Source: Corynebacterium amycolatum
GTDB lineage: Bacteria; Actinomycetota; Actinomycetes; Mycobacteriales; Mycobacteriaceae
Assembly (NCBI RefSeq): GCF_049243625.1
Contig: NZ_CP046975.1
Length of the DNA stretch: 32,000 nt
Reading direction: 5' to 3' (one strand)
Shown here: piece after piece, positions 1 through 32,000 of the stretch
How positions within the stretch are numbered: position 1 is the first letter of the stretch
Layout: each line of letters starts with the position of its first letter
The notes under the pieces: model-generated
The model's database searches: none
What the model saw: the letters and a program-made list of their open reading frames with translations, nothing else
What the model was told of the DNA's origin: nothing
Made by a program: the position numbers and the translations under genes

Positions 1-1
1 C

Positions 2-304
2 AGCGTGTTCGTGAACTACGACGGTGTCAACAAGCACCGCACCGTTATCGGCTCGCATGTTCGCACCGGCTCCGACACCATGTTCATCGCTCCGGTGACC
101 GTGGGTGATGGTGCGTACTCAGGTGCAGGTACTGTTATTAAGGACGACGTTCCTCCGGGAGCATTGGCGGTCAGTGGTGGCCGTCAGCGCAACATCGAGG
201 GATGGGTCGAGCGGAAGCGTCCAGGTACCGCTGCTGCTGAGGCAGCGCAGGCGGCGCAGGTAGCTGACAACGCTGACAACAACAAGGAAGACCAGGAAGG
301 CTAG
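2..304 (+). CDS. glmU: GlmU (UDP-N-acetylglucosamine pyrophosphorylase / GlcN-1-P acetyltransferase), C-terminal fragment, 5' end outside window
   Basis: The ORF is open to the left window edge and stops at TAG 302-304. The translation ([53 protein letters not shown]) is the hexapeptide-repeat acetyltransferase C-terminus typical of GlmU. It lies 7 nt upstream of prs, the usual glmU-prs synteny. Confidence 0.88.
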
Positions 305-311
305 ACGGCAG

Positions 312-1289
312 ATGACCGGCCAGTGGATCGATAACCAAAAGAACCTCATGCTCTTCTCCGGAAGGGCACACCCGGAATTGGGCGAGGCAGTTGCCAAGGA
401 GCTCGGCACAGAGCTGACCCCGATGACCGCTCGTGATTTTGCCAACGGCGAAATCTTCGTGCGCTACGAGGAATCCGTCCGCGGTTCCGATGCCTTCGTG
501 CTACAGGCACACCCGGCACCGCTGAATAAGTGGCTCATCGAGCAGCTGATTATGATTGACGCGCTCAAGCGCGGTTCGGCCAAGCGCATCACCGCTATCC
601 TGCCGTTCTTCCCATACGCCCGCCAGGACAAGAAGCACCGTGGCCGTGAGCCGATTTCCGCTCGCCTGGTCGCTGACCTGCTCAAGACCGCCGGCGCTGA
701 CCGCATCGTCTCCGTGGACCTCCACACCGACCAGATTCAGGGCTTCTTCGACGGCCCGGTCGATCACATGCACGCCATGCCGATTCTGTCGGAGTACATC
801 AAGAAGAACTACTCCCTGGACAACCTCGTCGTGGTCTCCCCTGACGCCGGTCGTGTGAAGGTTTCCGAGAAGTGGGCCAACACCCTGGGCGATGCCCCGC
901 TGGCTTTCATTCACAAGACCCGTTCCGTCGATGTCGCGAACCAGGTTGTCGCCAACCGTGTGGTCGGCGAGGTCTCCGGTAAGACCTGTCTACTCATCGA
1001 CGACATGATTGACACCGGCGGCACCATCGCCGGCGCTGTCAAGGTGTTGCGTGAGGCTGGCGCTGAGGATGTCATCATCGCTACCACGCACGGTGTCTTC
1101 TCTGACCCAGCTCGCGAGCGCCTGTCGAAGTGCGGTGCCCGCGAGGTCATCACCACCGATACTCTGCCGCAGTCCACCGAGGGCTGGGACAACCTGACCG
1201 TCCTGCCAATTGCGCCGCTGCTGGCTAAGACGATCCACGAGATCTTCGAAAACGGTTCCGTCACCACTCTCTTCGAGGGCCAGGCATAA
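312..1289 (+). CDS. prs: Ribose-phosphate pyrophosphokinase (PRPP synthetase)
   Basis: The 325-aa ORF carries Prs hallmarks: LMLFSGRAHPELGEAVAKELG, FARQDKK-like YARQDKKHRGREPISA, and the PRPP-binding loop LLIDDMIDTGGTI. Confidence 0.95.
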   Translation: MTGQWIDNQKNLMLFSGRAHPELGEAVAKELGTELTPMTARDFANGEIFVRYEESVRGSDAFVLQAHPAPLNKWLIEQLIMIDALKRGSAKRITAILPFFPYARQDKKHRGREPISARLVADLLKTAGADRIVSVDLHTDQIQGFFDGPVDHMHAMPILSEYIKKNYSLDNLVVVSPDAGRVKVSEKWANTLGDAPLAFIHKTRSVDVANQVVANRVVGEVSGKTCLLIDDMIDTGGTIAGAVKVLREAGAEDVIIATTHGVFSDPARERLSKCGAREVITTDTLPQSTEGWDNLTVLPIAPLLAKTIHEIFENGSVTTLFEGQA

Positions 1290-1311
1290 GCTCTTTCCGC
1301 TTGCCGACGGG

Positions 1312-1367
1312 CACCCCGCTGCGACCAGCAACCTAGTTTTGCTGGTGGTGGCGGGGTTTGCTGTTTG
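1312..1367 (+). terminator. Rho-independent terminator candidate after prs
   Basis: A nested inverted repeat CACCCCGC-tgcg-ACCAGCAA-cctagt-TTGCTGGT-ggtg-GCGGGGT is followed by the T-rich TTGCTGTTTG. It begins 22 nt after the prs stop. Confidence 0.6.
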
Positions 1368-1540
1368 ACCTGTTAGTCCACTACAATTTTTCCGGTAAGT
1401 CTCGGCGAGGGCGACCACAGTAGCTGGTTGCCGTTATCGACGCGACGCTCGCAGCCCAACTTTTGCGCCCCACAGAGGCATGGATGCGGCACGTGCTCGA
1501 CTCGACGACTCAGTATCGAATCGTTTAGGAGTCCATTTTC

Positions 1541-2182
1541 ATGGCAAAGCCCAACATCATCAAGATTGATGCTCGTAACCGCACCGAGTTCGGCAAGGGT
1601 GCCGCTCGCCGTGCCCGCGTTGCTGGCGACATCCCGGTTGTCATCTACGGCGCTGACCTGGATGCTCCGAAGCACATCCTCGTTGACACTCTGGATTTCC
1701 ACGCTGTCATCCGTAACCACGGTGTCAACGCTGTTCTGGACGTCAACATCGAGGGCGAGTCCCAGCTGTCCATGGTTAAGGCTGTTGACCAGAACCCGCT
1801 GACTCTCGACATCGACCACGCTGACCTGCTCGCCATTCACCGTGACGAGAAGGTTGAGGTTGAGGTTCCGGTCGTTCCGACTGGCGAGCTCGCTCCGGGT
1901 GCCCTGCTCATGCAGGATGCCGAGACCATTCTGGTCAACGCACCGGTTCTGGCTATTCCGGAAGAGATTGAGGTCTCCGTCGAGGGTGCAGAGGTCGGCA
2001 CCATGGTTCACGCCGGCGACGTTACCCTGCCAGAGGGCCTGGTCCTCACCGACGACGCTGACCTGCTCATCTTCAACATCGTCGAGCCGGAGGAGGAGCC
2101 GGCTGGTGACGTCGATGCCGACATCGAGGGCATGGGCGAGGCTGAGACCCCGGATGAGCCAGCTGAGGAATCCGCTGAGTAA
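1541..2182 (+). CDS. rplY: 50S ribosomal protein L25 / general stress protein Ctc (long form with acidic tail)
   Basis: The 213-aa ORF is preceded by AGGAG 8 nt upstream. The N-terminus KIDARNRTEFGKGAARRARVAGDIPVVIYG is the canonical L25/Ctc start, and the C-terminus is an acidic tail (EPEEEPAGDVDADIEGMGEAETPDEPAEESAE). Confidence 0.93.
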   Translation: MAKPNIIKIDARNRTEFGKGAARRARVAGDIPVVIYGADLDAPKHILVDTLDFHAVIRNHGVNAVLDVNIEGESQLSMVKAVDQNPLTLDIDHADLLAIHRDEKVEVEVPVVPTGELAPGALLMQDAETILVNAPVLAIPEEIEVSVEGAEVGTMVHAGDVTLPEGLVLTDDADLLIFNIVEPEEEPAGDVDADIEGMGEAETPDEPAEESAE

Positions 2183-2241
2183 TTTAAGCGCTGAATAGCT
2201 CTAGCTGACTGAGCCAATACAGGCTTTCACGCTTAGCTAAC

Positions 2242-2277
2242 AAAAAAGGGACGGACGCTCTTGTCCGTCCCTTTTTT
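2242..2277 (+). terminator. Rho-independent (symmetric, potentially bidirectional) terminator after rplY
   Basis: The sequence is AAAAAA-GGGACGGAC-gctctt-GTCCGTCCC-TTTTTT: a perfect 9-bp GC-rich stem and 6-nt loop, flanked by A6 and T6. It lies about 60 nt after the rplY stop. Confidence 0.85.
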
Positions 2278-2326
2278 GCACTCCCCAAAACCAAAAGATT
2301 GCTTACCGTGTGCCAAGATTGAACTC

Positions 2327-2935
2327 ATGAACGCCTCCACCACGCCTCTACTTGTCGTGGGCCTCGGCAACCCTGGGCCCAAATATGAACTCACCCGCCA
2401 TAACGTCGGACATCTGGTGCTAGATGAACTAGCTAGCCGCACTTCTCCGATGCCGTCGTCGTTTAGCGTGCACAAGAAGTCCAACGCTGAGATTGTGCAG
2501 ACTCGGTTTAAAACCTCCGATGGTGGCGAGCGACAGGTGATTCTGGCTAAACCCCGGACGTACATGAATCTGTCGGGCGGGCCGGTCGCGGCGCTGGCGA
2601 AGTTCTTCAGCATCGCACCTACCGACGTCGTGGTGGTCCACGATGAGCTAGATCTGGACCCGGGCGTGGTCCGCCTCAAACGTGGCGGTGGCGAGAATGG
2701 CCACAATGGGCTGCGTTCGACCTCGAAGTCATTGGGCACGAAGGACTACATGCGCGTGCGCATTGGCATTGGTCGTCCTCCGGGCCGCCAGGATCCAGCT
2801 GATTATGTGCTGCACAACTTCAATGCCAAGGAGCGCGAGGAACTCGCTTTCACCCTGCCCACCGCGGCGGAGGCAGTGGAGCTAATCGCCAGCCACGGGC
2901 TGGAAATTGCTCAGAACCAGGTGCACGGGCGGTAG
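2327..2935 (+). CDS. pth: Peptidyl-tRNA hydrolase
   Basis: The translation [29 protein letters not shown] ... RTYMNLSG ... HDELDL ... GHNGLRS carries the Pth family motifs. The ORF-track start at 2261 lies inside the rplY terminator hairpin, so the ATG at 2327 is preferred. Confidence 0.9.
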
Positions 2936-2960
2936 CAGATAGAGGCAAATGGCAGCAACG

Positions 2961-3013
2961 AGCCCCCCTTCCCTCCCAACTTTCACTGGGATGAGAAAAG
3001 GGGGCTATTTTCG
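2961..3013 (+). terminator. Possible terminator after pth (interrupted hairpin)
   Basis: AGCCCCCC..TCCCA-actttcac-TGGGA..GGGGGCT is followed by ATTTTCG. The stem has an internal loop and the U-tract is short, so this call is tentative. Confidence 0.35.
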
Positions 3014-3034
3014 CGTTCCCGGGAGCTTCAGTCT

Positions 3035-3047
3035 TTACAGCTCGTCG
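3035..3047. repeat. Left copy of 13-bp direct repeat TTACAGCTCGTCG (partner at 24063-24075)
   Basis: The exact 13-mer occurs at both edges of the high-GC island. It extends to 19 nt with 2 mismatches (ttacagctcgtcgGtgtTc vs ttacagctcgtcgAtgtGc). The right copy is the reverse complement of the last codons plus stop of gapB (..IDEL*). Confidence 0.45.
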
Positions 3048-3165
3048 GTGTTCGTGCTGCTCGGCGTTTTCGTCGGCGGTTTCGCTCTGTCCACCGAGCG
3101 TCTGGCGGTGGGATTCGGGAAGCTGCGGCAGGGCGCCCGTGAGGGCATCGACCAGGTGATGAGGA

Positions 3166-4899
3166 TCAGGCGCCCGGGGAGCTCCCCGTCCGGCACGCCC
3201 ACGACTCGGCGTAGCGACCGCCCTTCGCCAGCAATTCATCGTGCGTACCCCGTTCTGCGACCGTCCCGTCCTCTGAAAGCACGACGATGAGGTCGGCATC
3301 GCGGACGGTGTGCAGGCGATGGGCGACGACGATCACGGTGTGATCGCCGCGCAACGCCTCCATCGTGCCGACGATCGCCCGCTCAGTGGCCGCATCCAGC
3401 GAGGACGTCGGCTCGTCGAGAAGCACCACCGGGGAATCCTTCAGAAGCGCCCGGGCGATGGCGAGGCGCTGCCGCTCGCCTCCCGACAGCAGCGTCCCCT
3501 CCTCCCCCACCGGGGTATCCCACCCGGAAGGCAGCAGCTCCACGATGCGGTCCACCCCGGAACGCCGGGCGGCCTCGCGCAAGCGGTCCCCGTCACCGGG
3601 CCCGGAACCGAATTCGGGGTCGGCGAAGACCACGTTGTCCCGCACGGACGCGTCGAAAAGGAACGTCTCCTGGAACACCGGGGTCACCAGCGAGTTCACG
3701 CCGTCGGTGCCGATTCGAGGCAAGGGCACCCCGCCGATGAGGATCTCCCCCGAGTCCGGATCATGAAAACGCGACAGCAGCCGCATGACCGTCGTCTTGC
3801 CCGCCCCCGACGGTCCCACTACGGCAACCAGCGCTCCCTGAGGTGCACGGAAGCTGACGCCGTCGAGAACCTTCTTATCCCCGTACCCGAAGCTCACGCC
3901 GCGGAACTCCACGTCATGCCCGTCGGGCGGCTCCGGTGCGGCAGGTTCGGGAAGGGCGGGGATTGCCCGCAGATCACGCAACGCAGCCAACGTGTTGCGG
4001 CCCGCACCGAAACCGCCGGACAACGCTCCCGCCGTGGTGATCGGTCCGGTGAACTGGACGACCACGATGAGCATTGGCGCCAAATGCGCCGGCGCCATCC
4101 CGCCCGTCGCGGCGACTGCCACGGCGACGATTACCGCCGCCGTGAACACCGCATGGACGACCGAACTCAACCGTCCGATGGCCGCCCCCTGCGTCGACGT
4201 CGCCTTCGCGAACGCATCGTGTTGGGCCCGGATCGCCTCATCCACCATCGCGTCCGCCGCCGAACCGTCGCTCGCGGCGCGAATCGCCTGCTGGCAGCGG
4301 GTGAACTCGATCAGCCTGCCGGAGACGGCAGCGACGGCGTCAGCATGCGCTTCGTCCGACTCCCCGCCGACCCGGCCAATGGCCCGGTAGGCGAAGAAGA
4401 TCACCGGCGCCGACGCGACGAGAACCAAACCGACGCGCCAATCCACCGCCAGAATTCCGAAGGCGATGACGGTCGGCGCAACCACCGCGGCGATGACGGG
4501 CCGCAGGATCACGTGCGGCACGGACGCCGCAAACGCGATACCCGACGACGCCATCTCCGAAAAGCGGCCGGCCGTGGACTTGGTGACGTACCCGAGTGGC
4601 AACGTCAGCACGCGTTCGCCCAGGGAACGCAGCAGGGACGACAGCACCGCTGCGGAATTCGCCCTGCCGACCGTCCCCGCGGCGAGAGACAGCACCGCAT
4701 GGGCGGCCGCGAGGCCGGCGATGACGCCGGTGAAACGCCACGCCGTCGCATCATCTCCCTCGGCCAGAGCCGACAGCAGCGGCAGCAGCGCGACGAACGC
4801 CGCTCCCTGGGCCAGCGCGGCAAGCGCGGCCAACGCAATGAGCCACGCCAGCGTCATTCTCGAGCGCCGATCCGTCATCGACCACAAGTCCCGAATCAT
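3166..4899 (-). CDS. ABC transporter, fused permease/ATP-binding protein (type-I exporter fold; YbtQ/IrtB-like partner)
   Basis: The 577-aa ORF has an N-terminal 6-TM-like hydrophobic half. The NBD carries Walker A GPSGAGKTT, signature LSGGERQR, Walker B VVLLDEPTS and an H-loop VVAHR. Its ATG overlaps the upstream gene's stop (ATGA at 4896-4899). Confidence 0.85.
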   Translation of the reverse strand: MIRDLWSMTDRRSRMTLAWLIALAALAALAQGAAFVALLPLLSALAEGDDATAWRFTGVIAGLAAAHAVLSLAAGTVGRANSAAVLSSLLRSLGERVLTLPLGYVTKSTAGRFSEMASSGIAFAASVPHVILRPVIAAVVAPTVIAFGILAVDWRVGLVLVASAPVIFFAYRAIGRVGGESDEAHADAVAAVSGRLIEFTRCQQAIRAASDGSAADAMVDEAIRAQHDAFAKATSTQGAAIGRLSSVVHAVFTAAVIVAVAVAATGGMAPAHLAPMLIVVVQFTGPITTAGALSGGFGAGRNTLAALRDLRAIPALPEPAAPEPPDGHDVEFRGVSFGYGDKKVLDGVSFRAPQGALVAVVGPSGAGKTTVMRLLSRFHDPDSGEILIGGVPLPRIGTDGVNSLVTPVFQETFLFDASVRDNVVFADPEFGSGPGDGDRLREAARRSGVDRIVELLPSGWDTPVGEEGTLLSGGERQRLAIARALLKDSPVVLLDEPTSSLDAATERAIVGTMEALRGDHTVIVVAHRLHTVRDADLIVVLSEDGTVAERGTHDELLAKGGRYAESWACRTGSSPGA

Positions 4900-6674
4900 C
4901 GGTTCCCCGCCTTTTCATCGTCTGATTCAATGCCCCGCGGGGCGGATGGTTCGTCGTCGAGCGCGAACGCGCGCCACAAATCCCGGTAGCGGCCACCGCG
5001 CGCAAGCAACTCGTCGTGGGTACCCGCCTCCGCGACCGCTCCCCCATCGAGAACGAGGATGCGGTCGGCGTTGCGGATCGTGCTCAACCTGTGCGCGATC
5101 ACAATCACCGTCCGCGAACGGGCCAAACGCTCGATTGCGGACTGGATGAGGGCCTCGGAAGCCGGATCCGCGTAAGCGGTTGCCTCGTCGAAGATGAGCA
5201 CCGGCGCGTCCGTGACGATCGACCTCGCGATGGCCACGCGCTGCGCCTCGCCACCGGAAAAGGTCACGTCGACGTTGACCACCGAATCCAGGCGCTTCGG
5301 CAGCGCCTCGATGATCGCATCGAGGTTCGCGAGCTTCGCGGCCGCCATGATGTCGCCGTCGGTGGCGTCTCTCTTGGCCAGCCGGATGTTCTCCCGCAAC
5401 GGCAGCGTGAGCAACTGCGGATCTTGGAACACCACCGACACCGAGCGGTGCACGTCGCGCACGGCGATGTCGCGGAGATCGACGCCGCCCAGCAGCACCG
5501 AGCCTTCGACGGGGTCGTGGAAACGCGCCAACAACCGGGCGACGGTGGACTTTCCGGAACCGGAGGACCCCACCAACGCCGTGAGGGTCCCCGGTTCGAA
5601 CGTCGCGGACATCCCATCGAGGACCCGCGGCCCATCCCCGTAGGAGAAGACCAGGTTCCGGACCTCGAGCGCGCCCCCGCGCACGGGCACCGGATCGGCG
5701 GGCTCGGCGATCGGCGGCGTGCCCAGCACCTCCGCGATGGATTTCAGGGCCGCGATCCCCGCGATGATGGGTTCGGAGTTCATGGCCACCCGCACGATCG
5801 CCGCGGAGAATCCAAGGCCGAGAACCAGCCCGGCGACGAGGCCCTCCGGTGTGCCGCCCGCGGCGTCCCTCAGAGCGAGGCCGGCGCCGCACACCACTGC
5901 GAGGACCGTGATCGGAGACGTCACCACGTCGATGAGCCCAAGATAGACGTTCGACTGCCGAGACCAGGCGGACCACGCGCGGACGAACGACGACGCCGCG
6001 GCATCGTAGCGGCCCGAGCCCTGGTTGGCGCGTCCGAAGGACTTCATCACCGGGATGCCGCGCACCAACTCGATGACCGCGGCCGTCACTCCTTCGGAGG
6101 CTCGCTCGTAGTCGCGCTGAAGGCCGGCGCCACGCGACATCATTACGCCCATCAGGGCGAAGGTGACCAGCACCGGGACGACCGCCACCGCCGCAATCCG
6201 CCAATCCACCGCGACGAGCGCGATGAGGGAAAGCAGGGGAACCAGCACCGCCACCACGGTCTCACCGACGGTGTGGCCCATGAGCTGGTGGACAGCCGCG
6301 ACGTCCTTCTCAACCGACCCGATGATTCCCGACGAGCGCCGGGCGTCCAGCCAGCCCAGCGGCAACTTCCGGATTTGGGCGACCAGCCGGCGCCGGAGGT
6401 GGAGCTGCAGGTCGTTATCCGCCCGGTGCGAGAGCATGCCGGCGGCGCCGTCCGCGGCCATGCGCACCGTTGCGGCGACGACGATGACAGCCACGGCCAA
6501 CCACGTCCGATGCTCCGGGGCCTCCGGGTACGTCATCGCGATGTCGATGATGCCGACCAGCGAAGCAACGGTAGCCACCGACGACAGGACGGATAACGCG
6601 ACCACCGCACGCATCCGAGTCCGGATCGGGGCGAGCAGCGACCACGGGCCTACGGTCCCGTCCACGGCGCTCAC
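4896..6674 (-). CDS. ABC transporter, fused permease/ATP-binding protein (type-I exporter fold; YbtP/IrtA-like partner, no SIP/FAD domain)
   Basis: The start is trimmed to GTG 6674, which forms a GTGA overlap with the methyltransferase stop. The TMD half is followed by Walker A GSSGSGKST, signature FSGGEAQR and Walker B VLIFDEATA. The ORF-track N-terminal extension (to 6962) is Arg-rich and overlaps the upstream gene. Confidence 0.85.
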   Translation of the reverse strand: MSAVDGTVGPWSLLAPIRTRMRAVVALSVLSSVATVASLVGIIDIAMTYPEAPEHRTWLAVAVIVVAATVRMAADGAAGMLSHRADNDLQLHLRRRLVAQIRKLPLGWLDARRSSGIIGSVEKDVAAVHQLMGHTVGETVVAVLVPLLSLIALVAVDWRIAAVAVVPVLVTFALMGVMMSRGAGLQRDYERASEGVTAAVIELVRGIPVMKSFGRANQGSGRYDAAASSFVRAWSAWSRQSNVYLGLIDVVTSPITVLAVVCGAGLALRDAAGGTPEGLVAGLVLGLGFSAAIVRVAMNSEPIIAGIAALKSIAEVLGTPPIAEPADPVPVRGGALEVRNLVFSYGDGPRVLDGMSATFEPGTLTALVGSSGSGKSTVARLLARFHDPVEGSVLLGGVDLRDIAVRDVHRSVSVVFQDPQLLTLPLRENIRLAKRDATDGDIMAAAKLANLDAIIEALPKRLDSVVNVDVTFSGGEAQRVAIARSIVTDAPVLIFDEATAYADPASEALIQSAIERLARSRTVIVIAHRLSTIRNADRILVLDGGAVAEAGTHDELLARGGRYRDLWRAFALDDEPSAPRGIESDDEKAGNR

Positions 6675-7465
6675 TTGCCCGCCTCCCCGATCGCGCTTTT
6701 CTTCGTGAGAGTGCAGAAGTACACCATGCCGGCGTGTGAGGCTCCGCCCAGCTTCAGCCCGTTGGCTTCGGCGAGGTCCTCGAGCTCGCTGCCCCGGAAC
6801 ACCCGGTGGCCCATCTTCGCCATGACGGCCATGTCGACCCGCTCGTTCACGTCGGGATCCTCGGCGAACGTCTGCACGTAAGCGATGCCGCCGTCGGCGA
6901 GCAGCCCGGCGACCCTGCCGAGCGCGGCACCCGCATCCTTCATTTGGTGGAGCGCGCCGCACACCCAGATTTCATCGGTCCTGCCGGGCTCTCCCGCGAG
7001 CGGCGCAAGGACGTCGGCGACGTGGAATTCCGTCCGGGCCCCGAGCCCTTCGACGGCGGCGCGTTCGCGGGCGATGCGAATCGCATTGGGCGACAGGTCG
7101 TAGCCGACGATGTTCGCCCTGCGATAGCGAGGCTCGGCGGCGAGCATGCGGGCGAGCCACCCGGTTCCGCAACCGAGGTCGAGAACCCGGGCCGGTGCAT
7201 CCGGCCCGGGATCCAGCGCACGGAGCTTCCGATACACGGCGGCGGCGTCCATCGGTTCACGCGCATAGCGGCTGAGGAACCTCGGCTGGACCTTGTCCTC
7301 GTAGGCCGCGAGGAGTCTGCGGTTGTTCTGGACGATCTGGGCAATCGACTTCATCTGGTTCTGTCTCCGGGGTGTGTGGGCCGCGTCCACGCGGCGGTTT
7401 CGGGTTAGGTGCTCGGGTTCGCGGGCCATCGTCGGCGGCGATGCCCCCGTGGACGTGCCCGTCAT
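6671..7465 (-). CDS. Class I SAM-dependent methyltransferase (stand-alone)
   Basis: Motif I is VLDLGCGTGWLARML, the post-I motif is IVGYDLSPNAI, and later residues are DEIWVCGALHQM. The start at 7465 forms an ATGA overlap with the upstream permease stop. An alternative start is ATG 7354 (MKSIAQ..., GGAG 10 nt upstream). Confidence 0.8.
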   Translation of the reverse strand: MTGTSTGASPPTMAREPEHLTRNRRVDAAHTPRRQNQMKSIAQIVQNNRRLLAAYEDKVQPRFLSRYAREPMDAAAVYRKLRALDPGPDAPARVLDLGCGTGWLARMLAAEPRYRRANIVGYDLSPNAIRIARERAAVEGLGARTEFHVADVLAPLAGEPGRTDEIWVCGALHQMKDAGAALGRVAGLLADGGIAYVQTFAEDPDVNERVDMAVMAKMGHRVFRGSELEDLAEANGLKLGGASHAGMVYFCTLTKKSAIGEAGK

Positions 7466-8199
7466 GCAGACTCCCCCGGCCTCGTTTTCACGGCGATGCC
7501 CCACGCCGCAAGCACGGCGATGCCTAAGAACCAGGCCGCGCAGACCACCAGACCCGCAGCCCCGTTGCCGTTGACGGCCTCGCCGGCCGCGGATACGGGG
7601 GTGTGCCCGGCGATTCCGCGCAGGAGAGGACGGAAGTGGTCGGCGGGCATGAGCACCGTGTTGACGAACATCGCAACGATGATTAACGGGATGAGGGCCA
7701 CGGAGCCCTGGGGGCTGGTGATGGAGAACGCGATGTACGTGCCGGTGCATGCGGCCGCCGCGGCAACCATCGCGCCGGTCACCGCGATCCTCCACCACCA
7801 GGACGCCTCAGGGGGGCTGTCGGAAAGCAAGGCGGCCACCGCCACGACGACGACCGACATCGCCATGATCCGGATGAACTCGGCGATGATCCGTGCGGCC
7901 GGCACGGCCGCGTACGGCGCCGGCATGGTGATCAACCGCTCGTGGAGGCCATTGCTGCGTTCAACGAACACAGTGGACGATCCCGTGATGGCCAAGATGA
8001 ACGCCCACGTCGTCACGACCAGGATGACCGCGTTCGGGAGTTCGAACTCTCCGGTGAGCTGCCTGACCAGGCCACCGAACATGCGGTTGACGATGAACAG
8101 GTACACGAGCGGAGCAATGAACGTCATGAACCAGAAGTCGGGGCGCCGCAGCCAAATGTGGGCAATGCGCCGCAGATGCACGAAGATGGGGCCGATCAT
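7462..8199 (-). CDS. ABC-2 type transporter permease (second permease of DrrAB-like exporter)
   Basis: About 245 aa, multi-pass and hydrophobic, with N-terminus MIGPIFVHLRRIAHIWLRRPDFWFMTFIAPLVYLFI typical of ABC-2 permeases. The start is trimmed to the ATGA overlap at 8196-8199. Confidence 0.72.
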   Translation of the reverse strand: MIGPIFVHLRRIAHIWLRRPDFWFMTFIAPLVYLFIVNRMFGGLVRQLTGEFELPNAVILVVTTWAFILAITGSSTVFVERSNGLHERLITMPAPYAAVPAARIIAEFIRIMAMSVVVVAVAALLSDSPPEASWWWRIAVTGAMVAAAAACTGTYIAFSITSPQGSVALIPLIIVAMFVNTVLMPADHFRPLLRGIAGHTPVSAAGEAVNGNGAAGLVVCAAWFLGIAVLAAWGIAVKTRPGESA

Positions 8200-8948
8200 G
8201 ATTCGCTCCTCGAGGTGAACCGGCGGATGAACAGGACGATTCCGGCGACCGCCGCGACACCGAGCCACAGGGCTGCCTCTTCCCCGGCACTATCCGGGAA
8301 GGCATCCGGGGACGCCGCCCTGATCACCTCGATGATCGGCGAAAACGGCATGTGACGTACGACGTCGCGCAGGGAGCCGTCCAAAGCGGTCGCCGGAATG
8401 AACGCAGTGGAGAACATGAGCAGCAGCATTTCCAGCGCCTGGATCGATGAGGCCGTCGACACCGGGGCGGGCACCATCAGGATCACCCCGTCCGTGACCA
8501 GGGACAGGACCGCCGCGGCGAACAGCGACCACAGGACAGTCCACGCGACGTCACCGACAGCCATGTCGAGGCCGCAGGCCCACGCGACGACCAGCAGCGC
8601 CGCGATCGACGCGGACATCCGCAGCACATCGGTGACGAGCCTGCCGGCGACATAGCCGCCTGTGGCCCCGGGCAACACGCGCACGCGGTCAACGAGCCCG
8701 GATTCGACGTCCTGTCCCACCGCCATCGCCGACGCCGCGGCGGTGAACATCGCCGCCTGGAACAGGCAGCCGCCGAGCACGAAACGCAGGTACCCGAAGC
8801 CGGATTGCCCCGCCGAGTACCCAAACACCGCGTACAGGCACAGCAGAAAGAGGGGCGGAACTACGAACATGGAAATCAGCGACGCGGTGTTGCGTCGCAA
8901 CAGTAGCAGATCCCGACGGAGAAACGCCGCGACCGACGTCGCACTCAT
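8196..8948 (-). CDS. ABC-2 type transporter permease (first permease of DrrAB-like exporter)
   Basis: 250 aa, beginning MSATSVAAFLRRDLLLLRRNTASLISMFVVPPLFLL, which is an ABC-2 signature-like start, followed by 6 predicted hydrophobic spans. The start is the ATGA overlap with the ATPase stop (8945-8948). The ORF-track extension to 9434 overlaps the ATPase gene. Confidence 0.72.
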   Translation of the reverse strand: MSATSVAAFLRRDLLLLRRNTASLISMFVVPPLFLLCLYAVFGYSAGQSGFGYLRFVLGGCLFQAAMFTAAASAMAVGQDVESGLVDRVRVLPGATGGYVAGRLVTDVLRMSASIAALLVVAWACGLDMAVGDVAWTVLWSLFAAAVLSLVTDGVILMVPAPVSTASSIQALEMLLLMFSTAFIPATALDGSLRDVVRHMPFSPIIEVIRAASPDAFPDSAGEEAALWLGVAAVAGIVLFIRRFTSRSES

Positions 8949-9964
8949 CGCGCCGCACCCCCTGCGTTCATCGATATGAATACCTCGTTGAGGGTGGGCG
9001 GCGACACGCTCAGCGAATCCGGCAACGCTTCCGAGGCCTCCATCGCCTGCGCCACCGCCTCGAGGACCCGCGGTCCGGGGTCGACGTCGAGGGACACCGA
9101 CTTCCCCGCGACGCGGGCGCCGTCCAGGCACGTTCCTCCGAGGCAGCGGGCGAACGCCTCCGCCTCGGCGGTGGTGGCAAAGGACACGCGGAGCACGTGC
9201 GACCCGAAGTCGCGGCGCAATTCCTCCGGCGTTCCGCTGGCGACGATGCGGCGATCCTTGAGCAGATGGACGTGGTCGGCCAGCGCCTCCGCCTCTTCCA
9301 GGTACTGGGTGGTCAGCACCAGGGTCATTCCGTCGTCTCGCAGCTGCCGGATGAAGCCCCACAGCTCTTCGCGGCTGACCGGATCCAGCCCCGTCGTGGG
9401 TTCGTCGAGGAACAGCAGCCTGGGCACGACGCACAGCGACGCGGCGATGTCGAGGCGGCGCCGCATGCCACCCGAATAGGCCGACGCCAGCGTCGAGGCA
9501 CTGTCTGCGAGCGAGAATTGCGCGAGCAGTTCCGTCGCGCGGGCGGCCGCGGCGGCGCGGTCGAGTCCGCGCAGCCGCCCGAAGAACTCCAGGTTCTCCC
9601 GGCCGGTGAGGTTCTCGTCGATCGCCGCGAATTGGCCGGTGGTGGCAATGTCAGCGCGCACGCCCGCCGGGTTCTCTTTCACATCGCGCGAGAAGATGCT
9701 CACCTCGCCGGAGTCGGCGGTGATGAGCGTCGACAGGATTCGGATGAGGGTGGTCTTGCCTGCGCCGTTGTGACCGAGGAACGACACGATCGCCCCGGCG
9801 GGCACGGTGAAACTCACGCCGTCGAGCACATGCTTGCGCATCCGGGCACCGCGCTTTCCCTTGCGCCCGCCTTCGGGCGGGGTGCCCGCTTTGCCCGCAA
9901 TCGGGTAGCTCTTCGTGAGGTCGCGTACGACGATCGCCGCACCTCGTTCAGCTTGATCCGTCAT
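8945..9964 (-). CDS. ABC transporter ATP-binding protein (DrrA / ABC-2 subfamily)
   Basis: The 339-aa ORF has Walker A GHNGAGKTT, signature YSGGMRRRL, Walker B LLFLDEPTTGLD and H-loop LTTQYLEE, plus a C-terminal regulatory-type extension. There is an ATGA overlap with the upstream gene (9961-9964). Confidence 0.9.
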   Translation of the reverse strand: MTDQAERGAAIVVRDLTKSYPIAGKAGTPPEGGRKGKRGARMRKHVLDGVSFTVPAGAIVSFLGHNGAGKTTLIRILSTLITADSGEVSIFSRDVKENPAGVRADIATTGQFAAIDENLTGRENLEFFGRLRGLDRAAAAARATELLAQFSLADSASTLASAYSGGMRRRLDIAASLCVVPRLLFLDEPTTGLDPVSREELWGFIRQLRDDGMTLVLTTQYLEEAEALADHVHLLKDRRIVASGTPEELRRDFGSHVLRVSFATTAEAEAFARCLGGTCLDGARVAGKSVSLDVDPGPRVLEAVAQAMEASEALPDSLSVSPPTLNEVFISMNAGGAAR

Positions 9965-11139
9965 CGTTTCCCCTTTTCTTTGGTATCGCAGTGGGCCGCT
10001 GTCGGCAGCGGCCCCGTGGTCGGGTTGTCATGCGGCACCTCGATATGGATGCCCGCATCGCGGGCGAAGGCGAGGACCGGTTCGAGGAGCCGGGGGTGGC
10101 CGACGAGATCCCGGCACCCCGGCGCGACCGGCTTCCCCGCGACCGCCACAACGGTGGCGGCAGCAATCGCCGCGGTCATTTTGTAGGAACCCGGGCCGGT
10201 CGCCCGGACGACGGTCGTCTCGGCCGCCGGGCCCGCATCGCCCGCGCCGGCGGACGACAGTGCGACGACCAGCTCGGCGGGTTGCGGAGTGCCCTTCGCC
10301 CGCGCCTTCCGCGATGTCACGGCCGCCCCGAGACGGGCGAGCAGACCGGAGACAACGGGCATCGAGTACAGTCTCGACGTGCGGATTTTCTCCACCGACT
10401 CATCGGGGAGGGCATCGAAGGCGACGTGGTAGGAATATCCACGGATCGAGGGGCACACCTCGCGTACGACGTCGATGTCCGGGCATTCGTAGCTGATTCC
10501 GCTTTGCGACGACACCGGGTTGCGCCGCACCTCGACGATGGTGCCGCCGAGCATCGTGCGGTATCCGCCGCGGATAGTCCGGAACATTGACTCGACCGCC
10601 GCGGCCCCGGATTCCTGGTCGGCGCCGATTCGCAGATCGACCCGCACATCGCGGACCTCTTCGGCGCCCGCGGCGCGGGCCCCGAGCACCAACAGGGCCG
10701 TCGACAAGCCCGGGCACAGACCGAACCCGGTGAGCACGGGAACCCCCTCCCGCCGGGCATCCCCGTCGAGGGCCATGATCGCGCGGCGGGCGTCGATCGA
10801 ATCGTTGACGTCGATGTACCCGGTGCCTGAGTCGATGCAAGCACGGGCGAGTGAGTCTGCGTGCACCTCGAACGGGCCGGTGCAGTTGACCACCCAATCG
10901 TGTTTGCGGAAGACCCTGCAGATCTCGTTGTGGCCGGCGGCGATCCTCAGCGGGAAGTGCCGCCCCGGGCCATCGTCTGGCTTCTGCCGGGAAGTGTAGG
11001 CCAGCTCAATCCCGTCGACGACGCCGAGCATCCCCCGGACGAGCCGTCCGGTGACGCCGGTACCTCCGGCCACCAGCACTTTCACGGGTTCGCCCGCGTC
11101 GCGGTCCCGTGCTTCCCCGCCGTTTCGTCGGTCAGTCAT
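9961..11139 (-). CDS. Saccharopine-dehydrogenase-like NAD(P)-binding oxidoreductase (candidate tailoring reductase)
   Basis: The 392-aa ORF has an N-terminal Rossmann motif VKVLVAGGTGVTGRLV. The layout NCTGPF...GTGYIDVND...VPVLTGFGLCPGLS resembles the saccharopine dehydrogenase NADP-binding family. Its ATG at 11139 overlaps the NRPS stop by 8 nt. Confidence 0.7.
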   Translation of the reverse strand: MTDRRNGGEARDRDAGEPVKVLVAGGTGVTGRLVRGMLGVVDGIELAYTSRQKPDDGPGRHFPLRIAAGHNEICRVFRKHDWVVNCTGPFEVHADSLARACIDSGTGYIDVNDSIDARRAIMALDGDARREGVPVLTGFGLCPGLSTALLVLGARAAGAEEVRDVRVDLRIGADQESGAAAVESMFRTIRGGYRTMLGGTIVEVRRNPVSSQSGISYECPDIDVVREVCPSIRGYSYHVAFDALPDESVEKIRTSRLYSMPVVSGLLARLGAAVTSRKARAKGTPQPAELVVALSSAGAGDAGPAAETTVVRATGPGSYKMTAAIAAATVVAVAGKPVAPGCRDLVGHPRLLEPVLAFARDAGIHIEVPHDNPTTGPLPTAAHCDTKEKGKR

Positions 11140-14100
11140 TTTCCATCTCGTTTCCCCGGTCCCGCGACCGGTCGATTCCTTCGGACGACGGGTCCGCTGC
11201 CCTGTCGTCCGTTTCCGGCGCTCGGCGCCGGCGTTCGATGTACTCCCCGATGAGGGCCCCGGTCAGCGCGGCATCCTCTCCGAGGACGAACGAATAGTGG
11301 TTTCCCGCGACGCTGGCGACGCAGAGGTCATCGACGAGGTGGTCCCGCCACTGGTCGTGGTTGTGAGCCTCGCCGTCATCGGGGAGAACGAACAGCGCCT
11401 CCCTCACCCGACCCTCGGGCCGGTACCGGGTGCGGGCATCGATGAGCGAGCGCAGCGAGTTGAACTCCGTCGCCGTCACCCGGTCGCCGGAAAGCCCAAG
11501 GTCCTCCAGGAGCGTCGGTGCGACTGCTGCGGCCAGGGCACGCAGACGGGCCCCCCGTTCCTCGTCGGTCTCATCGACCCCGCCGAACTCCGCCCAGAGG
11601 CGGGCAACCGGCGTTCCGTGCGGGAGATCGGCGATCGAGGGCACCACCCGGGACAGCAGCCCCTTTTCGGATTCCGCGCCGAAATCCCCGACGTCGACCG
11701 CGATCCCCGGAGCCAGGCTGTCGAGAAACACCAGCGCGGGATCAAGATCGGCCAAACGGAGCACCATCTCGGCCGCGATGGTGCCGCCGAGGCTCCATCC
11801 GACGATCGCCGGGGCGGCACCGTCGACGAGCACCTCGCGGACCCGGCCCGAGTAGTGGGCCGCGATGTCGCCGATGCCGATGGCGTGGGGGAATGGTCTC
11901 TCGAACTCCGCGAAGCCGACGCCCCACACCTGCCCGCCACCGGGGATCGCGAGGGCCAGGTCTCGGTAGATGTCGACGGTGCCGAATCCGCCGTGGACGA
12001 GGAAGATCGGGTGCGCCTCATCGCCGCTGCGCAATAGGACCAGCGAACGGTCCGCGGCCGACGCGCCGGGATCATCCGCGTCCCGCCGGTCGGTCGGCGT
12101 GGCCGTCGACTGGCCGACGAGCTCGGCCACGCCACGTGGCGTCGGCTTGGCCAGCGCTTCCGCGAGCGGCACCGATGCCCCGGTGATGTCCTGGATCCGC
12201 TGCATCAGATTCACGAATCCCAGGGAGTCGTAGCCGAGGAGGAACAGGTCGTCGTCCGCGCCGGCTTCGGCGCCGCCTAGGTCGGCCCGGACCATCCCGG
12301 TGATGACCGTCAGGTATTCGCGAACTCGGCCCATCAGGTCCCCGGATGCGATCCTCGAGATCGCGCCCGACCTGTCGCGCTCCGCCGATGACGCGCCCGC
12401 GACGCCGTCGCCGATCGCCCCACCGCTGGAAGAAGTGCCCCCGACCGCCAGACGCAGGCGCCGAACCTGGCCGACGCTCAGCGGCGCCGCTTCGGGGCAG
12501 CCCCCGGCGAAGCCCGACACCGACCTGATGTAGTGGTCGAAGATGTCCTCCACCAGTTCCGGTTCCAGGATCTGCTCGACGAAATCCCAGGCGACGTTGA
12601 TACGCCCGCCAACTTCCATCACTTGGTTGTCCAACAGCACCTGCGGGGTCTGGGAGATGGCGTAATCGACGTCACCCAGGACGTGGGCGCCCCTGCCCGA
12701 GCCATCGCCTGCCGCGGAACCCTCGCCGAACAGCAACGAGGTGTACACGAACGGCGCGATGGCCTGTCCGACGGGCAGACCCCGGTGGCGCGCGATGGCG
12801 CCGAGCAACGACACCCCGGAGTACCCGGCCGCCATGTGCCCGAGCAGCCGGTCGCGCAGTTCCGCCGTCCACCAACGGAGGTCATAGTCGGCGGCCGCTT
12901 TCACCGGCATCAGAATGACGCCGGTGAAATCACCGAAGACGCCGGCGAAGTCGGCGATTTCGGGATCACGGTTGTACGTGGTGATGTTGATGCCGACCGA
13001 ATCCCCCCTCGACCACAGCGACAGGCTCGTCGCATAGCAGGCGAGAAGCAGTGCGGACACGCTGCCGTCGGCGGCGCTGGCCCGTTCCCGCAACAGTGCG
13101 GTTTCCTCAGCGGTGAACGTGTGCGACAGGCGACGCATCCGCGGCACATCCACGTCCACGGCCGCACCGATTGATGGAAGGGTGTTGCCGGGCGGGAAGT
13201 CCTCGACCACTGTCCGAGTCAACGTCTCATCGCCACGCCCGACCGCCGAAGCCTCCCGGCGCTTCATCTCCAAGACGTACGTGCGGTAGTCGCCGGTGAC
13301 GGGCGGAAGCTCCGTTCCCCGGTACAGCTTGTCCAGGTCGTCGATGAAAATCCGTTGGCTCGCCCCGTCTCCGATGATCATGTCCACGCTGAAGAACAGG
13401 CGGTGCCGCCCGTCCGGGAGCGCGAACGCCGACAGATGGAACAAGGGCCAGCTGCCCAAATCGAATACCTGGTGGCTCAACTCATCGCGCTTGCGCCGCA
13501 CCGCCTCGACCACGGTCGCCTCATCGGCGGCCCGGTAGTCGGCGACGGCAATGCGGTAGCGCGGAACCTCCGGCAGGATCCGCTGCGTGGCTTGTGCGGT
13601 GAACACGACGCGCAGCATCGGATGCCTGCGGATGAGGTTGTCGAGGGCGTCCTCCAGGCGGTCGATGTCGGTACCGGGTTCGGTGACGGATTCGATGTAG
13701 TAGTGCTCGGTGACGCCGCCCAGCTCGAACCCGGAGTTCCGGCCGACGTAGTAGGCCTTCTGCATGTCGGTCAGGGGGAACGGCGCGTGGGGGTCGTCCC
13801 CGAATTGTTCCACCGGATCCTTCCCGTGGGCACTCGCGGAGGATTCTCGGACGCCTCCTGCGACTGAACCGGCACCGCCGGCACAATCGAGGGAAGACAC
13901 TGCCTCGGCGACGGCTTCAGACTCGGCACCGGACTCCCGCATGGCCTCCGAGACAAGGCCGGCGATGTGCGCGATGGTCGGGTCGGCGATGACGTCGCGG
14001 AAACGGAGCCGGACGCCCGTCTTCTGCCGGATCGCGCGCATCATAACCTGGAATTGCAGGGAATCGCCGCCGCGGCGGAAGAAGGACTCTCCCGCGCCGC

Positions 14101-17100
14101 ACGCCGGATCCGCCGCACTCGTCGACGGGGCTTCCCCGAGGATCTCGTCGAAGACTCCGGACACCAACTCGATCGCCCCGGGGACGGCGACGGAACCATC
14201 CGCGCCCGCGGCTCCGGCCTCCGCCCCGGCGACCTCGCCATCGGCCGTTGCCCCGCCGCCCGCGGCGCCGACGTGCCTACGAATTTCCTCCTGATCCAGT
14301 TTCCCGTTGACGGTGACGGGCAGGTGCGCCACGGGCAGCAGGACCGTCGGTACCATGTACGCTGGCAAGCAGCGGGCGAGCTCGGCCCGGACGACATCCC
14401 GCGAGCCGGTCATGTCGTCCGCCGGAACGTAAAGGCACGCCAGGAGTCCCCGACCGCCCGATTCGACGACCGCCGCCATCGACGCGGTCACCAGGCCGGA
14501 CCGCTCGAGGACCGATTCGATTTCTCCGAGTTCGACGCGGAAGCCCGCGATTTTCACCTGACGATCGCGGCGGCCGAGAAATTCCACGAAACCCTCCGCG
14601 TTGAAGATGCCCACGTCTCCGGTCCGGTAGCAGCGCCCGATGCCTGGGACATCCACGAAGGCGGCAGCGGTCCGCTCTGGATCGGCCGCATACCCCTGCG
14701 CGACGCCGAGACCGCTGATGTGGATTTCCCCCGGCACGCCGACGGGGCAATGCACCCCGTCGGGCGCGAGCACGTGAATGCCCTGGTTCGCCAGCGGGTA
14801 CCCGTAGGGAATGCGGTTTTCCAGGCTGTCGCGTTGCAGCGGGCAGTAGATGGACCAAATGCTTCCTTCGGTCGCACCGCCGAGGCTATTGATCGACGCG
14901 TTCGGGAACATGTCCATGGCGCGCGCCGGAAGCCCCGCTGCGATGCGATCGCCGCTAAGCAATACGGTGCGCACATCCGGGAACACGTCGTCGTCCGACG
15001 CCCGGACCAGGGCGAGCTCCAAAAGGGCGGGCGCGGAGTTCCACAGCGTGACCCGCTCTTCCCGCAAGACGTCGAGGATTTCATCGGCGTCGCGCTCGTC
15101 TCCGACCATCGTCACCGTCGCGCCTGCCGCAAACGCCCCGAACACGTCGTAGACCGACAGGTCGAATCCCAGCGACGACAATCCGATGATGCAATCGGCG
15201 GAGGTGACCCCATACCGCCGGTTCACGTCGAGGATGGTGTTGATGCAGTTGCGGTGACTGATCCGCACACCCTTTGGCCGGCCCGTCGTCCCCGAGGTGA
15301 AGATGACGTAGGCAAGGTCGTCAGGGGCAGTGCCAAGCGAAGGGTGCGCACCCGCGCTGCCCGCGCGGTCGCAGACTTCCGCGGCTGCGGGCTTGCCGAC
15401 GCCCGCCACTCCGCTTTGGTCCAGTTCATCGATCACGCCGGTGTCCAGAATCGGGCCCGACGCACCTGAGGCTTCCACGACGTATTCCTGTCGCTGGGCC
15501 GGCATGCCCGCGTCGACGGGCACGAATGCGGCTCCCGCACGCAATGCGCCGACCATGTTGACGATGTCGTCGGGATGCTTGGTGTAGCGCACGATCACCG
15601 CGTCCCCCGCCCCGACGCCGGAATCTGAGAGATGGCGGGCGATGCGTCCGGCCCGGGCCCAGACCTCGGCGTAGGTGTACGAGATGCCCCGGGCGGCGAG
15701 GCGCACGGCCGGCGCGTCCGGAGTCGCCGCGTATGCGGCTTCGACAAGCGAAACCAGGGTGTCATCGTGGATCGGGCCCGCAGCGTCGTTGTAGCGGGCG
15801 ACGGCCCCCTCCGTCTCCGCATGACGGATGGGCAGAGCCTCTCCCCCCTCCGCCACCACGTCCAGGGCCTCCGCAACGGCCCCGAACATCGCATCTACCG
15901 CGGGGAAGTAATCGTCGACCACGTCCCACGACAACGTCATCCCGCCCGATGCCGGCATCACTTGGATGTCGAGGCACACCTGCGCGGTTTGCGTGTAGAT
16001 GCGTTCGATGACTGGGCTGCGCCCGCTGCCCCGCTCGCCGCCGAGGTAGCTGGTGAACACCACCGGAGCAGTGGCCTGGGTCTGATTGGCCGCGTCCCGG
16101 AGGAATCGCTGTAGCACCTCCACACCGGAAACGCCGCGGTGGGACAGCCCTTCGCGAATGTCCAGGTCGATCGCCTCCGCCAACCCGTCGATGGTCGCGG
16201 CTCTCCCGGCGTCGACGCCGACGAGCATCGATGAAGTGAAATCTCCCATCACCCTCGTGCCCGCGGCGAGGCCGCTGCGTTCGCTGACAGTCACGTTGAC
16301 CGTCAACGCCGATTCGGGCAGCCACCTGCAGACGACGGCGGCGTTGACGGCCATTACCAGCGACGACAGGGTAACTCCAATGCGGCGGGCCCGTTCGCCG
16401 AGCTTGGCGGTGATCTCCGCGTCGAGCACCGTGCCCAAGCGCCGGGTCGACCAATCGTCGTCACCCCTCACGGCCGCCGGGAACTCCGGGCGCCGCGGCA
16501 GATCTGCGGCCTTCTTCTCCCAATAGGCGAGGTCCTCGGCTCGTTTCCCGTCGCGCCGGCGCGCAGAGATTGCCGCCAGGGCATCCCCATATCTGGAAGC
16601 CGGAGCCGGCGGCTCCCCGGCCAGCAGGGATTCGAGCTCGTCGAAGAACAGGTACACCGAACCCGCATCCATGACGATCATGTTGAAGTAGATGAACATC
16701 CTGCACCCGCCCGCATCTGCGAGCAGCCTCGCGGCGACCATGGGACCGTCCTCGTTCGACGATCGCGCCGCGGTTCGCATGTCCCGACGGATCTCCCCCA
16801 CCGCCGCGTCGACATCGTCGCCGGACCCGACTACCTCGACGGTGGCGAGGCACGCGCCGGTCGGGCTCAAGACCCCGGCATCGACATCGAGCCGATGGAA
16901 CAGCACGTCGTGACGCCCGAAGACCGTCCGCACGGCCTCCTCCACCTGCGGCAACGAATAGTCGTGCCGGGATTCCGCGTAAATGTACGTCGCTTGGCCG
17001 CCAAGCTCGATGTCCTCGTCCGCGCCGAGCAGGTAGGCGGTCTGGATTGGATTGAGCGGGACCGCATCCGCGGGACCGGCCCCATTTTTGCCGGCACAGC

Positions 17101-17470
17101 CGTCATCCGACTCACCCGTCGCTACAGCGGGGTCGGCCCCGGCAGCGGCGCCTGCGGCAGATCCGGCATCAGCGCCACCCCGGGCGGCGTCGATGACGGC
17201 CGCCAAATCAGCGACCGTGACCCCGGGGTCCATCGCCCCGTAATCGATGGTGACCCCGTACTCGTCCTCCAGCGCCAGCAGCATCTGGAGGAAAGTCAGG
17301 GAGTTCGGGATGTGGTCGCGGAGTTTCACGTCCGCCGAATCCAGGTGCACGCCGATGGCGTCGGCGATGGACTCCGACAGCCTTTCGGGGGCGACTCGGG
17401 CCCCGGTGCGGGCTTCTCCCACGGCGGTAGATGCGACGGCCGGCGCGATCGTTTCATTGGTCATCGTCAT
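11132..17470 (-). CDS. Non-ribosomal peptide synthetase, domain order T-Cy-A(Cys)-T-Cy-T-TE (HMWP2/PchEF-like)
   Basis: A single 2112-aa ORF. All NRPS core motifs are readable in the translation (see domain features below). The start ATG at 17470 lies 4 nt after the stop of the acyl-AMP ligase gene. Confidence 0.95.
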   Translation of the reverse strand: MTMTNETIAPAVASTAVGEARTGARVAPERLSESIADAIGVHLDSADVKLRDHIPNSLTFLQMLLALEDEYGVTIDYGAMDPGVTVADLAAVIDAARGGADAGSAAGAAAGADPAVATGESDDGCAGKNGAGPADAVPLNPIQTAYLLGADEDIELGGQATYIYAESRHDYSLPQVEEAVRTVFGRHDVLFHRLDVDAGVLSPTGACLATVEVVGSGDDVDAAVGEIRRDMRTAARSSNEDGPMVAARLLADAGGCRMFIYFNMIVMDAGSVYLFFDELESLLAGEPPAPASRYGDALAAISARRRDGKRAEDLAYWEKKAADLPRRPEFPAAVRGDDDWSTRRLGTVLDAEITAKLGERARRIGVTLSSLVMAVNAAVVCRWLPESALTVNVTVSERSGLAAGTRVMGDFTSSMLVGVDAGRAATIDGLAEAIDLDIREGLSHRGVSGVEVLQRFLRDAANQTQATAPVVFTSYLGGERGSGRSPVIERIYTQTAQVCLDIQVMPASGGMTLSWDVVDDYFPAVDAMFGAVAEALDVVAEGGEALPIRHAETEGAVARYNDAAGPIHDDTLVSLVEAAYAATPDAPAVRLAARGISYTYAEVWARAGRIARHLSDSGVGAGDAVIVRYTKHPDDIVNMVGALRAGAAFVPVDAGMPAQRQEYVVEASGASGPILDTGVIDELDQSGVAGVGKPAAAEVCDRAGSAGAHPSLGTAPDDLAYVIFTSGTTGRPKGVRISHRNCINTILDVNRRYGVTSADCIIGLSSLGFDLSVYDVFGAFAAGATVTMVGDERDADEILDVLREERVTLWNSAPALLELALVRASDDDVFPDVRTVLLSGDRIAAGLPARAMDMFPNASINSLGGATEGSIWSIYCPLQRDSLENRIPYGYPLANQGIHVLAPDGVHCPVGVPGEIHISGLGVAQGYAADPERTAAAFVDVPGIGRCYRTGDVGIFNAEGFVEFLGRRDRQVKIAGFRVELGEIESVLERSGLVTASMAAVVESGGRGLLACLYVPADDMTGSRDVVRAELARCLPAYMVPTVLLPVAHLPVTVNGKLDQEEIRRHVGAAGGGATADGEVAGAEAGAAGADGSVAVPGAIELVSGVFDEILGEAPSTSAADPACGAGESFFRRGGDSLQFQVMMRAIRQKTGVRLRFRDVIADPTIAHIAGLVSEAMRESGAESEAVAEAVSSLDCAGGAGSVAGGVRESSASAHGKDPVEQFGDDPHAPFPLTDMQKAYYVGRNSGFELGGVTEHYYIESVTEPGTDIDRLEDALDNLIRRHPMLRVVFTAQATQRILPEVPRYRIAVADYRAADEATVVEAVRRKRDELSHQVFDLGSWPLFHLSAFALPDGRHRLFFSVDMIIGDGASQRIFIDDLDKLYRGTELPPVTGDYRTYVLEMKRREASAVGRGDETLTRTVVEDFPPGNTLPSIGAAVDVDVPRMRRLSHTFTAEETALLRERASAADGSVSALLLACYATSLSLWSRGDSVGINITTYNRDPEIADFAGVFGDFTGVILMPVKAAADYDLRWWTAELRDRLLGHMAAGYSGVSLLGAIARHRGLPVGQAIAPFVYTSLLFGEGSAAGDGSGRGAHVLGDVDYAISQTPQVLLDNQVMEVGGRINVAWDFVEQILEPELVEDIFDHYIRSVSGFAGGCPEAAPLSVGQVRRLRLAVGGTSSSGGAIGDGVAGASSAERDRSGAISRIASGDLMGRVREYLTVITGMVRADLGGAEAGADDDLFLLGYDSLGFVNLMQRIQDITGASVPLAEALAKPTPRGVAELVGQSTATPTDRRDADDPGASAADRSLVLLRSGDEAHPIFLVHGGFGTVDIYRDLALAIPGGGQVWGVGFAEFERPFPHAIGIGDIAAHYSGRVREVLVDGAAPAIVGWSLGGTIAAEMVLRLADLDPALVFLDSLAPGIAVDVGDFGAESEKGLLSRVVPSIADLPHGTPVARLWAEFGGVDETDEERGARLRALAAAVAPTLLEDLGLSGDRVTATEFNSLRSLIDARTRYRPEGRVREALFVLPDDGEAHNHDQWRDHLVDDLCVASVAGNHYSFVLGEDAALTGALIGEYIERRRRAPETDDRAADPSSEGIDRSRDRGNEMEND
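11246..12049 (-). other. NRPS domain TE: type I thioesterase
   Basis: Spans aa ~1808-2075. Motifs are PIFLVHGGFG, nucleophile elbow GWSLGG (Ser1893), FLDS (candidate Asp1917) and GNHYSF (candidate His2058). Confidence 0.85.
12116..12337 (-). other. NRPS domain T2: peptidyl carrier domain
   Basis: Spans aa ~1712-1785, with motif LFLLGYDSLGFVNLM (Ser1749). Confidence 0.85.
12506..13786 (-). other. NRPS domain Cy2: canonical heterocyclization domain
   Basis: Spans aa ~1229-1655. Motifs are FPLTDMQKAYYVGR, DMIIGD (DxxxxD, aa 1363-1368), VFGDFTG, APFVYTSLL and SQTPQVLLDNQ. Confidence 0.88.
13946..14179 (-). other. NRPS domain T1: peptidyl carrier domain
   Basis: Spans aa ~1098-1175, with motif FFRRGGDSLQFQVMM (Ser1137). 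Confidence 0.85.
14276..15778 (-). other. NRPS domain A: adenylation domain, cysteine-type specificity code
   Basis: Spans aa ~565-1065. Motifs are A3 YVIFTSGTTGRPKG, A4 FDLSVYD, A5 NSLGGATEGSIWS, A7 YRTGD, A8 GRRDRQVKIAGFRVELGEIE and A10 NGKLD. Hand alignment to GrsA-PheA numbering gives the code D-L-Y-N-L-S-L-I-W-K, the classic Cys code. There is no methyltransferase or epimerase insert between A8 and A10. Confidence 0.85.
15806..17062 (-). other. NRPS domain Cy1: heterocyclization-type condensation domain, variant active-site motif
   Basis: Spans aa ~137-555. Motifs are VPLNPIQTAYLLGA (the Cy N-terminal motif lacking the GR), NMIVMD in place of DxxxxD (aa 263-268, nt 16667-16684), VMGDFTSS, APVVFTSYLGG and TQTAQVCLDIQ. 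Confidence 0.8.
17177..17398 (-). other. NRPS domain T0: N-terminal acyl/aryl carrier domain
   Basis: Spans aa ~25-98. The phosphopantetheine site motif is HIPNSLTFLQMLLALEDEYG (Ser57), with N in place of the usual D/G before SL. Boundaries are approximate. Confidence 0.75.
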
Positions 17471-17474
17471 CGCC

Positions 17475-19247
17475 TCAGAGCAGAGCCTCGAGCTTGCGGC
17501 GGAGCTTCTTGCCGTTCGACGCGACGGGCAGCTCGTCGACCCACAGAACCCGGGAGACGGGCACCCCGGCGACGCGCATCAGCTCGGTCGTCGCGGACCG
17601 GGTCACCGCCTGTTCATCAATCGGAGGTTCATCCCCGTCCGATTGCCCGGCACCGGTCGCATCGTCGGCCTTACGATCGGTCGGGGTCCGCCTGGCCAAG
17701 AACACGGCGATCTCCTCTTCGCCCGTGGCTGGGTTGCTCCGGCCGAGAACGGCAACATCGCGGTCAAGCACATTCTCCAGCACGGCTTCCAAATCAGCCG
17801 AATAGTAATTCCGGCCGTTGACGAAGATGATGTCCTTCTTCCGGCCGAGGACGAACAACTCGCCGTCGCGGAGAATGCCCATGTCCCCCGTTGCGAACGC
17901 CCCGTCATCGGTGAGCTCGTGCTCCACGATCCCCTCTGCTGTGATCGCGGCGCGGGTCATCGGAGCGCCGGCGATGTGGATTTCACCGACGGTGCCGTCG
18001 CCGAGGACCCCGCCCCCGTCATCGCGGATGGTCAACGAGATCCCCGGGACGGCCTTGCCCAAGGCGACGAACTCAGCTCCGGACTCGCTCTCGATGTCCT
18101 CGAAACGCTGCCCCGTGGCGATGCCCGTCCGGTCAAGTCGCACCGTGGACAGACCCGAGTAGATGTCCCGGGTCGTAACCAGGAGGCAAGCTTCGGACAT
18201 TCCGTAGGCGGAGGTCAGGGCATCCTCCCGGAGGCCCATGGCGGACATCGCCGCGAGGAACTTCCGGGCCAATGGAGCGTCGATGGGTTCAGAACCGCTC
18301 ATCAGCTTCTGGACGTTGGAGAAGTCGTAACCGTGGTCATCCCCGAGGGGCCGGCGCTCGAGATAGCGCAGGAAATGCTTGAACGCGAAGTTCGGGCACA
18401 CTGTCACCGTCGGCCGGTGCCTGGTCACGGCCTCGAACCACCTCGGGGGATCGGCGACCACCTCGGAAACCGGCAGCAACACCTGGTCGTACCCACGAAA
18501 AAGGGCGTAGACGTGGAAGCCGATCAGCGAAAGGTTGTGGGTCAAAGGTAGCCACGTGAGCATCTTGTTCTCGTACCGGTGCGCGTGGCGTGGGATCGTC
18601 GCGCGCAGACCGTTCAGCACGGACTCGTTGGTTACGATGACGCCTTTTGGCGATCCCGTGGAGCCGGACGAAAACTGGATGAGGGCTTCGCCGGCCGTCC
18701 CACCTCGCACCGGGAACGCGGGGACCGCCCCGGCGCCATCCCCGGAATCCACGTCCCCCGCCTGAGAGAAGTCCGATTCAGCATCACCCGGCATCGCCGC
18801 ACCCGGTTCCGCGGCAGCGTCATTGACGATGGACACGTCGAGCAGCCGGTCCTCGCCCACGACCACGGCGCCGTTTGCGCCGGTGAGCAGCGTGTGACTG
18901 CGTTCGTCGACCAGGATCGGGGCCCCGGGCATCATGTCCGAGAGCGTCCGCACCCTGTCGACGTCAACCGGGCCCGACACCGGCGGCGCAAGCGCCGGAA
19001 CCGCGCCGGCGTAGACGCAGCCCCAGAACGCCCGGATGAGCCCGCGGTTCTCCGAAACCTGGAAGATCACGCGATCGCCGGGGCCGATGCCGGCTTCGGC
19101 CAACCGAGTCGCAGCCGCCACCGCCTCCGCATGGACCCGGCCATACGGGACGAAGACGTCCCGCCGATTCTCGACGAAGGTGATCCCCTTTTTCGTCTCA
19201 TCGGCCTTGTCCCGAAGCACGTCGCTGATGGTCCGGATCGTGTTCAT
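17475..19247 (-). CDS. Stand-alone adenylate-forming enzyme, fatty-acyl-AMP-ligase (FAAL/FadD)-like starter-unit loader
   Basis: The start is trimmed to ATG 19247, which has GAAAGAGG 6-7 nt upstream. Motifs are IQFSSGSTGSPKGV (A3), WLPLTHNLSLIGF, SAYGMSEA (A5), FATGDMG (A7), GRKKDIIFVNGRNYYSADLE (A8, FAAL-type) and SNGKKLRRK (A10). These are not the DhbE/YbtE/PchD aryl-acid ligase motifs. Confidence 0.82.
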   Translation of the reverse strand: MNTIRTISDVLRDKADETKKGITFVENRRDVFVPYGRVHAEAVAAATRLAEAGIGPGDRVIFQVSENRGLIRAFWGCVYAGAVPALAPPVSGPVDVDRVRTLSDMMPGAPILVDERSHTLLTGANGAVVVGEDRLLDVSIVNDAAAEPGAAMPGDAESDFSQAGDVDSGDGAGAVPAFPVRGGTAGEALIQFSSGSTGSPKGVIVTNESVLNGLRATIPRHAHRYENKMLTWLPLTHNLSLIGFHVYALFRGYDQVLLPVSEVVADPPRWFEAVTRHRPTVTVCPNFAFKHFLRYLERRPLGDDHGYDFSNVQKLMSGSEPIDAPLARKFLAAMSAMGLREDALTSAYGMSEACLLVTTRDIYSGLSTVRLDRTGIATGQRFEDIESESGAEFVALGKAVPGISLTIRDDGGGVLGDGTVGEIHIAGAPMTRAAITAEGIVEHELTDDGAFATGDMGILRDGELFVLGRKKDIIFVNGRNYYSADLEAVLENVLDRDVAVLGRSNPATGEEEIAVFLARRTPTDRKADDATGAGQSDGDEPPIDEQAVTRSATTELMRVAGVPVSRVLWVDELPVASNGKKLRRKLEALL

Positions 19248-19421
19248 TGGTACCTCTTTCGGTTGTCGGCGCCATGCTGGTGCCGGGCGGACCGGGCCCG
19301 CATGGCGTGACCCGGAGGATGTGTCTGAAGGGTTGAAAGGGTGAAGCAACTGGGTGGGGCGCGTCTCCGCACAAGCTCGGAAACGCTCGCGGGCCCGGGA
19401 CCCGCCGGTTCCGGGTGCCCG

Positions 19422-21734
19422 TCAAGTCACTGCGGACACCAGGGCGACGACGAAGGCCGCGGCGGACGCTGCGGCCACGAACCCGTCACGCACTCGCCAG
19501 GGGTGATCGGTGCGGAAGGTGCGCCGCGGATGGCGGCCGAAGTTGCGCATCGCCAGGGTCAGGGACAGCTTTTCGGCGCAGCGCACGGCGCTGACGAACA
19601 AGGGAAAGGCGATGCACGCGGGCGTCGTCGCGCGAATGAAGCCGGAGCGGAAAGACTGCCCCGGTCGCATCGAGCGCAATCTAATCGCCCATGTCAGATG
19701 GGGGATTTCGCTGCGCAGGAACGCCGCGATGCTCACCCCGGAAATCGCTATGGTGCACCATGTGTAGGGCACCCGGAGGCGTTGCACCATGGCGTCGAAA
19801 AGCTCCTCGACGCGCATGCACGCGGAGACCAGGACCGTCCCCGCGAACACGGCCGTCAGCAGCAGTCCGTGATGGATGCCGTGGCGGACGGCCTCCGCCG
19901 GATCCCCACCGCCGTAGAACTCGGAGCGCCACCCAAGCAGGCCGAAGAACACCCCGATCAACAGGACGAGGAGGACCTTCCCCGCCGTCGCCCGAACGTC
20001 GCGTTCCGCGATCGCAGCGAGTGCGAGGAACGCGACCCCCGTCAGCGCGAGAACGGCATCTTCGCCGGAGAGCAGCCCGGCGACGAGGACGAGCATCACC
20101 GCCGCGACAATCGTGATGGTGTTCAACCCCGCGCGCCTCCGAGCGGCGGATTCACCGGTCCAGGGGCTTTCGTCCCCGGACGTCCGTACGCCGGCCGCGG
20201 GCAGTGCGCGATCCCGCCGGGACGACTCCGGGGCAGCCGGCACGTCGGCCGCGGGACCGGACCAGGCGACCTTCCCTTCGGTGACGATGCTCGCCCGATC
20301 CGCCCACGTTCGCGCGGCACGGCGGTCGTGGCACGTGAACACAACGGTTCCGCCGGCCCCGGCGTATTCCGCTAGGGCATCCAGTACGATGCGCGAGCTC
20401 GGCGAATCCAGGTGCGCCAACGGTTCGTCGAGAAGCAGCAAACGGCGATTGGCCGCCACCGCCAGGAAGATGCCCAACCGTCTTTTCTGTCCGCCCGACA
20501 GGACGAACGGCGAGACGGGGTCAAGTGCCCGGGGGCACAGGGCTTCCCGCAGTTTCCGCAGCTCATCGGCGCCGAGTGGCCCGTGCGGGTCCGTGCCGGC
20601 CAGCGCGGAGTCGATTTCCGCGGCGACGGTCGCGCGGGTGAACTGGTGCTCGGGGTTCTGGAACGCCAACGACGCGAAGGCGTCGGGGACGCGCCGGGCA
20701 GACGCGCCGTCAATCCGGAGGTCCACTCCCGCCTTCATCTGGCCCGACAGCACCGCCAGCAAGGTGGACTTACCGGCTCCGTTGGCACCGACTAGGGCAT
20801 GAATCTCGCCCCGTTCCAGTGTCAGATCGGCCCCGTTCAGGATCCTCTCCCCGCCTCGGGTCACGTGGGTTCCGGTCAAGGCCAGCAGTGGAACGGCATC
20901 CGCCTCCGATTCCGGATTGGGACGGTCCGGCACCCCCGTGCCCGGCGTACTGGCGTCCGGCGTTCCGGCGGTCGCGGCCGTCGTCGCAATGCCCTTCACC
21001 GCGATGCCATCCGGCGCTCCGTGGGCGGCGACGCTCCCGTCCGCATCGAGGATCGTCACCGTGTCGACCCACCCGTCGAACGGGCGGAGGTCGTGCTCGA
21101 TGAGCAGGATGACGCGCCCCGGGGCCCGCAAATCACGGATGGCGGCGAACAGCGACCGGCGACCGTCCTCGTCGACGTGGGCCGCGGGCTCGTCGAAGAT
21201 CATGACCTCCGGCGCCCTGGCCACCGCACCGGCGATGGCCATCCGCTGGCGTTGCCCGCCCGACAAAGCCCACGGATCCTTCTCCGCGAGCTCTGACAGG
21301 CCGAGCTCCGATAGAGCCTCGGCTGATCGCTTGGCGACGATACCGGCTTCCACGAGGGAAAACTCGAGGGCCATGGCCACGTCATCGACGACTCGGAGCG
21401 TGAGCACCTGCGTCGCCGGGTCTTGCCCGACGAAGGTGACCAGGTCCCCGTCCACGGGGCGTTCGGTGCCGTCGGCATCGACGATGTGCACGAATCCGGC
21501 ATGGTCGATGGGGATGTGCGAGGGAATCAGTCCAGCGATGAGGTGGGCCAGGCTCGTCTTTCCGCATCCCACGGGTCCCGTGATGGCGTTGATCGTGCCG
21601 AAATCGAAGGAGAGATCCACCATGTCGGGTGCCCATCGCCCATCGGCGTGCCGCACGCCCGCGCCCCTAACCCGTAACCGGGCCGGGGCCGTCCCGCGTG
21701 TCGCACCGGCGCACGCGGGTGCTCCGCCGGTCAC
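19422..21734 (-). CDS. Fused ECF-type transporter energizing module: ATPase-ATPase-transmembrane (EcfA-EcfA'-EcfT/CbiQ-like)
   Basis: 770 aa from GTG 21734, which forms a GTGA overlap with the upstream stop. NBD1 (about nt 21030-21683) has GPVGCGKTS / LSGGQRQR / VMIFDEP / IEHD. NBD2 (about nt 20250-20888) has GANGAGKST / LSGGQKRR / LLLLDEP / TCHD. The C-terminal ~235 aa (about nt 19425-20129) are multi-pass with CbiQ/EcfT-like Arg-containing coupling helices (WAIRLRSMRPG, LTLAMRNFG). The ORF-track extension to 22118 overlaps the upstream gene. Confidence 0.8.
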   Translation of the reverse strand: MTGGAPACAGATRGTAPARLRVRGAGVRHADGRWAPDMVDLSFDFGTINAITGPVGCGKTSLAHLIAGLIPSHIPIDHAGFVHIVDADGTERPVDGDLVTFVGQDPATQVLTLRVVDDVAMALEFSLVEAGIVAKRSAEALSELGLSELAEKDPWALSGGQRQRMAIAGAVARAPEVMIFDEPAAHVDEDGRRSLFAAIRDLRAPGRVILLIEHDLRPFDGWVDTVTILDADGSVAAHGAPDGIAVKGIATTAATAGTPDASTPGTGVPDRPNPESEADAVPLLALTGTHVTRGGERILNGADLTLERGEIHALVGANGAGKSTLLAVLSGQMKAGVDLRIDGASARRVPDAFASLAFQNPEHQFTRATVAAEIDSALAGTDPHGPLGADELRKLREALCPRALDPVSPFVLSGGQKRRLGIFLAVAANRRLLLLDEPLAHLDSPSSRIVLDALAEYAGAGGTVVFTCHDRRAARTWADRASIVTEGKVAWSGPAADVPAAPESSRRDRALPAAGVRTSGDESPWTGESAARRRAGLNTITIVAAVMLVLVAGLLSGEDAVLALTGVAFLALAAIAERDVRATAGKVLLVLLIGVFFGLLGWRSEFYGGGDPAEAVRHGIHHGLLLTAVFAGTVLVSACMRVEELFDAMVQRLRVPYTWCTIAISGVSIAAFLRSEIPHLTWAIRLRSMRPGQSFRSGFIRATTPACIAFPLFVSAVRCAEKLSLTLAMRNFGRHPRRTFRTDHPWRVRDGFVAAASAAAFVVALVSAVT

Positions 21735-22372
21735 CGGGTGACCCCGCGGCTGCGAAGCCCCTTTGCGACGGCAAAGCCCAGGACCAAAAACACCAAGCTC
21801 GATGCCAAGGCTACGGCGAAGCTGATCAGGGTCATGGGAGTGGTCGGCGAGTCGACGCCGACTGCGCGCGGGGCCATCGGTCCCATCAGCGCGGAGAACA
21901 ACATCGCCGACGCCACGAACTGGGGACGCGTCCACCGCCGGTACAGGGTGACCATGAACGGAAGCTCGATGAGCAATCCTTCCATAATCAGCGCCCCGAT
22001 TGCGGCGATGCCGAACGGGGTGGTCGCCGCGGACACGACGCCCATGGCAAGGCACGCGATGAGGCTCGCGCCAAGCTTGCGGACGACGATGAGGGGAACA
22101 ACGCACTGCAGGAACCACAACCCGAGCGTCGCCGCGACGAGATAAACGTGGGCGATGCCGGCGAACACCTGCAGGTAGGTCAGGGGCACGATGATGAGAG
22201 ACCCCGCGACGCCGATTGCGGCGGCGACGAGCATGTCGCGGGTGGATGGTCGGCCACCCGCTGCGACCGGTGCGACGTGCACCAACCGCCCGTCATCCGT
22301 CTGCGACGCCACCGCGTCCCCGGCTCCCCCTCCGGAGAGGGGCTCTCCGGTCGATCCACGTTTTCCGTTCAT
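21731..22372 (-). CDS. Multi-pass membrane protein, probable ECF-transporter substrate-capture (S) component
   Basis: 213 aa with about 6 hydrophobic spans after a 45-aa Gly/Ala-rich cytoplasmic N-terminus. Its size, topology and position immediately upstream of (and translationally coupled to) a fused EcfAA'T gene fit a group-I ECF S component. The family was not recognised at sequence level. Confidence 0.6.
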   Translation of the reverse strand: MNGKRGSTGEPLSGGGAGDAVASQTDDGRLVHVAPVAAGGRPSTRDMLVAAAIGVAGSLIIVPLTYLQVFAGIAHVYLVAATLGLWFLQCVVPLIVVRKLGASLIACLAMGVVSAATTPFGIAAIGALIMEGLLIELPFMVTLYRRWTRPQFVASAMLFSALMGPMAPRAVGVDSPTTPMTLISFAVALASSLVFLVLGFAVAKGLRSRGVTR

Positions 22373-22429
22373 CGTCGCCGCCTCGCTTCCGTTGCCGGTT
22401 CCCGATCGGGAACACCACCTGAAACAGTC

Positions 22430-22448
22430 TTAGGTTAGGCAATGCTTA
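22430..22448 (-). promoter_or_regulatory. DtxR/IdeR-type iron box candidate upstream of the island operon
   Basis: The plus strand reads TTAGGTTAGGCAATGCTTA. The minus strand reads TAAGCATTGCCTAACCTAA, matching 15/19 positions of the corynebacterial DtxR consensus TTAGGTTAGCCTAACCTAA, with one half-site plus centre perfect. It lies 58-76 nt upstream of the ATG at 22372. Confidence 0.55.
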
Positions 22449-22499
22449 TCGCATTACGCCAGGCTCAATTTACTTACCTTACCCCCGCTCCCCCCCCGT

Positions 22500-23960
22500 T
22501 ACCGTGATGGTGCCCCCCTCACGGGGCGCGGCCACCAGGCCCGGCATGGCTTATCTGCGTGGATATTTCCATAATCCGGGGGTGTTGCCACCGGGCACCG
22601 GGGACAACCGCTGACAGCTAATAGGGACACGGACCAAACAGAGGTCTCGTCGTAACGTGGGTGCCTGCAACGGATGTCCAAGACACCGGCGACCAGCCGC
22701 AACAGAAGGACACCACCATGGAACCGTCCACAACACCCGACATCATCATCGGCCTCGACGTCGGCTAAACCGGCCACCATGCCTGCGCGCTGACCAACAC
22801 CGGCGAGAGAATTTACGACAAACCACTGCCCCAAGACGACGCCGCACGGCGCGAAATCTTCGCGTCCATGCAGGCCCACGGCAGCGTTGTCATGGTTGTC
22901 GATCAACCCAACACGATCGGCACCCTGCCCATCGCCGTGGCCCGCGACTGCGGTTGCACGGTCGGAGACCTCCCCGACCTAGCCATACGAAAAGCAGCCG
23001 ATCTCTACCCTGGACGATCAAAAACCGTCCGCCGGGATGCATTCATCATCGCCGACACCGCCCGCACCATGCCGCACACACTGCGGGCAGTCGACCGCGA
23101 CGACGAGACACTAGCAGCGCTGAAGATGCTCGCCGGATTCCACGACGACATCGCCAAAGACGCCACCCGAACGAAAAACCGCCTTCGCAGCGTGCTCACA
23201 CAGATTCACCCCGCACTCGAGCGCGTCTTTGCAGGCGAGATTCTCTCGCGCACGCTGGTGCTGGACTCGCTCATCCACTACGAAGGTCCGACAAAACTGA
23301 CCGCCGCAGGTCGAGGCCGGGTCCTGAAGTGGATGCGCAACCGCGCCAAGAAGGACCCTGCTGCCCTGGTTGACGCAATTTTCGCCGCCCTTGCCGAGCA
23401 AACTGTCACGGTATCCGGCACTGCAGCAGCAGAATTGGTCATTCCCAGCTGGCGGCGAACATCAAAGCGCTTCAAGCACAGCGCGACACGATCGCCGGGC
23501 AAGTCGAGGAGATGTGCGAATCGTTTTCCTCTTGCCCAGGTCTTGATGTCGATGCCCGGCGTAGGTATCAAGACCGCTTCTAACATCTTGTGGTCCATCG
23601 GCGATTGCCAGGACTTCGCCGGCGCCGCGCACTTGGCCGCTTACGTCGGCATTGCGCCGACCACCCGGCAGTCGGGTACGTCGGTTCGCGGCTAGTTTCC
23701 TACCAGGGTCGGCAATAAGCAGTTGAAAAAACGCGATGTTTCGATCGGCGTGGATCGCGTCGAACTGCCATCCCGCATCGTGCGACTACTACCTGCGTAA
23801 ACGGGCTGAAGGACAGAAGCACAATGCCGCGGTGATGTGGCTTGTCCGGAGCCGCTGCAACGTCATCTATGCCCTGTTGACTCGGCCCATGCATCCGCGC
23901 CGAAGCCGCGCAGAACCACGTCCACCAGCGGTAGGCGATAGCGGCCTCCCGCACCGAAAG
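22500..23960 (+). mobile_element. Decayed IS110-family insertion sequence (ends not defined)
   Basis: It contains a disrupted IS110-type (DEDD) transposase with about 220 nt of upstream non-coding sequence. IS110 elements lack classical terminal inverted repeats, so the boundaries are approximate. Confidence 0.55.
22718..23900 (+). pseudogene. IS110-family transposase pseudogene (2 in-frame stops, at least 3 frameshifts)
   Basis: MEPSTTPDIIIGLDVG is followed by TAA (22766-22768) where the family has Lys (GxDVGK). The same frame continues through TGHHACAL...VVMVVDQPNTIG. The conserved LAANIKALQAQRDTIAGQVEEM is out of frame (shifts near 23444 and about 23515). MPGVGIKTASNIL...AAYVGIAPTTRQSGTSVRG is followed by TAG (23693-23695). 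An A6 run (23726-23731) shifts the frame before MFRSAWIAS...KRAEGQKHNAAV...CNVIYALL. Confidence 0.85.
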
Positions 23961-24062
23961 CTCCGTCCCCTCCCCTGCCCTCCCCATCGCCTCAAACCCC
24001 ATGGTTTAGGAGGGGGAAGAGGGCGTTCGAGGGCTCAACAGCTCAAGCCCAGGACCGCCGAC

Positions 24063-24075
24063 TTACAGCTCGTCG
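24063..24075. repeat. Right copy of 13-bp direct repeat TTACAGCTCGTCG (partner at 3035-3047)
   Basis: It is identical to the 13-mer at 3035-3047. It coincides with the stop codon and the last four codons of gapB (reverse complement CGACGAGCTGTAA). Confidence 0.45.
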
Positions 24076-25514
24076 ATGTGCTTGCGCTTCGGGTAGACGC
24101 GCGGGCGAGCACCGGCAATCTCCTCAGCGATGCGAACGACCTGGTTGGAGTAACCGAACTCGTTGTCGTACCAGACGTAGAGCACTAGGTGCTTACCGTT
24201 GGCGATGGTAGCCAGACCATCGACGATGCCAGCGTGGGTGGAACCAACGAAGTCGGTGGAGACCACTTCTGGTGAGTGGATGTAGTCAATCTGCTGGCGC
24301 AGGACGGACTTCAGGGAAACTTCGCGCAGGTAGTTGTTAACCTCGTCGCGGTCGACCTCAGTGTCCAGAGTCAGGTTCAGCACCGCCATGGAAACGTCCG
24401 GGGTGGGAACGCGGATCGCGTTACCGGTCAGCTTGCCCTCAAACTCCGGCAGAGCCTTGGCGACGGCCTTTGCGGCACCAGTCTCAGTGAGAACCATGTT
24501 CAGGGTGGCTGCGCGACCACGGCGGGAACCCTTGTGGAAGTTGTCAATCAGGTTCTGGTCATTGGTGAAGGAGTGGACGGTCTCGACGTGACCGAACTCG
24601 ACGCCCCACTTGTCATTGACGACCTTCAGCACCGGGGTGATGCCGTTGGTAGTACAGGAGGCTGCCGACAAAATGTTGTCAGAGTCCTCGATGATGCTGT
24701 GGTTAATTCCGTAGACGATGTTCTTTACATCGCCCTTGCCCGGCGCGGTGAGCAGAACCTTGGAAACCCCCTTGGACTGAAGGTGCTGCGACAGTCCCTC
24801 ACGGTCACGCCAACGACCGGTGTTGTCAATGACAATCGCATCGTTAATGTCGTAGGCGGTGTAGTCAACAGTTGCCGGGTCGTTGGAGTAAATGACCTGG
24901 ATCGGGGTGCCGTTTGCCCAAATAATGTTGTTTTCGCGGTCAACCGAGATGGTGCCGTCGAATGCACCGTGGACGGAGTCACGGCGCAGCAGCGAAGCAC
25001 GCTTGACGATGTCGTCCTCACCATTCTGGCGAACCACAATCGCGCGCAGGCGCGGACCGTTGAACAGTGCCTCACGAGCAAGCAGAATGCGGGCCAGCAG
25101 ACGACCGATGCGTCCGAAACCGTAGAGGACAATGTCGGTCTTCGGGGTGTGAGTCCCGGCACCGATAACCTCGGCAAGCTCCCGCTCGAGGAATGCGCGC
25201 AGGTCGCCGCCTTCCTCTTCGAAGCTGGTAGCCAGGGCACCCAGGTCGATGGAGGCGGTGCCGAGATCCATCTTCACCAGTTCCTGCAGAATCGGCAGAG
25301 TCTGGCTCAGAGGCAGCTCCTGCGAGGTAATGCGACGGGCGTAGCGGTGCGACTTAATGATGCCGGTCTCGGTGACGTTTTCCAGTCGGCGGCCGAAGAT
25401 TGAAGTCACGACATCGTTGTTGCGCCGCAGCTGTCCCAGGAGGGGGATCATCTGCTCTGCAAGGCTGATGCGCTCATTCCAGTCATTGCGCTTGATGGGG
25501 GCCGAATCCGACAT
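24063..25514 (-). CDS. gapB: Glyceraldehyde-3-phosphate dehydrogenase, long (~480 aa) GapB/GapX-type with N-terminal extension
   Basis: The start is trimmed to ATG 25514, with AGGAGG 6 nt upstream. Motifs are VLYGFGRIGRLLAR (NAD-binding), active-site SAASCTTNGITP, and the C-terminal WYDNEFGYSNQVVR. A ~150-aa N-terminal extension is typical of the second actinobacterial GAPDH. Confidence 0.92.
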   Translation of the reverse strand: MSDSAPIKRNDWNERISLAEQMIPLLGQLRRNNDVVTSIFGRRLENVTETGIIKSHRYARRITSQELPLSQTLPILQELVKMDLGTASIDLGALATSFEEEGGDLRAFLERELAEVIGAGTHTPKTDIVLYGFGRIGRLLARILLAREALFNGPRLRAIVVRQNGEDDIVKRASLLRRDSVHGAFDGTISVDRENNIIWANGTPIQVIYSNDPATVDYTAYDINDAIVIDNTGRWRDREGLSQHLQSKGVSKVLLTAPGKGDVKNIVYGINHSIIEDSDNILSAASCTTNGITPVLKVVNDKWGVEFGHVETVHSFTNDQNLIDNFHKGSRRGRAATLNMVLTETGAAKAVAKALPEFEGKLTGNAIRVPTPDVSMAVLNLTLDTEVDRDEVNNYLREVSLKSVLRQQIDYIHSPEVVSTDFVGSTHAGIVDGLATIANGKHLVLYVWYDNEFGYSNQVVRIAEEIAGARPRVYPKRKHIDEL

Positions 25515-25684
25515 AAATCCTCCTGGCTTAAATGAATATGAGTTCCCCCTCAAAATACCCCGCACACGCCGTTCACCGGCTATCGCCCTCAACTGGGTAC
25601 CCCGTATTGTGGCCCAGCTTTCACCCAATCGGGGGAGGCATTGGGAGGCGACCTGAGGAAGAAAAGTGAACCCTACTTACCCGT

Positions 25685-25690
25685 TAGAAT
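25685..25690 (+). promoter_or_regulatory. -10 box candidate (TAGAAT) positioned for a leaderless HAD-hydrolase mRNA
   Basis: TAGAAT is followed by 7 nt (taaagcc) and then ATG 25698. There is no Shine-Dalgarno sequence upstream of that ATG. Confidence 0.4.
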
Positions 25691-25697
25691 TAAAGCC

Positions 25698-26591
25698 ATG
25701 ACGGAACCCCTGGATATCCAGCAGCAATCTCCTGCCCAGCCGCCATACCGCCTTGTAGTCACGGATATGGACGGGACTCTATTAAATGAAGACAAGGAAA
25801 TCCCGGATTCCTTTTGGCCGGTAGTCACCGAACTGCTCGACTGCGGTGTCCACTTCGCTCCCGCATCGGGCCGCCAGTACGCCACTCTGGCCGACCAGTT
25901 CGCCCCCATTGCACACCGCATCCCAATCATTGCGGAAAACGGCAACTATGTCGCGGATGCGGGCGAGGTGGTCTCGGTTACCAGTATCGACCACGACATC
26001 GTCACCCAGTTGGTACACGCGATCCGCCAGTTCAACGACAACCGAGTGGCAGCGGGGCGCACTCCTCTATCGGTTATCATCTGCGGCGCTGCCAGCGCAT
26101 ACGTGGAGTTTTTCCCGCCGCATTTCAATATTTCGGAGGAAGTTCAGCAGCTGCAATTCAACGAGGCCGCCAAGTACTACTTGAAGCTGCAGAAGGTCGA
26201 TGATGTCATCGTCGCCGCCGCCGAGGACGGCATCGTCAAAATTGCCGCCTTTGATCCTTACTCCGTCGAAGACGAATCCGCCGATTACTTGCGTTCCCAG
26301 AGCCCGCACCTGCGCGCGGTAGTCTCCGGTGCACATTGGGTCGACCTCATCGACGCCAACACCAACAAGGGCACGGCACTCGCCGCCCTGCAGGAGGCCC
26401 TCGGTGTCTCTCCTGCCGAAACTGTCTGCTTTGTTGACTACCTGAATGACCTCGAGCTCATCGACCACGCAAGCCGTTCGTTTGCCATGTCCAACGGTCA
26501 CCCGGAAATCAAACGCCGCGCCACCGACATCGCACCGTCGAACGCGGAGGAAGGCGTCATCACGACGCTGCGCGAACTGTTCAACCTCTAA
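25698..26591 (+). CDS. HAD-superfamily hydrolase, Cof-type (subfamily IIB) sugar-phosphatase-like
   Basis: The start is trimmed to MTEPL. Motif I is LVVTDMDGTLL, motif II is ASGRQY, and the C-terminal motifs are NKGTAL and DYLNDLELI (GDxxND-like). Confidence 0.85.
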   Translation: MTEPLDIQQQSPAQPPYRLVVTDMDGTLLNEDKEIPDSFWPVVTELLDCGVHFAPASGRQYATLADQFAPIAHRIPIIAENGNYVADAGEVVSVTSIDHDIVTQLVHAIRQFNDNRVAAGRTPLSVIICGAASAYVEFFPPHFNISEEVQQLQFNEAAKYYLKLQKVDDVIVAAAEDGIVKIAAFDPYSVEDESADYLRSQSPHLRAVVSGAHWVDLIDANTNKGTALAALQEALGVSPAETVCFVDYLNDLELIDHASRSFAMSNGHPEIKRRATDIAPSNAEEGVITTLRELFNL

Positions 26592-26699
26592 CGTCGCCCC
26601 AACGTAATTGACCCCTTACCCCACTGGAGCGGTAAGTTAGAAAGGTTGAACCCGATTCCCTTATTCCGATTTTCTTTTTAAGGAAAGCGTAGTCTCCCT

Positions 26700-28346
26700 G
26701 TGACAACTCTCGCCGAAGAAGCAGCACGCCGCCGCACATTTGCCGTCATCGCACACCCGGATGCCGGTAAGTCCACGCTCACCGAGGCGCTGGCACTGCA
26801 TGCTCATGTCATTAACGAAGCCGGTGCTGTCCACGGCAAGGCCGGCCGCAAGTCGACTGTGTCCGACTGGATGGACATGGAGAAAGATCGCGGCATCTCG
26901 ATTGCCTCTTCCGCGCTGCAGTTCGAGTACCAACCAGAGGGGCACGACGGCGAACCATACATGATCAATCTCGTCGATACACCTGGTCACGCCGACTTCT
27001 CCGAAGACACCTACCGTGTGCTCACGGCTGTCGACGCCGCTGTCATGCTTGTCGACGGCGCCAAGGGTCTCGAGCCTCAGACGTTGAAGCTGTTCCGGGT
27101 TTGTAAGTCCAACGGAATTCCCATCGTCACGGTCATCAACAAGTGGGACCGCCCGGGTAAGGCTCCCCTGGAATTGATGGATGAGATTGTTGCGGAGATT
27201 GGCCTGCAGCCGACACCGCTGTACTGGCCAGTCGGCGAGGCGGGTGACTTCCGCGGTCTACTGGAGCGTGGCGAGGACGGTGAGGCCAAACAGTTCATCG
27301 GCTTCGAGCGCACTGCCGGTGGTGCCACCATTGCCGCCGAGCGGCACCTCACCCCAGATGAGGCCGCCGCAGAACAGGGCGATGCCTGGGAGACGGCAGC
27401 CGAGGAGTCCGAACTGCTCTCCGCCGATAGCGCTGACCACGACCAGGAGATGTACCTCGCTGGTGACACCTCTCCGGTGATTTTCGCCTCGGCCATGCTG
27501 AATTGGGGTGTCCACCAGATCCTGGACACTCTCTGCGAACTGGCTCCGGCACCTGGCGCCCGCGAGTCCGACCCGGCTGCCGTTGCCGCTGCTGCGGCTG
27601 GCGGCCAGGGAGCTATCGTCGAAAAGCGCGAACCGACGGATGATTTTTCGGGCGTCGTGTTCAAGGTGCAGGCGGGTATGGATACGCACCACCGCGACAA
27701 GCTGGCGTTCATGCGCGTTGTCTCTGGTGAGTTTGACCGCGGCATGCAGGTCACGCATGCGCAGTCGGGACGCAGTTTTTCTACAAAGTACGCCCTGACA
27801 GTGTTCGGTCGGACGCGTTCGACCGTGGAGACGGCCTACCCGGGCGACATTGTCGGCCTGGTCAATGCGGGTTCGCTGGCGCCGGGTGACACCATTTACG
27901 AGGGCCGCAAGGTTCAATTCAAGCCAATGCCTCAATTCGCGCCGGAGCACTTCCGCACCCTGCGCGCCAAGAGCCTGGGCAAGTACAAGCAGTTCCGCAA
28001 GGCTGTCGACCAGCTCGATGCCGAGGGCGTGGTGCAGATTCTGCGCAACGATGCCCGCGGCGATGCCGCCCCGGTCATGGCCGCGGTCGGACCGATGCAG
28101 TTCGAGGTGATGATGGCGCGCATGGAAAACGAGTACAACGTCGAGACCATCGCAGATCCCATCCCCTACTCCGTCGCCCGCCGCACGGACGAAGAGACCG
28201 CGCCGGAGCTTGCAAAGCAACGCGGCGTGGAGATCTTCACGCGTTCCGACGGCGCCCTCATCGCCCTCTTCGGCGACAAGTGGAAGCTGTCATTCATTGA
28301 GAAGGAGCACCCGGAGTTCACGCTCGAGACGCTGGTCGCTGACTAA
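26700..28346 (+). CDS. prfC: Peptide chain release factor 3 (translational GTPase)
   Basis: The ORF has a GTG start and 548 aa. GTPase motifs are G1 AHPDAGKST, G3 DTPGHADF and G4 NKWD. The N-terminus RRRTFAVIAHPDAGKSTLTEALAL is RF3-specific in appearance. Confidence 0.92.
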   Translation: MTTLAEEAARRRTFAVIAHPDAGKSTLTEALALHAHVINEAGAVHGKAGRKSTVSDWMDMEKDRGISIASSALQFEYQPEGHDGEPYMINLVDTPGHADFSEDTYRVLTAVDAAVMLVDGAKGLEPQTLKLFRVCKSNGIPIVTVINKWDRPGKAPLELMDEIVAEIGLQPTPLYWPVGEAGDFRGLLERGEDGEAKQFIGFERTAGGATIAAERHLTPDEAAAEQGDAWETAAEESELLSADSADHDQEMYLAGDTSPVIFASAMLNWGVHQILDTLCELAPAPGARESDPAAVAAAAAGGQGAIVEKREPTDDFSGVVFKVQAGMDTHHRDKLAFMRVVSGEFDRGMQVTHAQSGRSFSTKYALTVFGRTRSTVETAYPGDIVGLVNAGSLAPGDTIYEGRKVQFKPMPQFAPEHFRTLRAKSLGKYKQFRKAVDQLDAEGVVQILRNDARGDAAPVMAAVGPMQFEVMMARMENEYNVETIADPIPYSVARRTDEETAPELAKQRGVEIFTRSDGALIALFGDKWKLSFIEKEHPEFTLETLVAD

Positions 28347-28413
28347 AGTTCTCGGTTGCACACAGCGGCAGCGCCAATAACAACCCAATAGAGATAAGGA
28401 GATTTCACCAACA

Positions 28414-30114
28414 TTGAGCCAAACGGTTGAGCTTCCTCCGCAACCAAGTGCATGGCAGCTTTTTACTGCCTTCCACTCCCGTGCGCAGAGATGGCCCGGT
28501 GCCCTCCGCGCAGCACTCGCGCTATTCCTGCCGGGTGCCGTGGCACTTCTCACCGGCCATGGCTCGGAGATGCTCCTTATCGCCGCTGGTGGTTGCGTGG
28601 TCATCTATGGCGAAGGCCACCCCTACCGCAGTCGCCTGCGCGTGATGGCCATCGCCGGACTGTGCCTGGTCGCCGGCGTTATGTCCGGCAGTTTTGTTGG
28701 ATCAGTGGTCCACAGTGAGATCGCTTCCGGCGACAGTAATCTATGGCTGCTGCTCATCGCACTTTTTACCACGACGCTGGCTACCGCCGGCGCCTTTATC
28801 CAAAACGCACTGCGCCTGCCACCACCAGGTTCATTCTTCATTGTGATGGTCTCAGGCGGTACCACAATGGTCGCCCGCCTTGGCTTCAACCCGGTTGAAA
28901 CCGCCATGTGGGCTACCGTTGGTGTGCTTTCGGCGATAGTCATCGGCATGGCACCGCGGTTATGGAATCCGCACGGCCCCGAGATGGCGGCCGTCCAATC
29001 CCTTGAATCAGCCATCGAGGCGATGGAAAAATCAGACTCGACATCGTTCGCCGTTCATCACCAGGCGCAAACTGCACTCACCGACGCATGGGAATCGCTT
29101 GCCGACGCAGGCATCATCCGTGGCAGCAAAATCGTCAAGCCCTCCCATACGGAACTGGTCAACCGTGTCATCGCTGCTCATCAGCGACTGATTGCTATCC
29201 GCGGCCGCTTGGGCGTGCACGGCAGCGCTGTGGACATCGTGGACACACCTAACCTTATCGACGAGACACAGACAACCATTCCACTCGCTCGGCCAAGCGT
29301 AAGCTACCGAGTCTTCCGCTCTTTCGAGCGCTATTCTCACGCGTCGATGACTGCGACAAAGGTGGCTATTACTGGCGGCTTAGCTGGTCTCATCAGCGTG
29401 CTAGTCGGTCTTGACCGGCCTGACTGGGCGGTGGTCAGCGCATTGATGACTCTACAGTGGGGCCCCGACCGCACCGCCGGTTCGATTCGAGGAATTCACC
29501 GCATGGTGGGCTCGATTATCGGCATTTTCCTCTATGCGCTGCTCTTTTCCTTTGGCCTGGACAGCTGGACGCTACTTATCGCGCTTGCAGCCTGCCAATT
29601 CGGCGCGGAGATTCTCGTGGTGAAGAACTATGCGCTGACGACGATCGTCACCACTCCGCTGGCGCTGCTGCTGGGCGGAAATGTCGCTGGCGAGCTCGCA
29701 CCGATTGTGACCGATCGTGTTTTGGAAGTCGGTATCGCCTGCGCGCTGGCTCTCGCTGTCCTGCACTTCTGGCCGACCGAGAGCATTGAGAAGCACTACC
29801 TGCGTCATATTCCGCGCTGCTATCGACAGATGGGTGCTCTTCTCGGCGCGCTGCTAACCGGCACTCCGAATCAGGCACTCGATATTCGTCGCGATCTCCA
29901 GTACGAGCTGCTCAGCGAGCGCCAGGCCATCTCGTCTCTGGCCACCAACGACCCCAAAATCGCCGCTCCGCACTGGGATGGGCATCGTCGCATTCGCACG
30001 GCCGGTTACTTGCTGTTGGACTACTGCCGTACGCATCCAGATATTAGGCCTTCTCACGAAGAGATTTCCAAGCTCGCCGAAGTGGTTCAGGCAGCTAAGT
30101 CCGAGGAATACTAG
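28414..30114 (+). CDS. FUSC-family (fusaric-acid-resistance-like / aromatic acid exporter-like) integral membrane protein
   Basis: 566 aa from a TTG start, with AAGGAG 12 nt upstream. Two hydrophobic multi-span blocks are separated by a soluble helical region, the layout typical of FUSC-like proteins. The family call rests on architecture and is only partly sequence-based. Confidence 0.7.
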   Translation: MSQTVELPPQPSAWQLFTAFHSRAQRWPGALRAALALFLPGAVALLTGHGSEMLLIAAGGCVVIYGEGHPYRSRLRVMAIAGLCLVAGVMSGSFVGSVVHSEIASGDSNLWLLLIALFTTTLATAGAFIQNALRLPPPGSFFIVMVSGGTTMVARLGFNPVETAMWATVGVLSAIVIGMAPRLWNPHGPEMAAVQSLESAIEAMEKSDSTSFAVHHQAQTALTDAWESLADAGIIRGSKIVKPSHTELVNRVIAAHQRLIAIRGRLGVHGSAVDIVDTPNLIDETQTTIPLARPSVSYRVFRSFERYSHASMTATKVAITGGLAGLISVLVGLDRPDWAVVSALMTLQWGPDRTAGSIRGIHRMVGSIIGIFLYALLFSFGLDSWTLLIALAACQFGAEILVVKNYALTTIVTTPLALLLGGNVAGELAPIVTDRVLEVGIACALALAVLHFWPTESIEKHYLRHIPRCYRQMGALLGALLTGTPNQALDIRRDLQYELLSERQAISSLATNDPKIAAPHWDGHRRIRTAGYLLLDYCRTHPDIRPSHEEISKLAEVVQAAKSEEY

Positions 30115-30770
30115 TCCTCCGGCAGCGGAGGCTCCTTGCGTAGGTCGCGGGCGGTTGCCCGGCGTACCTCGCGCGGTTCCTCCTCCGAGCCCCGCGAACG
30201 GAACTTGGCCGCAATGTCCTTCAACGAAGACGACAGTGGCGGCAGCTTCTCCAGCGCGTCACGGCCCGCGTCCCACGCGTCGGTAGCAATGTTTTCCGCT
30301 TTCCGACGGAACTTGCGGACCTTCTCCTCACGCTGACGCTTAGTCTCTGCCGCGTCATTTTGCCGCTCGCGCTCACGCTCAAAGGCGGCGACATCGCGGG
30401 CCTCCGCGTCGGAAAGCCTCTTTGAAGCGTGTGCCGCGGCGTCCCACGATTCCTCCAGCGACTCCGCGAGGTGCAACATGGCATCGATGCGCTTTTCAAC
30501 TTCGCGCAACTTCTCGCGGTAGCCCCGTTGAATGTCGTAGCGGCGCATGATGCGGCGGGCACGAGTGGCCTCATTGCGCCAGGTGATGATTGCGCCCTCA
30601 GAAATCGACTCATCGACGACGAAACGCATCGTCCACGGGTCGACATCAGCGCTGGCCAGATTGTTGCGTACCCGCTCCTCGCGGTCGAGGACGTCCTGCA
30701 CGAGACTGCGAGCACGCTCTTCGGCTTGATGGGCGCGGTTGGTACGGGAGTTATCTGGTCGGAAGCTCAC
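30111..30770 (-). CDS. Hypothetical charged coiled-coil protein
   Basis: The start is trimmed to GTG 30770, 10 nt downstream of the transporter stop at 30781. The sequence is rich in E/R/K/A heptad-like stretches (REKLREVEKRIDAMLHLAESLEESWDAAAH..., ERERERQNDAAETKRQREEKVRKFRRKAE). No family was recognised. The start is uncertain; an alternative is ATG 30629. Confidence 0.5.
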   Translation of the reverse strand: MSFRPDNSRTNRAHQAEERARSLVQDVLDREERVRNNLASADVDPWTMRFVVDESISEGAIITWRNEATRARRIMRRYDIQRGYREKLREVEKRIDAMLHLAESLEESWDAAAHASKRLSDAEARDVAAFERERERQNDAAETKRQREEKVRKFRRKAENIATDAWDAGRDALEKLPPLSSSLKDIAAKFRSRGSEEEPREVRRATARDLRKEPPLPED

Positions 30771-30780
30771 CTGGACTATC

Positions 30781-31500
30781 CTACCGCTCGGCTGCTGCCA
30801 AAGCCGGTACTTGGTCGGTCTCGGAGCTCTTCTGCTGGTTATTGTCGTGCTGGTGCTCGAGTCGAACCCAGGAGACAAAGCCCCAAATAACGAAGCATCC
30901 GTAGAAGAGGTACAGCGCTGCTGACGGGTAGTAGCCACCCTTGAGCAGCAACGGCACTCCCACGGCGTCAACGGCAATCCAGATCAGCCAGAATTCGTTC
31001 CAGCCGCGGGCCATGCCCCAGGTCGCTAGCATCGAACCGACGAAAATCCAGGCATCGGCCCATGGCCCCCACGAGCCCAGCATCTCAAAGACATTGGCAC
31101 AGATCACTGTTGCGAAGATAGCCACGGCAATCATCCCAATGCGTTCCGTTACCGTCGCCCACCGCGGCTCAATTGCGACCTCATCACCGCTCTGATTGCG
31201 GCTCTTGACCCAGCTGAACCACCCGTAGAGACTGACGACGATAAACATGACCTGACGCCCAGCCTGGCCATAGAGATCAAGATTTTGCGGCGTGTGGAAA
31301 ACTCCGCCGAGGAAGACGGTAAACAGCAAGGCATTTCCGATAATGCCGACCGGCCAAGCCCATACCTTGCGTTTCATACCTAGGAAGGCACACGCGAGGC
31401 CAAAGAGGTTACCAACAATTTCTCGAATTAAGATTGGTGCTCCCGCCACACTGAGCTGTGCAGTGAGGAAACCCACCAAAAAATCCGACGCGTATTCCAC
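30781..31500 (-). CDS. pnuX: PnuC-family transporter; riboflavin transporter (PnuX/RibM type) inferred from the FMN riboswitch
   Basis: The 239-aa ORF has a GTG start and reads like a PnuC/NMN-transporter family member (W-rich TM helices: WAWPVGIIGNALLF, GWFSW, WIFVGSMLATWGMARGWNEFWLIWIAVD). It lies directly behind an FMN riboswitch, as described for C. glutamicum PnuX and Streptomyces RibM. Confidence 0.85.
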   Translation of the reverse strand: MEYASDFLVGFLTAQLSVAGAPILIREIVGNLFGLACAFLGMKRKVWAWPVGIIGNALLFTVFLGGVFHTPQNLDLYGQAGRQVMFIVVSLYGWFSWVKSRNQSGDEVAIEPRWATVTERIGMIAVAIFATVICANVFEMLGSWGPWADAWIFVGSMLATWGMARGWNEFWLIWIAVDAVGVPLLLKGGYYPSAALYLFYGCFVIWGFVSWVRLEHQHDNNQQKSSETDQVPALAAAER

Positions 31501-31515
31501 GAATTATTCAACTCC

Positions 31516-31675
31516 TTCTCTTTCATCCGGACTATGACCGTCGGTTTCGGATTCCAACCGAAATCTGCTTGTCCCCTACCTGATGACCCTTCTGGCCACA
31601 GGTAGGGCGCTCGTGGACTTGTCTGCGTCAGCCGCAGCTTCACCACCGGTGAGGAATTTCACCTCGCCCTGAGAA
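31516..31675 (-). promoter_or_regulatory. FMN riboswitch (RFN element)
   Basis: The minus strand reads TTCTCAGGGCGAGGTGAAATTCCTCACCGGTGGT...AAGTCCACGAGCGCC-CTACCTG..CAGGTAG-GGGACAAGCAGATTTCGGTTGGAATCCGAAACCGACGGTCATAGTCCGGATGAAAGAGAAGG. It matches the RFN core blocks (GGTGAAATTCC.CACCGG.GGT, AG.CCGCGAGC, CAGAT, GCCGACGGT.A.AGTCCGGATG..AGAGAA). The P1 stem is TTCTC/GAGAA. Confidence 0.88.
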
Positions 31676-31763
31676 TGCGATTTCAACGTTAGCACTGTCG
31701 CCTTGTGCGCATGTGCATTTTATTCAATGAGGATCTAATACAGTCCCGACATAATTACGAATC

Positions 31764-31769
31764 TATAAT
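31764..31769 (+). promoter_or_regulatory. -10 box candidate (TATAAT) positioned for a leaderless mRNA
   Basis: A perfect TATAAT is followed by 7 nt (gcgcagt) and then ATG 31777. There is no Shine-Dalgarno sequence. Confidence 0.45.
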
Positions 31770-31776
31770 GCGCAGT

Positions 31777-32000
31777 ATGAGCCAAAAGCCCCGCCAGCCA
31801 CGTCCTTCCCGCCCCGCCCGCCGCTCCCACCACAAGCGCTCCGCTGGCTGGGTTCCGGACCAGCACGGCGCTTGGTTCATGGTCACCATTCCCCCGCTGA
31901 CTGCACTCGCGCTCAACCCCACATGGACAGGACTCTCGGTCACCGCGACCTGGCTGCTCGGCTACTTCGCGTTCTTCGCCGTCAGCGTCTGGCTCCGCTC
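31777..32000 (+). CDS. Membrane protein, 5' fragment (possibly YwiC-like family), runs off the window
   Basis: The reading frame from ATG 31777 is open to the window end and is not in the ORF track because no stop is reached. The translation is MSQKPRQPRPSRPARRSHHKRSAGWVPDQHGAWFMVTIPPLTALAL...GYFAFFAVSVWL. A basic N-terminus followed by QHGAW and TM helices resembles YwiC-like proteins; this is from memory only. Confidence 0.55.
   Translation, partial: MSQKPRQPRPSRPARRSHHKRSAGWVPDQHGAWFMVTIPPLTALALNPTWTGLSVTATWLLGYFAFFAVSVWLR

What the first reader, a model, noticed from the sequence alone, without database searches (positions are those of the whole stretch)
9961..11139. Saccharopine-dehydrogenase-like oxidoreductase coupled to the NRPS: possible non-orthologous thiazoline reductase
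Seen: a 392-aa Rossmann protein (VKVLVAGGTGVTG) overlaps the NRPS stop by 8 nt and the next gene by 4 nt, so it is part of the assembly-line operon. Established: pyochelin and yersiniabactin need a dedicated NADPH thiazolinyl imide reductase (PchG / YbtU-Irp3). That enzyme belongs to a different fold family (Gfo/Idh/MocA-like). Inference: this protein may perform the thiazoline to thiazolidine reduction on the T2-bound intermediate, a functional replacement by an unrelated family. Alternatively it may act on the starter unit.
Basis: inference. Interest (0 to 1): 0.6.

Follow-up and report, generated by a model that had tools for sequence, protein, structure and literature searches.

The report
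Candidate new-fold thiazoline reductase, Corynebacterium
A skin Corynebacterium carries a pyochelin-like metal-chelator gene cluster that lacks the usual thiazoline reductase and instead always carries an unrelated saccharopine-dehydrogenase-fold enzyme, which is the best (still unproven) candidate for that reduction step.

Summary
ORF 9961-11139 (minus strand, 392 aa) has a GGTGVTG Rossmann motif. It overlaps the NRPS stop by 8 nt and the next gene by 4 nt. Its AlphaFold model (pLDDT 85) matches carboxyspermidine dehydrogenase, L-lysine dehydrogenase and saccharopine reductase (Z 29-34). All of these enzymes transfer hydride to or from C=N bonds. It shows no PchG/Irp3 signature.

The neighbouring genes are a FAAL, a T-Cy-A(Cys)-T-Cy-T-TE NRPS and a stand-alone methyltransferase. 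This is pyochelin logic with only the reductase missing. The complete genome has no PchG/Irp3 homologue. Among 300 Corynebacterium genomes, 23 carry this protein and 9 carry an Irp3-type reductase, with no overlap. Synteny holds down to 36% identity and in one lactobacillus. One metagenomic protein fuses a relative of this enzyme to a homologue of the cluster's methyltransferase.

Caveats: the nearest outgroup sits beside NRPSs that make no thiazoline. The protein is not orthologous to the orphan SDH-like genes of coelibactin-type clusters (SrbE/EqbM). There is no biochemical evidence.

Verdict: first reading partly supported, with about 45% for thiazoline reductase. Unchecked first-stage notes of this scan flag similar SDH-like genes beside Cy modules in other genomes.

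The parts
9961..11139 (-). Saccharopine-dehydrogenase-fold NAD(P)-binding oxidoreductase ('alpha' NRPS-linked SDH-like family), 392 aa; candidate thiazoline C=N reductase
   Evidence: Translation; Pfam PF03435 sub-threshold; AF2 model pLDDT 85.4; Foldseek and VIA-align matches to CASDH, LysDH and saccharopine reductase; conserved synteny
11047..11085 (-). Rossmann dinucleotide-binding motif VKVLVAGGTGVTG (residues 19-31). GTG 11085 is the alternative start that matches homologue N-termini.
   Evidence: G25, G26, G28 and G31 are invariant in alignment A1.
10699..10728 (-). Invariant family motif GFGLCPGLST (residues 138-147), the G..PG motif of the SDH superfamily
   Evidence: Alignment A1 invariant columns; aligned to the same motif in BioU
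11132..17470 (-). NRPS T-Cy1-A(Cys)-T-Cy2-T-TE, 2112 aa; it makes the presumed bis-thiazoline substrate
   Evidence: Pfam domains; Cy motifs, NMIVMD in Cy1 and DMIIGDGAS in Cy2; specificity code DLYNLSLIWK
12086..12358 (-). Last carrier domain (T3, Ser1749), the carrier that would hold the second thiazoline, equivalent to the PchF PCP
17475..19349 (-). Stand-alone fatty-acyl-AMP-ligase-like starter enzyme
   Evidence: Pfam AMP-binding; NCBIfam PRK09192 and PRK07768 FAAL-type hits
6671..7465 (-). Stand-alone class I SAM methyltransferase, always co-inherited with the oxidoreductase; candidate thiazolidine N-methyltransferase
   Evidence: Pfam; present in every intact homologous cluster; homologous to the MT domain fused to an alpha SDH-like domain in P0040

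Best explanation
The gene encodes an NAD(P)H-dependent C=N reductase of the saccharopine-dehydrogenase fold; sequence features suggest NADPH. I propose that it acts in trans on the assembly line. The FAAL loads an acyl starter on T1. The single Cys-specific A domain loads T2 and T3. Cy1 and Cy2 build an acyl-thiazolinyl-thiazoline. The oxidoreductase then reduces one thiazoline, most likely the C-terminal ring on T3 as in pyochelin, to a thiazolidine. The stand-alone methyltransferase then N-methylates the ring nitrogen before the TE releases the product. This would make the enzyme a non-orthologous functional replacement of PchG/Irp3. Shown here: the fold, operon membership, conserved synteny, absence of PchG/Irp3, and the fusion and partner patterns. 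Inferred: the substrate, which ring is reduced, the order of steps, the cofactor, and action on the carrier-bound intermediate.
For: (1) Fold. Z 33.8 (8deb), 33.7 (8h52, with NADP) and 33.7 (3abi); 29-30 for saccharopine reductase; 26 for homospermidine synthase; 21 for BioU; 19 for amine dehydrogenases. From established knowledge, all of these transfer hydride to or from imine carbons. (2) Pathway bookkeeping. FAAL + T-Cy-A(Cys)-T-Cy-T-TE + MT maps one-to-one onto PchD/PchE/PchF(MT). This is the only redox gene in the operon. (3) No TIGR01761 match at E<=1 in the complete 2.47-Mb genome. (4) Among 300 Corynebacterium genomes, 23 have the protein and 9 have an Irp3-type reductase, with zero overlap. 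(5) The order ligase-NRPS-oxidoreductase-...-MT is kept at 66, 45, 44, 41, 40, 38 and 36% identity, and in Bombilactobacillus. No GFO_IDH_MocA gene is listed in those neighbourhoods. (6) P0040 fuses a homologue of the cluster MT (32% identity, E 7e-21) to an alpha SDH-like domain. Streptomyces coelibactin-type loci carry Irp3-like and MT domains in one ORF. These are parallel reductase-MT fusions. (7) A second SDH-like family ('beta') lies directly beside Irp3-like genes in Streptomyces and Corynebacterium coelibactin-type loci, but beside alpha-family genes elsewhere. Alpha and Irp3 are thus alternative partners of beta. (8) There is no acidic residue after beta-2, and Arg51 is invariant. This is a sequence-based hint for NADPH. 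(9) Natural deletion variants lose FAAL, NRPS and the Rossmann half of this gene together while keeping all transporters. The gene therefore belongs to biosynthesis, not uptake.
Against: The closest outgroup of the family (hhalign E 1.6e-58) lies in Butyricimonas, Desulfovibrio and related loci. Their synthetase is FAAL-T-C-A-T-TE with a DHxxxDG condensation motif, no Cy motifs and a non-Cys code, DMTNLGEVAK. The family is therefore not tied to thiazolines. What those lines share with this one is the FAAL starter and a methyltransferase. The methyltransferase could methylate O, S or C instead of N. The product might keep both thiazolines. There is no product structure, no enzyme assay and no genetics for any alpha-family member. 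Genomes within a genus are related, so the 23-versus-9 exclusivity overstates independence.
Confidence: 0.45

Rival explanations
1. The enzyme reduces, or reductively aminates, a C=N or C=O group elsewhere in the molecule. Candidates are the FAAL-derived starter unit or the released product. This is a function it would share with its relatives in FAAL-primed, thiazoline-free NRPS clusters.
For: The nearest outgroup (A3) sits after FAAL-T-C-A-T-TE synthetases without Cy domains or Cys codes. What these lines share with the window is the FAAL-type starter and MTs, not the heterocycle. An alpha-type fusion also follows a Cy-A-T-R line that releases an aldehyde, which is a natural substrate for reductive amination. 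The SDH superfamily typically condenses an amine with a carbonyl and reduces the imine.
Against: If the starter is a plain fatty acid, the predicted product has no reducible group other than the two thiazoline C=N bonds. No amine-donor or keto-acid-forming gene is present in the operon. This reading does not explain the complementary distribution with Irp3-type reductases.
Confidence: 0.3
2. It is an orthologue of the orphan SDH-like proteins of coelibactin-type clusters (SrbE, EqbM, MchE). It performs their unknown essential function, which is distinct from thiazoline reduction because those clusters also encode Irp3-like reductases.
For: The literature records PF03435 proteins of unknown function in the equibactin, sorangibactin, mupirochelin and coelibactin clusters (PMC3672683, PMC10127202, PMC10080011).
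Against: SDH-like genes found next to Irp3-like genes in coelibactin-type loci (A2) are only distant relatives. hhalign gives E 4.3e-20, against 1.6e-58 for the anaerobe clade and 3e-40 for generic SDH-like proteins. A2-type genes coexist in tandem with alpha-type genes, so the two are paralogous families with separate roles. I could not obtain the SrbE, EqbM or MchE sequences themselves. A2 stands in for them on the basis of gene context.
Confidence: 0.07
3. It serves use of the chelator rather than its synthesis (for example reductive metal release), or it is a housekeeping polyamine or lysine enzyme that merely lies in the island.
For: The structural neighbours are polyamine and lysine enzymes. 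The island is rich in transporters.
Against: At least ten species-level genomes keep intact transporter genes but have lost the Rossmann half of this gene together with FAAL and NRPS. The protein is found only inside these NRPS clusters: 23 of 300 genus genomes, and none with a full-length match in a 401-genome phylum sample apart from the window's own genome. There are no equivalog hits to CASDH, LYS9 or BioU.
Confidence: 0.06

Closest known systems
PchG (pyochelin) and Irp3/YbtU (yersiniabactin) thiazolinyl imine reductases
   Same: The proposed reaction and pathway position are the same: a stand-alone NADPH enzyme next to a Cy-containing NRPS whose product needs a thiazolidine that is then N-methylated. 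Both are two-domain Rossmann enzymes.
   Different: It shows no sequence signature of that family: no TIGR01761, PF01408 or PF21390 signal. Its fold neighbours are SDH-family enzymes. In 300 Corynebacterium genomes it never co-occurs with an Irp3-type reductase.
Carboxy(nor)spermidine dehydrogenase, L-lysine 6-dehydrogenase and saccharopine reductase (PF03435 superfamily)
   Same: The whole two-domain fold matches (Z 29-34 over about 330 residues). The Rossmann motif and the G..PG motif are shared. The chemistry is NAD(P)H hydride transfer to imine carbon.
   Different: Sequence identity is only 13-16%. The Pfam score is below the cut-off and there is no equivalog match. The genomic context is an NRPS operon, not polyamine or lysine metabolism. 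Family-specific invariant motifs DWVxNCTGPFE, IDVNDSID, GQxSGAAA and YECPD are present.
Orphan SDH-like proteins of coelibactin-type clusters (SrbE, EqbM, MchE)
   Same: These are PF03435-type proteins embedded in thiazoline-forming NRPS clusters, with unknown function. The srbE/F/G triple deletion abolished sorangibactin A (PMC10127202).
   Different: Those clusters also encode an Irp3-like reductase. The context-defined stand-ins (A2) are a separate family. The window has the alpha family alone, with no beta and no Irp3.
Pyochelin pathway (PchD, PchE, PchF, PchG)
   Same: Starter ligase, two Cy modules using Cys, reduction, N-methylation and TE release all have counterparts.
   Different: The starter ligase is FAAL-like, not a salicylate ligase. 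One protein with a single A domain serves two carriers. The MT is a separate protein. The reductase candidate has a different fold.

Membership tests
Saccharopine dehydrogenase / reductase-like superfamily (PF03435 N-domain plus alpha/beta C-domain) | N-terminal Rossmann fold with GxGxxG | tested here: met
   GGTGVTG at residues 25-31, invariant in A1. The model shows beta-alpha-beta at residues 19-50.
Saccharopine dehydrogenase / reductase-like superfamily (PF03435 N-domain plus alpha/beta C-domain) | Pfam PF03435 score at or above the gathering cut-off | tested here: not met
   21.2 bits against a cut-off of 25.1, E 3.9e-4, covering only residues 75-133. Relatives P0009, P0010 and P0014 carry precomputed PF03435 hits.
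Saccharopine dehydrogenase / reductase-like superfamily (PF03435 N-domain plus alpha/beta C-domain) | Whole two-domain fold superposes on solved members | tested here: met
   VIA-align Z 33.8 (8deb, rmsd 3.0, 339 residues aligned), 33.7 (8h52) and 33.7 (3abi); Foldseek E 6.5e-19.
Saccharopine dehydrogenase / reductase-like superfamily (PF03435 N-domain plus alpha/beta C-domain) | NAD(P)H-dependent oxidoreduction at an imine carbon | not testable with these tools
   Needs an enzyme assay.
PchG / Irp3 (YbtU) thiazolinyl imide reductases (TIGR01761; PF01408 + PF21390) | Match to TIGR01761, or to GFO_IDH_MocA plus Irp3-like_C | tested here: not met
   No such hit for P0001 at E<=0.01 in Pfam or NCBIfam. 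The same models do detect true members in L025 and L053.
PchG / Irp3 (YbtU) thiazolinyl imide reductases (TIGR01761; PF01408 + PF21390) | Gfo/Idh/MocA-type fold | tested here: inconclusive
   The top structural matches are all SDH-family enzymes with Z 26-34. Gfo/Idh/MocA entries appear only at Z about 16 (3bio) or TM 0.35-0.40 (3gfg), which is Rossmann-level similarity. Irp3 entries are not among the rows listed.
PchG / Irp3 (YbtU) thiazolinyl imide reductases (TIGR01761; PF01408 + PF21390) | NADPH-dependent reduction of a carrier-bound thiazoline to a thiazolidine | not testable with these tools
   This is the function proposed by analogy. It needs in vitro reconstitution or genetics.
Coelibactin-type orphan SDH-like proteins (SrbE / EqbM / MchE; 'beta') | Encoded in a cluster that also has an Irp3-like reductase, usually adjacent to it | tested here: not met
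   No Irp3-like gene in the genome or in any of the 23 carrier genomes. Beta genes abut Irp3-like genes in L025 and L051-L056.
Coelibactin-type orphan SDH-like proteins (SrbE / EqbM / MchE; 'beta') | Closest profile similarity is to that family | tested here: not met
   hhalign A1 against A2 gives E 4.3e-20. A1 against A3 gives 1.6e-58 and against A4 gives 3e-40.

The most novel reading that the evidence does not exclude
The alpha-type SDH-like proteins are a second, evolutionarily independent class of trans-acting NRPS azoline/imine reductases. They are interchangeable with PchG/Irp3, both as the partner of the N-methyltransferase and as the partner of the beta SDH-like protein. In skin Corynebacterium they are the sole reductase of a lipo-pyochelin-like metallophore. 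If so, the long-unassigned SDH-like genes of coelibactin-like and gut-anaerobe NRPS clusters would also be imine-reducing tailoring enzymes.
Probability: 0.4. Interest if true: 0.7.

Novelty: new variant of a known kind. Interest (0 to 1): 0.52.

Why it matters
Thiazoline-to-thiazolidine reduction is at present attributed to a single enzyme family (PchG/Irp3), and genome-mining rules predict thiazolidines from that family alone. A second, unrelated reductase class would change product predictions for a set of NRPS clusters in abundant human skin commensals and, possibly, in gut anaerobes. It would give a first functional handle on SDH-like genes that three published studies list as unexplained (equibactin, sorangibactin, mupirochelin). 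It would also add an imine reductase scaffold that works on carrier-tethered heterocycles. The island is mobile and often decays into transporter-only forms. Knowing the true product therefore also matters for understanding metal competition on skin.

Tried and rejected
1. Complex prediction of the oxidoreductase (A1) with NADP and the last carrier domain (A5) returned 'no answer' (score 0.00, controls not run). It is not used as evidence either way.
2. A sequence search of the PDB gave only a faint BioU hit (E 0.37).
3. Irp3 and PchG structures do not appear among the 50 rows shown by Foldseek or VIA-align. A missing row does not prove that the folds differ.
4. The search for related loci on genome contigs used two narrow peptide patterns. 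It returned only Corynebacterium loci, so it could not reach the coelibactin-type proteins.
5. A 401-genome phylum sample gave only generic N-domain hits of about 80 bits, apart from the window's own genome. The sample included five unpublished genomes (G347, G317, G525, G690, G538); no claim here rests on them.
6. The literature search for PchK/enantio-pyochelin gave nothing useful on enzyme family.
7. The bilothiazole paper (PMC11934131) describes a different cluster with no SDH-like gene mentioned.
8. Searches for a described product of the Corynebacterium island found only a genome-mining mention of a horizontally transferred NRPS 'siderophore' family, GCF-50 (PMC10210951). I could not verify that it is this island.
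9. I considered that the C domain of the anaerobe clusters might be a cryptic Cy. I rejected this because the Cy1, Cy6 and Cy7 motifs are absent and the catalytic His is retained.
10. The weak ATC_hydrolase (PF14196) hits in the C-terminal extension of 630-aa fusions are below Pfam's cut-off, so I do not lean on them.
Full report
**Observation.**
The minus-strand ORF 9961-11139 encodes 392 residues, with VKVLVAGGTGVTG at positions 19-31. The junction with the NRPS reads ATGACTGA, an 8-nt overlap of start and stop. The junction with the downstream DrrA-type ATPase gene reads ATGA, a 4-nt overlap. Most homologues start at MKVLV. That position corresponds to an in-frame GTG at 11085, and the first nine residues of the model are disordered. 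The start is therefore slightly uncertain, but the gene's place in the operon is not.

**What the protein is.**
- Pfam gives only a sub-threshold PF03435 hit: 21.2 bits against a cut-off of 25.1.
- NCBIfam and the PDB sequence search give only faint BioU hits.
- An AlphaFold2 model built on ten family members is confident (mean pLDDT 85.4, pTM 0.85).
- The model superposes over about 330 residues on carboxyspermidine dehydrogenase (8deb Z 33.8; 8h52 with NADP Z 33.7) and L-lysine dehydrogenase (3abi Z 33.7).
- Lower matches are saccharopine reductase and dehydrogenase (Z 28-31), homospermidine synthase (Z about 26), BioU (Z about 21) and native amine dehydrogenases (Z about 19).
- From established enzymology, all of these move a hydride between NAD(P)H and an imine carbon.
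- No PchG/Irp3 signature (TIGR01761, PF01408, PF21390) is detectable.
- Sequence features hint at NADPH: no acidic residue follows beta-2, and Arg51 is invariant. This is an inference.

**Surroundings.**
- Upstream lies a FAAL-like ligase, followed by a 2112-aa NRPS with the layout T-Cy1-A-T-Cy2-T-TE.
- Cy2 has the textbook motifs PFPLTDMQKAYYVGR and DMIIGDGAS. Cy1 has NMIVMD, but keeps GDFTS and QVCLDIQ.
- The single A domain reads DLYNLSLIWK, the cyclising-Cys code.
- Downstream lie a DrrA-type ATPase, two ABC-2 permeases, a class I SAM methyltransferase and two ABC half-transporters.
- Mapped onto pyochelin (PchD, PchE, PchF with its embedded MT, and PchG), every function has a counterpart except the reductase. 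This ORF is the only redox gene present.

**Comparative genomics.**
- The protein family is small: 23 hits among 5.8 billion clustered proteins, and 49 representatives at E<1e-30 among 1.84 billion.
- Contigs carrying homologues at 66, 45, 44, 41, 40 and 38% identity all show the order ligase, Cy-A-T-Cy-T-TE NRPS, this gene, then ABC genes and a homologous MT wherever the contig reaches that far. None lists a GFO_IDH_MocA gene.
- The C. kroppenstedtii group (36% identity) and C. canis keep the same set.
- Bombilactobacillus apium has a TE remnant at its contig edge, then this gene, an ABC transporter and a homologous MT.
- The window's own genome is complete (one contig, 2.47 Mb, 100% completeness). 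It has no TIGR01761 match even at E<=1.
- In 300 Corynebacterium genomes, 23 carry the family and 9 carry an Irp3-type reductase, with no genome in both sets. These genomes are related, so this is a pattern and not a statistical test.

**Two SDH-like families.**
Published work lists SDH-like genes of unknown function in the equibactin (EqbM), sorangibactin (SrbE; the srbEFG deletion abolishes the product), mupirochelin (MchE) and coelibactin clusters. In each case an Irp3-like reductase is also present (PMC3672683, PMC10127202, PMC10080011).

I recovered context-defined stand-ins for these proteins. They are SDH-like genes lying directly beside Irp3-like genes in six Streptomyces loci and in one Corynebacterium locus. 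That Corynebacterium locus also has a glyoxalase-like gene and a TubC_N-Cy-A(MT)-T-TE NRPS. I call this family 'beta' (alignment A2).

Beta is only distantly related to the window protein's family, which I call 'alpha':

| Comparison (hhalign) | E-value |
|---|---|
| A1 (alpha) vs A2 (beta) | 4.3e-20 |
| A1 vs A3 (anaerobe clade) | 1.6e-58 |
| A1 vs A4 (generic SDH-like proteins) | 3e-40 |

In the Butyricimonas, Desulfovibrio and related loci, and in a Cy-A-T-R locus, an alpha gene and a beta gene sit in tandem. So beta pairs either with Irp3 or with alpha, and the window has alpha alone. This pattern is what one expects if alpha and Irp3 do equivalent jobs.

**Link to the methyltransferase.**
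The 802-aa metagenomic protein P0040 joins three parts. These are a PEMT domain, a class I MT that is 32% identical to the window MT over 202 residues (E 7e-21), and an alpha SDH-like domain. Streptomyces coelibactin-type loci carry Irp3-like and MT domains in a single ORF. The two fusions are parallel. In pyochelin, N-methylation can only follow reduction; this is established knowledge (Patel and Walsh 2001, cited in PMC3672683).

**Evidence that it is a biosynthetic gene.**
Several species carry decayed islands.
- In C. aurimucosum and two unnamed species, an 8-kb deletion fuses FAAL codons 1-54 in frame to residue 88 of this protein. That removes the NRPS and the Rossmann motif, while all transporter genes and the MT stay intact.
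- Another group of genomes keeps only about the last 200 residues, about 171 of the 344 profile positions.
- One contig lost the FAAL and NRPS residues 1-1899 but still has this gene intact.
The gene is therefore dispensable for uptake and is lost together with synthesis.

**Main caveat.**
The synthetases next to the closest outgroup (A3) are FAAL-T-C-A-T-TE. Their condensation motif is DHxxxDGxS, they have no Cy motifs, and their A-domain code is DMTNLGEVAK. Alpha-family enzymes therefore also work in lines that make no thiazoline. What those lines share with the window is a FAAL-type starter and methyltransferases. A docking attempt with the last carrier domain gave no verdict.

**Verdict.**
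The protein is a divergent SDH-fold oxidoreductase and a fixed biosynthetic member of a lipo-pyochelin-like island of the C. tuberculostearicum group (named relatives). No canonical thiazoline reductase exists anywhere in the genome.

| Reading | Probability |
|---|---|
| Thiazoline-to-thiazolidine reductase feeding the N-methyltransferase | about 45% |
| Another C=N or C=O reduction shared with FAAL-primed lines | about 30% |
| Orthology with SrbE-type proteins, or a non-biosynthetic role | the remainder |

This is a new variant of a known kind of tailoring step. It is testable with one deletion and one mass spectrum.

Unchecked first-stage notes of this scan flag similar SDH-like genes beside Cy modules in four other genomes. 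I treat these as leads only.

Noticed in passing
L014-L016 (about 9612-10915), L013, L024; proteins P0002, P0003, P0013: Decayed 'transporter-only' versions of the island occur in several Corynebacterium species. One deletion joins FAAL codons 1-54 in frame to residue 88 of the oxidoreductase at a shared Gly-Pro. The resulting chimeric ORF (P0002) stands for 226 member sequences. ECF, ABC and MT genes remain intact, which suggests chelator piracy.
   Followed up: partly
L025:11442-12548(-), L053:10735-11907(-), L051, L052, L054-L056: A second SDH-like family ('beta') lies directly next to Irp3-like reductase genes in coelibactin-type clusters of Streptomyces and of another Corynebacterium species. 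The same family sits in tandem with alpha-type genes in L027-L029 and L059.
   Followed up: partly
L027:3816-12204, L028:3807-12207, L029:3457-12314: Butyricimonas faecalis, a Desulfovibrio and a third gut or bioreactor lineage share a cluster. It comprises a FAAL-T-C-A-T-TE NRPS (the TE has Cys in place of Ser in two of the three), two tandem SDH-like genes, LCM/PEMT methyltransferases, and TonB/XusB or FeoAB genes. It looks like an undescribed lipo-amino-acid metallophore pathway.
   Followed up: partly
L053:8675-10738(-); open frames of 650-1096 aa: In many Streptomyces coelibactin-type loci the Irp3-like reductase and a class I methyltransferase are read as one continuous ORF, that is, a reductase-MT fusion.
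   Followed up: no
L059:5873-8970; P0049, P0055, P0061 and other proteins of 614-639 aa: A family of SDH-like proteins of about 630 aa has a C-terminal extension. In two members the extension weakly resembles L-2-amino-thiazoline-4-carboxylate hydrolase (PF14196, below cut-off). One such protein follows a TubC_N-Cy-A-T-R NRPS, a type II TE and a beta SDH-like gene.
   Followed up: partly
window 16667-16684; L003 and L008 NRPS: The Asn-for-Asp change in the Cy1 signature (NMI[VI][MA]DAGS) is conserved in orthologous synthetases at about 46% identity. It is therefore a family trait and not a recent mutation.
   Followed up: partly
L001:14512-17014: The 66%-identical copy of the island is followed by IS110-type and mutator-type transposase genes. 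This fits the mobility of the island and the GC jump in the window (about 0.68 inside against about 0.60 outside).
   Followed up: no

Follow-up and report, generated by a model that had tools for sequence, protein, structure and literature searches.

A horizontally spread corynebacterial NRPS operon predicted to make and transport a small thiazoline-type metallophore

Corynebacterium amycolatum (contig NZ_CP046975.1) encodes a one-protein NRPS laid out like the yersiniabactin protein HMWP2 but preceded by a starter ligase of another type, which raises the question of what this assembly line makes and for what use. We analyzed a stretch of 32,000 nucleotides carrying the gene (hereafter, the window). 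The original prediction drew the unit as the NRPS and its ligase (11132–19247) and reasoned that it follows the HMWP2 scheme with a terminal thioesterase (TE) added, which is a reasonable reading. This core is real, but its limits omit a reductase (9961–11139), a methyltransferase (6671–7465), three transport systems and a DtxR-like box. The NRPS and ligase likely form the biosynthetic core of a larger mobile operon of 11 genes, repressed by iron, whose proteins would make and transport a small metallophore of the thiazoline type. The core comprises:

17475..19247, minus strand: stand-alone FAAL-type adenylate-forming ligase, 590 aa, presumed loader of T0 (Pfam AMP-binding)
11132..17470, minus strand: NRPS, 2112 aa, T0-Cy1-A(Cys)-T1-Cy2-T2-TE (ORF and Pfam)
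17192..17386, minus strand: T0 carrier, residues 29–93, Ser57 in IPNSL (PP-binding)
15791..17062, minus strand: Cy1, residues ~137–560, motif N263MIVMD268AGS (PDB matches)
14276..15739, minus strand: A domain, residues ~578–1065, 10-residue code DLYNLSLIWK (TIGR01733)
13961..14158, minus strand: T1 carrier, Ser1137 in GGDSL (PP-binding, 34.4 bits)
12503..13789, minus strand: Cy2, residues ~1228–1656, motif D1363MIIGD1368GAS (PDB matches)
12116..12304, minus strand: T2 carrier, residues 1723–1785, Ser1749 in GYDSL (best PP-binding stretch)
11285..12010, minus strand: thioesterase, GWS1893LG with nucleophile Ser1893 (Pfam Thioesterase)

Pfam searches and motif reading recovered the predicted composition of the NRPS (three PP-binding, two Condensation, one AMP-binding and one Thioesterase domain), with E-values far past chance for every domain. 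T0 analyzed alone scored 23.9 bits against a PP-binding cut-off of 20.8, and the TE 37.8 bits against 26.4. The earlier assignment of both condensation-type domains to the Cy class, rather than to the ordinary LCL/DCL class, also held. All top eight PDB matches of each were heterocyclization domains (Cy1 with HMWP2 7RY6, E 2.7e-34; Cy2 with BmdB 5T3E, E 4.8e-60), whereas ordinary C domains reached at best 1e-7 to 1e-10; on these matches, both domains are Cy domains. The Cy2 motif is canonical (D1363xxxxD1368xxS) and Cy1 has asparagine for the first aspartate (N263xxxxD268xxS), a replacement conserved family-wide. The single A domain, which matched TIGR01733 with 351.7 bits (cut-off, 317.4), carries a predicted cysteine code at positions taken from an alignment to LgrA, and its top single A-domain match in the PDB was the cysteine module of BmdB (371 bits). 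Carrier and catalytic residues are unchanged in 14 family members, among them Ser57, Ser1137, Thr473 (VVFTS), Asp501 (CLD), Thr1577, Asp1614 and His2058 of the TE. The catalytic threonine and aspartate residues present in Cy1 and Cy2 support condensation and cyclodehydration by these domains.

The window ORFs place the NRPS and the FAAL-type ligase in a translationally coupled operon (3166–22372, minus strand) that also encodes an ECF-type transporter, a reductase with a saccharopine-dehydrogenase (SDH) fold, a DrrAB-type exporter, a SAM methyltransferase and an IrtAB/YbtPQ-like ABC pair:

21731..22372, minus strand: putative ECF substrate-capture (S) component, 213 aa (Pfam ABC_cobalt PF09819, E 1e-16)
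19422..21671, minus strand: ECF-type ATPase-ATPase-transmembrane (CbiQ-like) fusion, start codon approximate (Pfam ABC_tran twice and CbiQ)
9961..11139, minus strand: NAD(P)-binding oxidoreductase with a saccharopine-dehydrogenase fold, 392 aa (AF2 and Foldseek)
8945..9964, minus strand: DrrA-like ABC ATPase (Pfam ABC_tran and DrrA1-3_C)
8196..8948, minus strand: first ABC-2 (DrrB-like) permease (weak NCBIfam DrrB-family and drrC matches)
7462..8199, minus strand: second ABC-2 (DrrB-like) permease (NCBIfam)
6671..7465, minus strand: class I SAM-dependent methyltransferase, 264 aa (Pfam Methyltransf_23, _25, _31, _12 and _11)
4896..6674, minus strand: ABC half-transporter with an exporter fold, IrtA/YbtP-like (Pfam ABC_membrane and ABC_tran)
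3166..4899, minus strand: second ABC half-transporter of the pair (Pfam, NCBIfam)

As originally described, the ligase gene ends 4 nt before the NRPS (TGA, a 4-nt spacer, then ATG). Neighboring genes overlap by 4–8 nt from the NRPS to the last ABC gene, with the SDH-like gene overlapping the NRPS stop by 8 nt. The SDH-like protein has an invariant GGTGxTG motif and yielded a confident AF2 model (pLDDT 86, pTM 0.87). Foldseek matched this model best (E ~1e-19 to 1e-14) to lysine dehydrogenase (3ABI), carboxyspermidine dehydrogenase (8DEB/8H4Z) and saccharopine dehydrogenase/reductase entries, so that its nearest folds belong to enzymes forming or reducing C=N bonds. This is consistent with a putative role as a thiazoline reductase. 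The gene adjoins the NRPS in every family locus, and SDH-family ORFs occur in 15 of the 80 unrelated Cy-NRPS loci retrieved. The methyltransferase, whose start codon was checked, matched generic small-molecule methyltransferases in the PDB. Among the transporters, the 4896..6674 protein scored 330 bits with IrtA, 270 with a YbtPQ chain (6P6I_A) and ~214–218 with MsbA. TIGR01188 (drrA) gave the DrrA-like ATPase 276 bits (cut-off, 312), ABC2_membrane was called in the counterpart of the ABC-2 permeases in a C. simulans locus (L001), and NCBIfam ECF_ATPase_1 and _2 matched the ECF fusion with ~194 bits, under their cut-offs. The ECF S component occupies the equivalent position in four loci (L001, L002, L003 and L084).

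Three further features bear on the regulation and mobility of the operon:

22430..22448, minus strand: putative DtxR/IdeR-like operator, TAAGCATTGCCTAACCTAA, 58–76 nt upstream of the first gene
22868..23695, plus strand: remnant of an IS110-family transposase, bordering the island on its upstream side (Pfam DEDD_Tnp_IS110 and Transposase_20)
2782..23203, no strand: DNA common to the C. simulans locus L001 (blastn)

The operator candidate shares 15 of its 19 positions with the consensus TTAGGTTAGCCTAACCTAA and is the sole site with up to five mismatches in the window; shuffled sequences gave an expectation of 0.01 sites with up to four. Of five family loci, four have such a box upstream of the operon, with a fit that ranges from a perfect 19/19 in L085 to three mismatches in L001 (at the same position) and five in L002 and L003. 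The operon is therefore probably iron-repressed, judging by its upstream DNA. We detected no sigma-70-like promoter, and the island has no regulator gene.

The operon sits in a high-GC island of ~20 kb (~3000 to ~22500; GC 0.66–0.70 versus 0.57–0.63 outside). L001 is 96–98% identical to the window over 2782–2995 and 3158–23203, beyond which the flanks differ, and the DEDD_Tnp_IS110 match at the edge is truncated (profile positions 43–155 only). The NRPS family has 14 homologues that are 44–98% identical, with identity of at most 35% beyond it, and a cluster of at least 90% NRPS identity spans C. simulans, C. amycolatum, C. tuscaniense and C. rhinophilum. The ligase, NRPS, SDH-like and methyltransferase genes are kept together with the ECF set in C. 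simulans, C. canis, a Propionibacteriaceae MAG and two metagenome loci (NRPS identity, 48%). The operon is horizontally spread among skin and nasal corynebacteria.

The best reading of this gene content is a pyochelin-like logic executed by non-homologous parts: acid-Cys-Cys assembly, reduction in trans, methylation and TE release. In Pseudomonas aeruginosa, the iron-repressed pyochelin system (PchD, PchE, PchF and PchG) joins an acid starter to two cysteines with one Cy domain per ring; a trans-acting NAD(P)H enzyme reduces one ring, methylation follows and a terminal TE releases the carboxylic acid. In our locus, iron scarcity would release DtxR from the box at 22430–22448 and allow transcription. 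The ligase would adenylate a carboxylic acid without an amino group, probably a hydrophobic one, and load it on Ser57 of T0. The one cysteine-specific A domain would charge T1 as well as T2, in the manner of HMWP2. Cy1 and Cy2 could each condense and cyclodehydrate a cysteine to leave an acyl-capped thiazolinyl-thiazoline thioester on T2. The SDH-like enzyme may then reduce one C=N to give a thiazolidine that the stand-alone methyltransferase would methylate, steps that would parallel those of PchG and the PchF methyltransferase domain through unrelated proteins. The TE is predicted to free the acid, the DrrAB-like pump to export it, and the ECF module and/or the IrtAB/YbtPQ-like pair to retrieve the metal complex. 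The two systems would share the acid and two cysteines, the paired Cy domains, the trans reductase, methylation, TE release and iron repression. The locus differs in using one polypeptide, a single A domain, free of an epimerase-like insert, for two carriers, and in having a FAAL-type rather than salicylate-specific ligase, no salicylate synthase, an SDH-fold reductase instead of a PchG/YbtU-type one, a separate methyltransferase and other transporters. Because conserved partners lie outside the unit first drawn, the analogy with pyochelin is stronger than originally proposed. The product should be a small two-cysteine (thiazoline-type) metal chelator with a non-aromatic starter acid.

The identity of that acid depends on the ligase. 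Its AMP-binding match (E 5e-46) is accompanied by the motifs PNFAF and GRKKDIIFVNG and by an insertion of ~24 aa after YGMSE (motif A5) relative to the NRPS A domain. FAALs (FadD32, FAAL28 and the E. coli and Legionella enzymes), StsA and McyG share the AMP-binding fold, PNFAF, GRxKD(I/L)I and the insertion, and pass their substrates to a carrier protein, not to CoA. Where FAALs have HDMGL, however, the ligase has HNLSL. The FAAL label was apt at the superfamily level only: the best PDB relative was StsA (6ULX, 192 bits), followed by McyG (179) and FAALs (130–150), and no curated NCBIfam FAAL model reached its cut-off (PRK07768 and PRK09192 matched below theirs). The substrates of these closest solved structures are a keto acid, a phenylpropanoid and fatty acids, so a fatty acid starter is not established, and we leave the substrate as an unspecified non-amino acid, probably hydrophobic. 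Related ligases are fused ahead of T-Cy in four loci of other taxa (L004, L017, L029 and L050).

It is possible, if unlikely, that the same line starts from an alpha-keto or alpha-hydroxy acid and makes a 2-(1-hydroxy/oxo-alkyl)thiazoline chelator, with the SDH-like enzyme reducing the keto group or the latter serving as an oxygen donor like the salicylate of pyochelin. The alpha-ketoisocaproate-activating A domain of StsA outscores the bacterial FAALs in the PDB (146–150 bits), the ligase has methionine in its G-M-S-E motif for the proline of amino-acid A domains, and an oxygen donor in the cap would make a chemically better Fe(III) ligand. However, our alignment mapping puts differences from StsA at eight of 10 pocket code positions (NLIVLSALLK versus IGVWMNASAK), other ligases of the family have leucine instead of methionine in this motif, the KR domain embedded in StsA is missing, and SDH-fold enzymes usually use C=N rather than C=O.

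A plain fatty-acyl cap would leave only two nitrogens and a carboxylate as donors, a weak set for Fe(III) that counts against a metallophore. Such a poor ligand would suit a lipophilic bioactive thiazoline (e.g., an antimicrobial or signal) with ABC systems for export or self-protection, and DrrAB-type pumps and exporter-fold ABC pairs are indeed frequent in antibiotic clusters. Yet we consider this distinctly improbable: DtxR/IdeR boxes are kept upstream across genera, the ABC pair is nearer IrtA and YbtPQ than MsbA, the ECF uptake module is conserved within the operon, and a common deletion allele loses biosynthesis alone and keeps the transporters. These features favor the metallophore reading.

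The window lacks a salicylate or isochorismate synthase, a PPTase and an MbtH-like gene, as predicted. Uptake could compensate for the missing salicylate synthase, as for equibactin, if the ligase activated scavenged salicylate or another aryl acid to yield a known 2-hydroxyphenyl-thiazoline, for example an analogue of pyochelin or thiazostatin. Streptococcus equi, without a salicylate synthase, needs exogenous salicylate for equibactin, and McyG, the second-best PDB relative of the ligase, accepts an aromatic acid. This source of the cap is nonetheless very improbable. The ligase scored 53–58 bits with DHB/salicylate ligases versus 130–192 with FAAL-type enzymes and has FAAL-type motifs and insertion; by homology, it is clearly not a salicylate/DHB ligase and, as anticipated, does not group with aryl-acid ligases. 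EqbD, in contrast, shares 42% identity with YbtE.

The equibactin locus (eqbA-N) is carried on ICESe2 of S. equi under DtxR-family control and encodes an HMWP2-like NRPS, the importer EqbHIJ, the half-transporter pair EqbKL and an SDH-family protein (EqbM) needed for equibactin formation; the product was never isolated (PMC3672683). It resembles our locus as a Gram-positive mobile cluster with these same elements, the transporters and EqbM being likened to the window proteins by description rather than by sequence. Unlike the window, it encodes a salicylate ligase resembling YbtE, a reductase resembling YbtU, a PPTase, its own regulator and a third cysteine module (EqbG) with an inactive TE (PMC3672683). 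As the equibactin cluster encodes both an SDH-family and a YbtU-like protein, the two types need not be equivalent.

The likeness to yersiniabactin lies in the single-A-domain arrangement of HMWP2 (Irp2; carrier-Cy-A(Cys)-carrier-Cy-carrier), whose Cy domains (7RY6 and 7JTJ) are the nearest solved relatives of Cy1, and in the YbtPQ-like ABC pair. The ligase is not of the aryl-acid type, however, YbtU-type reductase and YbtS are missing, and fusion of the TE straight after the second module implies no HMWP1, polyketide synthase or third ring. Orthology with sidAB-cdtPQ of C. diphtheriae, a locus under DtxR and Zur control, was raised as a possibility but is scarcely credible. The two Corynebacterium loci have in common a DtxR site, an ABC pair resembling YbtPQ and an NRPS resembling HMWP2. 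In sid, however, the NRPS (SidA) is accompanied by a polyketide synthase (SidB) and, next to them, an importer of the OppA type. The window has no polyketide synthase or OppA-type gene and instead a terminal TE, a FAAL-type ligase, SDH-like and methyltransferase genes and an ECF module. No match to a Zur-type consensus was found, and C. diphtheriae proteins are absent among the 120 best NRPS matches listed.

The cluster is less novel than first claimed, belonging to a conserved, widespread family probably already flagged as a predicted siderophore cluster. We found no report of a product of this cluster or of GCF-50, an NRPS cluster predicted to make a siderophore and highly conserved across divergent skin Corynebacterium species (lsaBGC, PMC10210951). 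The locus probably is GCF-50, matched by description, as the paper contains neither a sequence nor a gene list for comparison; nor does it give a domain analysis, starter or tailoring prediction, or product (PMC10210951). GCF-50 has mobile elements at its flanks and atypical codon usage in C. simulans, and occurs in ~10–30% of C. striatum, C. simulans, C. jeikeium and C. amycolatum genomes (PMC10210951). The GC-rich island, its IS remnant and the group of NRPSs at least 90% identical across Corynebacterium species fit this description.

The biosynthetic line is part of a larger operon, which extends beyond the coordinates of the original prediction and contains, in transcription order:

21731-22372 (-), putative ECF S component of the ABC_cobalt family (Pfam)
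19422-21671 (-), ECF ATPase-ATPase-CbiQ fusion (Pfam/NCBIfam)
17475-19247 (-), stand-alone ligase, 590 aa counted from the ATG originally chosen (ORF)
11132-17470 (-), nonribosomal peptide synthetase (NRPS), 2112 aa (ORF call)
9961-11139 (-), saccharopine dehydrogenase (SDH)-like protein, 392 aa (AlphaFold and Foldseek)
7462-9964 (-), DrrA-like ATPase and two ABC-2 permeases (Pfam/NCBIfam)
6671-7465 (-), stand-alone SAM methyltransferase (Pfam)
3166-6674 (-), two exporter-fold ABC half-transporters (Pfam)

The ligase gene ends in TGA and is followed by a 4-nt spacer and the ATG of the NRPS gene, in agreement with the original prediction. The NRPS stop codon overlaps the start of the SDH-like gene by 8 nt and, from there to the last gene, neighbors overlap by 4 nt. 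The gene order is identical in a C. simulans genome (98% NRPS identity), in C. canis and in metagenome loci with 48% identity and ~50% GC. A metagenome-assembled genome of the Propionibacteriaceae retains the ligase-NRPS-SDH-like block, with the genes for the methyltransferase and the ECF system lying on the other strand. The gene sets shared across the family loci thus define a conserved biosynthetic core comprised of the ligase, the NRPS, the SDH-like protein and the methyltransferase.

The NRPS contains three PP-binding, two Condensation, one AMP-binding and one Thioesterase (TE) domains (Pfam), confirming the architecture first read for this protein. The N-terminal carrier is weak (23.9 bits versus a gathering score of 20.8 when scanned separately). 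Ser57 (IPNSL), Ser1137 (GGDSL) and Ser1749 (GYDSL) are the carrier serines; the nucleophile of the TE, Ser1893, lies in the motif GWSLG. The two condensation-type domains are of the heterocyclization (Cy) class that had been predicted for them rather than the LCL/DCL class. For both, all eight of the top PDB matches are heterocyclization domains (HMWP2/Irp2, EpoB, BmdB, FmoA3 and PchE), with best E values of 2.7e-34 (Cy1) and 4.8e-60 (Cy2) versus 1e-7 to 1e-10 for ordinary C domains. Cy2 has the canonical DxxxxDxxS motif (DMIIGDGAS), and Cy1 has an asparagine in place of the first aspartate (NMIVMDAGS). This asparagine is nearly invariant among the 14-member family of NRPS homologs and, therefore, is a family trait rather than a sign of decay. 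Furthermore, both domains carry a threonine (VFTS) and an aspartate (QVxLD) that are invariant across the family and which we take to be the residues tied to cyclodehydration in work on BmdB.

The pocket code of the A domain, read off an alignment to LgrA, is DLYNLSLIWK, presumably the published code for cyclized cysteine. The top single-domain PDB match is the Cy-A module of BmdB (371 bits). Hence, by code and by structural match, the domain is of the cysteine-specific type found in thiazoline-forming NRPSs such as HMWP2 and PchE-PchF, which also have Cy domains instead of ordinary C domains. The A domain is of normal length and, thus, lacks an epimerase- or methyltransferase-like insert; the Pfam scan found no oxidase domain in the NRPS. 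The T-Cy-A-T-Cy-T-TE layout is compatible with a single A domain loading both the second (T1) and third (T2) carriers, each of which sits behind a Cy domain. An exact sequence look-up of the NRPS returned no matching record.

The ligase is closest to FAAL and long-chain ligase models of NCBIfam, yet it scored under the curated cut-off every time (229 versus 600 for PRK09192, 252 versus 572 for PRK07768 and 183 versus 875 for FadD32_Coryne), so that no FAAL family model was reached at its curated score. Its PDB matches are led by StsA (192 bits) and McyG (179 bits), followed by the Legionella and E. coli FAALs and FadD32 (130-150 bits), versus 53-58 bits for DHB and salicylate ligases. In a family alignment the ligase is ~24 residues longer than the NRPS A domain behind motif A5 (YGMSE), and the protein carries PNFAF and GRKKDIIFVNGRNYYS, corresponding to the PNFA and A8 motifs of FAAL-type enzymes. 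The post-A5 insertion and the two motifs are characteristic of FAAL-type enzymes. The alignment with StsA is almost gap-free across the insertion, the long A5-A6 segment being common to StsA. The scores, insertion and motifs place the ligase apart from the aryl-acid ligases. Clustering with these would have contradicted the non-aryl starter first proposed; that reading, therefore, stands.

The nearest solved relatives of the ligase activate a keto acid (alpha-ketoisocaproate in StsA), phenylpropanoid or C12 fatty acids (StsA and McyG substrates, PMC11253843). From these relationships, the substrate can safely be predicted to be a non-amino, probably hydrophobic carboxylic acid that is passed to a carrier protein. 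The original proposal of a pyochelin/HMWP2-like line with a non-aryl starter is upheld in its layout and type of ligase; a fatty acid as the substrate is not established. The presence of related ligases fused directly ahead of T-Cy-A in loci of Blautia, Hungatella, Actinomyces acetigenes and Eubacterium infirmum (L004, L017, L029 and L050) supports a predicted hand-off from the ligase to the N-terminal carrier (T0). The fused proteins also suggest that acyl-primed thiazoline lines may form a broader class among host-associated bacteria. To our knowledge, no product has been characterized for such fused lines. These four loci are from gut and oral bacteria, and three of them (L004, L029 and L050) have a nearby SDH-family ORF.

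Three smaller observations concern the ligase sequence. An acidic low-complexity insertion (AAAEPGAAMPGDAESDFSQAGDVDSGDGAGAVPAF...) spans residues ~140-183 (window ~18700-18830); it is shorter in a 73%-identical homolog (P0122) and missing from more distant family members in the alignment. Ala/Gly/Asp-rich linkers resembling this insertion are also found between the NRPS domains. A conserved asparagine at the D235-equivalent position could be read as pointing to a substrate with an alpha or ortho oxygen, a reading set aside as unsafe given that FAALs have an isosteric aspartate at this position. An exact look-up of the Gordonia ligase (P0123) found no matching record.

The only oxidoreductase of the window has a saccharopine dehydrogenase fold. 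By sequence, the SDH-like protein had a sub-threshold match to Sacchrp_dh_NADP (Pfam) and no significant match in the PDB. Modeled with AlphaFold on 11 family sequences, it gave a confident structure (pLDDT 86, pTM 0.87), whose Foldseek neighbors are lysine dehydrogenase, carboxyspermidine dehydrogenase and saccharopine dehydrogenase/reductase (E ~1e-19 to 1e-14). Furthermore, the dinucleotide-binding motif GGTGxTG is invariant in the family. Lysine, carboxyspermidine and saccharopine dehydrogenases use NAD(P)(H) to make or reduce C=N bonds, and the conversion of a thiazoline to a thiazolidine requires C=N reduction chemistry. No thiazolinyl imine reductase of the PchG/YbtU type was found among the Pfam-scanned ORFs of the window. 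In the pathway that we propose by analogy, the SDH-like protein would reduce a thiazoline to a thiazolidine, the stand-alone methyltransferase would methylate it and the TE would release the product. These three activities would reproduce the reduce-methylate-release order of pyochelin with unrelated proteins.

A family profile identified SDH-type ORFs at 15 of the 80 fetched, unrelated Cy-NRPS loci, several of them directly downstream of the NRPS, and four of the five ORFs that were checked exceed the gathering cut-off of Sacchrp_dh_NADP (Pfam). The background set for these counts consisted of distant Cy-NRPS loci (≤39% identity) from a motif scan of genome contigs. The scan, swamped by the generic motif AY[ILV]IFTSG, retrieved such distant loci and no close relatives, and tblastn against plasmids returned no more than distant SDH-family genes. 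One fetched locus (L008), considered as a source of a PchG-type reductase for mutual exclusivity with SDH-like genes, was rejected because it is not a pyochelin locus.

The accessory protein EqbM of the equibactin cluster, likened here by description, belongs to the SDH family and is needed when an active product is reconstituted in E. coli (PMC3672683). As in eqb, the SDH-family protein adjoins an HMWP2-like NRPS; unlike eqb, the window has no salicylate ligase, YbtU-like reductase or third cysteine module. Because the eqb cluster encodes a YbtU-like reductase as well (PMC3672683), the SDH-like enzymes may have an alternative role to the thiazoline reduction that we favor.

The pyochelin and yersiniabactin pathways differ from this locus in their starter supply and reductase: the window has no ligase of the YbtE/PchD/DhbE type, no salicylate supply (a Pfam scan of its ORFs found no isochorismate or salicylate synthase) and no PchG/YbtU-type reductase. 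No MbtH-like motif turned up in a regex search. Thus, the locus appears to encode a compact pyochelin/HMWP2-type line that lacks two defining features of aryl-capped pathways, the aryl-acid ligase and the PchG/YbtU-type reductase. The logic of the scaffold is familiar, and the cluster has probably been noted before.

The sid locus of C. diphtheriae, raised in the original prediction as a possible ortholog, does exist. It pairs an NRPS with a polyketide synthase (PKS; SidB), is divergent from an OppA-type ABC importer and is regulated by DtxR and Zur; its product is still without a report (PMC6711530). Unlike sidAB-cdtPQ, the Pfam-scanned ORFs of the window include neither a PKS nor an OppA-type gene. 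On these grounds of architecture, the locus is set apart from sid and is probably not its ortholog. Of the 120 best NRPS matches listed, none is from C. diphtheriae, and identity outside the family does not exceed 35%. We found no report of the product of a thiazoline or NRPS siderophore of Corynebacterium in the literature searched.

We also identified a DtxR/IdeR-like box (22430-22448, -) in the coding strand, 58-76 nt upstream of the first gene of the operon, with 15 of the 19 consensus positions. It is the single site within 5 mismatches in the 32 kb window, and shuffled sequences yielded 0.01 sites at ≤4 mismatches. The C. simulans locus (L001) has a box at the same position with 3 mismatches, and two other fetched loci (L002 and L003) have boxes with 5. 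The Propionibacteriaceae locus (L085) has a perfect 19/19 consensus box (TTAGGTTAGCCTAACCTAA, 9869-9887) ~115 nt upstream of the ligase gene; no S-component gene was seen in the stretch fetched. The boxes may mediate iron-responsive repression of the kind that characterizes the pyochelin and yersiniabactin pathways. With the consensus used, we found no Zur-like box in the promoter region, and a sigma-70 promoter/terminator scan found nothing.

In single-half PDB matches, the half-transporter at 4896-6674, the only one searched, scored higher with IrtA (330 bits), a mycobactin importer, and YbtPQ (270 bits) than with MsbA (~214-218 bits). The conservation of the predicted iron box, together with the IrtA/YbtPQ-like transporters and the uptake-type ECF module, argues for a predicted metallophore rather than a mere antibiotic. 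We know of no established ECF-type import route for siderophores.

The operon has a GC content of 66-70%, versus 57-63% in the flanks, and lies in an island between pth and a gap-like gene, beside a truncated IS110 transposase. Over ~20 kb the island is 96-98% identical to the C. simulans contig L001, which has different flanks. At 90% identity, the NRPS falls in a protein cluster of 644 members (C. simulans, C. amycolatum, C. tuscaniense, C. rhinophilum and other strains), often on stand-alone contigs of ~20 kb, and in many assemblies the island is a contig of its own. A predicted NRPS siderophore cluster of the lsaBGC study, GCF-50, is strongly conserved between species, has mobile-element flanks and, in C. 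simulans PES1, atypical codon usage; it is carried by ~10-30% of C. striatum, C. simulans, C. jeikeium and C. amycolatum genomes (PMC10210951). The island shares near-identity across divergent species, a mobile-element flank and atypical composition with GCF-50, and the species lists overlap. Matched by these descriptions, the island is probably GCF-50.

The island also has a common natural deletion allele. In contigs from two different metagenome samples (L086 and L087), 8.2 kb (window 10884-19080) are missing at a junction with a 10-nt overlap, joining ligase codon ~55 in frame to SDH-like codon ~89. The deletion removes most of the ligase, all of the NRPS and the 5' end of the SDH-like gene, and keeps the transporter genes. 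The chimeric proteins are represented by P0299 (226 member sequences) and P0300 (60). Carriers of this allele may be non-producers that still import the compound, and they would offer a ready comparison with producers.

A tentative joint reading, more apt to fail in some part than to hold throughout, is that a ~20 kb island encoding a metallophore of an undescribed class passes between corynebacteria of skin and nose, among them the C. striatum/simulans group. The product, a thiazoline-(N-methyl)thiazolidine carboxylate, would carry a non-aryl cap (fatty or alpha-oxo/hydroxy) and be made with an SDH-fold imine reductase that is not a homolog of PchG/YbtU; an ECF-type system would take the metal complex back up, and the deletion allele would mark non-producers still taking up the compound. 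If true, a pyochelin-like scaffold would bear a non-aryl cap, an ECF module would serve chelate uptake, and an SDH-fold tailoring reductase would recur beside Cy-type NRPSs, which would also explain the EqbM requirement for equibactin. The cluster moves between species and is carried by common human skin and nasal commensals and by the C. striatum/simulans group, a group with multidrug-resistant hospital isolates among its members. A metallophore product would shape metal competition in skin and nasal communities.

Several minor observations concern the edges of the island (window 2782-3160 and 22500-23700) and its neighbors. The truncated IS110 transposase is at the upstream edge. The island of L001 is in another genomic context, yet has an 84-aa pth fragment beside it, and pth is followed by the last ABC gene of the island in four other genomes that share the prs gene of the window. 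A 30-nt stretch at 3035-3064, just inside the downstream edge, repeats the 3' end of the gap-like gene (24063-24092) with 80% identity; it could be an insertion or recombination scar between pth and gap, or a chance match. SDH-like proteins of 392 aa are also listed in the 90%-identity cluster of the NRPS (P0001), most likely as a clustering artifact from fused or overlapping gene calls. The flanking glyceraldehyde-3-phosphate-dehydrogenase-like ORF (24063-25628, -) is 521 aa long from a TTG start, with ~160 residues ahead of the NAD-binding domain, and may be an overlong call instead of a real extension.

What the first reader, a model, noticed from the sequence alone, without database searches (positions are those of the whole stretch)
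19422..22372. ECF-type transporter (S-like component + fused A-A'-T protein) heads an iron-box-controlled NRPS operon
Seen: the first two genes behind the DtxR-like box are a 213-aa six-span membrane protein and a 770-aa fusion. The fusion combines two complete ABC ATPase domains with a CbiQ/EcfT-like membrane domain, and the two genes are joined by a GTGA overlap. Established: ECF transporters are known mainly for vitamins, their precursors and Ni/Co. Siderophore uptake in Actinobacteria normally uses lipoprotein-dependent FecCD-type ABC importers or IrtAB/YbtPQ-type systems. Inference: an ECF module dedicated to a metallophore, a metal, or a biosynthetic precursor would be an undescribed pairing. 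I looked for a TPP riboswitch, expected if this were a YkoEDC thiamine-precursor system, and did not find one. The triple A-A'-T fusion is also uncommon.
Basis: partly seen in the sequence, partly recalled or inferred. Interest (0 to 1): 0.75.

Follow-up and report, generated by a model that had tools for sequence, protein, structure and literature searches.

The report
Iron-controlled ECF importer heading a metallophore island
A vitamin-type (ECF) uptake pump, rebuilt for a new cargo and placed behind an iron-repressor site, leads a mobile gene island of skin bacteria that makes a pyochelin-like metal chelator. This suggests a kind of siderophore-linked importer that I could not find described.

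Summary
On the minus strand, a 213-aa six-helix YkoE-family S component (22372..21731) overlaps by GTGA a 770-aa EcfA-EcfA'-EcfT fusion (21734..19422). Both lie behind the only DtxR/IdeR-like box in the window (22430-22448). They are followed by a fatty-acyl-AMP ligase, a Cy-A(Cys)-PCP-Cy-PCP-TE NRPS, a reductase, a DrrAB-type pump, a methyltransferase and an IrtAB/YbtPQ-like pair.

The window matches a Corynebacterium amycolatum-group genome. The high-GC island is 95-98% identical across skin Corynebacterium species, Dermabacter and Brevibacterium.

It is not a thiamine system: there is no TPP riboswitch, and 4 of 5 YkoE thiamine ligands are replaced. S + fusion + ligase + NRPS synteny and the iron box persist down to 31-50% identity. 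Six independent deletions remove the biosynthetic genes but keep the ECF pair and the other transporters.

More distant relatives form S - A-A' - T - SIP (ferric-siderophore reductase) - S operons, with IdeR boxes in 22 of 25 loci.

Best reading: a dedicated, iron-repressed ECF importer for the island's metallophore. Substrate and direction are untested. The co-encoded IrtAB-like pair is a competing candidate importer. The triple fusion is recurrent, not rare.

The parts
22430..22448 (.). DtxR/IdeR-like 19-bp operator, 58 nt upstream of the S start codon
   Evidence: Matches TWAGGTWAGSCTWACCTWA at 16 of 19 positions. It is the only match in the window, with 0.00 expected. A box is conserved 60-160 nt upstream of S in L007, L009, L013, L034 and all close islands.
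21731..22372 (-). ECF S component, YkoE family (213 aa). Residues 1-43 are variable and disordered; the six-helix core spans 44-208.
   Evidence: PF09819 at 61.7 bits. AF2 pLDDT 83 with six helices. Foldseek 5EDL TM 0.71-0.76. Clade-invariant Y66, Q68, H75, Y77, W86, C90, C107, E131, E136 and P168.
20997..21626 (-). EcfA-type ATPase domain 1 of the fusion (aa 37-246)
   Evidence: ABC_tran. ECF_ATPase NCBIfam models are the top hits over aa 37-246. Walker A GPVGCGKT, signature LSGGQRQR and Walker B IFDEP are visible in alignment A1.
20232..20870 (-). EcfA'-type ATPase domain 2 of the fusion (aa 289-501)
   Evidence: Second ABC_tran stretch at aa 299-440. GANGAGKST, LSGGQKRR and LLLDEP are visible in A1.
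19425..20147 (-). EcfT/CbiQ-like membrane (T) domain of the fusion (aa 530-770)
   Evidence: The isolated domain scores CbiQ 26 bits, above the cut-off of 25. Its only PDB sequence hits are EcfT chains, aligned over the coupling-helix region. R156, R161 and R201 (numbering of A3, the T-domain alignment) are invariant in homologues.
17475..19247 (-). Fatty-acyl-AMP ligase (starter unit activation). The ATG at 19247 has an upstream GAAAGAGG.
   Evidence: AMP-binding domain. The best NCBIfam hits are FAAL, FadD32 and MbtM-type ligases.
11132..17470 (-). NRPS: ACP-Cy-A(Cys)-PCP-Cy-PCP-TE
   Evidence: Pfam domains. Cy motifs are PLNPIQTAYLLG/NMIVMDAGS and FPLTDMQKAYYVGR/DMIIGDGAS. Cys-type A-domain motifs are FDLSVYD and LGGATEGSIWS.
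9961..11139 (-). NAD(P)-binding reductase-like protein (possible thiazoline reductase)
   Evidence: Weak Sacchrp_dh_NADP hit only and no NCBIfam hit. It follows the NRPS in all related clusters.
7462..9964 (-). DrrA-like ATPase (9964..8945) and two ABC-2 membrane proteins (about 8951..8196 and 8268..7462): probable exporter
   Evidence: drrA TIGR01188 at 276 bits. ABC2_membrane hits.
6671..7798 (-). SAM-dependent methyltransferase. The real start is probably near aa 113-145 of this ORF.
   Evidence: Methyltransf_23/25/31 hits over aa 192-350. The N-terminal part overlaps the ABC-2 gene in another frame.
3166..6962 (-). IrtA/YbtP-like (6962..4896) and IrtB/YbtQ-like (4899..3166) half-transporters
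   Evidence: The best half-transporter PDB matches are IrtA at 1e-97 and YbtP at 4e-79 for the first, and IrtB at 6e-83 and YbtQ at 2e-81 for the second. MsbA reaches only about 1e-60.
22868..23695 (+). IS110-family transposase at the island's edge
   Evidence: DEDD_Tnp_IS110 and Transposase_20 domains. GC falls from 0.67-0.69 in the island to 0.59-0.60 in the flank. The transposase travels with the island in L019, L021 and L025.

Best explanation
This is a dedicated (group-I) ECF-type ABC importer, built from a YkoE-family S component with a re-specified pocket and a single-chain EcfA-EcfA'-EcfT motor. It is the first cistron pair of a DtxR-repressed operon on a mobile island.

Proposed sequence of events, all inferred. 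Under iron limitation the operon is de-repressed. The FAAL/NRPS/reductase/methyltransferase enzymes make a fatty-acylated bis-thiazoline(-idine) chelator, a lipophilic relative of pyochelin. The DrrAB-type pump exports it. The membrane-embedded S component captures the metal-loaded, membrane-partitioning chelator, and the A-A'-T motor drives it inward by the toppling mechanism known for ECF transporters. The ECF module would work beside the co-encoded IrtAB/YbtPQ-like pair.

Shown here: the domain identities, the box, the synteny, loss of the thiamine features, and retention of the pair in islands that have lost biosynthesis.

Inferred: the substrate, the direction of transport, co-transcription in this strain, and the division of labour with the IrtAB-like pair.
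For: 1. ECF identity of all four modules.

2. A single DtxR box in 32 kb, positioned upstream of S and conserved in orthologues.

3. S - A-A'T - FAAL - NRPS order is kept in at least 6 lineages at 31-52% identity, in unrelated chromosomal contexts. The genes overlap or lie 16-45 nt apart.

4. Not thiamine. There is no THI box in the window or in 8 related loci. YkoE ligands Y46, E77, Q95 and D131 are replaced by L83, S114, E131 and P168.

5. Six different deletions all begin in the FAAL gene and end in the NRPS 3' end or RED. They leave the box, S, A-A'T and the five other transporter genes without stops in 10 of 15 islands, and these transport-only islands sit in different genomes.

6. After the deletions, pN/pS is 0.24 for the S core and 0.29 for A-A'T, against 0.68 for the orphaned methyltransferase.

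7. Sister clades of the S protein sit in S1 - A-A' - T - SIP - S2 operons. An IdeR box scoring 13-17 of 19 lies in the S1/A-A' gap in 22 of 25 loci, while the background maximum is 12 of 19 in 895 windows. None has a THI box.

8. All characterised ECF systems are importers (established knowledge of the family; the ECF papers listed all describe uptake).
Against: No expression, binding or transport data exist.

The operon also encodes an IrtAB/YbtPQ-like pair, the family known to import mycobactin and yersiniabactin. That pair could be the sole metallophore importer.

Two related NRPS clusters show no ECF genes in the sequence fetched (L037, a cluster cut by the contig end, and L039). The ECF module is therefore not shown to be universal for this chemistry.

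Retention in deleted islands could partly reflect recent deletion and the promoter-proximal position of the pair. The within-class substitution counts are small and the pairs are not independent.

A 175-nt gap separates the fusion from the FAAL gene in this strain.

The T-domain assignment rests on marginal scores.
Confidence: 0.5

Rival explanations
1. The IrtAB/YbtPQ-like pair is the metallophore importer. The ECF module brings in a different iron-limitation cargo: a free metal ion, heme, a foreign siderophore, or a complex of the same chelator with another metal. This would resemble the second inner-membrane route in the yersiniabactin (YbtX) and pyochelin (FptX) systems, which I recall from memory.
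For: ExpA and ExpB match IrtA/IrtB and YbtP/YbtQ far better than they match exporters such as MsbA. An iron-regulated ECF heme importer, LhaSTA, exists (PMC7299338). The clade-invariant His, Tyr and Cys residues in S could ligate a metal or heme.
Against: The S clade is found only in this NRPS island. Tight, translationally coupled synteny with FAAL-NRPS across distant lineages points to the island's own product. S is of the YkoE type, not the CbiM/NikM metal type.
Confidence: 0.2
2. The ECF module supplies a biosynthetic precursor, such as cysteine/cystine, a thiazole-like fragment or the fatty-acid starter, to feed the NRPS during iron starvation.
For: The genes lie directly upstream of the FAAL and NRPS genes. 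The NRPS uses two cysteines per product. YkoE relatives bind a thiazole-containing vitamin.
Against: The pair is kept intact and under purifying selection in 10 islands that have lost the FAAL and NRPS. More distant relatives of S are linked to SIP reductases and IdeR boxes, not to biosynthetic genes.
Confidence: 0.1
3. The island's product is mainly an antimicrobial or toxic lipopeptide. The transporters are kept as self-protection or immunity genes, and the ECF module has an accessory role such as re-uptake for detoxification.
For: Transport-only islands outnumber complete ones and spread horizontally. This pattern is also seen for orphan immunity genes (my knowledge). DrrAB-type pumps are classical resistance pumps.
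Against: The conserved DtxR/IdeR box and the bis-thiazoline chemistry point to metal acquisition. An importer does not confer resistance. IrtAB/YbtPQ-like proteins are siderophore importers.
Confidence: 0.1
4. It is an ordinary YkoEDC thiamine/HMP importer that happens to sit next to the NRPS genes.
For: S belongs to PF09819, and its only solved relative is B. subtilis YkoE.
Against: There is no THI box. Only 1 of 5 thiamine-contacting residues is kept. An iron box takes the place of the riboswitch. The S clade is monophyletic and exclusive to the NRPS island.
Confidence: 0.05

Closest known systems
YkoEDC thiamine ECF transporter of Bacillus subtilis (S component YkoE, PDB 5EDL)
   Same: Both are group-I dedicated ECF systems with the same S-component Pfam family (PF09819) and fold (TM 0.71-0.76). 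The two ATPase domains are fused in one chain, and the S gene comes first.
   Different: Identity is 23%. Four of five thiamine ligands are replaced. An iron-repressor box replaces the THI-box riboswitch. The T component is fused to the ATPases. The system is embedded in an NRPS operon.
LhaSTA, the iron-regulated ECF heme importer of Staphylococcus lugdunensis
   Same: It is an ECF transporter under iron control inside an iron-acquisition locus. It is the only iron-related ECF system I found in the literature (PMC7299338).
   Different: Its cargo is heme, its repressor is Fur, it has separate S, T and A genes, and it has no biosynthetic genes. Whether LhaS is related to this S protein was not tested.
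IrtAB (mycobactin) and YbtPQ (yersiniabactin) exporter-fold siderophore importers
   Same: They perform the same job proposed for the ECF module, for chemically similar (thiazoline/oxazoline, lipophilic) siderophores. Close homologues are encoded at the 3' end of this same operon.
   Different: The transporter class is entirely different: type IV half-transporter heterodimers rather than S + A-A'-T. The IrtA-like protein here lacks IrtA's SIP reductase domain.
CbiMNQO / NikMNQO metal-ion ECF transporters
   Same: They are group-I ECF systems for metals, with CbiQ-type T and CbiO-type A components. The Pfam names of the hits here (ABC_cobalt, CbiQ, cbiO) come from them.
   Different: Their S components (CbiM/NikM) have a different family and a seven-helix architecture with an N-terminal metal ligand (stated in PMC5037267). 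The S here is of the YkoE type.
Corynebacterium diphtheriae sidAB-cdtPQ locus (DtxR- and Zur-regulated, yersiniabactin-like, product unknown)
   Same: A DtxR-box-controlled NRPS locus with a YbtPQ-like pair in the same genus, with no known product (PMC6711530).
   Different: It combines NRPS with PKS. Its neighbour is a NikA/Opp-type binding-protein ABC importer rather than an ECF module. It has no FAAL and no DrrAB-type pump.
Pyochelin and yersiniabactin systems with two inner-membrane routes (PchHI + FptX; YbtPQ + YbtX), recalled from memory
   Same: A bis-thiazoline chelator made by Cy-domain NRPS with a reductase and an N-methyltransferase. An IrtAB-like ABC pair is accompanied by a second, unrelated inner-membrane transporter.
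   Different: The second transporter there is an MFS-type permease, and here it is an ECF module. The starter there is salicylate, and here it is a fatty acyl unit.

Membership tests
ECF (energy-coupling factor) ABC importer, group I | Small integral-membrane S component with the six-helix S-component fold | tested here: met
   PF09819 at 61.7 bits against a cut-off of 25.2. The AF2 model has six helices and pLDDT 83. Its only significant fold match is S component 5EDL, TM 0.71-0.76.
ECF (energy-coupling factor) ABC importer, group I | EcfT/CbiQ-type T component with C-terminal coupling helices carrying conserved Arg motifs | tested here: met
   The result is marginal. The isolated domain scores CbiQ 26.0 bits against a cut-off of 25. 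The only PDB hits are EcfT chains at E 0.01-0.06, aligned over the coupling helices. Arg residues in xRLRxxR and SRxFGR are invariant.
ECF (energy-coupling factor) ABC importer, group I | Two EcfA/CbiO-type ATPase domains | tested here: met
   Two ABC_tran domains are present. ECF_ATPase_1/2 and cbiO are the top NCBIfam hits at 187-195 bits, though these fall below the full-length equivalog cut-offs.
ECF (energy-coupling factor) ABC importer, group I | S gene adjacent to and co-oriented with its own A and T genes | tested here: met
   A 4-nt GTGA overlap joins the genes. The arrangement is conserved in homologues.
ECF (energy-coupling factor) ABC importer, group I | ATP-driven import of a bound micronutrient | not testable with these tools
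   Requires uptake assays.
YkoEDC thiamine/HMP transporter | THI-box (TPP) riboswitch upstream | tested here: not met
   No TPP hit in the window at gathering threshold or at E<=10 over 22300-22950. No hit in 8 related loci.
YkoEDC thiamine/HMP transporter | Thiamine-contacting residues Tyr46, Trp49, Glu77, Gln95 and Asp131 of YkoE | tested here: not met
   In the HMMER alignment to 5EDL, using the residues named in PMC5037267, they map to L83, W86, S114, E131 and P168. Only Trp is kept. The alignment is weak (E 0.008) but is anchored on G84/W86, RKxG, P119/G121 and E136.
DtxR/IdeR regulon | 19-bp palindromic operator matching the consensus in the promoter region | tested here: met
   16 of 19 positions match, the site is unique in the window, and 0.00 matches are expected.
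DtxR/IdeR regulon | Site conserved upstream of orthologues in other genomes | tested here: met
   The box scores 14-17 of 19 in the close islands. It scores 16 of 19 in L007 and L009, 15 of 19 in L013, and 16 of 19 in L034/L035. In each locus that has one, it is the only site or overlapping site pair of 15 or more (L025 also has one far upstream). L011 and L032/L033 reach only 14 of 19.
DtxR/IdeR regulon | Iron- and DtxR-dependent repression | not testable with these tools
   Requires qRT-PCR, a reporter assay or EMSA.
IrtAB/YbtPQ siderophore importers (the two 3' genes of the operon) | Heterodimer of two exporter-fold half-transporters closest to IrtA/IrtB and YbtP/YbtQ | tested here: met
   IrtA scores 1e-97 and IrtB 6e-83 over full length. 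YbtP scores 4e-79 and YbtQ 2e-81. MsbA reaches about 1e-60.
IrtAB/YbtPQ siderophore importers (the two 3' genes of the operon) | N-terminal SIP (FAD) reductase domain as in IrtA | tested here: not met
   No SIP or FAD_binding_9 hit. About 110 residues precede the membrane domain.
Pyochelin/yersiniabactin-type thiazoline NRPS | Cyclisation (Cy) domains with a DxxxxD motif and a Cys-activating A domain | tested here: met
   The Cy1 motifs are PLNPIQTAYLLG and NMIVMDAGS, with the first Asp replaced by Asn. The Cy2 motifs are FPLTDMQKAYYVGR and DMIIGDGAS. The A domain carries FDLSVYD and LGGATEGSIWS. Motifs were read by eye and not scored with a specificity predictor.
Pyochelin/yersiniabactin-type thiazoline NRPS | Thiazolinyl imide reductase (PchG/Irp3 type) | tested here: inconclusive
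   The 392-aa protein gives only a weak Sacchrp_dh_NADP hit and no NCBIfam hit.
LhaSTA-type heme ECF transporter | S component homologous to LhaS | not tested

The most novel reading that the evidence does not exclude
YkoE-family ECF transporters form an unrecognised, widespread class of DtxR/IdeR-controlled siderophore importers in Actinobacteria. One branch is welded to a thiazoline-lipopeptide NRPS island. Other branches sit in S - A-A' - T - SIP reductase - S operons. The NRPS-less, transport-only versions of the island spread horizontally among human skin bacteria as piracy devices, letting non-producers take up a neighbour's chelator.
Probability: 0.4. Interest if true: 0.85.

Novelty: new variant of a known kind. 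Interest (0 to 1): 0.72.

Why it matters
ECF transporters are regarded as vitamin, Ni/Co and, recently, heme importers. Siderophore import in Gram-positive bacteria is attributed to binding-protein ABC systems and IrtAB/YbtPQ types.

A siderophore- or metallophore-dedicated ECF class would add a third route. It would suit lipophilic, membrane-resident chelators, because the binding protein itself sits in the membrane.

It would also explain why transporter-based genome mining, which relies on a small fixed set of transporter families (PMC12971057), could miss such clusters. It would give ECF-inhibitor programmes an iron-acquisition target.

The producer versus transport-only polymorphism of this mobile island is a ready-made natural system for studying public-good cheating in the human skin microbiome. 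The island occurs in Corynebacterium, Dermabacter and Brevibacterium.

Tried and rejected
1. I recalled that Bifidobacterium sifABCDE was an ECF-plus-reductase iron system. The paper shows FtsX-type permeases, not ECF, so the lead was dropped.

2. Searching the large protein collection with the T domain alone gave only 2 near-identical hits, because candidate selection saturated. I used the exhaustive representative search with the full fusion instead.

It was repeated with the five generic relatives.

4. The profile of the whole fusion against PDB was swamped by ABC ATPases. It was redone on the T domain only.

5. The reductase gave no NCBIfam match, so its role stays inferred.

6. The first per-gene substitution script timed out. 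The second gave a spurious pN/pS near 1 for the IrtA-like gene, because MAFFT dropped a '*' and shifted the codons. This was corrected to 0.22-0.27.

7. The simple sigma-70 and terminator scan found nothing in 19100-22900, so it says nothing about operon structure.

8. C. diphtheriae sidAB-cdtPQ was considered as the same cluster and rejected. It has a PKS and an Opp/Nik-type importer and no ECF.

9. Literature searches for ECF combined with siderophore, NRPS, metallophore, IdeR or DtxR found no description of this pairing. The library lacks most subscription journals, so absence is not proof.

Full report
**What is there**

All relevant genes are on the minus strand. From the promoter end they are:
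- a 19-bp DtxR/IdeR-like box (22430-22448);
- a 213-aa membrane protein (22372..21731);
- a 770-aa protein starting at a GTG that overlaps the preceding stop as GTGA (21734..19422; sequence read);
- after a 175-nt gap, a fatty-acyl-AMP ligase (19247..17475);
- a 2112-aa NRPS (17470..11132);
- a 392-aa reductase-like protein;
- a DrrA-like ATPase with two ABC-2 membrane proteins;
- a methyltransferase;
- two ABC half-transporters (6962..4896 and 4899..3166).

The block has 67-69% G+C against 59-60% in the flanks, and it abuts an IS110 transposase. The exact S protein is encoded on CP008913.1 and on other Corynebacterium assemblies. The nearest named genome is C. amycolatum SK46.

**Is it an ECF transporter?**

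The small protein matches PF09819 at E 1e-16. Its only PDB sequence hit is B. subtilis YkoE at E 0.008. An AlphaFold model from 16 sequences has pLDDT 83 and six helices. Its only significant fold match is the YkoE structure 5EDL, with TM 0.71-0.76 and rmsd 2.4 Å.

The large protein has two ABC_tran domains with intact Walker A, signature and Walker B motifs. ECF ATPase models are its best NCBIfam hits.

The C-terminal 241 residues score below the CbiQ cut-off in the whole protein. Taken alone they reach 26.0 bits against a cut-off of 25, and 3 of 5 homologues also match. A profile of five homologues hits only EcfT chains in the PDB (E 0.01-0.06), aligned over the coupling helices.

So the S + A-A'-T description is right, although the T assignment is marginal by score.

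The fusion is not unusual. In an exhaustive search of 1.84 billion representatives, about a third of the top 150 are 690 aa or longer. At least 19 align through the T domain, and 8 of 10 tested have 2x ABC_tran plus CbiQ above threshold.

**Is it a thiamine system?**

No. Rfam finds no TPP riboswitch in the window (the only hit is an unrelated FMN riboswitch), none in the 650 nt upstream at E<=10, and none in eight related loci.

The YkoE structure paper names Tyr46, Trp49, Glu77, Gln95 and Asp131 as the thiamine contacts (PMC5037267). In the alignment these correspond to L83, W86, S114, E131 and P168, so only the Trp is kept.

The NRPS-linked clade has its own invariant polar set: Y66, Q68, H75, Y77, C90, C107, E131 and P168. 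Its more distant relatives lack this set.

**Iron control**

The box matches the consensus at 16 of 19 positions. It is the only match in 32 kb at up to 3 mismatches, with 0.00 expected in 100 shuffles.

A box of 15-17 of 19 lies 60-160 nt upstream of S in all close islands but L020 (14 of 19) and in distant orthologues: L007, L009, L013 and L034/L035. In each such locus it is the only site or overlapping site pair of 15 or more, apart from one unrelated far-upstream site in L025. L011 and L032/L033 reach only 14 of 19. Function is inferred, not shown.

**What the island makes**

The NRPS reads ACP-Cy-A-PCP-Cy-PCP-TE. Both condensation-type domains carry Cy signatures: PLNPIQTAYLLG with NMIVMDAGS, and FPLTDMQKAYYVGR with DMIIGDGAS. 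The A domain has the FDLSVYD and LGGATEGSIWS motifs typical of cysteine-activating domains (my reading of the motifs).

Adding the FAAL, the reductase-like protein and the methyltransferase, the predicted product is a fatty-acylated bis-thiazoline/thiazolidine acid. That is a lipophilic analogue of pyochelin. This is inference.

**Co-occurrence**

The S clade is small: 21 clusters at 90% identity in 5.8 billion sequences. Every locus with enough sequence has the fusion directly downstream, followed by FAAL-NRPS or its deletion remnant.

This holds for metagenome contigs with S at 74, 51, 45 and 46% identity. It also holds for C. kroppenstedtii and C. parakroppenstedtii, a Mobiluncus MAG, a bin labelled Oscillibacter, and L038; the short Actinomyces MAG contig (L035) ends inside the fusion gene. 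In several of these the fusion and FAAL genes overlap or lie 16-45 nt apart.

The transporter sets vary between clusters:
- L038 has ECF plus the IrtAB-like pair but no DrrAB.
- L039 has DrrAB only.
- L037 has no ECF genes upstream, and its contig ends inside the DrrA-like gene.

The ECF module is therefore frequent in this NRPS family but not shown to be universal.

**A mobile island and transport-only derivatives**

Fifteen loci carry the island at 95-98% nucleotide identity, while the flanks are unrelated. The loci come from C. amycolatum, C. tuberculostearicum, C. aurimucosum, C. hesseae, C. yonathiae, C. meitnerae, C. axilliensis, Dermabacter hominis, Brevibacterium sp. and others. In many of them only about 120 bp upstream of S is shared.

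In ten of the fifteen, FAAL-NRPS (and part or all of the reductase region, except in L027) is deleted. There are six different junctions. All start inside the FAAL gene and end in the NRPS 3' end or the reductase gene.

In every one of these ten, the iron box (weakened to 14 of 19 in L020), S, the fusion, DrrA, both ABC-2 genes and both half-transporters remain without frameshifts. The only stop lies in a probably non-coding N-terminal extension of the IrtA-like ORF in L024. Two deletion types occur in several species with different flanks, so the transport-only island itself moves.

Substitutions that arose within those two deletion classes give these pN/pS values:

| Gene | pN/pS |
|---|---|
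| S core | 0.24 |
| Fusion (A-A'-T) | 0.29 |
| DrrA | 0.05 |
| IrtA-like | 0.22 |
| IrtB-like | 0.19 |
| Orphaned methyltransferase | 0.68 |

For S core plus fusion against the methyltransferase, Fisher p is about 0.0006. The pairs are not independent and recombination is possible.

This is the pattern expected if import of a neighbour's product is useful without making it. It argues against a precursor-supply role.

**A wider iron-linked ECF class**

A more distant S homologue (34% identity) lies in an operon S1 - A-A' - T - SIP (FAD_binding_9/SIP ferric-siderophore reductase family) - S2. A metagenome scan with such sequences returned 80 loci. Every locus long enough to show it (at least 28) has this five-gene order or its visible part.

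The S1/A-A' gap holds an IdeR-like box scoring 13-17 of 19 in 22 of 25 loci. The best score in 895 random 250-nt windows from the same loci never exceeds 12. A simple THI-box pattern finds nothing.

In a rough NJ tree rooted on B. subtilis YkoE, the NRPS-linked S proteins form one clade. It is sister to these actinobacterial iron-box-linked S1/S2 clades.

**The complication**

Among half-transporters, the two 3' ABC genes are closest to IrtA/IrtB (1e-97 and 6e-83, full length) and YbtP/YbtQ, well above MsbA-type exporters. The IrtA-like protein has no SIP domain.

The island thus already has the importer type known for mycobactin and yersiniabactin. The ECF module may be a parallel, high-affinity, membrane-phase route. 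It may instead serve another metal complex, as with the second inner-membrane transporters of the pyochelin and yersiniabactin systems (from memory). Or it may carry another iron-related cargo. This is the main reason confidence in the specific substrate is only about 0.5.

**Literature**

Searches found no paper linking ECF transporters to siderophores, NRPS clusters, metallophores, IdeR or DtxR. The LhaSTA paper states that an ECF role in iron acquisition was unknown before their heme importer (PMC7299338). C. amycolatum and skin-Corynebacterium genome papers do not describe this cluster. C. diphtheriae sidAB-cdtPQ is a different, ECF-less locus. The library omits most subscription journals.

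**Verdict**

- The fusion is a recurrent architecture.
- An IrtAB-like pair co-exists with the ECF module in the same operon.

This is a new variant of a known transporter kind, with comparative evidence that it belongs to a broader, undescribed iron-regulated ECF class.

Noticed in passing
window 31511-31680 (-) and 30781-31500 (-): An FMN riboswitch (91.8 bits, E 5e-20) lies directly upstream of a 239-aa PF04973 (NMN_transporter/PnuC-like) gene. This is the arrangement expected for a riboflavin transporter. It is unrelated to the island.
   Followed up: partly
L015 3866-8546; L042-L098 (metagenome loci): A five-gene operon S1 - A-A' - T - SIP reductase - S2 has two YkoE-family S genes sharing one ECF motor. 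An IdeR-like box sits in the S1/A-A' gap, so S1 lies upstream of the box. The operon is seen in at least 28 loci.
   Followed up: partly
L017, L020-L028 (island coordinates 3188-3963 to 10620-12301): Six independent deletions of the FAAL-NRPS-reductase block leave all transporter genes intact. At least one creates a called FAAL::reductase fusion ORF (P0038, 355 aa).
   Followed up: yes
window 22868-23695 (+); L019, L021, L025: An IS110-family transposase travels with the island in some genomes but not in others. In several species only about 120 bp upstream of S is shared. The island's integration mechanism and ends were not defined.
   Followed up: partly
L024 (NZ_JVVM01000020.1, labelled Corynebacterium vitaeruminis 1285_CVIT): About 9.6 kb of flank is 94% identical to the C. 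amycolatum-type window, so the record is probably mislabelled.
   Followed up: no
window 6671-7798 (-) and 4896-6962 (-): The longest ORFs overstate two genes. The methyltransferase ORF overlaps the ABC-2 gene by 337 nt, and relatives break frame near aa 141. The IrtA-like ORF has about 100 N-terminal residues before homology begins, and L024 carries a stop at aa 62. The true starts are probably downstream.
   Followed up: partly
window 22244-22372 (-), S residues 1-43: The N-terminal tail of S is Gly/Ala-rich, is predicted to be disordered (pLDDT below 50), and varies by 10-aa indels between near-identical islands (213 against 223 aa). Its role, or the true start codon, is unclear.
   Followed up: no
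L009 9227-9904, L011 9158-9862, L013 3722-4372: In the distant versions of the cluster, a 4'-phosphopantetheinyl transferase gene is divergently transcribed from the S gene, sharing the box-containing intergenic region. No such gene is present in the window's island.
   Followed up: no
L014 7901-7919 (Cellulomonas oligotrophica): A plain S - A-A' - T operon with a separate T gene has a palindromic IdeR-like box (TGAGGTGAGGCAAACCTCA, 15 of 19) 100 nt upstream of S and no TPP riboswitch.
   Followed up: partly
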